Assembly (NCBI GenBank): GCA_964016885.1
Contig: OZ024740.1
Location: 404,798,001 to 404,862,000, forward strand
DNA length: 64,000 nucleotides
Origin: Eledone cirrhosa
Taxonomy: Eukaryota
Direction of reading: 5' to 3'
The position numbers were made by a program, and so were the translations under genes. Within the stretch, counting starts at the first letter, position 1; each line of letters starts with the position of its first letter. Below are positions 1-64,000 of this stretch, piece after piece. Below the pieces are notes generated by a model, which saw only the letters and a program-made list of their open reading frames with translations, had not been told where the DNA came from and made no database searches.

Positions 1-215
1 AAAGCTGAAAGAAACTTTGGAAATTGTAGCTCTGAGTTTTGTTTTACTGTGCAACTAATTGCAGTTTTCAAGTTTTCATTCTTACATTCACTGTCTTTTA
101 ATTCATCTATTAGTTGTTTAATATAAGTAAATGTAATTATTCATGAAACATATTACAGGTAAATTTTTTATTGGTTTTGGAGTAAAATTTCTAAAAGCCT
201 TCTTTTATCTTGTAG

Positions 216-365
<150 letters not shown>

Positions 366-489
366 TAAATTGTTTTGATATTTGTCATAAATATTCATTA
401 ATTTCAGTTATTATAAAAGACTAGATTTATTGATGTAATGGACCTCTGTTGGTTTTGACAAGTGTTCCAGTTGTTAATTAATCTAATGT

Positions 490-735
490 GTAAGTGGTTT
501 AGCATTCCGCAGACATGTATACTTATAACTTAATTCTTGGGGAGATTCTGTGTAAGTGTGTGACAAAGCTCCCGTTTTGAATTACAAGTATAGTCTATTT
601 GACAGGCTTTCAATTTCCATCTACACAATTTCACTTACAGGACATGGGCTAACTTGAAGCTATGATAAATGGCACTTGCCCAAGGATCGAACCTGGGACC
701 TAATGATTGTAAAGCAAACTTCCTAACCATTCCAA
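490..735 (-). mobile_element. Degenerate tRNA-derived (CORE-type) SINE in TENT4 intron
   Basis: Minus strand reads TGGTTAG...GGTTCGATCC (A/B-box-like) followed by CTTGGGCAAGTG (CORE-like). Confidence 0.55.
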
Positions 736-1153
736 CATGTAGTCCTAGAATGTTTTTTCTAGTGCTAGTGTATTTTATTTAGAAATCTTTGAAGAATTCC
801 AAATTTTTTATTGGTTCTTTGTGACCTAGTGTTTAATACCATTAATGATGTACAATTATAACTTATAAATGGCATATCAGTTTTATGGATTGGCTCTAAT
901 GCGAAGCTTATATATATGCATGTAAATGTCTACTTGACTGCCTGATCATATACATTTTGAAGAAAATTTAATGAAATGCTTTATTGTATTGTTTTTATTT
1001 AGCCTAATTTTTATCAGTAGCTCCAGAGAAATAGTGTAAAATTCAAATATTACAGATTTTTTGTTGGTGCTATACAATGAGTCTAAGATTCCAGTAATCA
1101 GTCAATTGACTAGTTAACACTTAAATTTAAACTAGTTCATTTTACTTTTGTGA

Positions 1154-1738
<585 letters not shown>

Positions 1739-2733
1739 TAACTGTCTTTTTTGCCTTTTATTTGTCTTCAGTTTATCTATTTGTTTGTCTGCGTTTGCCT
1801 GTCCATTGTTCCTGCTTACATGTCTATGTGTATCTTAATGTTCATTCCTTTAAGAAATCAGTAATAAATATAGAAATAGAAACTTACTTTCATGTTTTGA
1901 AAAATGCCTTCATGAGATACCTTCAATGTTACCACTTATGTTCTGAGATACAATTATTCTTGATTTTAAAGATTCTTTCCCTCCAAAATCTTGTTTTTTT
2001 AAATACAAATAAATTTAGATATAGTATAATGTTGCACAAGCAAGCAAATAGCCATTTCACAAAATATCTCGAGTAATGTGTTAGCCAGGAGTGCCATGGT
2101 GTTGTTGCAGGGCTAAGCATTTTTAATTCAATGCCTTCACTATACACTGTTTTAAAAAATGGACACATTGGATAATGTCCACATTGGAGAAATATGGAAT
2201 GTCTTTCATCATAGACGTGCTCAAAGTTGACAACCACCACCATTCAAAAAACCAATTCACAGCATCCAACAGATTTCAGCACTTCCATCTCTTCAATTTC
2301 ACTGAGGGCCTTGGTTTACCCAAAGTTTATGGTAGATAGACATTTACTTAATATGCTATTCTTAAGCACAAGGCTTTTTGGTAAAATTTTGTCTCAAAAA
2401 CAGTATGTTGACTTCTCTTAATTAGCTTGCTGCCATCATCTCTTGCAGCAAGAGACTTTCTAGGAGAAAAATGTCCGTCTCCACATTTTTTAACAAATGT
2501 TTTGTAGTACACTTAAAATTGTTAAATTATGATGTATTGTTTGGTATTAAAATGCAAGTTAGATACATAAGCTTGTCATTTCACTGAGTTTGTGATCACG
2601 TTTAAAGAAGTTTAAAAATCAGATAGTTTATTAGAAGCTTTGCTTTCTACATTCCAATTTTTTGTATATTTTATTAAAGGTCCTCTGCAAGTAAAACAAG
2701 CATTTGAATATGCTCTTGTAGTATTAGCTTTAG

Positions 2734-2934
<201 letters not shown>

Positions 2935-3983
2935 TAAGTTTGTTTTTTGAATTGTGTTGATTTTAAATTGCTATGGAATGTTCTGTTAAATGAGCTTACC
3001 TGATGGTTTTGGAAGTATTTTTTAACAGGCCAATCAAAACTGAGAGTATGTATGGTGATATCTTGAATATAGAGAGATAACATAAATTGAATACAGTTTG
3101 CAAGATAAAAGGCAACTTCACTAATGCAGGTGTCACAATAAAATACACTCAGTACACTCTGTAATGTGGTTGATGAACAAGTGGAAACAGTAAGGTTGAA
3201 AGGATACTAAAGAGGTTATGCCAAGGACATAACCTTTTTAGTCTGATCTTGCACTTGCTAGCAGGGAAAATGGACATGAAATGATATTGTGGCTATAATA
3301 AAATGTACCCAGTTTACTCTGTAAAGTGGTGTTAAGTAATGCATCCATCCATAGAAATTATGCCAAAAAATGGTAGGTACAATGTCTTCCTCTGCCCCCT
3401 CTGTATAAGAACTGACTTGAACAATAATAGAAACTGGTGGAGGAGGTGGGGATAAAATGTTGTGTGTGTGATAATCAGAATATATATAACATTGTTTAAT
3501 ATCTTTTTTTTTCCATACCAGCAAATATATATTCCTGTATATCAATTCATTTACTACCTTAGTATAAGATGAATCTATATTTTGCTGATAACACAAAGAT
3601 AAAGAAGCATTTCAGGAATTATCTACTGGACTTGCCATGAAAATGAGAAAATACTGGGCATTTTCTAATATTACTTTCTTTACTTATATTTTATTTTACC
3701 TTGGCTTTTTGATGCTTCATGCATTAAATATACTGGCAGTCGTTTATTTTCTGTTTGTTATAGATGGTGTCTCGGAATAAATTAATTTCTATAATTTACA
3801 TTGCTAGTAAGACTTCTTGTTTTTGTTGTATTTTTTTTTAAATGCAAAAGAGTCAGAATAAGCCAAATTATTTCAAGAGGGTTTATTTAATGTTAAATGA
3901 GGAAATGTAAGCATTTTTTTTTTTTTTTAAATTTATTTCTCCAATTCAATATTTTATTTACATTTTTCTTATCTATCTTTTAG

Positions 3984-4154
3984 TATTCTTGGTAGAATTG
4001 TACGAGTAACAGATGAAGTTGTACAGTATCGAAAATGGATCAAAGAGAGCTTCCCTAATAAACCATCTCTTCCAGTTGATGTACCTTGTAACCAGGAGAT
4101 CAGTAAAGAAGAGCGTAATACAGACGTTCTTGTACAAACACAGCGAGTAAATAG
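3984..4154 (+). CDS. TENT4: TENT4 exon
   Basis: ttttag|...|gtaaat; (S)ILGRIVRVTDEVVQYRKWI matches the PAPD5 SILGRIIRVTDEV motif; phases 2/2 fit. Confidence 0.93.
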
Positions 4155-4172
4155 GTAAATTTTAAAATATAT

Positions 4173-4207
<35 letters not shown>

Positions 4208-4606
4208 AGTATAATATAGCGGATCTAGTAGAGATTTTACATCATTTACATTTTTTTTTAAACCCCTTTAGCTCAACCCCTTTCCCTTTAGCTATAGTAT
4301 GTTACATACTTTAAAGTTGGTAATAACATCTTAAGAGCTTTTTTTTTTTAACGTAGTTCACTTAGAGATTTTACTGAAAGTTGGTGCTCTGGTATTTATA
4401 TGTAATGCAACTTGCAAATCTTATGCAATTCAGATTTGCAAGTTATATCACATAACCCAAGCTTTAACACTTTTTCTTTTAGTTTAATTTTCCACCCCAT
4501 TTTAAACAGTTTCATTTCCTCTTTTTTTTAAAGTTTTTTGTTATCCCCTAAAATTAAACTTCTAACATTATTTTTTAACTTTTTTGTTTATACTTGATTA
4601 TTCTAG

Positions 4607-4769
4607 AACTTCAAGTGTCAGCAGTAGTGGAAGTAGTTCAATTGTAAATAACCACTGCAATGCAAACCCTGTGATGGAGAGTGAAGCTTCAGATTCTAGT
4701 GGCTCAATATATTGCAAGTCCACATCTAGTTCTTCTGCTAGCTCCAGTTCAAGTATAGCCAGTGATGAG
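4607..4769 (+). CDS. TENT4: TENT4 exon, Ser-rich low-complexity region
   Basis: ttctag|...|gtaggt; phases 2/0 consistent; Ser-rich as in PAPD5/7 C-terminal regions. Confidence 0.85.
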
Positions 4770-5285
4770 GTAGGTTTCTCACTTGTTAAGGGTCTGACAT
4801 AAAAATTTAAATTAAGATCAAAGAAAAATTTGTATTTGATATTTTTCTTGAATATTGAAAGTTATATTCTTTTGATCAGGAGTACAAAATATGGATGTAA
4901 TTTTTTAATTGTATTTTTAAGTTATATGCTCATTAACCATTTTGATACCCATTTGCCTAAAACTGCCCATAGTTTTTATGGTACAAAACTGTGTTGTAAA
5001 ATGTTCATACATTAAAACTTTCCATCATAATTTTATGTAAAAACATTTTAAGTAATGTTTCAGACATCAGCTTAATAATGTAAAGGTTAAGCTATGTTAT
5101 TAAACCTCTCCAAATTCATAATTACTTTCAAAATTAAATGTAACTCTGGCTGTTTATTTCATTAGAAATATGGTAATGAAAATGTTAATATACATTTAGC
5201 AATATTTCACAGTATCTCTATAGATAATGTTTATTTCCAATTCTATTATTTAAAAGGTATTAAGATAGTTTCACATCTATTTTAG

Positions 5286-5747
5286 GAGTCAGATTGCAGT
5301 GCAGATGGCAACAACAAAGTTAGCCATTCTACTAACACTATGAACAACAAATCACACTCTCAGACATCTGTAGCTCGGAGTAGAGACCAGAATGTGGCTC
5401 CTGGAATTGGAACAAAAGTTAGAGACAATAATTCAATAAACACTTCATCTACACGTTCTGTGCCTGTAGTTGCACCTGTTATTGCACCTCGACGAGTGAT
5501 AACAAATCCAAAACACACTTCAAACTGTACCACCAGCTATAGTCTGGCACAACCTCTTGATGTAAATGGACAGAACAATATCAAATATTCAAATATCAAC
5601 CACTACTCATATCATATTGGTCAGACACCTCATAACATACATCAAGTGAACAACAAAGTGATTCATTCAAATGGCAACACCAAACGACGGAAAAACGCAG
5701 TCAAAAGAGATGGTATTCTCACTCCTGGCAATGGAAGCAACAGGTGA
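5286..5747 (+). CDS. TENT4: TENT4 terminal coding exon
   Basis: ttttag|GAG in frame with ORF 5340..5747; ends with the basic motif KRRKNAVKRD (like the C-terminal basic patch of PAPD5), then TGA. Confidence 0.85.
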   Translation, partial: ESDCSADGNNKVSHSTNTMNNKSHSQTSVARSRDQNVAPGIGTKVRDNNSINTSSTRSVPVVAPVIAPRRVITNPKHTSNCTTSYSLAQPLDVNGQNNIKYSNINHYSYHIGQTPHNIHQVNNKVIHSNGNTKRRKNAVKRDGILTPGNGSNR

Positions 5748-6143
5748 TCTTTCTCGGAATAACTTGGGTTTCAACCCATGGTTCTTCAAATACATCGCTG
5801 GTATCTTCATTTATCAGCTCAGCCAGTAATTAATGGTTTCATACCGTTTCTGCTTTGTTTCGCTACAAAGCATGTAATAATTAACATAATTATTCCGAAT
5901 CGGAAAAAAAAAGATGTTTCCAGTACTTGATTGGTTGAAGGTAAAAAAAAAAAAATAATAAAAATTTTAAAAATAAACGAAAAAAAAAAACAAAAAACGG
6001 AAAACGTAAAATAATTTTTAAAAAGATAAAAAAGGACAAAAAACAAAAAAAAAATACAAAAATAAAAATAATTAGTTGAGATCTCAGTTAAATATAATAA
6101 AAATACATATACATATATATATATATGTGCATGTATATATAAC

Positions 6144-6186
<43 letters not shown>

Positions 6187-9020
6187 CAGGTGTTTGTGTA
6201 TATGCATGTATATATATATATCAATTATATGTATATGTATGCATGTGTATGCACATATATATATGTATGTATGCGTGTGCATGCTTACATGTTTGAGCAT
6301 ATATCTATATATGCTTGTATGTATATCTGTGTATAGATATATGCGTATATACATATCTATATGTACCTCTATACATACATATGTATATAGATGTTTGTGT
6401 ATATATATATGTAAGTATGTATTTAAGTATACTTCAAAATTTGTAAAATAGCTTATGTAAAATACTTTCAACTAGAAGTGTAACACCAAGAGAGCATCTT
6501 TGGCTGCTCAGTTTTTCTAGTTTTTCCTTATTTACAAATGTTTTAAAAAATGCAAAAAAAAAACAAAACCCCAAAAATATTTCTTCTCCATTATAAAAAT
6601 TACTGAATCTCAATCTTATATTTCTCCCTTTTCTTCTCCCTCTCCAATCTAAGAGACCTTTCAGATGTTCTTTATAAAAACAGGGACCTCTGCTAGGTTT
6701 TAATGGAAACTGAACCCAGCCAAGAGCCATGCTGTTGAGGAGTTGAAATTGTTTAGACATTCCATGCATTTTTATATAAATATATGAAGTAAAATGTGTG
6801 TGTGTGTGTGTGTGTGTGTCCATTTATCTAAACATACATGCATTCTATATTCATATGTAAAACCACTTCATACTTTAGTTATGTATTTCTAGAAAAGATT
6901 TTGGGAGATAATGTTAAAAAAAAAAAAGAAATCTCTCTTTGCCTTTCACCAAGTACAAGATCATTCCAATATACAAGTAATTTGATTTCAGATTTGGAGG
7001 AAAAACACAATTTAAAAAAAAATAGGAATTGAGTAGATTAGGTAGCCTTTTAGAAATGTGAGTTTGCTTGGGGTTTTTGAGAAGTTAGAGAGGGCCATAT
7101 CAATGCACTTCCAAATTAGAATAATGTAACAATCTGCCTTCTATGGATAGGGGGTTTTCATCCACATTTCCACTGATTTTGAAATTTAAATGTAATGTTC
7201 CAATAGATAAAGAAATTGTGGGAAATGAAGTTTCAAACCAGGAATCTTTAATTGATATATTTTAATACATTGTGTCTATTTGTATAATTAGTTATTACTA
7301 GCTGTATACATGTTTTTGTTTTTGAAAAAAAAAAAAAAAATAGTTGAGGTTTCAATATCTATTTAATGGGCTTAACTACTTTAGATAGAGCATATTGAAT
7401 GGAATCCTCCCCAATGTACTTTTCTTTTTCTACTCTTAGATGTTTGCATTGAAAACATTTCGTGTATTTGAATGTTATGTAAGAAAAATTGTACATAAAC
7501 ATCATACTTCACATCTTAAACTTAGGAAAAAAAAAATTAAACACGATAAATGTAAGATTTGGTTCTTGACAACATTTTGTAGATTTCCTCATGACGATTT
7601 CTTTTAGTTTCCTTCTGTTTTTGTTAAACTGATTCATCCATACATTATCCAAAATCATTTTTATTATCTTGTTAATTATTTGAAAAACATCTTAAAATTA
7701 GAAAAAATAAACTGTAAATAGTTTTAAATATTTTTTAAATTCAATATTTAAAAAAGTTAAAAATAATGAAAATTGGAAACTAAAATATAAGATCATGCTT
7801 CTTGAATACACTTTGTATCTTGGGGAAAATAATATACACAAAAAAAAATACAAAAGTTAAAATTCTAAATATCCTTTCTTGAAACCTTTTCAACATTAGT
7901 ATAATCTAAATTCACCTGATATTGCTCACTAATTACTGATGCTTTGACACATTCATGACGAGGTTTTGTCTATATGTATGTATTTATGTATGTCTATTTT
8001 AACTTGCATCAAAATATTACTGTTAAATTGTTCTGTTTAAACTTCATTTTTAGTCTGTTTTCTCTTTTTGTGTGTACGTTATGGTTACTTAGTTTTGGAG
8101 ACAAGTTATCAGCTACATGTTTGACAATTCCCTCGATGTGAAGGTTTAAATTTTATTTTGGTGTGTTTTACTCTTTCAAAGAGTGCATTTGATTCAGTTA
8201 CAGCAAAACTGTTTTTAACTAGGTTTAAGGCTTATATTGTTTCAAACAAAATTTACTCTAATTTTGTTTCATTGTTTTGAATTCATTGTAACTAGAAAAT
8301 CATCTTGTTTAGATATTGATAATTTCTGGTTTCTAAAATAGATTAATCTAAATGCAATACCAAGTTTCAAGAAATCAAATAGTACAAAGTTTGTTTTATA
8401 AAGCATGTTAGGGCAGAGGGCTTAGTTTCGAGGCTAACAAACTAAATTCTTGATTTCATTTCAAATATGCACTATATTCTACTCAAACCAGCAATTTAGA
8501 TATAATTTAGTTACATGCATTAGATTTGAAGATATATTCTCATTAACCAGACTCGTTATGTATCTCGAAAATAAATTCTTCAGATCATGCTTGAAATATT
8601 TGTATCTGATATTAAAAATACACCCTTGATGATATGGTGTAATTTTTCACTGAAGACGGAGTCATTTGTTATTTAAAATAAAATTAAAGGGTTTCTAATT
8701 TTAAATACGGCAACAAATTTAGATTACTATCTTTTTAGGTAATAAGCCCCATACTTTTCAGCTTTTACATAATTTTATCCGATATCATGTTAGAAGTTTT
8801 AAAAGGTTTTCTGGGACAAACAAATATAAAACGAAATTGAAACTTTTCATAATTGGAGGCTCAAATTTGTATTTTATTTTTATTTGGTAGTTAATTTATT
8901 AAACATTCTTTAATTTCTACATTTAGTATGCTAAATTCAAACACATTACAACTGAATGTCTTTTATAGTTTCAAATATTTCACTTAAATTTTTACTTGGT
9001 AACTTTTTCCTTTTTAATAG

Positions 9021-9057
<37 letters not shown>

Positions 9058-10450
9058 TCATAATCTCAGATAAAAAAAAGAGGCAAACATTTAAGTTCAT
9101 TTGTGAAATAAAGATATTGGCTTTCGTGTAATTTCATTTTTAATGGTATGTTTATTCATGTCACCTTATTTTATTTTGCATTCCTTCCTTTTTTTTTTTG
9201 AGATCTGTACTTTTAGTATTTAGCCAGTAGATTTCATAGGATCTCTATTTTAAAATTTGCATCAAGAACCTTCTTGTAATGACTACTGTTTCAAGTGTAA
9301 GCTGTTGAATGTTTTTGTCTGTATATTTGTCTTTCCATAGTTCAAAGACCCACATTCTGCTTGTTGGACTGAATTTATAATTTTACCAGTTTACTACAAA
9401 AAAAAAAAAATGGGATTTTATGTATATTCTATTCTTGATTTTCTTCCATCTTTCACACATACACACACATACATGTAAACATACATATACCTATAAGTAT
9501 ATTTGTATATTTGTATGCACACATACACATACGGTTTTAAGATAAAACATTTTAATCAAGTACTTCAATTTTAAATTCCCTTTTTATTTCTTAAACAATG
9601 ATGCACTTTAAATACATTTACTTTTGTCACTTTGTTTTCTTCAATGAAATTTATTTAAAATATATTTAAATCAGGTTTAGTGAAATGTAAACGTTCACCA
9701 TTTCTTTTAACTGAAATTCAAATGTCACTCGCAGAACTTCAGATCATATAAGCATTGTCATCATAGGTGATTTGAAGTATTTTACTTGCTGAGACTAATA
9801 TTTCATATTGACAAGTTCAAGATATTTCTTGCTCTTCATTATTCTTAGCTATTCAGATCAAGAAGAATATTCCCCTTCACCTTTTTAAAATTTGAACAAT
9901 TTTTCCGACTCTTGTTTGCCACAAGTGTACATAATCAGTTTCATATTTTAGTATTAAAACTGGCGTTATAATTGGTGCAATAACTCCATTATTTGAAACA
10001 TTTCAAATTCAGATGTATTAGGTATAGGATTAAAACCATTAAAAAGAAAAAAAGGAAAACAAAAAAAAACAAAACAAAAAAAAAAATGAAAATAATTTTT
10101 GCTTTTTACTTCTGCAAGAATTGTTGGTTGAATGCAACTAAATGGATGAGGTATACCATGAAAACATGTTACCATTCTTTAATGCTCACTTGTAAGCTCG
10201 GTGTTGTCCAGGTTCCTGCTGAATGTATGCTACGAGCAGATGTGCTTGTATAGTTTAAGCAGCTCACAATGGCTGGTTGTATATACTCTTGTAAATATTA
10301 CTGCTACTGCAGGGCAGATTTTAATTGTAAATAAAATTTTTTTCCCTTTTGTTTGTATAAATTATTTTTGTGTTTTTTTTTTTTTTTTTTTGTTTTTTGT
10401 TTCATTTATTTAATTTGAAATGTTCATTAAAAAATAGTTGTTACTATGAA
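5748..10450 (+). other. Probable long 3'UTR of TENT4 with distal poly(A) signals
   Basis: AT-rich stretch with no interspersed repeat I could recognise; AATAAA at 10330-10335 and ATTAAA at 10426-10431 near U-rich tracts; the end is inferred. Confidence 0.45.
6100..6430. repeat. (TA)n/(TG)n compound microsatellite
   Basis: Direct inspection; explains the spurious YI/CV-rich ORFs. Confidence 0.9.
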
Positions 10451-12195
10451 ATTCTCTTCATTTCTGTAGAGAACGTTGCATTGAAAAGAAAACTTGTTGA
10501 ATTCATATCGACGTTTTGAAGAAGGCTAAAAAAAAATTGTAATTGGGTTTCCATGGAAAATATTAAAATATTCCATCTTGATTCTTTTGATACCAAACTA
10601 CCTACAAATGCCCTGGTTTTTAATATAAAAAAATGTTCCGTAATTTCTTGTAAAAACCTTATATTCCAGATAGCTTAATAATGAGAAAGGTTTATATTAC
10701 TAAATACCTTTTAAATTGATTTTTGGAAATCAGAGGCAGCATATTTCACTAGAAATATGGTATTGGAACGGTGAATTTACATTTGGCTCAATAGCATCTC
10801 TGGTTTATTTATTTATTTATTTATTTATTTTTTTTTAAAACCTGATAACTTTTAAAATGATATACTTAATTGGGAGGTCTTATTTTCCATGGTTTGGAAA
10901 TGTCTTCTATCATATTTCAATTGAACTATTTTCATTATATTCTCAGTACTCTCGGGTCTCAAACAATGCCACATCCCCTCCCCCATTAATGTTTCAGATT
11001 TTTTCCAACTTCCATTTCCTGCTTATAAAATATTGGTTATCTATCTCTGGCGACAATTTTCTTTATATATTAAAAATCATACATGGCAAAAAATGTACAT
11101 TACTAGAAATCCCATGTAATAAAATAAATAGGATGATATCAATATGTAAACTAAACGGATAATTCTTTTTTTAAACATTTTTTTATTTTTTATTTTTAAA
11201 TCAACCGAGTCAACCTAGAAAAGTTAGTGTTTTTTTTTTTTTTTTTGTTTTTTTTTTTTTCTTTTCTTTTCTCCCAATCACCCCCTATTATTTGGGACTC
11301 GAGAGTGAATACTTAAACATTGGCTGTATTTTATGAGGAAGTGAAGCTACTTACTATATACTACTGCTGATACCCCCTTCACTCCTCCTTTACACAGACA
11401 TCATTCATACACAACCTAGAAATCTCATGCCAAATTTGTTGCTTTCATGAACAGAAATCTTGAAAATATTCCAATGAGGACATGGCAGCCTAGTTTTCTT
11501 AACAGCAACGTACAATCTACATAGAATTGTATATCAAAAACAGTCTTACACTACATATAAACATGACTGAAACTACATGTAAACACGATCTCAACCCCTA
11601 CCCCCATATTTTTTGTTTATTTATTTATTTATTTTTATTTTTTTGCTTTGCTTTGCTTTTACAGCTAAGCTAAACAGCAACCACATTATCTTCATTAGTC
11701 TGGGAGGTCTTAGATTGTCCTCCATTGACAAAAAAAATGATTTAGAGGTTTTACTGGTTCTACAAATGTGAAGTAGTTATTTATTCGTAGTCAGAACTCT
11801 TCTAATTGTTGTACTAGAAATATTCTTGCATAAACTTCATAGCTAGTCTAAAATAGCTTTGCTATGGCTCTATCCCTTTCATGATGTAATGTTTGCTTAA
11901 GGCCTCTAGTGCATTTATTTTTATTTTTAGCTTTTTATCCATTAATACTAGTGCTTGATCTGGGGCTAAACATATATACTTTAAAACATGGGCTAATATA
12001 TAATTAAAGTTTAATATTTCTATAAAATACAGCACTATATAGTTCATATTTATCTAGACAGTCTTTAACAGCACTCTTTCATATACTTACTGTCCAATTG
12101 AGAAAAGTTTATCTTCTGAAAACTGGATGCATTCCATATTCCAGTCGGGTATGGTTAAAAAGTTTCAGTATCGGATATTACGTGCACGCACAAAC

Positions 12196-12430
12196 ACTGG
12201 GTTGACTTAAAAATTCGTTCGGTTTTTTTTTTAAATTTTTTTTTTATTTTTTTTTATTTTTTTTTTAAGCGAAAATAAAACAAGTTTTAAACACAACCAT
12301 TTATTCATTCAATGACATAATTACCATTTCATTCTAGTATCTTCTGTCATCTTGTTGGCAGATCCATTATTCCTTGATCAAAGAATTTCCTGTCTTTACT
12401 GTCGGAAAGCTCTTTCAGGTGAATTTTTTT
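12196..12430 (-). mobile_element. Tc1/mariner remnant (TIR plus transposase C-terminus)
   Basis: Minus strand reads DSKDRKFFDQGIMDLPTR*QKILE*NGNY (mariner FFxxGIxxLPxRWQK...GxY); TIR-like gggttgac(t)taaaaattcgttcgg at ~12199 with a second copy at ~12545. Confidence 0.7.
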
Positions 12431-12956
12431 TCATCCTCTTCAGAGTTTAATTTAACAAACATAAATAGCCGTCAATGATGGACACTTGTATATTGACCAC
12501 TACATAACTATAAGGTAATATTCACATATTGAATCTCGCTCACAGAGTTGACTAAAAAGTTTGTTCGGCTTTTAAGCAAAAATAAGACATTTCTAACAAA
12601 TAATTTCCACATTTACGATTACCATAATACTACAACACCCACCTATCTATACTGGGTCACTTTCATATTTCTTAATCGCCTCATAATTTAATCTATCTTG
12701 CTCAAAGTACTATAAAAAACCACATAGATGTGCTTCAAAACTGCCGAACATCCTCATACCATAAAGACGCCTATAGATATCGTTGAGATATTAAAGTTAG
12801 CTAATTACTAGGTAATATTAACTTTCTTTTCTTTCTTCTATACTGTTTTTAAAAGCCCCTCTTCCCCATCATAATTATCTTAACAGTTCTACCCATTAGC
12901 TGTCTCAATTAATCAAGACAGCATTTGTAACCACGCCCTAAAAATTAAATTTTTAA

Positions 12957-13341
12957 CTCTAGCATTTAAACCGGCCATATCCGGCCAGAATTTTCTCACC
13001 TCTTTCTTTTCAAACCGGCCATAACTGTGTGCTCATACTGGTGTTAAGGTTTTGTTCTCAAAATAAACAATATCAAAATCTTGTAGATTTAATATTATGT
13101 GAGGTAAAGCCTTTACTGTGAAAATACTATAGTAAATATAGAATAATTGTTTCTACTTTTGGCACAAGGCCAGCAATTATTCCAGTGTATCACTGGTACT
13201 TTATTTTATCGACCTCGTAAGGATGAAAGGAAAAGTTAACCTCGGCAGGATTTGAACTCAGACCATAAAGGGCCGTAACTCTTTGCTGCAAAGCATGGTG
13301 TCCGACCCTCTACCGATACTGCCAATGTAAATGTTAAAGGG
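12957..13341 (+). mobile_element. piggyBac-type MITE (copy 1) interrupted by a SINE
   Basis: TTAA on both sides, ends in ...gtaaatgttaaaggg; same body as the copies at 38010, 39514, 40240 and 41391. Confidence 0.8.
13145..13326 (-). mobile_element. tRNA-derived SINE (Meta-domain-like family)
   Basis: A box TGGCAGTATCGG, B box GAGTTCAAATCC, central CCTTTCATCCTTACGaGGTCGATAAAATAAAGTACC, (ATT)n tail. Confidence 0.85.
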
Positions 13342-13482
13342 TTAATACACTTCAATGATCGACTATCAATTTCCAAGCCATCCCAACTCTTCAACACAAA
13401 TTCGTAAATTTTCTATGGAAACCCATAAGAATTCACGCGCACATATGTATGTATAGATATATTTATATATATATATTGTAGT

Positions 13483-13624
13483 CAGTGCCGGACTTACCAT
13501 TGTGCTTAAGCATAGGGGGGGTCCCATCTTCCTGCCAAATAATTTTCTTTGATAAATTTTTCAAATGTTTGGAACCTCCTAACCTAACTAGCACAGGGCC
13601 TCATTTGTCGTAAATCCGACTCTG
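13483..13624. mobile_element. hAT-type MITE
   Basis: Imperfect TIRs cagtgccggactta...taaatccgactctg and a perfect 8-bp TSD ATTGTAGT (13475-82, 13625-32). Confidence 0.8.
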
Positions 13625-13869
13625 ATTGTAGTTAATACACAGCATTGCGTATAACATAATAAAATATCGATAATGTTTAAAATCTAGTACAATGCGGTAG
13701 AAAAATACAAAGGGTGATGACAAATAAAACAATGTTTTACCCGATGGAAGTCATTATTGGTCTATTGGCATTATTGGTCTATTTTTACTATACTCCATCA
13801 AGGATGAATTCCCCAATGTAGGTGGGTGTCTGTACCGTTATGATGATCTTTTCACTATGACTCCGAGCT

Positions 13870-14830
13870 ATTGATAGGTTTGGTTTAGAAAGGAGGTTAT
13901 TGCTTTTTTTTTTTTAAGGTTTCCATTCACGAGGATGCTAATCTGTCGTGAATTTCTTCGATGTGAAACTTAATATGTCGAACAGTTTGTACTACTCGTA
14001 TTGAAAGCCCAATGACACTTTAAACTACATAAACAAATACTTTAATCAGCCAATCAACATAAAAATCCTTTCCTGTTTATCAGCTAACAAGCAAAGTTTC
14101 ACCGACCATTCCACATATTACAATAAAGTTCAGACAGTGGATTTTTAGATAAGGTAGAATACACTAAATACGAGCACAAAATTAGAAAAAATAGATCTAG
14201 GCGCACTATATTGTATAACCCAGCAAATAATATGGAAGTGGCCACGCAAATAGCTAAAGCTTTCCTTACATTAATTAGGACATTTCCCCATAGCACATAA
14301 ATATAAGATAATCAATAAAAACACTGTTAAAATATCCTATTCCACAACTCCCAATCTCGTACACAACATTACTGCATCTAACTTAGTCAAATTATCTAAT
14401 TGTAGTAATATAGACAAGCTTGAACTTAGTTCTAACTGCAATTGTATTAATAGGGACTACTGTCCTTTACCTATCGAGTAATATAGTTTATAAATGTAAG
14501 CTCGATGCACCTACAGCCAGTAAAGGTTAACAGCCAATACATTCAAGTAATGTTTATACATGCACTTTAATTAATTTTAAAATCCTTTCAGAAGGAATAT
14601 GATATCACTTTCGGCCTATATCTGGAATTTAATAGACAAAAACATCTGATATAAATTACACTGGTAAATCCTAGCTAAAGCTAGATCCTATAACAACAAT
14701 TAAAAAACTCATGATCTTTGTGCCAATGGAAATATTTTAAATAAAAGATCTGTGGCAATTTTCCTTGTAAACATAAACTATATAAAACTTTCTTATATAA
14801 CAGCCCAGCATTGTATCCTAGTGAATAGTA
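13870..14830 (+). mobile_element. Degraded Penelope-like element (RT thumb/linker plus GIY-YIG), possibly Nematis-type
   Basis: Disrupted frames read RKNRSRRTILYNPA...AKAFLTLIRTFP, KIINKNTVKISYSTTPN, CNCINRDYCPL...NIVYKC and SLSAYIWNL...W*ILAKARSY, all typical PLE motifs. Confidence 0.7.
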
Positions 14831-15039
14831 TGAGTCTACACCCCAACAGTATGCAGATGATATACGCGATGATGTGGCAGTTAAGAACGACCAAATTTTA
14901 TACACATATATATAATTTTCACACTATATTTTTCATATGTGTATGCGCATTCATCTACATTTGTAAACACATACCTATATATGACAACGAATAGCCTACC
15001 ATTACTCCTTACTGCTAAAATATTTACCCTAGTTGTTAT

Positions 15040-15243
15040 CATTGGATTGGCAGTATCGATAGAGTGTCAGACACCATTCTTTGCAGCATAGAGTTATGGC
15101 TCTTTATGTTCTGAGTTCAAATCCCACCGAAGTTAGCTTTGCCTTTCATTCTTAGCACCAGTAACGTACTGGGGATCGATTTAATTTACTTACCCCCCCC
15201 CCCAAAAAAAAAAATTGCTGGTCTTGTGACTATCGTAGAAATC
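15040..15243 (+). mobile_element. tRNA-derived SINE (same family as 13145)
   Basis: TGGCAGTATCG / GAGTTCAAATCC boxes and shared body. Confidence 0.8.
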
Positions 15244-15429
15244 TTTTTTTTTTTTTTTTTTTTTTTACTAGTATTACTAATACCCTGGGTATCTTTATCA
15301 CATTACTTCTATTAACGATTTTTACATAAATGGTAGCAGGATAATATTCGGTTAATTTAAAAATAAAATTGGCCTTCGGATTTTTCCATAGAATGAATTA
15401 GTTCCTCCCGCTTCGCTTAGTGATGTAGT

Positions 15430-16625
15430 TAGATCTATTTTATTCTCTTTGCATACAATCCGCCGATCCTCCCATCTGTCATTCGCTCTACCCTCAGGTC
15501 CAGACTACGCCAGCTAGAATCCATGACGAGTAGACTGAGCCTGATTGATGCCCACCCGGCACTCTTTCTGTTGAAGAACTGCTTCGCCATGCCGAAGCTC
15601 TTATACACCTTCCGAAGTGTCGCCCCCTGCTACAGTTAAGCATCTCTCCTCGTAGATCTTGACGCCTGCATCCAACGGGCTGCTGAGGAGATATACAACG
15701 TCTGGTTTGACGACACAGAATAGCAGCAGGACACCTTACCTATCAAATATGGCGGCCTCGGTCTTCAGTCTCTTGTCCCACTGGACCTGCCTGCTTTCCT
15801 TTTGTCGGTAACCTCTTGCCATGGCTTCATCAACAGGGTTCTCTACAACACAATTAAACCTTCTGTGATGGAGGTGAGCGAGGCGGCCTACGCTACATGG
15901 AACCAGCTCGGCCTCTGCTCTGTCAAAGTCCATCCCTTTCCTCTCTCCGTAGACGTCGAGTCTCCTCAAAAGGAATGGGACGCCATCCTTTTCAACACGA
16001 TTTTAGACGGGATGGTGCGTTGGTTTGACCAGCACAATCTGGCATGTTTCCGCTCGGCCTCCCAACCCCACAGTGATGCCTGGCACTCAACTGGTCAGCG
16101 ACTACTTACGCATTGCTGTTTCCCTGAGGTTCTACCTCTGCGTCTGTGAGTCTCACAAATGTCACTGCGGTACCACTGTGGTCTTTTCGGCCTCCACCCA
16201 GTCATGCCGTTACAGGGCTGACCGCCTCTCCGCCATGCTGCTCTCAACGAGATCATAAAGCATAGTCTGGACGGTGCAGGCTTCCCTTCACAGCTCGACC
16301 CAGCAGGGCTGGACCGAAGGGACGGCTAAAGGCCAGACGGCATGACACCTACTCAAGTGGCAACCTGGTGTGTTCGGCTACTAGCCCAGGCTCTGCTGCT
16401 CACCAAGCCGCTCTCTGATAGGTTTGTGGTAGAGCCTGTAGCAGTGAAGACTTCCGGCGTTCTTGGGCCCCGGACCACATCCCAACCAACTGCTATGAGA
16501 GAGGAAATGGTCGCCCACAGGTGCGAGGTAGAGTCTGTTCCAACGTGTCTCCCTCGCCATCTCCCGGGGCAATGCATTTTCCATCCTGTCGGCCGGGATA
16601 AAGAGGCGGAGGGTAAGTTAGATGG
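15430..16625 (+). mobile_element. CRE-clade non-LTR retrotransposon fragment (RT C-terminus, CCHC finger, restriction-like endonuclease)
   Basis: Broken frames: AHPALFLLKNCFAMPKLLY, LPIKYGGLG, CHCG...RHAALNEIIK...RPDG, PVAVKTSGVLGP. Confidence 0.8.
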
Positions 16626-16984
16626 AAGTGGAGGAAACTCGTTCAGATGTCACTTTCACGCATGTATTGAGTATCTTTTTAACTGTTGTATTTACTAAAA
16701 TAGCTGAAGTAAAAAAGATAAACACATTATGGGAAGAATATTATTTGAACGTTTACACGAGTTACCGTCATGTCTTTCTGTTTTTTAAAGGCAATATTTA
16801 CATATTTATATCTACGTCCATGGATTGATATGTTTCAGTTTCAGAAGATCTCGCTTTAAGGTCAAAGGAGAAATTGTTTGCTTAAACTTTACTGTGGTTC
16901 GTTGTTTCACTCCTGCAGAAATATGAACGTTTATTTACAATAGTTTATAACTTTGCCTATTAATCCGTATGGTGAGCAAATGGG

Positions 16985-17400
16985 GTCCCGCGTGCCCCCC
17001 CCCACAGTCCCGGCGGACAGGATGTAGAAGGCGTTTCACCGGAGGATGGTAAGGGAGATGCGCTGGAAGAGCCATTCCAACTCGTGAGGTTCACACCTGT
17101 GGCTGGCCAGCTCAGCGCCTATGGGGGTGAATAGGGAGGTAGCCCTAGGGCCAAGGACACCAGAAGTCTCCACTGCCAAAGGCACGACCGCGAACCTGTC
17201 GGAGAGCGACCGGTACTTGGAGAGTTTGACCTCCTCAACCCGACGTGCAGCAGTACCTGGGTTAGTTGCAGACTGCACCTGGTTGCGGCTGGAGAAAGTG
17301 TCGCTGCAAGTGGCATTCCAGACGAGGGGTTTGCCACCACGGAACGGAAAGATGGTCATACCGATGGATTGCTTTGTGTTATGGTCACGTTTGTGTAGAG
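16985..17400 (-). mobile_element. CRE-clade endonuclease fragment
   Basis: GMTIFPFRGGKPLVWNATCSDTF...KLSKYRSLSDRFAVVPLAVETSGVLGP...LFQRISLTILR. Confidence 0.8.
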
Positions 17401-17404
17401 TGCA

Positions 17405-18215
17405 GGCGAAGGAGACTGAGAAGTTCCCTGATAAAACGACAGTGATTCCTCCTTTGATTGTTGTGCTGTTCCGGATATCATTCAATGTTCTGTCCAAGGT
17501 CTCCAATGCATGTCTATGCACCATTGTGCATTCATCTCCCAAATTTCCACACATCTTTGCAATACTTAGTTATATGACAGCCCCTGAGTCCTTAGTTATA
17601 TGACACGAACATTTCATTCAAACTGAGGCTCAAGTCCCATTTGAAAGCAGAATTAGCTGCCCGACCTCAAGTGTAGCGACAATTCCAGATGAAGCCATGG
17701 CTAAATCTATTTTTTGGTTTTGTCGAATTTTGAACAACAATAGGTTTATCAAGAAAGTGTTACCAGTTCCACCCAGAGCATCAATAACAAAAATAGACCA
17801 CCATTCTGTTGCGTAATAGACTCAAGTATAATGTTATATACTGCTTTTTGATCATCTAGCAGTTTTGGCTCATTTTCGTAAATAGGAAAGTGTTCTACGT
17901 TGTATGAAGTTTCTCGCACAAGTTCACTCCTTAGTCCATAAAAGTTTTATCGGTGTGAGGAAGACCTAATAAATGCAGAGCAGGTCCATCTATTTCCACC
18001 AGTTTGTCTCCAATCTCTATCAGAACTGTGTTACAATATTCGTTTGAAAAAGTTACTTTTATGTCAGGGTTTCTCAATTGCGCTTGGTTTTTGATTTCAT
18101 CGGACATATCGTCCCTACACTTCAGTAAAAGTGCCGATAAATTGGCTATATCGCAATTTTTTAATATAATTGCGAACAAATTTCGTATATTTTTGGCGGC
18201 CCGAGACAAAGACAA
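17405..18215 (-). mobile_element. Helitron RepHel (PIF1-like helicase) fragment
   Basis: DALGGTGNTFLINLL (Walker A region), AMASSGIVATL, DECTMVHRHALETLDRTLNDIR...GGITVVLSGNF, IRNLFAIIL. Confidence 0.85.
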
Positions 18216-19889
18216 GTGTTACATCCTATTGATTTTTTGAGATCTATAAAGGCAATTTATTTCGAAATATTCCTCATTTCGATTTTCCCACCAGCTCAGT
18301 CTCTAGGTGAACTAAAGGTCGTGACACACAAAATGTTCCTCGTTCCTGCTATAAAGTGGTTGGTGTTAGGAAAGGCATCCAACCATAGAAAACCAAGCCA
18401 AAAACAACGTACGAGCAAGACCTAGTCACCTGACCTGTCTAGCCTCACAACAATACAAGCATGTCTTACAGATGGGGCTTTTAATTTCCTCACTTTCCTT
18501 ATAATTCGTCCCCTTCTTTCATTTATATTATATTAATAATTGGAAACCATTCATGTATTTCTTTCACTCTAAAATAGTAAAAAAAAAAAGAAAAACGTCT
18601 GTAAAAGAAACTTTTCAATAGTGATCCACATAAAAAAAGGTCAGTTGACAAGGGAACTAACTAACGTCTAACAATTGTCAAAAGATAATTTTGTAGAGTT
18701 ATGTACCTTTGAGTAAACATTTGAAATCGTTTATCTTGAATGGTATAAGTGCAGAGGATATGGAATAATTAAATGGTTAAGATACTGGACTTCTAATATT
18801 TATCACACTAGAGGTTTTATGTTGTTTTAACAGACAAGAAAACAAGCTCCAGTATCCTATGTATACCCGAAACACTGAGGATTTAACTCTTCGATTACTA
18901 AAACTACACCAGCATGTCTTTTACTGTCAACCTCCTTTGTCGCCCTCATTTTTCCACTCGGACGTAAACAAAGGATGATGATGATGATAAATACAATAAA
19001 AGACATATATTGATTAAATTTACTTTATTTACTTAATTCGCTTCACAATCTAAACTAAAACATACCATTACGTGTTTAGCAAATGGGGTAGAGTGGGGGG
19101 AGGCAAACACCAGGCGGGGGATGGCAAAATATCAAAAAAACAAAAACAAACAAAAACCTGTACTGGGACACAGAGTTTTAAGAAAATTACACCACTAACA
19201 CACATTTTCAACTACACTAGCAACTTTGTAATATAAAACCAAGTAAAACAATTTCAATCCTGAAGCTGGAACAAAACTCGAAGTTGCATTTAGAAAAACT
19301 TATTGCTCAACTGATGTTCAATTTTTAATCTGGATTTCTTCATAAACAAGTGTAACCACAACTTGAAACTGTTTGGTTTCTGAAAGCAGCAAAGATGTAA
19401 CATCTCACAAACTGAATTCAAAACAGCGACTTGGCAGTGTCATTAGGGTCTTATATTTAAAATGCCTTGCATTTGTTCCTGCTTGCTACACTCTGAGTTC
19501 AAATGTTGCCCCAGGATTCCATCGTTTAAAAAGAGAAGTATGGACAGGTTACACTCGAGCACTACTGATAACATGTAACTCAGTACAACTTGTCACATGG
19601 TCGGCTCATTGGCAACTAAACCAACAAGCCTTTGGTGGAGTACACATGAACACACACACATACACACTCACACACACACACACACATGTACACACACACA
19701 CTCACACATGTACACAGATACAAACACACACACAGACACAAACAGACTCACACACATACACACATAATAAGATGGTTGATAATCTTATAATGAACAATTG
19801 ATATTTGACTCTTCCCTTTATATTGTGTCTTTTGTTTAGTTAATGTTTGTTGTTTTTATATATTTCAGAGCAGTTATATATATATATGT

Positions 19890-21383
19890 GTATGTGCATG
19901 TACATGTGGCTTACCTTTAGCTAGGTACTTTTCCTTCAGCTGCCTCATCAGGAAGAGAGCATCTGCAGTGCTTTTGCCAGGTAGAAATCTGAACTGTATC
20001 TCATCTAGATTTACCCGGTCCCTAATCAGCTGTCTTATAACTCTTTCTGTTAGTTTCATGACCTGGTCCATCAACTTGATGCCTCTGGTATTTTTACCTG
20101 GCCCAAATCCAAACTGCATTTTATCAAGTTTAATTCGGTTGCTAATCAGCTGTGCAATAACTCTTTCTGTGACCTTCATAGCCTGGTCTACCAACTTAAT
20201 ACCCCTATAGTTTTCTCTGTCTAGAGCATCTCCTTTGCCCTTGTAGTTGACGATAATGTTGCTATGCCTGTCATTAGGTATGACTCCATTTTGTATTACT
20301 TGGTTTACTATATGGGTGACTATGATGTGTCCCACCATCCCACACCCTTTCAGCATCTCAGCAACTACCCCCAAAGGTCCAGCTGCCTTGCCTGTCTTCA
20401 TATCTTGGCTTACCTTACTTACTATACTACTACGAACTTGCACAGCCGGTCCTTCTATTGGGTCAACTAGGGGAAAACTATCTTCATCCCATTCATCCTC
20501 CTTATTTAGCAGTCTTTCATAGTGGCACTTCCATGCTACCTTCTTTTCAGCATCAGTGAGGGCAAGTTCTCTGTTATCATCACAGACATACTTCTCCTCA
20601 ACAATATCACAATTTCCCTTGACACATTGTCTTGCAGTCCTGAACACCTCATGTCTTTGGTCCTCGCATTGCAGAACATGCTTAAAATTTTTATCTTCTG
20701 TTTCTGCTTCCCTCCTTGCAAAGTACACTTGTCGCTTAGCTTCTCTCCTAGCCACCTGGTAGTGTTCTGTACCTCCTCCCTCCCACCATTCTTTCTATGC
20801 CCACCTTTTGGCCTTAATTGTCTCCTCCTCCTACTGTTCCACCGCCAAGTACTTCTCCTCCCTAGAGGCTTGCTTCAGCCACAGATTTGTTGCCTTCAGT
20901 AGGTTATCTTTCAGGAATTCCCACTACTCCTCTATATTGTATGTCTCTATTTGCACTACCTTACTATCAAAAGCATCAAGTAACATGCCTCTAAATTTGT
21001 TACTGACTGTGGGGTTCTTCAATATCCACATTCTTCCCTTCAAGATTCTCCTCTGTTGTTGAGTTCGTCTAGTCCTGACTACAAGGTCACTAACTATTTA
21101 GTTATGTTGGGAGATGCATTCTTCACCAGGAAGGGACTTTGTGCTTACAACAGCCACCCTGTCACATCGTCTGGAAAGGATAAAATCAATCTGGCTGGTG
21201 TGTTCCCTTGATCTTTAGGGGATCAAGTGATTGTTTTATTTTTTGAAGTTTGTGTTACAGATAGTTAGGTCATTGGTATCGCAGAACTCCAGGATCCTGA
21301 AACCATCCTTGTTTCTATAACCAAACCCATAACCTCCATAGATCCTGTTGTAGCCATCGCAGTGTTGTCCAACATGCCTATTA
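19890..21383 (-). mobile_element. RTE-clade LINE internal fragment (APE end to RT start), bounded by (TA)n at both ends
   Basis: ORF 19874..20755 (MKTGKAAGP, YKGKGDALDRENYRGIKL, QFGF); upstream APE-type motifs HVGQHCDGY...YGFG and SQIDFIL. Confidence 0.9.
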
Positions 21384-21691
21384 CATATATATATATTTGG
21401 ACAACACTGTGATGGCTACGATGGGATCCATGGAGGTTATGGGTTTGGTACTAGAAATGAGGAAGGTTTATATAAATATATATTTATTCTTGGACTGGGC
21501 GATGCATTGTGTCCTTGAGCAAGACACTTTATTTCACGTTGCTCATTCTTCCAGGAGTTGCGACCAACAGATAGTATCAGCAATGGAAACATTGTTTCCT
21601 TGGTCTGACTTGAGGAGGTCCACACCACTCGACAAGTGAATGAGGTCCAAGATTTTGTTGATTGATTTTCCTCCTTCCTTATATATATACA

Positions 21692-22510
21692 CTAGCAGCA
21701 CTACCCAGCGTTGCCTGGGTAGGTAAAATAATATCCTCTTTGATGAAAAGGTGTTGATCTTAGCAACTGCGAGTTTCTTGAAAATCGGTTGTAAATGGCG
21801 AAATGTTGAGTGAAATCGTATGGAATATGTGGGAGGTGGAAAAAATCGTATTTTGAAGAGTTAAACGGCTGCCACGCCGTCCCTGAACAAAAAATGCAAA
21901 GTATAAAGCTACTATAAGATGTGCAATGATAGGTTCTATCGTAGTATAAACGTTGAACCAAATAAATTGATTTATGTGTGAGGTGGAGCCGAAGTTTCGA
22001 ATTTGAATGAAATCGGTTGAAAAATGTGGGAGCTAGAGCCGAAAATGGGGAAATATGAGCGAAAAGGTGGTATTTTCGAATATTTCAGCGGCTGCCACGC
22101 CGTTGCTGAAGAAAAAATCCAAAATGTAAAGCCACTTTAAGACGTGAAATAATCAGATCTAGCGTAGTGTAAAATTTGAACAAATTAGGTTGATTAATGT
22201 GGGAGCTAGAGCCGAAAAAGTGGAAATTTGAGTCTAAAAGTGGTATTTTTGAATATTTAAGCAGCTGTCACGCCGTCCCTGAACAACAAAGGCAAAATAT
22301 AAAGCCATTACAGGATGTGCAATGATAAATTCTATTTTGCTTTTGTGGGAACTAGAGCCAAAAATCTTATTTTTCGATACCTAAAAAAGTGACCTCCCCT
22401 ATCGATTTTTATCTGCAGAATGACCGCGGAATAAAAAAACGATACGCTGATATATAGAAAACACTCCCCGATGACTAATCTATGAGCCTGTAAAGTTTAA
22501 TGAAAATTCT
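21692..22510 (-). mobile_element. Non-autonomous Helitron with internal ~170-225-bp repeats
   Basis: Minus-strand 3' end CCCAGG-CAACG-CTGGG hairpin followed by CTAG|T; internal repeat gctgccacgccgt...tgaa at ~21868, ~22090 and ~22264; 5' boundary approximate. Confidence 0.7.
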
Positions 22511-22683
22511 CAGGCCGGGTGATGTGTTGTTTCCTTGCAAGCAGGGAAAAAAAGTGGATGTAAAATGAAACGATGATGATATATACACATATATATATAT
22601 ATAACAGAAGTCTGATGAGCTTTTGAATCCAGAGTCAGGTCCGATCAATACAGAACGAACCTTGAGCTGAAGGGCTGGCGTAG

Positions 22684-24458
22684 CAGCATCATTGTTAACT
22701 GCTACAAGGGTAAAGGAGATGCTCTAGATCGGGGAAACTATAGAGGCATTAAGTTAGTTGACCAGGTCACAGAAAGAGTTATAGCGCAACTAATCAGAGA
22801 TCGAATTGATCTAGATAAAATGCAGTTTGGGTTTGTGTCAGGTAAAAGTATAACAGATGCACTTTTCCTTGTACGACAACTACAGGAGAAGTACCTAGCT
22901 AAAAGTAAACCCCTCTACTTAGCTTTTGTTGACTTGGTGAAAGCCTTTGACAGAGTCACACGCTACATTATCTGGTGGGCTTTTAGAAAGTAGATGAATG
23001 GCTTGTGAGAGCTATACAAGCCATGTATAAAGATACAGTCAGTAAGGTTAGAATTAACAATGAATACACTGAAGAATTTAGTGTAAAAGTCAGTGTTCAT
23101 CAAGGCTCTGTCCTTAGCCTCCTCCTATTTATTATTGCCCTTCAGGCTATAACAGAGGAGTTTAAGACTGACTGCCCATGGGAACTTCTATACGCAAATG
23201 ATCTAACGCTCATAGCTGAATCTATGGCTGAACTAGAGAAGAAATTCCAAACATGGAAGCATGGCCTAGAATCAAAAGGCCTTAAAGTTAACTTGTCTAA
23301 GACTAAAGTTCTAGTATGTAGAAAGGAAAATAGGACACAGGTGCCCTCTGGGAAATGGCCATGCTCAGTATGTAGGAAAGGAGTAGGTAGAAATTCCATT
23401 CTATGTCCCAAATGCAAACTATGGGTACATAAAAGATGTAGTGGGATCACAGGCAAGCTATCTAAGAACGTAGATTTTATATGTGGCCGATGCTCAGGTG
23501 CAATCAGTAGCAAGTGCCCACAAGATACTAGCTCAGATGGTTCCATAGAAATAGTGGACACTTCCTGTTATGTGGGTGACAAAATCAGCAGTGGTGGTGG
23601 GTGTTCTGAAAGTACAGTAGCCAGAGTTAGAACGGGATGGAAAAAGTTCAGAGAGCTTATACTGCTGTTGGCCACAAAGATTTTCTCTCTAAAAATGAAA
23701 GGCAGATTGTATGATGCTTGTATATGGACAGCAATGTTACATGGCAGTGAGACATGGGCATTATGTGCAGAGGACCTGCGCAGACTGGAAAGGAACGAAG
23801 CATGCATGCTCCGTTGGATGTGTAATAGTAATATACACGAATGGCAAAACATAAATGAACTAAGTGAGAAATTAGGAATAAGAGGGATCAGATGCTGTTT
23901 AATCGAAAGACGATTACATTGGTACGGTCACATGATGCGCATGAAAGACGACAGCTGTATAAAAAAGTACAGGGCGATCAAAATTGAAGGAAGTTACAGA
24001 GTAGGTAGACCCAGAAAAACCAGATCAGATCAGACAAGACCAGATCAGATCAAACCAGATCAGATCAGACAAGACCAGATCAGATCAAACCAGATCAGAT
24101 CAGACAAGACCAGATCAGATCAAACCGGATCAGATCAGATCAAACCGGATCAAATCAGACAAGACCAGATCAGATCAAACCGGATCAGCTTGGACCAGAA
24201 CAAAATGTTCTTGACTGACTCCATTGAGATGGGTTCAGTGCGGCCATCTGGCCTATCCTTTCTCATAATGGTGCCATCCAGTTCCACACTGTAAATGTGG
24301 TTGGTGTAAGGAAGGGCATGCAGCTGTAGAATCTCCGGTCAAATTCACAGTCCTCGGACTGTATGGCATGGTCAATTCTGGCCTGAATTGTCTCCCAACA
24401 TGGATAACCTGTCTAGAAAAATGGACGCTAAATGGTAATGATGATGATGATGATGATA
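22684..24458 (+). mobile_element. RTE LINE 3' half with (GAT)n tail, disabled
   Basis: ORF 23005..24294 (HQGSVLS, YANDL = mutated YADD); 3'UTR motif ggaagggcat...gctgtagaa; gatgatgat tail. Confidence 0.92.
24020..24200. repeat. (CAGAT/CAGAC/CAAAC)n pentanucleotide array at the end of the RTE ORF
   Basis: Direct inspection; produces the DQIR-type repeats in the ORF. Confidence 0.9.
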
Positions 24459-24598
24459 TACATATACCAACCCCAACCAGCCTGCCATTATTACTGTCAT
24501 ATATTGACTAACAAGCAGTTGATGCCACACATGGAATGCAAGCATTGAAATGAAAATTTAGTAATAGGGTCGATATTCAGAAACCCTTCAATGGACTA

Positions 24599-24703
24599 GC
24601 GTTTTGATGAGAATTCCTTCACCTAGGATTTGCTGATTATTGATCTATTATTAATCAATGACCAGCAGATTCCTCACAGAATTTGAAACAGTACTGTCCA
24701 AGC
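24599..24703 (+). ncRNA. Degenerate type I hammerhead ribozyme with extended stem II
   Basis: TTGATGA (24604-10); stem II gaattc/gaattt enclosing the hairpin aggatttgctg...cagcagattcct; GAAA (24685-88); palindromic stem III ACAGTACTGT; GTC site; stem I poorly paired. Confidence 0.55.
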
Positions 24704-24952
24704 ATACAAGTGTATTTTTGTATTATTTTATCTTCTTGTGTGCTAAACTAGGAGGATACTGGCTGTTTCAATTGATGAAATTGCGAGTACTTTAATATTT
24801 TCATATGTTAATCTGTGGAAACAATAATTCCACTCTCATTTCATGGCTAAGACTCCTGGCTGGGAATGTTGCCTTACAATTGATCCTATGCATATACTCC
24901 AAATGGATTTTCTGAGCAAATTGTAAGCAATGTGGATATCAATCTAAACCCT

Positions 24953-24988
<36 letters not shown>

Positions 24989-25045
24989 AAGCAAATTATA
25001 AATGTAAACATGTAAGTATGTTTTTGAAACGGTGCGCGAGTTTGA

Positions 25046-25223
25046 AAATTAGAAATTAGAAATTATAAGCTTTCACCGTATTTTAGACTAAAGAAATTTC
25101 TAGCCCGTACATGTACGGCAACACTCATCTTTTTCTATTTCTCCGAGGGTTATAAACTCCACTATCGGGCTAGAAATTTCTTTAGTCTAAAATACGGTGA
25201 AAGCTTATAATTTCTAATTTCTA

Positions 25224-25227
<4 letters not shown>
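25046..25227. repeat. 62-bp inverted repeat (58-bp spacer) between (TA)n tracts
   Basis: 25046-25107 is the reverse complement of 25166-25227. Confidence 0.9.
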
Positions 25228-25273
<46 letters not shown>

Positions 25274-25275
<2 letters not shown>

Positions 25276-25805
25276 TATTAGGATTGGTGCTCTGAAATAG
25301 CAATGTATATATGAATGGATGTATAGTAGATTTGGCAATATACCGTATCTTTAATTAAAACCATTTAGAAGACCATACGCTATCAGTTTTAAAGTAGTGA
25401 CTATGTCACTTACTTCTTTTCGGTGAAAGAAAGGGAGAGAAGCTGACAGTCTGTTTCACGCTGTTTCATACGGTATATTGCCTAATACACTATACATACA
25501 TTCATGCATACATCGCTATTTCAGAGCACCAATCCTAATACCAAATTTTTGCTGGACTGGCAATCGCTCTGATTATTACTGGAATTCTATACGAATCCAG
25601 CTTCTATAATTTTTGGCAGAAGCAGGGGAGTGCGTGGCTCTAATAAACGCCAACCAGCGTGAAACAGACTGTCAGCTTCTCTCCCTTCTTTCACTGAAAA
25701 GAAGTAAGTGACATAGTCACTACTTTAAAACTGATAGTGTATGGTCTTCTAAATGTTTTACTTAAACATACGGTATATTGCCAAATATACCATACATACA
25801 TTCAT
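25274..25805 (+). mobile_element. Retrozyme/PLE-pLTR-like element: 300-nt monomer plus inverted junction-spanning copy
   Basis: catacggtatattgcc recurs at 25467 and 25767; 25274-25463 is a diverged reverse complement of 25656-25767 joined to 25468-25542; hammerhead-like motif at 25566-25676; (TA)n on both sides. Confidence 0.65.
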
Positions 25806-25811
25806 ATATAT

Positions 25812-26626
25812 ATCATCATCATCATCATCACCGTTTTACGTCCGTTCTTCCATGCTAGCATGGGTTAGACGGGTTGTCCTGTTGTGGGCAGTGTCTGGTC
25901 GGCTGACCATGCCTTGCTCATACAGGAACTGATCTGGCTTGATTTCTACAGCTGGATGCCCTTCCTAACACCAACCTCATTTACAGTGAGTGCTAGGTGC
26001 TTTTTCGTGGCGCCTACACGTCCACTTTACAGTGTGGGCTGGGTGCTTTTTTGCCGTGGCACCTCCACGACCACCTTGCGGTGGGGGGGTGTGGGGGCAT
26101 ATTGTTTATATGCTTCAGCATGTACCCATGGGAGGTCGGGTACCCTGTATTACTGCGTGACGCCAGAAGTCACGGTCGTGTGTCATTGACTTTGAGAGGT
26201 GTAGTTGGGTAAGGTCGGCTTTTATCACCTCATCCCAAGTCATCTTGGGTCTCCCCACTTCGCGGTTTCCATCAACTTCTAGTGCTCTGCACCTTTTTAT
26301 GCAGCTGTCATCCTTCATACGCATCACATGTCCATACCAGCGTAACCGCCTCTCCTGCACGCAGCATTTGATTCCTCTTATGCTCAGTCTCTCTCTCAAT
26401 TCCTTTATGCTTTGTCGTTCACGTATATTACTGTTACACATCCATCGGAGCATGCAGGCTTCGTTTCTCTCTAATCTACGTAAGTCTTCCACCTTCAGCG
26501 CCCAGGTCTCACTACCATGCAACATCGCTGTTCGGATACACGCATCATACAGTCTGCCTTTCATTCTGAGGGAGAAGCCTTTTGCAGCTAGCAGTGGTAG
26601 TAGTTCCCTAAACTTCTTCCATCCCG
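25812..26626 (-). mobile_element. 5'-truncated RTE LINE
   Basis: TGWKKFREL...LHGSETW...RLRWYGHV...RPKMTW; (GAT)n tail; (TA)n on both flanks. Confidence 0.92.
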
Positions 26627-26646
26627 TATATATATATATATATATT

Positions 26647-28414
26647 GTTATACTTGGGGAGGGTAATATTTGTGTAATATTGCCAGAATTAATAACAGAA
26701 CACACTCACTGTTTGGTTGGTTTTCGCTTTTGTGTCTTTTATATCGGTTAATTTAATTTATTCGGTCCTCATTGTTGCCATTGACTGACCAATGGTCAAA
26801 AATACAGATACAATATAGACACAAACACATATATATAGTCTATCAAAGTTCTTTTGTTGCACATCTGCAACATCGTCAGTGTTGCTATTATGTTTCCTCC
26901 CATTGCATTGTATGCTTACGCCATCTTTATTTAGTCTGTTTATTTATTTATTTATTTGTTTTTTTTTTGTCTTCTCTGCGCATGCGTTTGCGTATAGTGT
27001 TTTGTTTGATGTGTGTTCTTGTTTGGGTGACTGTGTATTGGTTAATGCTTCTATCTTAGTTTACTGGTGTGTGTTTATATGTGTTTGCTGTTATTGTGCT
27101 TGTGTATGTATTTATCTATTTATTTATTTATCTATCTATTTATTTATACTTCTCTTAGGTCAGTGTTGTTTGTTTGGGTGTTGTTGTTATTCCATTCATT
27201 TTTTCTGTTTAGCCTTGGCCTTCTAAGTTCTATTTCGCTAGCCTCTCTGATTTGCCTATCTGCTGGGTCGTTTCTATGTTTAGATTATATTCTAACTTCT
27301 ATGTTGTCTATGTTACCGTTGTGTTGTCTGGCATGTTCGTATAGTACTGAACCGTTTTTTTCGTCCTTTTAGTTCCCCCCAGTGTTGGTCTATCCTTTCA
27401 CCTATGCTACGAGCTGTCTCGCCTATGTATGTATGTTGTCATGTTTCTGCAAGTACCCTCTGTACATCTTATGCTATAGACTACGTTTCTAGTTTTACAG
27501 TTTATCCGGGGATTTACTCTACATATGATACATTTCCTATTAGTACAGTGGGTTTTCTTAAAAGGGTAGGTTTTGCTGATCAGGGATTTTATGGTGGTTC
27601 CTGGCTTTTCTTCCACCTTAATCTTTAAGTGGGTCTTTCTCAGGGCCTTTCTACACTGGTTAGCTAATGTCCCTCCAGGGGTAGCGTCCACAAACATGAC
27701 ACTCTGGTATCTCTGGTTGTCGTACCATGAGGTGGCTTTTACTATCTTACGTCTAGTCTTATCTAAGCTATTCCATGATTTGTTCCTGTATAATGGGCAA
27801 ATTCCTTTCATGTCCAGTTCTATAATGGGCAAATTCCTTTCATGTCCAGTTCTATGAGGGTCTTATACTTCTCCGTGGCTCCTTCGTATACTCTGATTCT
27901 GTCTCTTTGGTTGTAGCCAGAGAACTGCATGCATCTTTCCATTTCTGTTGGGTCGCACATGCGGGACACGTTCTTCATCACTTGTACCAAGTCTGCGATC
28001 AGAATATTAAACTTAGCACTACTGGACATTGCTGAGTTTTTGAGTATCATGTATTTGGAGACCATGGGTTTAGCGTAGTGTGAGTGGAGAATTTGGGCTC
28101 TCTCGTCTATAGCATTAATCCAGAGTTCTGTGTCTAATACAGGTAGTCTATTGTTAGGGTGTTTGGAAGGGTAGTCGATAGTTACAGTTATACTCTGGAG
28201 TATGGAATTAGCTATCTGCTGGATGCTTTCCATTGTGCTACGTTCTACATCAAACTTGTTAGTACTCTCTTGTGGGGATGTCCTTATTATTATATTGATG
28301 TTGTCTACGTAACGAGAGTACATGATGAGGTCTATGAAGCTCTCATCAAGGAGATCTTTGAGTCTCCTAACAATATTTGTTTCCACACACGATTTCATAT
28401 CAAAAACCTCGCAA

Positions 28415-28417
<3 letters not shown>
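26647..28417 (-). mobile_element. Penelope-like element, Naiad-like, 5'-truncated and disabled
   Basis: RT C-terminus RYVDNI...TIDYPSKH...LPVLD...HYAKPM...SA...K; Cys cluster HCTNRKCIIC...C...VVYSIRC...C; GIY-YIG YIGETARSIGER and RQIREA...LNRKNEW in shifted frames; (TA)n on both sides; 32-bp duplication frameshift at 27789-27852. Confidence 0.8.
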
Positions 28418-28486
<69 letters not shown>

Positions 28487-30800
28487 CATCATCATCATCA
28501 TCATCAACGTTTAACGTCCGTGTTCCACGCTTGCATGGGTTTGGACGGGGGTTTTCCCACTTGAGGCAAGAGTGATTGTCTTGCTCGCATAGGACTGTCT
28601 GGCGGGTTTTCTACAGTTGGATGCCCTTCCTAACACCAACCACATTTACAGTGTGGGTCTGGGAGGTTTTTACCGTGTTGCCTACACGGCCACATTACAG
28701 CGTGGACTGTGTGTTTTTTTGTCGTGACACCTACACGATCTCATTTGTTTCGGCCTGGATGGCGGGGCACCAACATAACTTTACATAGAACGGGGTGGTG
28801 TGGATGGGGTGGGGGTGGTGGTGGTGGGACGGGGTGTATTTTGTTAGAGATGCCTACTGGCTGGAGTAGGTTTTACTATATATTTAGGTAAGGCGGGTCT
28901 TCTCTGTTACTGAGTACCGCCAAAGGTCTCGGTCCAGTGACATTGTCTTGGAGAGGTGTAAGTGTGTGAGGTCGGAGTTTATCAGCTCGTCCCAGGTTTT
29001 TCTAGGTCTGCCTATTCCGTGGCTACCGTCTATCTTTATTGCCCTGCACTTTGTTATACAGCTATCGACTTTCATGCGCATCACGTGTCCATACCAACGT
29101 AGCCTTCTCTCGAGTAAACAACATCTGATCCCTCTTATCTCTAATTTTTTCCTTAGTTCGTTTATGCTTTGCCGTTCACGTATATTACTGTTACACATCC
29201 AGCGGAGCATGCAAGCTTCGTTCCTCTCTAGTCTGCGTATATCCTCTGCACACAATGCCCAGGTCTCACTGCCATGCAACATTGCTGTTCGTATGCAGGC
29301 ATCGTACAACCTGCCTTTCATTTTTAGGGAGAACCCTTTAGCAGCTAATAGTGGTATAAGCTCTCTGAACTTTTTCCAACCAGTTCTGACTCTAGCTACA
29401 GTACTTTCAGAGCACCCTCCCCCACTGCTGATTTTATCGCCCAGGTAACGGAAGCTGTCCACTATTTCTATAGAACCCTCTGCGCAATTGAAAGAGCTAG
29501 TATTTTGTGGGCACTTGCTGCTACTTATCGCACCAGAACACCGCCCACATGTAAAATCTATGTTCTTAGTTAGCTTACCTGTGATCCCACTACATCTTTT
29601 ATGCGCCCATACTTTGCATTTAGGACATAAAATGGAGTTTCTACCTATGCCTTTCCTACACACCGAGCACGACCATTTCCCAGAAGGGACCGCCGCCTTG
29701 TTTTCTTTCCTACAAACTAGAACTTTAGTCTTAGCCAGGTTAATTTTAAGTCCTTTTGACTCTAGGCCGTGCTTCCATGTTTGGAATTTCTTCTCTAGCT
29801 CGGCCATTGATTCCGCTATGAGTGTCAGGTCGTCTGCGTATAGGAGTTCCCATGGGCAGCTGGTCTTGAACTCCTCTGTTATAGCCTGAAGGGCAATAAT
29901 AAATAGTAGGGGGCTGAGAACAGAGCCCTGATGGACGCCAACTTTTACGCTAAACTCTTCACTATATTCGTTGTTAATTCTAACCTTGCTGACTGTTTCT
30001 TTATACATGGCTTGTATAGCCCTCACAAGCCATTCGTCAACGCCTAGTTTTCTAAGAGCCCACCAGATAATGGAGCGGGGGACTCTGTCGAAGGCTTTCT
30101 CCAAGTCGACAAAAGCTAAGTAGAGGGGTTTACCTTTAGCTAGGTACTTCTCCTGTAGTTGTCGTACTATGAAAAGAGCGTCTGTGGTACTTTTGCCTGA
30201 CACAAACCCGAACTGCATTTCATCTAGGTCAATTCTCTCTCTGATTAGTTGCGCTATTACTTTTTCCGTGACCTTCATGACCTGGTCGATTAATTTAATG
30301 CCTCTATAGTTACTCCTATCTAGGGCGTCTCCTTTACCCTTATAACAGTTAACGATGATGCTGCTATGCCAGTCCTTCGGAACAACCCCATTCTGTATGA
30401 CTTGGTTAACTATGCGGGTGACCATGGTGTGTCCCACCGTGCCAGATGCCTTCAGCATCTCAGCAACTATTTCCGAAGGCCCAGCCGCCTTACCCGTCTT
30501 CATATCCTTGATTGCCTTACTTATTATACTCCCCTCGACTAACACTGCTGGTCCCTCTATTGGGTCGATATGGGGGAAACTGTCTTTCTCCCATTTATTC
30601 TCCTCATTTAGTAGCCTTTCATAGTGACACTTCCAAGCTACCTTCTTATCAGCGTCGGTGATGGCAAGTGTGCCATCATCGTTTAGTACACACTTCTCCC
30701 CGACAATATCACTGTTTTCCTTGACGCATTGCCTAGCAATCCTGAACACCTCACGTTTTTGGTCCTCGCGTTGTAGAACATGCTTGAACTTTCTTTCCTC
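28487..30800 (-). mobile_element. 5'-truncated RTE LINE with uninterrupted RT ORF
   Basis: ORF 28884..30827: FVDLEKAFD, GVHQGSVLSP, YADD, YLG, no stops over ~640 codons; 3'UTR and (GAT)n tail abut (TA)n. Confidence 0.95.
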
Positions 30801-30859
30801 TATACATGTGTGTGTGTGTGTGTACACTTATCGTGATGATGATGAAGATATATATATAG

Positions 30860-31150
30860 GGTCTATATGATAAATGCACCCAATATATTCTGTAAAATGG
30901 TTGGTGATTGGAAGAGCAAGCAGCCATAAAAACCTCAAAAACAAAGTGTCAGGAGGAGTATTCAGATGTACCATAGACATGACAACCCCCTTAGTGTTGG
31001 TGCCATGATAAAATGTATTGAGTAGAGTGTGGAGTTGTATGCCGAGCCCCCAGAGTTCAGAGGCTCCGTTTGGGTTCTGTCCAGTCTGCGATGACATGGT
31101 CAACCCTTGCTAGCAAAGGAAACAGATGTTAAATAATGAAGATGATGATG
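30860..31150 (+). mobile_element. Degenerate SINE/RTE 3' tail
   Basis: gtaaaatggttgg...ttgctagcaaaggaaacagatgttaaa...gatgatgatg, matching the RTE 3' end. Confidence 0.6.
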
Positions 31151-31832
31151 CATACAAACATACATACATAGATATATAGATACATAGATACATACATACA
31201 TAGATATATACATACATACATACATGGTGGCTGCCAACTCGTTTTCGAGTACGCCCACTACTTTATATCCATGTAGGAGAACCCCTACTGATGCGCTGAA
31301 CAAGTGTGACTTTTTAGTCCCGCCAGCGACTTGAAAACTCTGGTACAAACACTACACTTATGACAATTACTGACACATAGTGCTGGGCCCATGGTACCAT
31401 GTGATGACAAGTGCAGAGAGATCTCCAGATATAAAGCAATGCCTGTGCTGTGAAGCTTTTATAGTGAGCAAAGGCACTGCACAAAGCCAGTCCCACTCTC
31501 TTAACCAAGATGATATTCCCGGGAGAGATGACCCCTTAGCCTTTGTCAAGGCAGAATTCTAGGAGAAGGAAAACTCTGATATAACACCTGCAACCCTGAT
31601 GGTATCCAATGATGTTGACATACATACATAGATATATAGATACATACATACTTACAAGCATACATACACAGAGGCATGTATGAATACATGCACATAAAAT
31701 TGTATTTACTGGCAAGTCTTGAATATATCCTTAAGAAATAAAAGGAAAAAAATGCTAAAATTATATACATACACACAAGCACACACGCACACACACTCAC
31801 ACACACACATATATATGTATATATATATGTAC

Positions 31833-31877
<45 letters not shown>

Positions 31878-32019
31878 TATGTATACGTACATACATATAT
31901 GTATACAGATGTACAGTAGTATATATTTTATTTAAGTAACAGCCGTACTAAGAGTGAGAAATGAAATTTCGTTTCATTTTTCCCATTTATATATATATAT
32001 ATATACATATATATGTATC

Positions 32020-32076
<57 letters not shown>

Positions 32077-32147
32077 ATATATGATCTATGATCTAATAAA
32101 CTGAAGATGTATATGTAATACCGTCTCTTATTTCTTATTTTTTATAA

Positions 32148-32221
<74 letters not shown>

Positions 32222-32392
32222 GAGGAAAGAGATATTTATTTAATTATGTCTCATATAAAATAATACAACCAGCTATCCACGAAATACTGAATAGTTAGCA
32301 CCCCAAACACTAAACTGGGAAAATACTTAGGTATATCCTAATGTTTGTTGAGTGAGATGGAGTATCGCTTAAGGCTTTCTCTGTTAATGTAT

Positions 32393-32479
<87 letters not shown>

Positions 32480-32639
32480 TATATATATATATATATATAT
32501 ATTAGAAAGTGACGTTTTTTTTACAAAATGAAAAATAACCGAGGTGTCCTACACGAGTGAAAGTCTAAAGAAAAAAAGATGAAATCGAAAATGCAACTGG
32601 AGTCTTATTTAAGAAAAAATATATATATTTATTTGGTTC

Positions 32640-32675
32640 CTTTACCGGTTTCGCAGTTCTTCTGCTTTTCAAAAG
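32640..32675 (-). ncRNA. Minimal type I hammerhead ribozyme, U3-A8 variant
   Basis: Minus strand CTT-TTGAAAA-GCAG-aagaa-CTGC-GAAA-CCGG-TA-AAG; AATAAA and a short (TA)n follow. Confidence 0.7.
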
Positions 32676-33874
32676 TAGAGTTGAGATGGAGGGTCTGTGG
32701 TTTTTAGAGAAGTAATTTGATTGGTTGGTCAATAATTATAATAAAAAATTTCTTTGCGCCAGTTCGCGTTACAAAGTTCCCCAAACGGGGGGAGGGGCTC
32801 AGGTTGTTTTTTCATATATATATGAGTGTTTGAATTTCTTTTTACTTTTTACTTAAAAAAAAGGGGCTCACGAAGGCTTTTTTTTAATAAACGTAATTTG
32901 ATTGGGTATAAGTTTTCATAAAATTTCTATATATGTATCAGAGAAATAATCTGAGCATCTGATTCCAACAACTGCAACAGACTTTCTACAATGATATTAA
33001 CAATATATACAAAAAGTGTAAATTCTATGACCAAGCTCTCTGATTAACTCATTGAACAAAAGTATTCAGACAAATGGGCACCATTTTTAGTCAATGGAAA
33101 TAACAGTTTAGAAACATTCTAAACAGCCCCATTCTTATGAGTTGCACAGATCATTGATTCTGCTATTCATGAATTCCAGATAAAAAAATGAAAGTCCTTT
33201 CTGAATGAAACATCAGTTCCTTTCAGTAGACACTGTCCTGTTTTTCGTGTAAGTACAACCATAATTTACTTTATGTATGCATAGCTATACAAACTAAATG
33301 TAGATATAGTTGATTTATATGTAAGTTTACAAATACTACAATATATTAATGTTATATGCATACAAGTACACAAACACAGCCTTTATAATACATAAATAAA
33401 TGCCTTTAAAGTTACATCGACACATATATGAAAATATGTACAAATTGGAATAATTATGTGGCTATGTTTATCTACATACTGGTATTTACACAATTACACT
33501 TAGTACTTTCAAACACATATATACAAAATAAAATTATGTATGTATACACAAATGAATATACTTTACACACACTCACACACATACCATATTTACTTTCATA
33601 TATATATATATTATATATATATTATATATAGCTACACATCATTTGATAATCACACTGAGCATATATGTATGTCAATTTTTATATCCACTGAAGCAAACAA
33701 TGATATGCATATTACACATTTAATGATATATGTAAACATATAGCTAACAATCCGCATATCTCAAAATAAAAAGAAGCCATTCTGAAAAAAATAAATATTT
33801 GCCAAGACTTTAAAAAAAAAACTGTTTTCAAATGAAAGTTTATGCTAACCTTAGCATTTATTGACTCTACAGAT

Positions 33875-34550
33875 CCTCATCATCATGATTTAATGTCTGT
33901 TTTCCCTGCTGGGTTGGACAGGTCTACATAGACAAAGTCGGTACTGAAACTGGGCTACAGATCTCCCAGACAAGTAATTGAGGGTCGAGGTTGGTAGGGT
34001 GTCTGCATCTCGCTTATGTACAGTCTTATGTTCTACTTAGTGCACTGGAGAGGTTGTCATGTCTTTGACACAACTGAGGGTCGCTCGTAAACCTTTGTTT
34101 GGAAAGCTTTCTACAGCTGGATGGCTTTCCTATCACCAACAACGTTATAATGTGTATTGGGTGCTTTTATTGTGTAGATCAGTGGTCTCCAACCTTTTTT
34201 ATACCACAGACTGGCTTCATATCGGACAATCTTTCCGTGGACCGGTAGTAACACATGTGTCATTTAAGTGCGTTTTGATAAAGAGAACAATAATAAAAAG
34301 AGCAATTAATTAAAGTAGATGAATATTGAATATTTAAACAAATCTTTTAAAATTGAAGTCCAATATCAATTTATCTATTATATAATTTTAAACAAGTTAA
34401 TTATTTCTTTGAGGTCCAAGTGATCCACAGACCGGTACCGGTCTGCAGCCCGGTGGTTGGGGTTCTCTGGTGTAGATCACCAACACTAGGGAGGCTGCCA
34501 TGTCCTTGACATAACTGACGGGTTCTTCCAACCCTTTTGATGTCCATCCG
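33875..34550 (-). mobile_element. Degenerate RTE-tailed SINE/LINE 3' end
   Basis: tcatcatcat tail and ttctacagctggatggctttcct motif; split by a hAT MITE. Confidence 0.6.
34180..34469. mobile_element. hAT (Charlie-like) MITE
   Basis: TIRs cagtggtctccaacc...ggttggggttctctg; 8-bp TSD GTGTAGAT. Confidence 0.85.
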
Positions 34551-34724
34551 GGAGATGTTCAGAAATATTTTTTTATAATAATTTTTCAGATTGTTTCTTA
34601 AACTTCCAGCTTACAAGATTTCAGAATCACAAATAAAAATTCATACTAATTAATTGAAAAAAAAACAAAACATTTTATGAAATTACTTGTTAAGTTAATA
34701 TTCATAACTTATTACATCCCTTTA

Positions 34725-34850
34725 CGGACTGAGTTCAAATCCTGTCGAGGTTAACTTTGCCTTTCATCCTTACGGGGTCGATAAAATAAAGTACCAGTAA
34801 TGTACTGAGTTTTTGCTGGCTTTGTGCCAAAAGTAGAAACAATAATTATT
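34725..34850 (+). mobile_element. 3' part of the Meta-domain-like SINE
   Basis: gagttcaaatcc...cctttcatccttacggggtcgataaaataaagtacc...gtagaaacaataatt. Confidence 0.8.
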
Positions 34851-35740
34851 AAGTTATGATGGTCCATGGGAGATAACTGCGTTACTTTCTCCTCCACCTC
34901 AATAAATTATTCTGTGCTAAATAAACATCACAACCTTTTTCATTTTTAATATTGAATTACAGTAATTCTTTTTTTTTTTTTTAGCATTTAGAAAACATTT
35001 ATTCACAATTATAAAAATAGCATTACGAATAAAAAAGAAGTTACATAATGACGGAAATATGAAAAAGAAAGATAAAAATAAAATCAAGTAATGAGAAGAA
35101 GGGGAAGGGGTAAAGAAGGGCAGATCTGGCTGTATGGGAAAGTAGGGGAAAGGACTATAAATGTCATAAATTAGAGCAAAAGGAGGGAAAAAGCAAGGAC
35201 TGTTTGGCTACAGAAGAAAGGGAGAGGCAAGGGAGGAGAGTGATGGGCTCTGGGTCTATGGCAGAGCGGTGTTTGGGTGCACCCCTCGGACAAAACTGCA
35301 AAGCCATTTCCGCGGACAATTGACAGTGACAGTCACTACAATAGCCACCCTACCTAGCGGGGCTTCTGGTGATCATGTTTTATTCATACAGCTTGTTTCA
35401 TATTGCTCCAGTTCACTCAGCTGTAGAAATGAGTTAAGACGTCACTAGTGCCAAGCTGTATCAGTCTTTGCCTTTCCCTTGGACAACAACAGTGGCACGG
35501 AGAGGGGAAACTGGTATGCTTGGGCGACTGATGAAATATCTAAAGCATTAGATAGACTGCTGGACTATCAGGGATAATTGCTGAGATACTTAAAATATCC
35601 GACAAAGTAAATCACATACTAGTCATTTGTATAGTCAACTAGTTTGTATAAGGAGGCAGCATAATCAGTATTATCATCAATGGCAACAAAGGCAAAAGAG
35701 ATGCATTAGAGCAGGTATGTAAAACTGAGGGTCCTCCAAG

Positions 35741-37430
35741 AGCCACACCGGTCACATGTGTTGTCTGAGGGCCACATGTGTCACATATGTGTTGTTTGAG
35801 GGCCACATTGGTCACATGTGTGTTGTCTGAGGGCCACACCGGTCACATGTGTTGTCTGAGGGCCACATCGGTCACATATGTGTTGTCTGAGGGCCACATC
35901 AGTCACATATGTGTTATCTGAGGGCCACATTGGTCACATATGTGTTGTCTGAGGGCCACACCGGTCACATGTGTTGTCTGAGGGCCACATGTGTCACATA
36001 TGTGTTGTCTGAGGGCCACACCGGTCACATATATGTTGTCTGAGGGCCACACCGGTCACATGTGTTGTCTGAGGGCCACATCGGTCACATATGTGTTGTC
36101 TGAGGGCCACATCAGTCACATGTGTTGTCTGAGGGCCACATGTGTCACATATGTGTTGTCTGAGGGCCACACCGGTCACATATATGTTGTCTGAGGGCCA
36201 CACCGGTCACATGTGTTGTCTGAGGGCCACATCGGTCACATATGTGTTGTCTGAGGGCCACATCAGTCACATATGTGTTGTCTGAAGGCCACACTGGTCA
36301 CATATGTGTTATCTGAGGGCCACACTGGTCACATATGTGTTGTCTGAGGGCCACACTGGTCACATATGTGTTGTCTGAAGGCCACACTGGTCACATATGT
36401 GTTGTCTGAGGGCCACACTGGTCACATATGTGTTGTCTGAGGGCCACACCAGTCGCATATGTGTTGTCTGAGGGCCAGACTGGTCCCATATGTGTTGTCT
36501 GAGGGCCACATGTGTGACATATGTGTTGTGTGAGGGCCACATGTGTGACATATGTGTTGTGTGAGGGCCACATCAGTCACATATGTATTGTCTGAGGGCC
36601 ACATGTGTGACATATGTGTTGTGTGAGGGCCACATCAGTCACATATGTATTGTCTGAGGGCCAGACTGGTCACATATGTGTTGTCTGAGGGCCACATGTG
36701 TGACATATGTGTTGTGTGAGGGCCACATCAGTCACATATGTATTGTCTGAGGGCCATATTGGTCCCATATGTGTTGTCTGAGGGCCACATGTGTGACATA
36801 TGTGTTGTGTGAGGGCCACATCAGTCACATATGTATTGTCTGAGGGCCATATTGGTCCCATATGTGTTGTCTGAGGGCCACATGTGTGACATATGTGTTG
36901 TGTGAGGGCCACATCAGTCACATATGTATTGTCTGAGGGCCAGACTGGTCCCATATGTGTTGTCTGAGGGCCACATGTGTGACATATGTGTTGTGTGAGG
37001 GCCACATCAGTCACATATGTATTGTCTGAGGGCCATATTGGTCCCATATGTGTTGTCTGAGGGCCACATGTGTGACATATGTGTTGTGTGAGGGCCACAT
37101 CAGTCACATATGTATTGTCTGAGGGCCATATTGGTCCCATATGTGTTGTCTGAGGGCCACATGTGTTGTGTGAGGGCCACATCAGTCACATATGTATTGT
37201 CTGAGGGCCATATTGGTCCCATATGTGTTGTCTGAGGGCCACATGTGTGACATATGTGTTGTGTGAGGGCCACATCAGTCACATATGTATTGTCTGAGGG
37301 CTACACTGGTCACATATGTGTTGTGTGAGGGCCACATCAGTCACATATGTGTTGTCTGAGGGCTACACTGGTCATATATGTGTTGTCTGAGGGCCACATC
37401 AGTCACATATGTGTTGTCTGAGGGCTACAC
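35741..37430. repeat. 29/31-bp minisatellite (~55 units) with a 93-bp higher-order repeat in its distal half
   Basis: Unit gtcacatatgtgttgtctgagggccacacyg; three-unit periodicity at ~36670-37280. Confidence 0.97.
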
Positions 37431-37614
37431 TCGACAACTAATTGTGCACATTACAACTAATTTTTTTTAAATTTTATGTTACAAAGATAAAACATGCTCG
37501 CACTGTAAAAACTATGTGCAGGCCATAGGTGTGCCTGTAAAGGGCTGCACGTTTGACGTGCCTGCATTAAAGAGTGGTAACTACAGAGACTTCAAATTAC
37601 TGAAATAGTTATAT

Positions 37615-39507
37615 TACAACTGATTGGAAAGAGAGTTAGTCTAGATGTGAGATCTAATGAGACAACTACAGGAGAAGTACTACAGGTTGGATTAAGTTCT
37701 TTAGAGCCACTAAGCACATATATAAAAAAGTCTGCCCCCCCCCCCCCCCCCCCCAAAAAAAAAAAACCCACCCCGTTTAGAATGACAAATACCTTTAATT
37801 TGTATAAAATGGTGTCCTCTTCCCTTGATGTCCAAACCATGTGCTTATTGTGATATATGGTTAATCCTGGCATTTGTTCACTTGAAGAAGGCCTTTGACA
37901 GGATACCATGCTCTATAATCTGGTGGTTAGTAAGGAAACTAGTAAATGACTAGTTTGGGAGTGCCATGTAAGCCAAGTACAGAGGTGCAGTCAATAAGTT
38001 GAGAATTAACCTTTTAGCATTTAAACCGGCTGTATCTGGTCAGAATTTCCTCACTTCTTTCTGTTCAAACCGACCATAACCAGCTGCTCATACTGATGTT
38101 TATTTATTGTTCTCAAAATAAACAATATCAAAATCTTCTAGATTATATATTATGTGAGATAAAGTGTTTACCATGAAAATACAATAGTAAATAATAGGGT
38201 AATGTAAATGCTAAAGGGTTAATGGGAATTAACAATGAATTCAGCAAAGAATTTAGATTCAGTTCTCTGCCTCTTCATGTCTATTATAGTCATTCAGGCC
38301 ATAACAGAAGAGTTTAGGACCATCTGTCTGTGGAAACTCCTGCATGTTGATGAATTAGTTCATATAGCTGAATCTGTAGATTTGGAGAATATATTCCAGA
38401 CATGGAAGAAAACCTTGAATCTAGAGGCCTCAAAATAATCTGAGCAAAAAGTAAACTGTTTAGAAAGTAGGAAAAAAGACAGGATTTTTCTACCATAACA
38501 GAAATGAATGTGTTTGATATGCTGAAATGGTGTGGGTATAAATTTTATATGGTGTACCTAGTATAACTTATGGATGCACAACAGGTGTAGTGGAATCGTA
38601 AATAGGCTGGCTGAAAAGGTGGACTTCATTTATGGCTGATGCTCAAGAGTAGTTTACCGTAATAGTTCTTCTTCTTCTTCTTCTTCTTCTCCTCCCCCTC
38701 CCCCCTCTCCTCCTCTTCCTCCTCCACTCGTCATCTCAAGGAAGCCTGCACAGTACACTCTACATGAATGGATTCTACTGAAGCAGGTGAAGTTAAAGTA
38801 TCTTAGGGGCCATTTTAATGAGTGATGGAAAGCAGGAGGTTGAATTAAGTCAGAGTAAAATTCTTTCAAATGCTTGGAATGCTACCTTGAATTAATCATT
38901 AGCTGTTGTTACCTATATAACATAATTAGCAGTGGAGGTGGGTGTTCTGAAACATAGCAGCCTGTGGTAAAAATTCAGAGAGTTAATACTTATGCTCATA
39001 ACAAAGGATTTCTCTCTGAGAGTGAATTGTACACATCGTATGATGCTTATATACGACTTGCATGGCTACAAGATATGGGTCTTGAAGGTGGAATATTCAA
39101 GATGACTAGAAAGAAATGAAGCCAATATGTTTTGCTGGAAGGGCATTGTTTGTTCACATGAATGACAGCACAAATGAGCAGAGAGAAAAGTTAGCTATAA
39201 GCAGTATATATATATATATAGAGAGAGAGAGATAGTGTACAAGAGATAAGACTATGCTTATTCAAACCTTTAATTCATATAGAGGATGTCAATCATATAA
39301 AAATGTGCTGAACGTTTGTAGTTCATGAAATCTGTGGAAGAAGGAGGCCTGGGAAGAATGGGACAAAGTAATGAAGACTGATCTCAAAAGACCAAAATCT
39401 CATGAAGAGGATGTTAAAGAACTGCAGGAGTGTTGACAAGCAGTGCTGGAGAAGAATCCAAACATGTGGAAGCATGGATAAACATTTGTGAAAATGGTGG
39501 TGATGTT
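37615..39507 (+). mobile_element. Highly degraded RTE LINE
   Basis: Remnants RQLQEKY, IQAITEEFRT..W.LLHVD and ISSGGGCSE; interrupted by a MITE and simple repeats. Confidence 0.75.
38010..38218 (+). mobile_element. piggyBac-type MITE (copy 2)
   Basis: TTAA|ccttttagcattta...taaatgctaaaggg|TTAA. Confidence 0.85.
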
Positions 39508-39513
39508 TAATAT

Positions 39514-39699
39514 CCCTTTAGCATTTAAACCGGCCATATCTGGTCAGAATTCTCTCACCTCTTTCAGTTAAGGTATTGTTCTCAAAATAAATGATATCAA
39601 AATCTCATAGATTCGATATTATGTGAAATAATTATGTAAAATAAAGTGTTTACTGTGAAAATACAATAGTAAATATAGAGTAATGTAAATGTTAAAGGG
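39514..39699 (+). mobile_element. piggyBac-type MITE (copy 3)
   Basis: ccctttagcatttaaaccgg...gtaaatgttaaaggg; flanks are not a clean TTAA. Confidence 0.75.
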
Positions 39700-40239
39700 G
39701 TATATTAACATTTTGGTCTCTTGCCTTGTATGCTCCAGTTAAGTCTTCACTCACTGCCCTCTCCACTCATTATAACTGACTTTCCCATTCACTTTACTAT
39801 ATTGTCTTTGTCTTTTCTAAAACAGTTGAAAAAGTAAATTATTATAGTATGGAAACAAGGTTAGAATTGATGTGTTAGTCATAGAACTTATTAATAATAG
39901 AAATCTACTGTTCAGTATTTGTTTCTATTGCCATCTTGATATGTTCATGGCAGTATTAACACTACCAATACCAACATTAAAGGCAAGACAATGTTTTGAC
40001 AGTAATGTGTTAGATTAAACTAGATAATTAATGAATAGTTGGTTAGTTTACACTTCTAATTTCTAAACCAACTAATGTTAACAGCTGTGTTACATAATAT
40101 CAGTTGAATATAACATGTTATACATGGATTTAATAGCCAAACATAGTTTCTTTAGTTTATTAATATTTGTCCAACATATGCCACCATTTTCCATACTGGT
40201 ATATGTTGGACAACGCAGCATAATTCGAGTCAGTTTTAA

Positions 40240-40444
40240 CCCTTTAACATTTACATTACTCTATATTTATTATTGTATTTTCATGGTAAACACTTTATTT
40301 CATATCATATTGAATCCATGAAATTTTGATATTTATTTTGAGAACAATACCTTAACATCACTATGAGCTGCCTGTTACAGCTGGTTTGAACAGAAAGAGG
40401 TGAGGGAATTCTGGCTGGATATAGTCAGTTTACATGTTAAAGGG
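40240..40444 (-). mobile_element. piggyBac-type MITE (copy 4)
   Basis: TTAA|ccctttaacatttac...catgttaaaggg|TTAA; reverse orientation. Confidence 0.85.
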
Positions 40445-40499
40445 TTAAGGAAAATGTATTGTTGATATAACTATATATTGGTTAAACATACAGAAAAAG

Positions 40500-41170
40500 A
40501 GAGTAGTATTGGAAAGGACTATAAATGCCATAAATGAGAGGAAAAGCAAGGACTACTAGACAAAGGAAGAAAGAAAAGGGGAAGGGGAGAGGGTGACCGA
40601 CCCTATACCTAGGTCAGAGCGGTGTTTTGCCTGTGCCCCATGGACAAAATGGCAAAGGCATATCTGCTGACAATGGTCAGCAACAGCTGCTGTAACAGCC
40701 ATTTAACGTCACGGAGCTCCTTTCTCAGATGGGCTGCTATTAATCTGATTATAGGGAGGAGGTCAGCTGTCCGGGGTTCAAGGATGCCTGAGGTTTTGAT
40801 GATGACCAGTGCAAAGAGGAAGTGGCCGGAGAAGCTCTGGTATTTGCTTGTCTTTCTGTCCTCTGCATTGCAAGCCATGGCACTGGGGTTTATAGCCAAG
40901 ACGACAAAGTTGGCAGCAGAGAATGTGTCTCAGAATGTTGCATCCCAGATGAGGGATTTATCTCTTTCGAATGGGAAGAGGGTAATTCCATCGGGGTGCT
41001 TACTGTCACCATGGTTGAGGCCTACTGGCTCCAGTTGAGATGGGAAATATCTTGAGGCTCTTTTTCATTATGTTGTTGAGAGTGGCATGTTGTGGGATTG
41101 TGGGAACCAGCCTGTGCTCTGACAGCATGTTATGGGTACAGGCTGAACTCACTGATGGCACCTCCACAAC
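40500..41170 (-). mobile_element. CRE-clade LINE 3' fragment
   Basis: [26 protein letters not shown]...KTSKYQ...KTSGILEP; its 3'UTR (ggactataaatg...aaagcaaggact) also occurs at ~35140-35310. Confidence 0.75.
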
Positions 41171-41390
41171 AGCATTTATGTGTCAAAAAAAAAAAATACA
41201 AAACAAAACAAAAAATCCTCTCTACCTGATTTTGTCTCTGTTCATTCACTAGATACCAATATTTAGAGTAGTAACTTTTCTATATCCAAGTCTTCATAAT
41301 CTTAAGATCTTTAGTCACTCTTGAATAGAATTGCTCTATCTTCAAACTTGGCTTCTGTTTTTCAGAGAAAAAAAATACATCATGCATTAA

Positions 41391-41614
41391 CACTTTAGCA
41401 TTTAAACTGGCTATATCGGGCCAGAATTCTCTCCTCCTTCTGTTCAAACCAGTTGTAATTGACCGCTCATACTGATGTTAAGATATTGTTCTCAAAATAA
41501 ATAATATCAATACCTCATAGATTCCATATTATGTGAGATAGTTAAGTTATGTGAGGTAAAAACTTTACCGTGAAAATACAATAGTAAATACAGAGTAATG
41601 TGAATGTTAAAGGG
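41391..41614 (+). mobile_element. piggyBac-type MITE (copy 5)
   Basis: TTAA|cactttagcattta...aatgttaaaggg|TTAA. Confidence 0.85.
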
Positions 41615-42023
41615 TTAAAATACTGAACTATGGAGCTATGTATTGGCAAAGTTATTATGGTCTACTTATACAGAAGATACATTTGTAGCAAATACTGTAG
41701 ATTTCTCCCTATAAATCAATTGTGTATATATTATTTCCTTACTTAGCCACTCATATAATATAATATTGCAAAACAGATCGATATATCCTGACAATAATTA
41801 CATAAAGCAATCTTAAATGAGTTAATTACATTATACAATTTAATTATATAATAAATGTCAAGTAAGTTCATTTATTTTATATATGAATATATATTTAATG
41901 TTACTGGAAAATAATTTAACTTGATATGGTTTTTTTTTTTATTAGTTCAGTATTTTAATGCATTATTTTCCAAAGTAATTCAACATTATCTATTATTATT
42001 TTTATTATTAGTATTACTAGAAA

Positions 42024-42212
42024 GGCGGTGGATTGGCAGTATCGGTAGAGGGTCGGATGCCATGCTTTCCAGCATAGTTACGTCCCTTAACGATCTTAGT
42101 TCAAATCCCGCCGAGGTTGACTTTGCCTTTCATCCTTACGGGGTCGATAAAATAAAGTACCAGTAATGCACTGGGTAATTGCTGGCCTTGTGCCAAAAGT
42201 AGAAACAATTAT
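42024..42212 (+). mobile_element. Full-length tRNA-derived SINE (Meta-domain-like), followed by a degenerate copy to ~42395
   Basis: GGCGGTGGATTGGCAGTATCGG, AGTTCAAATCC, shared core, (ATT) tail. Confidence 0.88.
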
Positions 42213-43002
42213 TAGTATTACTAGTAGAACATTGGACAAAATGCTTTGTTATATTTAGTTACAGTTCTTTACTTCCTGAGTTCAACTCTGCTTTTCACCC
42301 TTCCAGGTCAGTAAAATAAAGTACCAGTTAAGTACTGGGGTTGACTTTCTCTTCCTCTCCAAATTGCTGGCCTTGAACCAAAATTATGAACCTTTATCAA
42401 CATTGTTACTTTGTTGAGTCTGTTGCCAAGGAGGCAGTGAGGGTGAGAAACACTTCCCCCTACTTTTCACATTGAGAAAAACATGGTAATATGATTTTTC
42501 CAAAATTTTATCTGAGAATTATTGGGAATTCGAGTGCCTATCCATTATATTCCAAAGCCACCCAAAGCACCATTGCCTGATAGGCCAGAACTTTGTTTAA
42601 GACTTGGTCATAAGATTTGCTTATCTCATATTCTTGGAGTGACATCTTAATTTTCTGTAGTTATTCCTTTAACTGCAGTTACTGCTGTTGAAGTTTAACC
42701 CCAGGTTAACTCTGACTGAGCAAACTTATGATCAAAACTATTCCATACCTCACCATCCCATTTATTTTCCTGTGTGCAGACAACCTAGGGCCACATTATC
42801 CAATGTGAGTCAGTAATAGCAAGCCAGTGTATATAGATATATGTCTATGTGTCACTAAGACAGAAAGTGGATGTTTGTTAAAGAAGTTTATAAAAACTAT
42901 CTATAAACAGTTTAATCCTTTTGTTGCCATATTTCTAATGAAAGACACTATCTATGATTTTAAAATAATCTTGCAAATAATCAAAAATTTGGAAGGATTT
43001 AG

Positions 43003-45420
43003 CAGGTGACTTCAATCATCCTGAGATCGATTGGGAAACCTTTCGTTGGCCACAAAGTGCAAACGATTTCCTTGAGCTAGTGCTGGACTGAAACTGGTCA
43101 CAAGTAGTCACCTCTCCAACAAGAGGTGACAACACTTTGGACCTGATCTTCACCACTACTCCTGAAGTGGTTATCAGTTGTACTACTGAGGAACCTCTAG
43201 GCGACTCTGATCATGCTATGATCATTGCCAATCTGGCTCTTGCGGGTAGCAACAAAAACCAGAACCATCTCCAATCTGCTTGCTTTGATTGGAAGAAAGC
43301 AGATTGGAACTTGTACTGCACTGAGCTACAGCGCCCAAACTGGCATGAGATGTATAACTCTGGAGATGTGAACACTATACTCCAGAGCATCCTGGACTCA
43401 ATATGGATAGCGTGTGCAGCATTGGTGCCACGTAAGCAGAAAAATAACCACCCCAAAAGTGCAATTTGGGAAACTTCAGTGGTCCGACTTGCCAGGAAAG
43501 AACATCGGAACGCTGAACGGGAATATAAACTGCATAAATCAGATGCCAACAGAAAAAAGCGGAATAAATCTTCTAACCATCTCAAGCAAGTGACAAAGAA
43601 GGCAGTACTTGAATTTGAACAGTGCATAGCAACCAATCCTGACAGTAAGGTGTTCTGGAAATATGTTCATTCAAAGTAGAGACCTCACTCTCCAGTTGGT
43701 CCTCTTTGCAATCCCACCACAAGCCAGATCACTGACGATCCCAAAGAATGCGCAGAACTCATTGCTGAGTGCTATGCAAGTATTTTTACTGTTGAAAACC
43801 AGAATGTACCATCTCCACCATCTCTAACATCAAATTCCATAACAACTATGGAATTTGCACCTGCAATGTTGCGACGTCACCTTAAGAATAAGCGCAACTA
43901 TGCCTTCCCTGGTCTTGATGGTGTTACATACGTGCTTCTCAAACGTGGCGGTTATTTCCTTTTGCACCAGCTTTCTTTCTTCTTTCAATACTGTCTCAAC
44001 AATGGTGCTACTCTGGAGCAGTGGAAAACTGCCAGTGTCATTCCCCTGTTCATAAAGAGCAACCGCATGTCACCTGTCAACTATCGTCCAGTCAGTCTTA
44101 CTAGCTGTATGGCCAAACTGATCGAATCCTGTGTCAGAGAAACACTTTGGAACTTCTGGAGCTCTCACAGCCTCATCTGGCCCTTGCAGTTTGGATTTAT
44201 CCCTAACTCCAGCTGCTGCGATCAGCTTATCGAGTTCCTTGAAGACATCACCCGGATCACTGACAGTGGTTCATGGGTGGATGTTGTTTACCTTGACTTT
44301 GCTAAGGCTTTTAATTTTGTGCCACACAAAAGACTTATGGCAAAACTCTCTGCAATGGGTGTGAGGGATGATCTTTTCGACTGGTTGAAATCCTTCATTC
44401 TCAGCCGAAAAGAGGTAGTCACGGTTCTAGGACAGCATTCTTCACCATATATTAACTTACAGAATGCCACGGTACTGAAATATGCAGATGACATCAAGCT
44501 GTACCTTGAAATCAAAAGGACTGATCCTGAAATCTATAACTCTTTCCTACAATCAGACCTGGACACAATGCAGCAATAGATCACAGACTGGCAACTGAAG
44601 CTGGCTGTGGACAAGTGTACCACCATGCATTTTGGGAGGAAAAATTCAGCGTCCACATACTCCCTCCACAACACTGATATCAAGAAGTCCTCTTGTGAAC
44701 GTGACCTGGGCATTACTGTCAGCAGCGATTTGCGTTGGACAAAGCATGTCTCTAAGATTGTCAAGAAGGCCGAGGGTGTCTTGGCATCACTCAGCAAGAC
44801 CTTTGTTAGCCGCTCTGCAGCCATCTATTTAAAATTGTATACAGCTATGGTACGACCACACTTGGAATTCGCATCATCAGTCTGGAACCCCTATCTTGCT
44901 CAGAACATTGACCGCCTGGAAACTGTTCAGAGACGTGCAACTAAGCACATACCCTCCATCAGACACCTACCCTGGGCATGGATTCATTGAAGCTCCGACG
45001 TCTGGCAATGGACTTGGTAAACACCCACAAAGTTATTAACCATCTCGCCAACAACAACCCTGAGCACCTTTTTGATCTCCATGTGTCTAACACACGTGGA
45101 CATGCCTACAAAATCAGAAAACAACACAGCTCCCATGACTTTCGTAAACATTTTTTCACGCTCAGAGTTGCTGAAGCATGGAACAAACTGCCTGCGTCAG
45201 TTGTTGGCTGCCGAGACACTGCATCCTTTAAGACACTCATGCTTCCCGAAGTACGCCAAAACTGCACCTGATGTGCCCCTTCCAGGCACATGCACACGTG
45301 TATATCATGACTCATGCACTGTTCATTTTCCTGACGTTTGTACATTGCACTGTGTACTATACATGCACTTTTTGATGGGTTGTGGTGCACCTGAGCACTG
45401 TACACAATATTTCATTATTT
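43003..45420 (+). mobile_element. CR1-clade LINE ORF2 (APE C-terminus plus RT), disabled, with internal deletion
   Basis: GDFNHPEIDW, LGDSDH, NYRPVSLTS, YLDFAKAF, YADDIKLY (GVPQGS block missing), RDLGI, VRPHLEFASSVWNP, RGH...FFTLRVAEAWNKLP. Confidence 0.9.
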
Positions 45421-45780
45421 ACCAGTAATGCACTGATAATTTCTGGCCTTGTGCCAAAAGTAGAAACAATTATTATTATTATTATTATAACTAACTTACT
45501 ATTTAGTTGGTGTTTGGAGAAAAAATGATGATAGAAGCTCTTGAGATAAATATAAACAGTTTTGTATCATAGGACCAAGAGGGGTTTCAGATGGTTTAAA
45601 TAAGGTATGACAATAGAATGGGATTTGAGAGAGATTTGGCTGTAATTTGGTGCAGGACAAGTGACCACACAGAGGCTCCCTTGTTAGCTCATTAACTGCA
45701 GTTAGTTCTTAATGCGAAAGATTTTTTAATGCCAGAATATAAAGAAGATTTTAAAAGTGAGATGTGCCCATCATCTAAAC

Positions 45781-46093
45781 CAGAGGTTCTCAAACTTTTT
45801 TAGCAACTGCCCTCCTCGTGGCCACGTAATACCTTCATCGCCCCCACCCCTATTTCCAGAGACACCTACCTACAAATTGTAAATAATGTATGATAAATAA
45901 AATCGTTAATTTATATATAATAAATAATATGATATATACTATGAATAATATTTATATATAATATGTATCATTTGATATTTAATATACTATTATATCATCT
46001 CTACCACCCCAGCGCCCCCTGGACCTTCTCAACGCCTCCCCCTCCCAGGGGGGGGGGGGGGAGCAGCAGTAGCACCCACTATGAGAAACTCTG
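45781..46093. mobile_element. hAT (Charlie-like) MITE
   Basis: TIRs cagaggttctca...tgagaaactctg; 8-bp TSD ATCTAAAC. Confidence 0.88.
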
Positions 46094-46419
46094 ATCTAAA
46101 CCAAATGAATCTCAAATTAGTTTTTGAGAAAACATTGCTTTACAGAACATTTTATCAATTCTTTAAATCTATGTGATCATATTTCTAAAATCTCTTTTCT
46201 GAAAACAAAGCTAACAGATGTTAATCATCTTTAAATATTATTTTTTCTCTTTGCTCACCCAACTTGATGAGATTTTAACCATATTTCCATTTTAAAATAC
46301 AAATGAAAATATTTTAGATAGGATAGTGTTAGTTCATTGATCTGATGTCGTGTTGACATCATATATATAACTGTCGAATGGCCAGAACAGAGCCGTCGGG
46401 GTCCTGAATCTTTTCATAT

Positions 46420-46477
<58 letters not shown>

Positions 46478-46518
46478 GTATATAAATAAGATCAAAAGAT
46501 GGTTAAAAGAGTTCCATG

Positions 46519-46589
46519 TATTTTATTATGTGCATTTCAAAAACAAATATCATCATGCAATAACATTTGTGTTTTCATCAGATAAAATA
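46519..46589 (-). ncRNA. Type I hammerhead ribozyme (mirror copy)
   Basis: Reverse-complement copy of 46724-46794, with stem III ATGCACAT. Confidence 0.8.
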
Positions 46590-46723
46590 GGAGGACATGA
46601 TATGAAGGTTAAAAACACTTGTGGATAGTGCAGTTTTAAATCAACATATGAAAACTACTTTTTATATGTTGATTTAAAACTGCACTATCCACAAGTGTTT
46701 TTAACCTTCATATCATGTCCTCC

Positions 46724-46794
46724 TATTTTATCTGATGAAAACACAAATGTTATTGCATGATGATATTTGTTTTTGAAATGCGCATAATAAAATA
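46724..46794 (+). ncRNA. Type I hammerhead ribozyme (canonical core)
   Basis: Stem I TATTTTAT/ATAAAATA, CTGATGA (46732-38), long AU-rich stem II, GAAA (46775-78), palindromic stem III ATGCGCAT, AUA cleavage triplet (after 46786). Confidence 0.85.
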
Positions 46795-47037
46795 CATGGA
46801 ACTCTTTTAACCATCTTTTGATCTTATATATTATGTATACTCCAGTCCTACAAACTGTAGAGTGCTTCTTATCCGATATCTGCATTGCTTTATTGTACTA
46901 CAATAAAACTCACCTCCTACATATATATATATATATATATGAAAATAGAGAAATTAATGTGAGCAATATATATATATATATATATATATAAATGAAAATA
47001 GAGAAATTAATGTGAGCAATATATATATTTATATATA

Positions 47038-48143
47038 TCATCATCATCGTTTAACGTCCATATTCCACGCTTGCATGGGTTTGGACGGGAGTTTTCCCAC
47101 TTGAGGCAAGAGTGGTTGTCTTGCTCGCATAGGACTGTCTGGCGGGTTTTCTACGGCTGGATGTCCTTCCTAACACCAACCATATTTACAGTGTGGAACT
47201 GAAAGCTTTTTACCGTGTTACCTACACGGCCACATTACAATGTGGACTGTGTGTTTTTTTGTCGTGACACCTACACGACCTCATTTGTTTCGACCTGGAT
47301 GTTGTGGTACCAACATAACTTTACATTGAAAGGGGCGGTGTGGATGGGGTGGGGGTAGTGGGACGGGGGTGTATTTTGTTAGAGATGCCTACTGACTGTA
47401 GTAGGTTTTACTTTGTATTTAGGTAAGGCGGGTCTTCTCTATTACTGAGTACCGCCAAAGATCTCGGTCCAGTGACATTGTCTTGGAGAGGTGTAAGTGT
47501 GTGAGGTCGGAATTTATCAAGTCGTCCCAGGTTTTTCTGGGTCTGCCTACTCCGTGGCTACCATCTATTTTTATTGCCCTGCACTTTTTTATACAGCGGT
47601 CGTCTTTCAAGTGCATCACGTGACCATACCAACGTAGCCTTCTCTCGAGTAAACAACATCTGATCCCTCTTATTTCTAATTTTTCCCTTAGTTCGTTAAT
47701 GCTTTGCCGTTCACGTATATTACTATTACACATCCAGTGGAGCATGCAAGCTTCGTTCCTCTCTAGTCTGCATATATCCTCTGTGCACAATGCCCAGGTC
47801 TCACTGCCATGCAACATTGCTGTTCGTATGCAGGCATCATACAGCCTGCCTTTCATTTTTAGGGAGAACCCTTTAGCGGCTAATAGTGGTATAAGCTCTC
47901 TGAACTTTTTCCATCCAGTTCTGACTCTAGCTACTGTACTTTCAGAGCACCCTCCCCCACTGCTGATTTTGTCACCCAGATGATGGAAGCTGTCCACTAT
48001 TTCTATAGAACCCTCTGTGCAATTGAAAGAGCTAGTATTTTGTGGGCACTTGCTGCTACTTATTGCACCAGAGCACCGGCCACATGTAAAATCTATGTTC
48101 TTAGTTAGCTTACCTGTGATCCCACTACATCTTTTATGCACCC
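47038..48143 (-). mobile_element. 5'-truncated RTE LINE, close relative of the 28487 copy
   Basis: ORF 47419..48141 and 3'UTR nearly collinear with 28487-29600; (TA)n on both sides. Confidence 0.93.
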
Positions 48144-48537
48144 ATATATATATATATAAATGAAAATAGAGAAATTAATGTGAGCAATATATATATATAT
48201 ATGAAAATAGAGAAATTAATGTGAGCAATATATATATATATATATATATAACTGTATTTTAACTTTAATTTTATACCTAATTGTGTATGGTTGACGATAT
48301 ATTTAATCGATTTCCACGTGCTATTGAAATGCTGGGTAAATATTCTATGGCTGTTGATCGTGAATAGGTGGCTATCGTTTATTTATCTATTATTTCTTCA
48401 TAGGTGTCTTTTAATCTTATAGCCTGGTTTAATTGTTTCTTTGTGTGGTTAATTATGCTAATTGGGAGAGGAAATTGAGTATATATCTTATCAAATGATT
48501 CTAAGGACATAATTTATAGTTACAGTTATATATATAT

Positions 48538-48870
48538 GGCTTAGTGGTTAGAGTATTGGGCTTGCAATCGAAAGGTTCTGAGTTCAATTCTCAGACCGGG
48601 TGATGTGTTGTTTCCTTGAGCAAGACACTTTATTTCACATTGCTCCAGTTTACTCAGCTGTAGAAATGAGATGATAGGACTGGGGTCCCTATCATTCCAC
48701 TGCAAAGTAGTCGTGGAGGTGCCACGGAAAAAAAAAGCACTCAGCACTCACTGTAAATGAGGTTGGTGTTAGGAAGGGCATCCAGCTGTAGAAATCAAGC
48801 CAGAATCAGTTCCCATCCCACTTTTGCAAGCAGGGAAAAGCGGATGTAAAATGATGATGATGATGATGAT
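48538..48870 (+). mobile_element. tRNA-derived CORE-type SINE with RTE-derived 3' tail
   Basis: GGCTTAGTGGTTAGAG / GAGTTCAATTC boxes, CCTTGAGCAAGACACTT core, gttaggaagggcatccagctgtagaaa, (GAT)n tail. Confidence 0.85.
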
Positions 48871-49399
48871 ATATATATATATATATAGAGAGAGAAAGAG
48901 AAATAGAAAGAGAAAATTAATATATGGATTGAAGAAAGAGTATATATACTGAGTGGACTGGCAAACAAAGAGTGAGAGATATAGAGGGGGGAAAAATGCT
49001 ATACTTTGTGTCCAAAGAATAGCATTTGTTCACATACATACAGACACACATACATACAAACACACAAATACAAACTCATGCTCACACAAACACACAAACA
49101 CACACATATACATATCCTCCACATTCACTGCCAATGTTGCACTACCATCTTCATGAGAATTATGTGAAGAATATATGTATCTATAGAATACTCAGCCATT
49201 CACATGCTAATCTAACAAAAAAAAACCATTTTATTGACTGAAGAACTGGAACACTCATCTTTTTCTCTATTTATCAAAGTTGAATCAACTAAGAAAAATT
49301 GGATGTTGACTGCCCTGAGTAGGGATCCAAAAACCTTTATGAGATCTCCAAGCCTTCATTGAAACCTTGGGTCTCATTGACCCCAGGCATGTTTAAAAA

Positions 49400-49645
49400 T
49401 TAATCATCATCCTCATCATCATCATTTTTTCACACTAGCATGGGTTAGATGAGTTGTCCTGTTGTGAGCAATGCCAGGTCAGGTGACCATATCTTGCTCA
49501 TACAGAACTGGCTTGGTTTCTACAGCTGGATGCCATTCCTAATGCCAACCTCATTTACAGTGAGTACTGGGTGCTTTTTGTCATGACACCTACATGACCA
49601 CTTTACAGTGTGAGCTGGGTGCTTTTTGTCGTGACACCTACAATC
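49400..49645 (-). mobile_element. RTE 3'-end/SINE fragment
   Basis: Collinear with the RTE 3'UTR at 25812-26070. Confidence 0.7.
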
Positions 49646-51786
49646 TCTTCTGTAGTCATATTCGTGCTTGGGGATTAATGTTGGCCAAGAGGACTGCTCC
49701 AGTTGTCTCCCTTCCAAAACCTTATATTCTGAATTCCTTTTTACTAGACACAAATGTAATTTTTCAATGAGAGATGTTTAGTTAGTTGAATTTATCTAGT
49801 GTATTATTACTGGTTTGTAATTTATCAACTCCAAAGGAAAGCCAACTATAGGATTATTTGAACACCAAGAGATTAATACAAAGCTCTAACATGCCTGCTT
49901 ACTTAACTTCCTTAAAAGTCTAACATGTTAATCTCGTAAAATACTGTGTTCTTTCTAATGTAGTAGAGAAACCAGTTATTGCTACCTATTGACAGATCCA
50001 GGTGCAGCTATTATCAATATTTGATCAGTTATTTTCAGCTCTATTGTCAGTTGTATGTCTGTAATAAAGTTACTCTAACATAACCTCAAAGGTGTCACAT
50101 GAAACATTCAGACAGATATTTTAGTACAGTTTAATGGAGTAATTTCCTCAATAGAATCTGAAAATAAATAACAAAAACAAAAAACAAAAATAAAAACAAA
50201 AACAAACAAAAAGCAAAAAAAAAACCGCACACACACACATACATACACACACACACACATACATACACACACACACACATACAACAAACAACAACAAAAT
50301 TAATCTTCTTTCGAGACGCCAAATAGCAATCATTAATTTTCATTTGCTCATAAATGACAAATGTATTTTGTTGAAGAACTGGTGCGACATATTGTATTTT
50401 CTCTCTCTATATTTTTGATGTTACATGTCACATGTTTTTTAAACTGTTTCATTCTGAATACTTTTTTTGTATAGTTCTGTTCTTTCTAATTCAATCAGCT
50501 ACATCATTCAGGATGTAAACATCTCTATATTTTTATGTAACAATGAAATGTGATCCAGGAAGCAGCAGAATTTGAAAGAAAGGGTTATAATTCACTAGGA
50601 ATGTAAATGGAAGAGAAAGACAGGAGGGTTATGAAATCTGTCAGATATTGTTTGTTAATAGATTACAACAGACATTGAGATATCTCAATAGTAATAGATG
50701 AGATAACGGGCAGATATATTATAGTGAGGAGCCAAGGATCATGAAGTTAAGTTTATTTTTATATTATTGTACTTTGGGAGGGTCATAATATCATTAGTCA
50801 AGGGTAGGAAAAATCTGGGGAAGAATCTAGAGATAAGCTCTCAAATTTCAATCCTCCACTTTCTCAACCAGATCTGATAATATTTAAAACATATCAGATA
50901 CTGAGCAATATTAACAAATACAGACTATAATGGCTTTGAACTGGAGATATACCATTGAACTACATTTTATAATGAACAGATCATAGAGAATCATCTTTAT
51001 GTTCTTGTGGAGACTTCCCAGAAACTCTTTGGCATTATTTGTTCCTAAGTAGAATCTACCAGTCTGAAGCCAATCATTAAAAAAACTACCAAGATTGGAG
51101 ATACAATATGTCGTAAAACATTTGAATATGTATTTGACAAGGTTTTAATATTCTGTTCTATGTTACCATCCTTCATGATATTCCAGCTCTTTATATACTT
51201 CTATCTATTTCACACCTTTACATTAATTACAACTACTGTAGAAATTCTCACTTTAAAATATAGCATTTAATCTAGGGAAATAATTTTCAATTTTATTATA
51301 ATTGTGTAACTTCTGAAGCAATTCTGTTTCTTTCTACACATTATTTCATGACGTCAACAAGTCAATGTCAGTTAGTGTATTGAGAAGAATATACTGAAGT
51401 AGTCTTTTTGTTTTGTTTTTCTGTGAATAAGTATAAAACCTCAGACATTTTTGAATGGAGAAAATGGCAAGTTAACTAACCATGCCTTTCTAAGCAACAT
51501 GAAACAAACATCATCAGCATCAACTTAATGAGTCTTGGTAGGCTTGAACACTTTAAAGATGCTTACAGCTCTTCCAAGCTAAAGAATAGAATCAAATATG
51601 GGTCACAAAATGAGCTCATTTTGAGTTCACCTTCCACACAAGAAAGCATTCTGATCTGATATACAGTGAGCCTATATTTTACATGTTTTTAATTGTATAA
51701 TTTTGAACATATGCAGTTGGAAAATATATTTTAAAAAATTTTTTAAAGCTGTAAAACTCTTAACGTCCTGTTCCAAATGAAATTGA

Positions 51787-51950
51787 ATCATTTAATGAAG
51801 AGAAAACTTTAACTGCTACCACTGTCCTTCTTTTTCTTTTGTATAATTTAATGAAGAGAAAAATTTTAACTGCTACCACTGTCCTTCTTTTTCTGTTGTA
51901 TCATTTAATGAAGAGAAAAACTTTAACTGCTACCACTGTTATTCTTTTTC
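51787..51950. repeat. ~56-bp tandem repeat x3
   Basis: atttaatgaagagaaaa..tttaactgctaccactgt repeated three times. Confidence 0.85.
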
Positions 51951-53124
51951 TGAGTTTTCTCAACTTCAACAGAATCTTATATTATGCTGCCTCTAAAACA
52001 TTGACATATATAGGCACTTAAAAGGTCTTGAACATATGCAGTTTTTAAATAATGCTGGGTTTTGGAGAACCTATTGCCTGTGTAAGATGCAAGCTCACTG
52101 TATTTTAACAACACAGACTATCTTATATTCTGAGACATTGTGATTGTATTCAGATGTAACAAAACTATAAGATTTCATACTTTAAGAAATTTATATTATT
52201 TATTTCTTGTATTTGGTCATATTCTTGAATTTAAACGGACTGGCAGTAAAAAGGGTCTCATACTTCTTTTGTTTTTCTGTTATTTCCTAAGGGAGTTTTT
52301 TTACCAGCTTCTTTAGTTAACCAAGAGAAGCTGGTAAAAAAAAATTCCCTAGGGAAATAATAGAAAGGCAAAAGAAATGATACTGAACAAAATCAAAAAC
52401 AATGCCACCAACACAATAGTAACAGCAACAATAGTAACAGCAACAACAATAACAAAAAAAAAAGAAAATCATCAGGTGCAGTGCCCACTCAGGGTGTTGC
52501 ACCAAAGCCTGGTGATTATATCAGAGTCAGTATTAGGGTTGTTAGCAACTCTTGTTACAAGTTAATCTTTTGTGTCCATGTAACAAGAAAGTACAGGCAC
52601 CAAAATGGCAGAGTCATTAGATAGAACACTTTGTTCATTAGACTCTCTGCAGTCTGAGTTAAAATCTTGCCATGATCAACTTTGCCTTTCATCCCTTTGA
52701 AGTCAATAATTAAAATATCAGTTGAGTATTGGGTTAATTTTTCCTGTCTTTTTCTCACTTTATCTTTCACTCACCTGAAGAAATCAGTTTTGTCTAGACA
52801 TGGAGAGGGATGAGCTTTGCCAGGTTTTAAAATGCCCAAGACATGCTGTATATCATGATGGTACAATATGACTCCTGTTACTGAAGCTAAAAAACAATAA
52901 TAAATTACATATTTGTATAATGTGACTTCAAAGTACAGCCTTGTCTATGTAAAGGTTTTTGTGAACTTATACCATGTTATCCACCAAAATCTCCATTTCG
53001 CACATTTATTTCACAATATTTAGTTTCTTAAGTTGTTAAATATAAAATAATCAAATTTTTAGCATTTTGTCAATCTTATCCTATTTTCCATTTCAATACA
53101 ATTTAAGATAAATGACATGCTGGT

Positions 53125-53510
53125 TCTTAAATAACAAAAAGTATCCAGTCTGCCATGTAAGGTGGTCATGCTGGTGACATGACAAAAAGTACCTAGTCCA
53201 CCCTGCAAAGTGGTTGTGTTGGTGACACTACAAAAAGCACCTGATCCACCCTGCTGGTAACACGATGAAAAAGTACCCACTCCAACCTGTCAGTTGGTCA
53301 TTTTGGTGTCACAATAAAAATCACCCAGTCTCTGCTGTAAATGTGGTTGGTGTTAGGAAGGTCATCCAGACGTAGAAACCAAGCTAGAAACAGTTGTCTA
53401 TGAGTAAAAATGGTCACCTGATCTAACATGTCTCATAATGGGACAATTTATCTAACCCATACTAGTGTGGAAAATGGATGTTAAATGGTGAGGATGATTA
53501 TGATGATGCC
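53125..53510 (+). mobile_element. RTE 3'UTR/SINE fragment with internal ~40-bp repeats
   Basis: Repeats of gtgac...aaaaagcacc; gttaggaaggtcatccag; gatgatg tail. Confidence 0.65.
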
Positions 53511-53747
53511 AGTATATCAAATAACATTTGTAAACAATTGTAATAAACAAGTATTTACAATCTAGCTATTTGAAATATGTATTTTTAACAATAACAATCT
53601 CTGAAAACATGTATTTATATATAACATGACCCCTACCACGTTTTTGTCATAAATTATTGTTTAAAATTTCTCATATTATACACAAGAAAATATGGTAGAT
53701 ACATACTGAAAACCGATATCAGTTCATATTACATTATTATTATTATT

Positions 53748-53952
53748 GGTGAAAGGGCAGTATCGGTAGAGGGTTGGACGCCATGCTTTCCAGTATAGTT
53801 ACGTCCCTTTACGATCTGAGTTCAAATCCCGCTGAGGTTAACTTTGCCTTTCATCCTTATGGGGTCGATAAAATAAAGTACCAGTAATGTACTGGGTAAT
53901 TGCTGGCCTTGTGCCTAAAGTAGAAACAATTATTATTATTATTATTATTATT
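53748..53952 (+). mobile_element. tRNA-derived SINE (Meta-domain-like)
   Basis: Near-identical to the 42024 copy; (ATT)n tail. Confidence 0.88.
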
Positions 53953-55435
53953 GCACTTAATAATGCTTTCTTTATTAACCACAAGGGTTTACACAAAGTA
54001 GACATTAAGGACAGTACAGGACAATACAGGATGGTACAAATGGGCATTTCTGCGTGTAAAAACAAAAAACAGAGGATGTAACAAAAAAGAACAATGAAAA
54101 ATTCCCCAATAGGGGGAGTCCTCCGAGGGTCGCTCATGGAGAAAGCCCACAAGAAAAGCCACGGTTACCCTGACCGCTAGGGCAAATTCCCTCTTCCAGT
54201 TTTCCTCCTACGATGCTACAGGCACACACTCAGGGTAGGCCCATTCACACGGGCCATTCTTGCCTCTCTCACCCACCTTTCAGCAAACTGGCTGGAAGTC
54301 AGCACTTCCCTCTCCACCCTGATTTTCCTTGAGGGCGTCACCAAAGAGGTAAGTGCTTGTCTTCAACCCTTTCAGACGTGTCCACCATACAATCTTTTTT
54401 ACCATGGCCACCAGGCAGATAAAAACTGCCTGCCCTTCTCGGCCAAAGGAAGGCGGCGGGGCAATTTTCAAGATGGATTCAGCTGATAGCCCGATCTGTC
54501 CTACACGTGACAGCAGGTGTTCGGCATAAACCCACAAGTCAGCAATGCTCGGACACTGGATGAGTGCATGCAGGATGGTTTCATTGCCCTGCACGCATCT
54601 CAGACAGGCCCGGCTGACGGCACTACCATGTCTGTAGAGTTTATCCTGAACTGGCAAGGCTCCTCGGTAGCACTGCCAGGCCAGGGATTTCTGGAAGTTG
54701 TCTATGGGCCCCAGACCGAAAATTCTCCCAAAGAGATTGGTTAGTTGGTTTTCGTCGATGCCTAGAGTCTCCCCAAGGACGTCGTCGCTCTTTCCTTCCA
54801 CTAACTCTCTATAGAACGCCAAGGTGGAGTTTCCAGCGATCGTATTGCTCAACTGGTCAAGGGCTGTAAGCGCTTGAAGACATTCCACTCTCCAAGCGCT
54901 TCCTCTCGGTCTTCGCTTGACCCAGGACTGCAGCTCCTTCAAGGAGACAAGCTGGGGAAACATGTGTCTAGCAAAGGCCAACCACACCTGATCACCGTCG
55001 TGGAAGAGGTGGAGATGTCGTAGCCTGAGCACATGTCTGCACATCATCAGCCATGGCATGCCCAGCCCTCCGCATAGTGGGTGTTGACAGCCTAATAATA
55101 ATAACAAAAAATTCCCCAATAAGGGGGAAGCCTCCGAGGGTCACTCATGGCGAAAACCACACAAAAGACCATGGCCACCCTGACCACCAGGGCAAGCGCC
55201 CTCTCTCAGTTTTCCCACTCCTCAGTCTACAGACGCATACTCAGAGCGGGCCCATTCACTCGGACCAGACTCGCCACTTTCACCCACCTTTCAACAAACT
55301 TACTAGAAGACAGCACTTGACTCTCCACCCTGATTTTCCTCTTCAAGTGAAACTTGAAAAAGTTAATCAGGGATTGGCCGGAGAGGAAAGTGTCCATCTT
55401 CAACCCTTTCAACCTTGTCCACCACACAATCTCTT
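53953..55435 (-). mobile_element. Tx1/L1-clade LINE 3' fragments (two tandem pieces: ~53953-55090 and ~55095-55435)
   Basis: WQCYRGALPV...CLRC...ETILHALIQCP zinc knuckle; the C-terminus WWTRLKGLK and part of the 3'UTR occur twice. Confidence 0.8.
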
Positions 55436-56232
55436 TCAGGTGTTATTGCTAATACTGCTGCTGCTATCTCCTTTGTTGTCAAATACGTCAGCAGCAGCCG
55501 CTTGGTGAAGAGGAAAGAGTGGCATTTGCTTGACTTTTACTATATGGTGATGAAGAAGAGGAAAAGGAAAGCGCGACTCCACATTGACTGTTGCTAGTTT
55601 CTTTGTTGTCAAGTGTATCAAATATATCAGCAGTAGCCGCTTCACGACTGCTACTTGATGGAGAAGAGAGAGGAGTGGCATTCGCTTGACTTTTACTATG
55701 GAACGATGAAGAAGAAGACAATAAAGAAAGCGAGACTCTACGCTGATAGCTGGACGAAGAAAAAGAAGGTTGAGAAGGATATCTTGCTGAATGGGTAAAT
55801 TTTGAGTGAATACATGGCATAGAAATAGATTTTTTGAATGACGCCATTTTTCTTTTTTTTTTTTGGCGGGACACATTTGCTAAATGCAAAGTTCAAATAT
55901 GGGATTTAGCCCTGAAGGGCTAAATCCGATTAATTTCGACCACTTCAAAAGAAGTGGGGTGTGTTTAAACACAAAATAATATGGTTTTTTACATTAAGTT
56001 CGCAATAAAAACTGTTCAAAAATCACAAACTTAGGGGAACAAAATTTCCTGAAACGTGTATACTTCCACAATAATAATTATTATTATACAATAATAACCT
56101 TACAGTATACTCTAATATCCAATAACTAAACAAATAATTTAATATTTCTTTTTGTGGTTGTATCATGAAGATTCTCCACACTTAACAGTGTAGATTCACT
56201 ATCAGTAGATGATGAAGCTTGTACATATATTA

Positions 56233-57282
56233 CACCAGATAGAAAAATGCGTACAGCAAAAAAAAGTAATATTGTTGGAATATAAACCTTTAAAAATACA
56301 GGACAAGAAACTAAGATAAAACTTTAAAAGAATAGGACAAGAAACTAAGATAAAACTTTAAAGAATTGGACAAGAAATAAAAAATTTTACAATAATATTA
56401 GTGGCAAAATTTTTATTGGTAAAAAATCGAGTTCCACATTCATAGGCTCTGGATTCCACATTCAGAGGTCGTCGTCAGACCGGGGGGATCATTTGATCCT
56501 GGTTTGAACACCAATTGGGCCATAACCATACCCCTATTTCATCATTCGGCGACACGCCTCATGTGTCATACATAATGTGAATGGACCCATGGGCCCATGA
56601 GCACAGATCTTGAGCAGCAGCGGACGGTCTTGTCGTCCCGCTCATCCTTGATCTTGACCAACCCGTCCATCTTCTCCTTGAGTTCAAGTCTGGCAGTCCA
56701 GATGAATGCATGCCACAGCTTTCTGGTACAGGAAGGGGGAGCAGGAGGACTGGAGGGATGACGGGACAGAGGGAGGGAGGACCGGTGGTTGAGGGAGGTG
56801 CCGTAGTCGGTGGTCAGAGTCGACATCTTGTCCCGGTCGTCTTCTCCATCTTCGTCTGGTGTTGCGGGACCAGAAGTGCATTCTTGGAGGAGACCTGCAG
56901 CTGCATCGGCCAATTCTTCTTGCAATGGTCATTCTGACGGAGCAGAACTGCTCAGCCAACCAACCCCAACCAGCACCAACCGCTCAGGGGAAACGCACAA
57001 TGAGAGCATGACAATTATTATGCACTAATCAAGAAGATACTGGGGCATAGCACAGGAAACGAATAAAAAAATTTTGCCACTAATATTATTGTAAAATTTT
57101 TTATTTCTTGTCCAATTCTTTAAAGTTTTATCTTAGTTTCTTGTCCTATTCTTTTAAAGTTTTATCTTAGTTTCTTGTCCTATTCTTTTAAAGTTTTATT
57201 TTAGTTTTTTGTCCTGTATTTTTAAAGGTTTATATTCCAACAATATTACTTTTTTTTGCTGTACGCATTTTTCTATCTGGTC
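56233..57282. mobile_element. Foldback/CACTA(EnSpm)-like non-autonomous DNA transposon with long TIRs and subterminal 34-bp repeats
   Basis: 56234-56417 is the reverse complement of 57062-57281 (right arm has one extra 34-bp unit); termini CACCAGATAG/CTATCTGGTC with TA on both sides. Confidence 0.7.
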
Positions 57283-57554
57283 TACTATTTTTTAAGGCAA
57301 TGCAAGCAACAACTATCTAATAATTAAATGATCATAGTGAATTACTGACAAGTGATTGACATTTTAAAGTTCTTTTGAGTATAATTGCAATCTAGTTGAG
57401 GCAACTGGCTTAATGACAAAGCTAGTAAATCATGAATGCATTTGAGATGATTAGTGCATAATAGTGAATTAGTGAAACTTGTGCATTTCAATGGTGTTAC
57501 AACAATAGATGTAAGTTATATAGTAGTAATACTTTATCATTTCAACTTTTTAGA

Positions 57555-57914
57555 ATGGACAAAAACCCATGCAAAGAAATGACTTTGACTGCAGTGATTC
57601 TCTCCAATTTACTTACAAAGCAAAACGTGGTCAAATACCTTATCATCTCTGATAAAATGCCCATTGAATCACTGAAAATCGGATGCATGGAATTCCTCAT
57701 AAAATGCACCTATGAATCGGAAGCCATGACATATATCAATGGATATAGGGAGTTGTTCACACTGGAAGACCATCACTTCATTTGTGACTTCATCAGTTAT
57801 CTCCACGATTATCTCAGACACCCAATGCCATTGATGAGAGGTGATCCAATGTGTGAGCATGTAACTAATCTTATAGAAGTTGTTATCGACCACCTGGCTT
57901 TTAGTGACATTTGA
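57555..57914 (+). CDS. BACK/BPM-like (SPOP C-terminal-type) ORF or exon
   Basis: LTKQNVVKYLIISDKMPIESLKIGCMEFLIK...GYREL fits the BACK helical pattern; a ttttttag acceptor lies just upstream; function unknown. Confidence 0.45.
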   Translation: MDKNPCKEMTLTAVILSNLLTKQNVVKYLIISDKMPIESLKIGCMEFLIKCTYESEAMTYINGYRELFTLEDHHFICDFISYLHDYLRHPMPLMRGDPMCEHVTNLIEVVIDHLAFSDI

Positions 57915-58094
57915 CTGATTTGACTGATAATGATGTATTTTTAAAAAGTATGTGTACATTCTTGTTACTATTTTAAGGCAATGCAAGCAACAACTATTTA
58001 ATAAAATTTAAATTTAAAAATGACCATTGTGCATTACTAGTATGATGACATTTTATTAAGTCACAAAATTAGTCAGTTAGCCATAGAACAAGGA

Positions 58095-58448
58095 TCAGGT
58101 GGCAAAAACATTGGCAAAAATTTGTGTCAATTTAAGATTTCCAACATTGTTCGAATGAATCATATCTGGTTTGAAGTCAGATTTGTCAAATTTTGACCAA
58201 TTTTCAATGTTGTGAAGATTGGGCAAGTTCAATTTTTGAATCATTTCTTTCATGCAGTAATTAAACTTTTCCAAACGAGAATTTCTCTTGCCCAAGTCAT
58301 TTTTATTTTCAATTACACTTTGTGGACATGGAATGACACCACTGTAGAAAATGGGTGTACAGTGGTGCTTTTCCGCTATTTTCTGTAGCCTTGCAAAGAG
58401 ACTCTTCCCCTGTTTTTCCGGTTTTGTGCCTCGAATGGGCACTTTGTC
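58095..58448 (-). CDS. SGNH-hydrolase gene exon 3
   Basis: AG|DKVPIRG...IFYSGVIP...FN...PDMIHSNNVGNLKL* (block V DxxH). Confidence 0.8.
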   Translation of the reverse strand, partial: DKVPIRGTKPEKQGKSLFARLQKIAEKHHCTPIFYSGVIPCPQSVIENKNDLGKRNSRLEKFNYCMKEMIQKLNLPNLHNIENWSKFDKSDFKPDMIHSNNVGNLKLTQIFANVFAT

Positions 58449-58505
58449 CTTAATTTACAAATAAATGATTAATAAAAAATACTTGGGCAAAAATTATTGT
58501 ATTAC

Positions 58506-58655
58506 TTTGCACAGCTTTGTCGTGCCAACGGTGCGACGAGGATTCAGATCATTAGAGCCGACATGAACCACCAATACTTTCACAAAAGGACAACAGATAA
58601 CAATGTTTGCGATTAACATTACCTGGCCTTGACAGGCCCCAGGTATACAAAATAT
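58506..58655 (-). CDS. SGNH-hydrolase gene exon 2
   Basis: AG|IFCIPGA...VLVVHVGSNDL...LCK|GT; 50 codons without a stop; blocks II and III. Confidence 0.75.
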
Positions 58656-58710
58656 CTAAGTATTTTTGTTGGTATGATAAGTAAATACATTTGAATTAAT
58701 ATTTTTATAC

Positions 58711-58890
58711 CTTCTGGTCATTCGATTTCGCCACATTTCTAATTATGGATTTGTAAAAACTGGCATGAATGTGAATTTGATCAGACCAATTGCCCGATTT
58801 TAGTGAAAAGTTTTGATTCGAAATGGAAATACTCCATTTCCGTGCCATGGAAAAAATGAATAAGCCGATCAAAAAGCCGCGAAACATCAT
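58711..58890 (-). CDS. SGNH-hydrolase gene exon 1 (start at 58890 or 58848)
   Basis: ...FYKSIIRNV (block I-like Ser) ...DQK|GTATAA donor; phase 0. Confidence 0.55.
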
Positions 58891-61044
58891 TTTTAATTAA
58901 GCGAAATTAGTGGATGCAAATCTCAGAAAATATTGTACACTATTCGCACCTATCGGTACAAAAATATAGCGCACTATTCGCACCTATCGGTACAAAAAAT
59001 CGCACAACTGTTAATAATACTAGAAGTGCAAACTATCTGTTGAATACCTGGTATATGAAGAGCAACCGATACGATCAGTCGGCGATCGGTCTTGAAGAAG
59101 AATGAAGAATGAAGTGAAATTTTGGTCTGGTTGTTGTCATTGGTGTTTTGCAGAGATGCCGGCACGAACAAAGGTGTCAGTGACACAAAGTTGTCCGCTT
59201 GAACAAAGGTGTCGGTCCGACAAAGGTGTCAGTCAGACAGTGTCACAGTCGGTGCGACAAAGCGATCGATGCGATTAAAAAAAATTTAACTCACATGTTT
59301 ACCTATATTTTCGCAAGCTATTGATAGATTGGTACAAAAAATAGCTTTGATAATAAACATAAATTTTTAACGAAGTATTTAAAAAGCATTTTAGCAGTGA
59401 AAAGTGAAGTAATGTTTCACACTGACGCAAGTAGGGCCGTTCAGAAATGACGTAGTCAATTAGGAGGAGGGGATTCGGCAATTTGACTACATTTGACTAA
59501 CGTAATCACAATCACAAGAGTTCCGCCGAAAAAAATTCGTCATTTCTGGATCACCTCCCCTAGCGTCACGCTTACTACTCACTCACTTGAACACAAGATA
59601 TATCAGCAAACTTTGATTAAAAACTTTTTCCCGCTGGACCAAATTTCTAGATTTTTAAGCCAAAAGATGCGTAATGATCTACTGTTCATGCTCATATAAG
59701 TTTTATCTCAGTTAAATAAAGTAGAGCCGCGCTGTACTGTCATAAACAAACGATTGCCAACGAAAACACGACCACAACAATATTACTAAACGGACTACCG
59801 TCCGTTTAGGATAAATTGATTAAAACCCTTTTGATATCAAGGCACCTTTAGTTTTATTAAACTGTCTGTTTTGTATTTTCAAGATTCTTGACACTTTATT
59901 GCATAGATTGAAAGAAAAATAGAAGTCATTTAAAAAGTTTTGATTTATTCTTGAATTCTGAACTCTAAAAACCTCGCCTTTCAAGAAAAGTTCAGCTTTT
60001 TTGTTCTATTAAAGCTATTTAACGCTTTTATTGTTGCATGTGAGTTTAATTGAATTGCCAGCAGGTTATGGTATTTAGCTACAGACAAGTAAAAATATTT
60101 GTGTTTATTTTGTTTAGTGATCCATAAGAGCCATCAGTTATAATTTTTAATTACACAGCTGTTCTATAAAGTCTGTATCAGCTAAAACTTTGAATAATAT
60201 AACACTAAAAGAGTTAAAATGAATAAAATACACATGCTTTGTAGATATTTTAATTACCTCTATGCTGCACACAATACATTTCAATAAATATTAATAATCA
60301 TTTAGGATAATTATTAATTTCTTTTGATTAGGTATGAAAGTTACTTTTGAAATGTCCAGTTCATTGAATTGGCAATGTGTAACCAGAAAGGTTAGAGCAA
60401 AATTAACTCTGATGTGATTTGAAATCAGAACAACAAAGCAAATGATTAGTGGTGATGCCATGATAAAATGCACCCTGTACACTCTGTAAAGTGATTGGCA
60501 ACAGGAAGAGCATCCAGCCATAAAAACCATGCCAAAAATGGAAGACATGTTTCTCAATCCATCTAGGAGGGTAGTAACCAGCCTGAACTGTGACAACCTG
60601 TCTAACCTACACCAATATGTAATAAAATTATGATGGAAATTAAGAAGAAATGTCTAGAAATCTCAGTGGAAGGAAATTGCAGAAATAAATAATTTCAAAG
60701 TTGACTACTGTGGAAATTGAAGTGCAGAAAGCTGGAAGAAAAACTGCAAAGCTTTCTATCCATAACAATTCTGCCATTTTGCTGCTTATACACCCATATT
60801 GTACCCATATTACAATAATAGTTAATTGAATAAAAAGTTTTTAAAATTACAAAATGGCATTGTTAAATCCATACAATTTCATTCAATAGACTATTACATA
60901 AAATATTGATATATTCCAATTTCAAAACCTTGAGTAAGATGTGATAGAATATAGAAGAAATTTCAACTTCCACCTCAAAGATTAACTCTTTTTATATCAA
61001 ACCACTTCAAGTTCTACAATACAAGGCTGTTTCTTTTAAAGTAT

Positions 61045-62120
61045 TTATCATCATCATCATCATCATCATCATTATCTTCATTTAATGTCCATTTTTCCGT
61101 GCTTGCATGGATTAGATGGGATGTCATGTTATGAGACAAGTCAGGTTTGGAGACCAGCATGTTCATACATCTATTTTTCCATGCTTGCATAGGTTAAATG
61201 ATTTGTCATATTATGAGAGAATTCAGGTCAAGTGACCATGTCTTGCTCATATGGATCTGTACTTAGGCTTGGTTTCTATGGCTGGATGCCCTTCCTAATG
61301 TTAACCACATTACAGTGTGGATGGTGTTTTTTTTATCATGGCACTGAAATGATCCCTTAACAGGATGGACTAGGTGCTTATTGTCATGTTATCCATATGT
61401 AGGGCTTCCAAGAGAAATTTTGCAAGGTGGTACAAGACCCCTTTGGGGCTGAAGCAGGCATAGATTTTTCTCAAAATGGATGTTGCATGGTTGCTGTGGG
61501 GCCTTCTCAGCTCTTGGGCCCCGGAACAAAGTACTGGCTGGACCCAACTCTCATAGGCCCTGTCCATATGACCATCTTACAGGGCTAGCTGGCTGCTCTT
61601 TCTCATGTCACCAGCGTGACCACCTTACAGTATGGATTATGTACTTTTTGCTGCGTCACCAGCACGACCAGCTTACAGTGTGGACTGAGTGCTGTTTCTT
61701 GTGTCACCAATACAACCACCTTACAGGATGGACTTTGTGCTTTTTGTTGTGGCAGAACATTGTGGGAAATCAGATGTAGAGTATGTCCAGCTTTCGTGCT
61801 TGTATGTGTTGATTGGACAGGTGAGGTGTATCAGGGGTGAATATTTGGAGGGGGGTTAGTATGTTTGATATTGATAAGGTGTGTGAGATATTAGCAGGTG
61901 AGGGCAGGGTATTAAAACTAGGGAGAGTGAATGGGGAGGGGGTGAAGAGAAGATTGGTACAAACTAGTGTGTTATTTCATTTTATTAGAAGGTGGGTCTT
62001 CTGCAGTATAGCATGACACCAGAGATCTTGATCCTGTGTAATCTACTTTGTGAGGTTTATTTGGCAAGATCAGCTTTTATCATTTCATCCCAAGCTTTCC
62101 TGGGTCTTCCTCTTCCATGT
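61045..62120 (-). mobile_element. Degraded RTE 3' end/SINE with nested hAT MITE
   Basis: (CAT)n tail at ~61048, ggctggatgcccttccta, ~40-bp internal repeats, GRGRPRKAWDE on the minus strand at ~62080-62117. Confidence 0.7.
61400..61562. mobile_element. hAT-type MITE
   Basis: Imperfect TIRs tagggcttccaagag...ctctcataggccctg; 8-bp TSD TCCATATG. Confidence 0.75.
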
Positions 62121-62219
62121 TTATATTTATTTAAAAACCTTCCAACATAATTTTATGTAAGAAACTTTATTAATTTATGCTCCAATCACCAGCTTAATGA
62201 TAAAAAAAATAGTTACTTT

Positions 62220-62660
62220 ACTGACTGACTGACTCATCCCATTCTCAAATTTGAGGGTCAGGGGTCATGAACTTATGGACCAGCACTCTCCATCTTTTCC
62301 TGTCTCTTGCCATTGCCGTACATTTCGCCAAACTCCTTCCTGTCCATCTCCTTTTCTGCTGTCCCCTGGCCCTTTCCCCCTGTACTCCTCCATCCTGTCC
62401 ATTCCTTAATATCATCTGTCAATTTCATTTTCTGCTGTCCCCTGGCCCTTTTTCCTGTATTCATCCCTCAAGGATGTGGGTAGTCAAATTTGGGCCCTGA
62501 TGACATGACTAAAATACCGAAGTTCCTTTTCTTTACTGTTTCCACCAACTGTCGATTGGCACTAATCTCTTCCAGGACAAATTCATTTGTTCTGTGAGCT
62601 GTCCAGCTAATTCTGGGTGCACACATGTAGCATGACATTTCAAATGCTCTGTCGTTTCAA
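62220..62660 (-). mobile_element. RTE-BovB-like LINE 3' fragment
   Basis: GKRARGQQKMKLTDDIKEWTG; (TCAG)n tail. Confidence 0.55.
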
Positions 62661-64000
62661 GTCAGATGCCTTTAAACTCACAACTAAATTCCTGCAAATT
62701 CTTGATTATTTTCAAAATCATTTGAAAATTATAGGCAGCATCTTTATTAGAAATATGGTAATAAAAAGGTTAAATAAGATTTTGTTCAAATTAAAATCAT
62801 CATACTTTTGTTGACATATGTATAATACACAATCTAATTTTGAAGATTTTTAGTTTAGTGTATAAGATACAATCAGATTTTGACATCAAATTTAAAGGTT
62901 AAAGAGGGCGTCTTGTACACTGAAAAATATACTGTTCCTAAAATTAAAAGTATTTTTTTTATTTCTAGCATTTAGAAATAAAGATAGGTGTATAATTTCC
63001 ATGTAACTTATCTTTTCACACTAGCATAGAAATAATAACAAAAACAGAACAAATTCAAAACAAAACAAAACACTTCTAAATTTTCATACAAATTATGAAA
63101 ACAAAAAGATTAGTTCTTCTACATATTGAAATTAAGGATCTGAAAATAAAACTACTACTGATGACAAGTGTGAAAAATTTTCTGATGTGTTTGAATGTTT
63201 AACTCTTTCATAACAGTATTTAAACTGAAATATATTGCTTTCAAATAAATTTTGAAAATTATCAATAATTTGGAAGAATTTAGTAAAAAAACAAAATTTG
63301 TCCTTGTTAAGTTGCTGTTTAGAACATAATATAACACAATACTATGATAAGCAGTTTTAATTTAAATATGAACATTTAAAAACAAACAGGTATCATATCA
63401 TAGAACCAGGGGCTGTCCCAGGAAGCCTGGTATCAATAGGGCTTTGAAAAAATTATCTAATAAAATTACATTTTTTTTTTCTTTCTATACTTTTTAGAAA
63501 ATCTTATTAAGGATTAATATTACAATATGAAAAAGTGCTGAACAAGTAGGATGCAGTTGGCAATGGTTGTGTTCTGATACACATGTAAACATCTAAACAC
63601 TATGATCAAATAACAGGAAGACTTTAAAATCAATACAGTATCATTTGTCAATACTAGTATTTCACTGTCAAAATCAAAGGCACGTCAGTGCTGATATATT
63701 TGAACATCTTGAATGAGAGCTGATTTTCTTTATTTATCTATCTATTTCCATGATATTATTAAAGCACAAGACTAAACAGAGATAACTATATATAACTTAT
63801 ATATTCTAAATTATCATGTATTTCATATTGATAAGAATTTTATAATTATTAATCAATGGCTTCATGTTACTTATCAAATATTTAACCTTTTAGTATTCAT
63901 AGTGTTAATAGTTGATATATTCATATAAAAATAATGAAATTATGAACTTTGTATAAAATGTGGCTTCCTGTGAGATTTGGCATAGATATTACTCTGAACA

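Follow-up and report, generated by a model that had tools for sequence, protein, structure and literature searches.

The 342-bp palindrome that lies in a 64-kb stretch of Eledone cirrhosa DNA (the whole analysed stretch, hereafter the window) is, judging from its sequence, a 5'-truncated head-to-head pLTR copy of a young autonomous Penelope-like element (PLE) of the Hydra clade. We consider it probable that truncated head-to-head insertions of this kind are made when both strands of a (TA)n target are cut and both resulting ends prime on the same sense RNA. The window copy itself is a dead by-product, and its hammerheads are passengers that are unable to pair together on one transcript.

The inverted repeat 46482-46654 / 46659-46831 (98% complementary) is by far the most perfect short-spaced inversion of the 64-kb window. 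Base-by-base pairing spans 46486-46827 (342 bp), with arms of 164 bp and a centre of 14 nt, and confirmed the palindrome that had been described from the letters alone, including its one stem III mismatch: the sole arm mismatch is 46531/46782, and a second one (46650/46663) falls in the centre. The tail with AATAAA (46840-46920) and the (TA)n on both sides are present as had been claimed, and the palindrome is indeed devoid of an ORF (none of at least 120 aa overlaps it). In intact elements the ORF begins 54 nt beyond the tail and the 5' leader carries AATAAA too, so that this AATAAA is only a putative poly(A) signal. Family position n is the window coordinate minus 46659 in the right arm (5 is 46664, 127 is 46786, 180 is 46839 and 261 is 46920). 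The features are as follows, with their basis in brackets:

46415..46485, no strand: left half of the (TA)n target (sequence; (TA)n ends nearly all family copies).
46486..46654, minus strand: tail-less ('short') arm, a pLTR copy in inverted orientation that covers family positions from about 0 to 168-172 (inverted repeat, pairing).
46519..46589, minus strand: type I hammerhead motif of the left arm; a CpG change at 46531 breaks the stem III palindrome; predicted cut after 46527.
46651..46654, no strand: 4-nt A/T microhomology common to both arms, the head-to-head junction (same junction at 5 loci).
46651..46839, plus strand: pLTR body of the tailed arm, spanning family positions -8 to 180 (comparison with family copies).
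46661..46668, plus strand: initiator-like word around A46664, predicted capped start of the family RNA; one base changed in this arm (arm 5' ends, junction bases).
46724..46794, plus strand: type I hammerhead motif of the right arm, with stem I 46724-31/46787-94, CUGAUGA 46732-38, stem II 46739-74, GAA 46775-77, palindromic stem III 46778-85 and a predicted cut after 46786 (motif scan, family variation).
46840..46920, plus strand: PLE 'tail' of about 80 nt between two predicted RT initiation sites (family 3' ends).
46921..46939, no strand: right half of the (TA)n target (sequence).

The arms of the window copy extend to positions -8 and 0 and have four A/T bases in common. This exact junction has 6 matches genome-wide, corresponding to 5 loci, and the window palindrome therefore does not spread as a unit. 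At the family level the palindrome is not an assembly artefact, since a count by junction pattern found 1,706 similar mini-palindromes (hereafter minis) genome-wide. The contigs assembled from three short-read runs of one sample included further head-to-head joints as well as one loose end in (TA)n, at 46839, and none of them bridged the window locus.

Searching the 3.0-Gb genome with the right arm and tail gave 1,049 candidate matches, the best 40 of which are 99-100% identical, and the 50-nt hammerhead core occurs 1,875 times without mismatch. At locus L031 a pLTR with tail is followed by the ORF, then by a 3' UTR of about 0.9 kb and by another pLTR, which ends in (TA)n. Among the 66 ORF matches scored in a protein search, 62 are free of internal stops, and the 13 copies that were fetched all encode an ORF of 809 aa; 152 protein homologues were found. 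The pLTRs of these 13 intact copies are 91-96% identical to that of the window and represent a sister subfamily. The sequence-only reading had proposed a PLE terminal repeat, a recent insertion, and a genome search for copies and a linked PLE ORF. Both copies and ORFs were found; the repeat is 99-100% identical to the pLTR of ORF-linked copies; and, outside common polymorphic columns, copies differ from the majority by about 1.1%, which is why we regard the burst as recent. The window locus is thus an ordinary dead stub, a product of a known class.

Aligned with 19 homologues, the 809-aa ORF shows the RT motifs FDIASYYSSI, YRDDG and NFLDV together with a Y..YFG..R..H block at its C terminus. 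Neither Pfam nor PDB returned an RT or GIY-YIG match for it, and the clade assignment rests on motifs. In the ORF, DKG is replaced by DKT (HSDKTNN), the linker is of the CxCX5C type (CNCRIKNKC / CNCPAKNKC), and the EN reads CNLC..NEK..INRR..CLH, with CxxC and CxH flanking its conserved E and N and no cysteine pair within its core, that is, no CCHH. The family combines a (TA)n target with a hammerhead in the pLTR, and shows inverted 5'-truncated copies, tails at one end and partial tandems. As far as the available part of the Hydra clade description goes (Craig et al. 2021, PMC8557442), DKT, CxCX5C, CxxC and CxH around the EN end, the absence of CCHH, the (TA)n target, the pLTR hammerhead, and the inverted 5'-truncated copies with an often one-ended tail are common to both. 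The published clade has RWK, as do most of the 19 homologues, whereas RW is followed here by T or I (RWT/RWI); its unit is generally <3 kb, against about 3.5 kb and an 809-aa ORF with an asparagine-rich insert here; and its tail is 30-40 nt long, against about 80 nt (PMC8557442). The hammerhead, with its long stem II and even 8-nt stem III palindrome, is unlike that of Hydra-1_Obim as given in the same source, and the element therefore belongs to another family: the family is new, and its inverted truncated architecture is already published. The asparagine-rich insert, seen in L195:3830-6256 and other intact copies, measures ~60-70 aa and lies between the RT and the EN linker; most homologues lack it, and a similar insert has been reported for rotifer PLEs.

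Insertion ends follow a pairing rule. The first sample comprised 100 consecutive exact matches to the 50-nt core on contig 1, that is 77 insertions, the exact-match requirement biasing it toward one young subfamily. The 3' ends of these 100 arms are bimodal, 58 being short (about 172-180) and 39 tailed (260-265), while 3 read into the ORF. All 49 insertions with two pLTR outer ends join one tailed to one short arm; three more join a read-through arm to a short one, two are of other kinds, and 23 of the 77 show no inverted pLTR end in the sequence retrieved around them, some of these stretches being too short. The same pairing was seen in 39 of the 42 minis examined among the first 50 (3 were otherwise; two loci overlap the first sample) and in 15/16 insertions of a third sample. 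The exceptions include one tail+tail (L033) and one short+short (L215) insertion, and nearly all family copies end in (TA)n. For PLEs, inverted 5'-truncated copies with an often one-ended tail have been described (PMC8557442; PMC3846280, both as available to us in part). The arms are often unequal: the short arm reaches >10 nt further 5' in 25 of the 49 insertions, the tailed arm in 10, and 14 are equal within 10 nt, a bias that asymmetric deletion at palindrome centres could mimic, although such deletion is not expected to favour one arm. Thirteen tailed arms, some consisting of tail only, stop at positions 98-241, against a single short arm, and these stalled tailed arms fit a downstream RT meeting an upstream one. 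At two loci (L097 and L191), a second copy lies tail-to-tail inside the (TA)n of the first, i.e. a repeated insertion into the same target.

The 5' ends of the arms cluster at a putative RNA start site. In the 100 arms of the first sample, 35 end at positions 1-9, 25 of these at 4 or 5, and none of the 84 arms of the 42 minis is templated beyond position 4. These 84 arms comprise 34 that join via the 4-nt end palindrome, 10 with an unambiguous untemplated G, 2 with a C, 12 that are ambiguous, 11 with another base, and 15 that stop earlier or are diverged; both arms have an untemplated G at the junction in 2/42 minis. The hot spot lies in the word 46661..46668, which resembles the Inr consensus. 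An untemplated G has been taken as the copy of a cap for L1 and SVA (PMC4859970), and an internal promoter with an initiator is described for Penelope (PMC2377424), in the portions of both papers at hand. From the arm ends and junction bases we infer that a capped sense RNA starts at A46664; microhomology alone can make junctions, and the hot spot at the start site happens to be a palindrome of 4 nt. In L060, L065 and L011, the first eight bases past the predicted start were copied again several times at the junction, which suggests that the RT slips and restarts at the template end. L193, one of the 13 intact copies, was not accepted as a clean full-length element that begins at the start site: its junction contains an inverted piece and changes, and the support that it gives is weak.

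The two arms of one insertion appear to be copied from one template. Among the 37 insertions with at least 60 shared columns, the arms differ by 2.1% within insertions and by 3.2% between them (0/2000 permutations), a similarity that could also stem from gene conversion or assembly polishing. At site 146, where two variants occur in roughly 50:50 proportions, the arms agree in 34/37 insertions and disagree in 3/37. When arms are classed as start (ending at -12..9) or long (< -30, running far into the 3' UTR), limits that were fixed after the data had been seen and in a region where BLAST ends are fuzzy, the 49 insertions comprise 13 start/start, 10 long/long and no mixed pair (0/23; Fisher p 9e-7), the other 26 having an internally truncated arm. 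These unmixed classes point to both primers sitting on the same pLTR of one molecule, and argue against a mere pause site. The arms of L098 belong to two different subfamilies, and a minority of insertions use two templates or recombined.

Both strands of the palindrome read TATTTTAT-CTGATGA-stem II-GAAA-TGC(G/A)CAT-A-ATAAAATA. A loose hammerhead scan of the 64 kb gave 5 rows for 4 sites, and stem I is fully paired only in the two palindrome motifs, which both have the type I core CUGANGA / GAA / UH with three stems. The outward-pointing type I hammerheads, one per arm, that the sequence-only reading had announced were therefore recovered with their stems on both strands; the motif layout agrees with its cleavage after 46786 (+), and predicts another after 46527 (-). 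Its word 'canonical' is slightly generous in view of the 10.1-11.1 pair, which is A-U, and of the folding of the isolated motifs given below. The covariance-model check that it had advised did not recover the motifs, Rfam returning no hammerhead match at E<=1 and only generic hairpin models; the miRNA and CRE matches of the palindrome are below the gathering score and reflect the hairpin. The isolated 71-nt motifs fold no better than their shuffles (z -0.74 and -0.80), and the hammerhead fold is at -6.4 kcal/mol against an MFE of -10.6 kcal/mol. Recurrent variants in paired columns keep the pair in 6/7 cases, the exception being the CpG change of the window left arm; of the other recurrent variants one affects core position 7, which is free, and two affect loop 2. 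The rare variants break pairs 36 times and keep them 22 times. The case for a putative ribozyme is made by the complete core, the three stems and the family variation. The stem III mismatch is a CpG C>T change on the + strand carried by 8/202 arms, and not a design feature; it takes the predicted stem III self-dimer from -10.5 to -3.7 kcal/mol, and would thus weaken the dimer helix in this model.

The predicted cut is the exact centre of sixteen palindromes whose arms overlap there by only 2 nt and whose flanks are unrelated (15 of the 16 are tail+short); two other 2-nt AT sites used as controls gave 0 and 0, and a spaced control 1. Of 36 spaced junctions near the cut, sorted by eye, 23 fall within the stem III palindrome of 8 nt, an arm starts at the cut in 6, and 7 are of other kinds. 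These counts hint, with few controls, that templates beginning at the cut are about 1% as numerous as those beginning at the start, as would be expected of rare cleavage in vivo.

From these observations, with start site, cap and cleavage all read from DNA, we propose the following pathway. The protein of the element would cut both strands of the (TA)n target. The tailed arm would arise by priming of one end at about family position 263, and the tail-less arm by priming of the other end at about 172-180; these two sites presumably correspond to the internal start sites that were reported for another PLE in vitro. Both cDNAs would be extended toward the 5' end of the RNA. The downstream one would stall at the upstream one or displace it, and the two would then be joined head-to-head via 2-8 nt of microhomology. 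Priming on the 5' pLTR would yield the minis of 340-430 bp that end at the capped start A46664: an internal RT start near the RNA 5' end, as in the available part of PMC11167929, would produce them directly. Priming on the 3' pLTR would yield the long arms, and a rare class would begin at the hammerhead cut. The window copy is atypical, as its arms overrun the usual start by 5-13 nt; its template was therefore longer than usual, likely the 3' pLTR or a read-through RNA, and its 4-nt-loop hairpin with a longer tailed arm fits a fold-back equally well. We lean, by a little over even odds, to the wider proposal that PLEs integrate by obligate twin priming, in which a dimeric protein would use one fixed RNA start site for each end of the double-strand break and copy one capped sense RNA twice, so that the palindromes would record, as fossils, where the 5' ends of RNAs lay, and would provide evidence that a PLE hammerhead cuts about 1% of the templates in vivo.

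Other origins of the palindromes have to be weighed against these two priming events on one sense RNA. A tail-primed cDNA might reach the template end, fold back, copy itself and land on (TA)n through the TA-like stretch at 172-180, with later central deletions varying the arms. This fold-back is unlikely in our judgement, though it accounts for the shared variants and the end rule, places the short end in a TA-like stretch, and has in the window junction a ready 4-bp hairpin next to a longer tailed arm. It needs a tailed arm that reaches at least as far 5' as the short one, and the reverse prevails (25/49 versus 10); nor does it suit the tail-only arms (positions 197-263, 204-263 and 241-263) joined to short arms, the two junctions of 42 with an untemplated G on both arms, or the single-arm copies that too end at the short site. 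Tail-only arms are equally unexplained by self-priming on an antisense RNA, by which the palindromes at the inverted junctions of rotifer PLEs were interpreted (PMC3846280, as available in part); since the sharp boundary with its extra sense-strand G and the sense-strand cut junctions indicate a sense template, we find such self-priming very improbable.

We give a slim chance to a dimeric protein that carries two separate RNAs of the same source locus, one RNA each, and makes two cDNAs that are then joined. Shared variants and full arm overlap would then follow without strand displacement, and the 3/37 pairs that disagree at site 146, as well as the two subfamilies in the arms of L098, would find an easy explanation. 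This model does not predict, however, that mixed start/long pairs are absent (0/23) or that tailed arms stall near the short site. Hardly any credence is left for a separate non-autonomous element, retrozyme or MITE-like, spreading as a unit, despite the 1,706 similar minis and one junction common to 16 of the 42 examined. The junctions are heterogeneous (20 types among the 42), that of the window recurs at only 5 loci, and the shared variant columns already suggest that minis are interleaved with ORF-bearing subfamilies. The non-autonomous PLE/retrozyme initially suggested for the window gives way here to a sequence continuous with the pLTR of the autonomous, ORF-bearing copies, occurring as a head-to-head pair only, with no head-to-tail monomers and no tandem monomer array.

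The favoured pathway, two fixed priming sites on one sense RNA, resembles several known systems in part. In L1 twin priming, both target ends reportedly prime on one RNA to generate an inversion, and the two pieces are said to hardly overlap, with a second site that varies. In contrast, both sites are fixed here and the arms usually overlap fully, which generates palindromes. With the Poseidon PAc element of Anolis (Frangieh et al. 2024, PMC11167929, in its available part) our family has in common a tail delimited by two internal sites of RT initiation, and AT-rich target DNA of which both strands are cut and extended, as seen there in vitro with uncut RNA as the main template. Poseidon PAc belongs to another clade, its start sites lie within the ORF and not upstream of it as here, and neither start site showed a strand preference in vitro; the same part of PMC11167929 describes no head-to-head products and no rule of one site per end, and it found no reads at the ribozyme cut. 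The type I hammerheads of PLEs (Cervera & de la Pena 2014, PMC4209133) share with ours a short palindromic stem III and are predicted to act as dimers, but they usually have G10.1-C11.1 where A-U occurs here. That paper, in the part at hand, had already noted pairs of opposite-strand motifs 100-700 bp apart in Schistosoma, as truncated PLEs, and gives no evidence of cleavage in vivo, for which the present evidence is genomic and indirect. The non-LTR retrozymes (bioRxiv 10.64898/2026.07.22.740005, likewise seen in part) also combine a type I hammerhead, a PLE origin and copies without an ORF; however, they are tandem head-to-tail monomers, whereas the present palindrome is a head-to-head stub of an autonomous element. 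Our literature search found no twin-priming or cap-G account of PLE palindromes, which is not a proof of novelty as the 2004-2006 Penelope mechanism papers were outside its coverage.

A transcript across the palindrome is predicted to form a hairpin of about -280 kcal/mol that would bury both ribozymes, and the suggestion that it could serve as an ADAR or Dicer substrate is physically plausible on this modelling. The 217 arms sampled show 79 T>C against 26 A>G changes; fossil ADAR editing was rejected as their cause in this sample, the T>C excess sitting on recurrent columns of one subfamily. Elsewhere in the window, a PAP_assoc frame (1154-1741, +; E 1e-19) is likely an exon of a TENT4/Cid1-type nucleotidyltransferase gene whose last exon may be 5286-5747, about 40 kb before the palindrome. 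A broken fragment of another PLE (27407-28416, -), with YSRYVDN and a Cys-rich linker, has a similar piece in L045 and is presumably Neptune- or Naiad-like. Next to the palindrome, a LINE piece of 1.1 kb (47037-48140) has on either side two copies of a 27-nt unit with (TA)n (46940-47030 and 48155-48235), an arrangement that resembles a long target-site duplication. Several LINE copies that are related to one another and carry RT and a PHD finger (by domain search for one of them) lie at 19874-20794, 22619-24294, 26115-26705, 28884-30827, which has an open frame of 647 aa, and 47419-48174. An Rfam tRNA match above the gathering score (48537-48594) was not found by ARAGORN. In the regions 36670-37185 and 56227-57288 there are a minisatellite and two inverted repeats of 136 bp, separated by 650-790 bp.

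The family bears on how PLEs form inverted pLTRs with a one-ended tail, a question for which PMC8557442, in its available part, calls for mechanistic work; an antisense template was proposed in the available part of PMC3846280, and the sense-template reading favoured here goes against it. It also bears on whether PLE hammerheads cut in vivo, the accessible part of PMC11167929 reporting that reads at the cut were not found. As the family offers many natural intact ORFs and exact predicted coordinates for its start, its two RT initiation sites and its cut, both of these PLE questions become directly testable. Finally, a single animal genome here contains at least 1,700 hairpins that are long and perfect, and these may be a source of dsRNA.

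What the first reader, a model, noticed from the sequence alone, without database searches (positions are those of the whole stretch)
58095..58890. Cryptic intact three-exon SGNH hydrolase gene with two tiny introns inside a mobile-looking region
Seen: exons 58890-58711, 58655-58506 and 58448-58095 join through phase-0 GT-AG introns of 55 and 57 nt into a stop-free 227-aa ORF. All four SGNH positions are in order: KSIIRNV (atypical block I), PGA, HVGSND and DMIH. The ORF track shows only pieces. Established: SGNH esterase domains occur in ORF1 of some LINEs and as cargo of some rolling-circle transposons. Introns exclude a simple retrocopy and are far shorter than the 0.45-1.25-kb TENT4 introns. 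Inference: an element-borne or newly domesticated esterase-like gene, possibly with a hydrophobic N-terminus.
Basis: partly seen in the sequence, partly recalled or inferred. Interest (0 to 1): 0.7.

Follow-up and report, generated by a model that had tools for sequence, protein, structure and literature searches.

The report
Transposase-esterase deletion chimera in a Helitron
The apparent esterase gene is a patchwork inside a much-copied rolling-circle jumping gene: the first 48 codons of the element's transposase are joined in frame to the back half of a two-domain passenger gene, likely by one internal deletion, and its roughly 90 copies are decaying, so it is likely a relic and not a working or domesticated enzyme.

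Summary
The three exons, both GT-AG introns and the open 227-codon frame are real. They lie in a 3.6-kb non-autonomous Helitron (56235-59811). A 12.6-kb version in the same genome encodes a RepHel transposase and, behind it, a five-exon NADAR-SGNH passenger gene with a canonical GDS block I. Residues 1-48 of the finding, including the 'catalytic' Ser and the hydrophobic start, are 47/48 identical to the RepHel N-terminus. A ~9-kb deletion likely removed the transposase body, the NADAR domain and the G-D-S, and joined the remains in frame. The junction occurs in 93 copies. Of 90 examined, 31 are intact, 55 broken and 4 truncated, with dN/dS ~0.93: neutral decay, no domestication. Splicing was not tested with RNA. 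What stays interesting is the parent cargo: a NADAR-SGNH fusion in a Helitron2-type element, which my searches did not find in print; SGNH cargo alone is known (fish texim). The scan found the same thing earlier on other copies in this genome (e1-10350384, e1-9506873).

The parts
56235..59811 (-). Non-autonomous Helitron (3,577 bp), deletion derivative of a 12.6-kb element; starts TC, ends CTGG, sits between A and T
   Evidence: Shared boundaries among copies; A|TCC in 17 of 21 copies and CTGG|T in 17 of 21, the rest not matching the search motif or truncated; alignment to the long copy
59786..59809 (-). 5'-terminal hairpin, 10-bp perfect stem with 4-nt loop
   Evidence: DNA fold -10.2 kcal/mol; sequence
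59775..59787 (-). 5' arm of a 13-bp asymmetric subterminal inverted repeat
   Evidence: Read from the sequence
56265..56277 (-). 3' arm of the 13-bp asymmetric inverted repeat, ending 30 nt before the 3' terminus
   Evidence: Read from the sequence
58747..58890 (-). Codons 1-48 of the finding = N-terminus of the RepHel transposase frame, including the Ser taken for the nucleophile
   Evidence: 47/48 identity with L087:2113-2439
58746..58747 (-). In-frame deletion junction (about 9.0 kb missing; one shared A, weak flanking similarity)
   Evidence: Three-way comparison of RepHel, window and cargo gene; 93 exact copies of a 26-nt junction pattern, control 0
58711..58746 (-). Last 12 codons of exon 3 of the parent NADAR-SGNH gene
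58656..58710 (-). 55-nt GT-AG phase-0 intron (third intron of the parent gene)
   Evidence: removal gives continuous alignment to intronless homologues
58506..58655 (-). Exon with SGNH blocks II (PGA) and III (GSND)
58449..58505 (-). 57-nt GT-AG phase-0 intron (fourth intron of the parent gene); exact borders less well supported
   Evidence: falls in a 13-residue insertion relative to the homologue profile
58095..58448 (-). Last exon with block V (D-x-x-H) and stop
57555..57914 (+). 119-codon convergent open frame of unknown meaning, carried by the element
   Evidence: no homologue found among proteins of 65-209 aa
56235..57280 (.). 3' end made of two long inverted arms (56235-56414 and 57067-57280) around a 652-nt loop
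   Evidence: present in the long copy too

Best explanation
The 227-codon frame is an in-frame join of the first 48 codons of a Helitron transposase gene to the rear half of the same element's NADAR-SGNH passenger gene, likely made by one ~9-kb internal deletion and likely spread to about 90 sites as a passive part of a non-autonomous element. Shown: both parent sequences exist in 12.6-kb copies, the junction is shared by 93 copies, and the copies collect stops and frameshifts at the neutral rate. Inferred: the deletion left both ends intact, so transposase made by full-length copies moved the short element in trans. Inferred: the frame looks intact because the burst is young (about 0.8% divergence from the majority sequence). 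Predicted: if transcribed from the transposase promoter and spliced, the product would lack the first beta-strand and the G-D of block I and would be an inactive esterase.
For: Copies 95-98% identical with sharp common ends. Long copies carry DUF6570 (E 7e-16), Helitron_like_N (6e-28), PIF1 (1e-24) and UCH (6e-7) upstream on the same strand. All 7 copies of the upstream cargo exon read G-D before the junction, 6 of 7 GDS. Three successive cargo exons match successive thirds of Pfam NADAR (18.7, 13.9, 15.7 bits; each below the 35.1 cut-off). The spliced 335-aa product of copy L088 aligns over residues 2-329 to a profile of four NADAR-SGNH homologues (209 bits). A model of homologue P0003 (pLDDT 81.9) matches YbiA, NADAR and SGNH structures. 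Selection test on 90 of 93 copies: 245 missense, 93 silent, 21 nonsense against 252.6, 89.0, 17.4 expected. The window copy's 7 coding differences from the majority are 4 missense and 3 silent. The residue before the SGNH serine is usually Asp, Asn, Gln or Thr and positions it (PMC10792757, passages); here it is Lys.
Against: The join is exactly in frame and puts a Ser in the nucleophile's register, a coincidence (about 1 in 3 for frame, less for the Ser). A first sample of the 21 best-matching copies gave dN/dS 0.68 with 2 nonsense against about 5 expected, but that sample was chosen for similarity. Neutral decay of copies after insertion is expected for any transposon gene and says nothing about the source copy. 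The chimeric protein itself was not folded or assayed. No copy with an unbroken RepHel was seen among the 5 long copies whose start was located, so the helper is inferred.
Confidence: 0.9

Rival explanations
1. The fusion was useful to the short element: the transposase leader drives a still-active or dominant-negative SGNH protein that helped this derivative spread.
For: In-frame junction with Ser in register; blocks II, III and V retained; 93 fusion copies against 7 with the full cargo exon.
Against: Other derivatives that lack most or all of the SGNH gene are at least as abundant (joints and depth; loci L065-L070), so spread does not need this frame. Block I is incomplete.
Confidence: 0.06
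2. This copy has been domesticated as a host esterase gene.
For: This copy keeps an open frame and all four splice sites.
Against: 31 of 90 copies are equally intact. Its own changes are 4 missense to 3 silent, one next to the catalytic His. It retains both transposon ends.
Confidence: 0.02
3. The domain is a fragment of a LINE ORF1 esterase.
For: The homologue profile reaches the ZfL2-1 ORF1 esterase 4c1b (E 2.6e-4); P0009 and P0012 combine SGNH and NADAR in the reverse order in ORF1-like proteins.
Against: Four introns in the parent gene, no reverse transcriptase within the 12.6-kb element, Helitron ends. A remote LINE ancestry of the cargo is not excluded.
Confidence: 0.02

Closest known systems
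texim SGNH hydrolase genes linked to fish Helitrons (PMC4021074; parts 1-3 of 5 of the text read)
   Same: Intron-containing SGNH hydrolase gene, multicopy, next to Helitron coding sequence.
   Different: texim has up to 15 exons, lies 5' of the Helitron coding region and is expressed in testis; no NADAR domain is mentioned in the parts read. Here the cargo lies 3' of RepHel, has 5 exons and starts with NADAR, and the window copy is a deletion chimera. Orthology was not tested.
Helitron2/HLE2 with 5' hairpin: Fusarium FoHeli3-5 ('HLE2-reverse') and Phytophthora proto-Helentron (PMC5148889, PMC11417382, PMC4067079; passages read)
   Same: [quoted passage not shown]
   Different: Ends are TC...CTGG in an A|T target, as in Helitron1, and the 3' end carries two long inverted arms; cargo is NADAR-SGNH.
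YbiA-family NADAR hydrolases (PDB 2b3w, 8bau; PMC11125620, passages read) and NADAR domains in Ectocarpus Gypsy and oyster Tx1 ORF1 (PMC12477816, passages read)
   Same: The parent cargo's N-terminal domain matches NADAR by sequence and, through a homologue, by fold; NADAR is already known as transposon cargo.
   Different: Reported carriers are retrotransposons; here the carrier is a DNA rolling-circle element and NADAR is fused to SGNH. The domain is absent from the window copy.
ZfL2-1 LINE ORF1 esterase (PDB 4c1b; PMC3905857, abstract and outline read)
   Same: SGNH fold in a transposon-encoded protein.
   Different: No reverse transcriptase or coiled-coil ORF1 context; introns present; similarity remote.

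Membership tests
SGNH hydrolase (window's 227-aa product) | Block I G-(D/N/Q/T)-S after the first beta-strand | tested here: not met
   Y-K-S from RepHel; profile alignment starts at residue 48; rule from PMC10792757
SGNH hydrolase (window's 227-aa product) | Block II Gly, block III G-x-N-D, block V D-x-x-H in order | tested here: met
SGNH hydrolase (window's 227-aa product) | SGNH fold | tested here: inconclusive
   Only homologue P0003 was folded and matched; the spliced chimera was not folded
SGNH hydrolase (window's 227-aa product) | Esterase activity | not testable with these tools
   Needs an assay
SGNH hydrolase (parent cargo gene) | All four blocks with GDS | tested here: met
   GDS in 6 of 7 long copies, other blocks in the shared exons; the one copy with an unbroken 335-codon frame (L088) has Asn for the block V Asp
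NADAR, YbiA family (parent cargo gene) | Pfam NADAR match and Glu in the last strand | tested here: met
   Three exons match profile positions 4-67, 82-115 and 120-162, each below the cut-off alone; homologues pass it; LVED in L088 and L090 aligns with YbiA LVEH (that this is the catalytic Glu is my inference from PMC11125620)
Helitron2 / HLE2 | RepHel with the DUF6570 marker | tested here: met
   E 6.6e-16; marker from PMC11417382
Helitron2 / HLE2 | Short asymmetric terminal inverted repeats and a terminal hairpin | tested here: met
   13-bp repeat, 5' hairpin
Helitron2 / HLE2 | Insertion between T and T | tested here: not met
   A|T target in all 17 of 21 copies where each end was matched
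Helitron2 / HLE2 | Placement in the HLE2 clade by transposase tree | not tested
   No reference transposases fetched
Helitron1 / HLE1 | 5' TC, 3' CTRR, A|T target | tested here: met
Helitron1 / HLE1 | Short hairpin 10-12 nt before the 3' end | tested here: not met
   Last 60 nt fold at only -1.7 kcal/mol
Helentron | Apurinic endonuclease domain after the helicase | tested here: not met
   UCH follows the helicase; no endonuclease hit in the 5 frames scanned
texim family | Phylogenetic grouping with Texim SGNH domains | not tested
   No Texim sequence was retrieved

The most novel reading that the evidence does not exclude
The parent Helitron carries a dedicated NADAR-SGNH accessory enzyme that strips ADP-ribose from guanines on the element's single-stranded DNA intermediate, a counter-defence against host ADP-ribosyltransferases, and the same two-domain module is shared with LINE ORF1-like proteins and other mobile elements.
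Probability: 0.15. Interest if true: 0.75.

Novelty: new variant of a known kind. Interest (0 to 1): 0.33.

Why it matters
The finding as given is ordinary: a deletion scar that mimics an intact gene, and a caution for gene callers in repeat-rich genomes. The parent element matters more. NADAR enzymes remove ADP-ribose from guanine in single-stranded DNA (PMC11125620), and Helitrons move through single-stranded DNA (established knowledge), so a Helitron-borne NADAR gives a testable handle on whether animal hosts mark transposon DNA by ADP-ribosylation. I did not find the combination in print: 'Helitron'+'NADAR' (19 of 20 papers listed; the one I opened, PMC12477816, reports NADAR only in retrotransposons), 'NADAR'+'SGNH' (1 unrelated paper), and no NADAR, GDSL or SGNH in the HELIANO text or its held supplement. 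Repbase, Dfam and subscription journals were not searched.

Tried and rejected
Expression: no RNA holder listed. Four runs of unrecorded kind were laid as contigs; none of the 8 joints listed matches either intron; this is no evidence on splicing. Homologue search with exon 3 alone among longer proteins: 0 of 38 candidates scored. The ESM Atlas gave no answer, so that route is open. Search of the own genome for more distant NADAR-bearing families found only this family, so intron conservation and long-term dN/dS between Helitron families could not be measured. Metagenome loci L206 and L207 hold intronless NADAR-SGNH homologues but show no RepHel match within their 6.0-kb and 2.4-kb contigs. 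Rfam on the long copy and its flanks gave only 3 sub-threshold miRNA matches. Rejected readings: signal peptide (the hydrophobic start belongs to the RepHel frame, and the Met-Met start is present in only 2 of the 5 long copies located); a missed upstream exon restoring GDS in the window copy (the upstream DNA is the element's 5' end); a TIR cut-and-paste element (the long inverted arms are only the 3' end of the Helitron). Three of the 93 junction copies, on small contigs, were not fetched. TPR proteins P0002, P0004, P0008 were dropped as spurious.

Full report
Observation. The three minus-strand exons (58890-58711, 58655-58506, 58448-58095) translate without stops and are separated by GT-AG introns of 55 and 57 nt, giving 227 codons. 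Exon 3 hits Pfam Lipase_GDSL_3 at E 0.006, below the cut-off; the other two exons hit nothing.

The region is a young repeat. A search of the own genome with 57900-59400 gave 833 candidates; the 40 scored were the window and 39 copies 95-98% identical. Aligning 20 copies with flanks gives common boundaries at 56235 and 59811. On the gene's strand the element begins TC after an A and ends CTGG before a T, each in 17 of 21 copies, the others not matching the search motif or being truncated. A perfect 10-bp hairpin starts at the 5' end, a 13-bp inverted repeat pairs the 5' end with a site 30 nt before the 3' end, and there is no stable 3' hairpin.

The parent element. Among 20 more divergent hits of exon 3, two (L052, L055) continue upstream into a Helitron transposase on the same strand. 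The copy at C28:42.94 Mb spans about 12.6 kb between the same ends. Its frames match DUF6570, Helitron_like_N, PIF1 and, after the helicase, UCH. HELIANO names DUF6570 as an HLE2 marker and finds UCH enriched in HLE2 subgroups c and d (PMC11417382, passages). The element therefore works like a Helitron2 with a 5' hairpin (FoHeli3-5, PMC5148889, passages) but has Helitron1-like terminal letters and target; it fails one test of each group, so I call it Helitron2-type without claiming strict membership.

The junction. The window copy matches the long element in two blocks, its 5' 1.15 kb and its 3' 2.5 kb, with about 9.0 kb missing between. Residues 1-48 of the finding are 47/48 identical to the start of the RepHel frame. 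In the long copies the SGNH exon reads YIVGDSIIRNV; in the window it reads FYKSIIRNV, and the Ser codon is the transposase's. A 26-nt junction pattern occurs 93 times (control 0), the uninterrupted RepHel start 10 times, and the full upstream cargo exon 7 times. The simplest reading is one deletion followed by amplification in trans; the order of events is inferred, not tested with a tree.

The parent cargo gene. In the long copies two further exons and the lost part of a third lie upstream, giving five exons and, in copy L088, an open 335-codon frame with introns of 55, 217, 54 and 57 nt. These three exons match successive thirds of Pfam NADAR, each below the cut-off. A search of 1.84 billion representatives with the junction-spanning exon gave 12 hits; P0001, P0003, P0005 and P0006 have NADAR followed by GDS, and three TPR proteins were spurious. 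A profile of four such homologues aligns to the spliced L088 product over residues 2-329 at 209 bits, and to the window product only from residue 48, at 36 bits. Intronless homologues in two metagenome contigs align as one block across the first three intron positions, which supports the introns; the fourth falls in a variable stretch. The model of P0003 (pLDDT 81.9) has a strand just before GDS and matches YbiA, an oomycete NADAR and many SGNH esterases; the sequence profile also reaches the ZfL2-1 ORF1 esterase. None of the 7 long cargo copies is fully sound: L088 has Asn for the catalytic Asp, three are frameshifted, two lack exon 1 and one is interrupted.

Selection. Of 93 junction copies, 90 were fetched. 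31 keep frame, start and splice sites, 55 are broken and 4 truncated. Distinct substitutions are 245 missense, 93 silent and 21 nonsense, against 252.6, 89.0 and 17.4 expected from the observed mutation spectrum (omega about 0.93); exons, introns and flanks diverge alike, 0.65-0.99%. An earlier sample of the 21 best matches gave 0.68 but was chosen for similarity. The window copy's own coding changes are 4 missense and 3 silent, one beside the catalytic His. This excludes selection on the family of inserted copies; it cannot test function in a source element.

How it works. Shown: chimeric origin, copy number, neutral decay. Inferred: RepHel from full-length copies mobilised the short element through its intact ends. 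Predicted: any spliced product lacks the first strand and the G-D that position the nucleophile in SGNH enzymes (PMC10792757, passages) and would be inactive. Expression is untested.

Comparison and novelty. SGNH cargo in Helitrons is known from fish texim genes (PMC4021074), NADAR cargo from retrotransposons (PMC12477816), and deletion derivatives are the normal state of Helitron families (PMC4067079, passages). I did not find a NADAR-SGNH fusion in a Helitron in print. After I had reached this reading, the scan's own notes showed the same conclusion for other copies; those notes are not independent support. Verdict: the finding is a real but ordinary deletion chimera; the parent element is a modest new variant. 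Interest 0.33.

Noticed in passing
L087:2113-2439; L073:2694-4007: About 80 residues into the RepHel frame there is a motif like a 2A ribosome-skip peptide (hydrophobic run, then GCVELNPGP; the 2A label is recalled) in 4 of 5 long copies located. A paper search for Helitron + 2A-like found nothing. It could free the transposase from its short leader.
   Followed up: partly
window 56235-57280: The element's 3' end is two long near-identical inverted arms with 34-nt tandem units around a 652-nt GC-richer loop that varies more between copies.
   Followed up: partly
L055:7360-7773 and 7634-8250: A ubiquitin-specific protease (UCH) domain with Cys and His boxes follows the helicase in the RepHel frame.
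   Followed up: partly
window 57424, 57693, 58277 joined to 59537-59540; L065-L070: Other deletion derivatives of the same element share a breakpoint near 59538 and are at least as abundant as the SGNH-bearing form.
   Followed up: partly
window 57555-57914 (+): A 119-codon convergent frame is carried by the element; no homologue found.
   Followed up: partly
proteins P0009, P0012: SGNH and NADAR occur in the reverse order, in P0009 between a PHD-like Cys cluster and a CCHC knuckle (motif names recalled), resembling LINE ORF1 proteins.
   Followed up: no
L206:2565-5078 (-): An 837-codon frame without a Pfam match lies tail to tail with the intronless NADAR-SGNH homologue; it looks transposase-like by eye only.
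   Followed up: partly
window 57283-57366 and 57966-58055: A 76% identical internal direct repeat of about 90 nt inside the element.
   Followed up: no
window 19874-30827, 43092-45271, 47419-48174, 54280-55140: Several decayed non-LTR retrotransposon fragments with reverse transcriptase frames surround the element.
   Followed up: no
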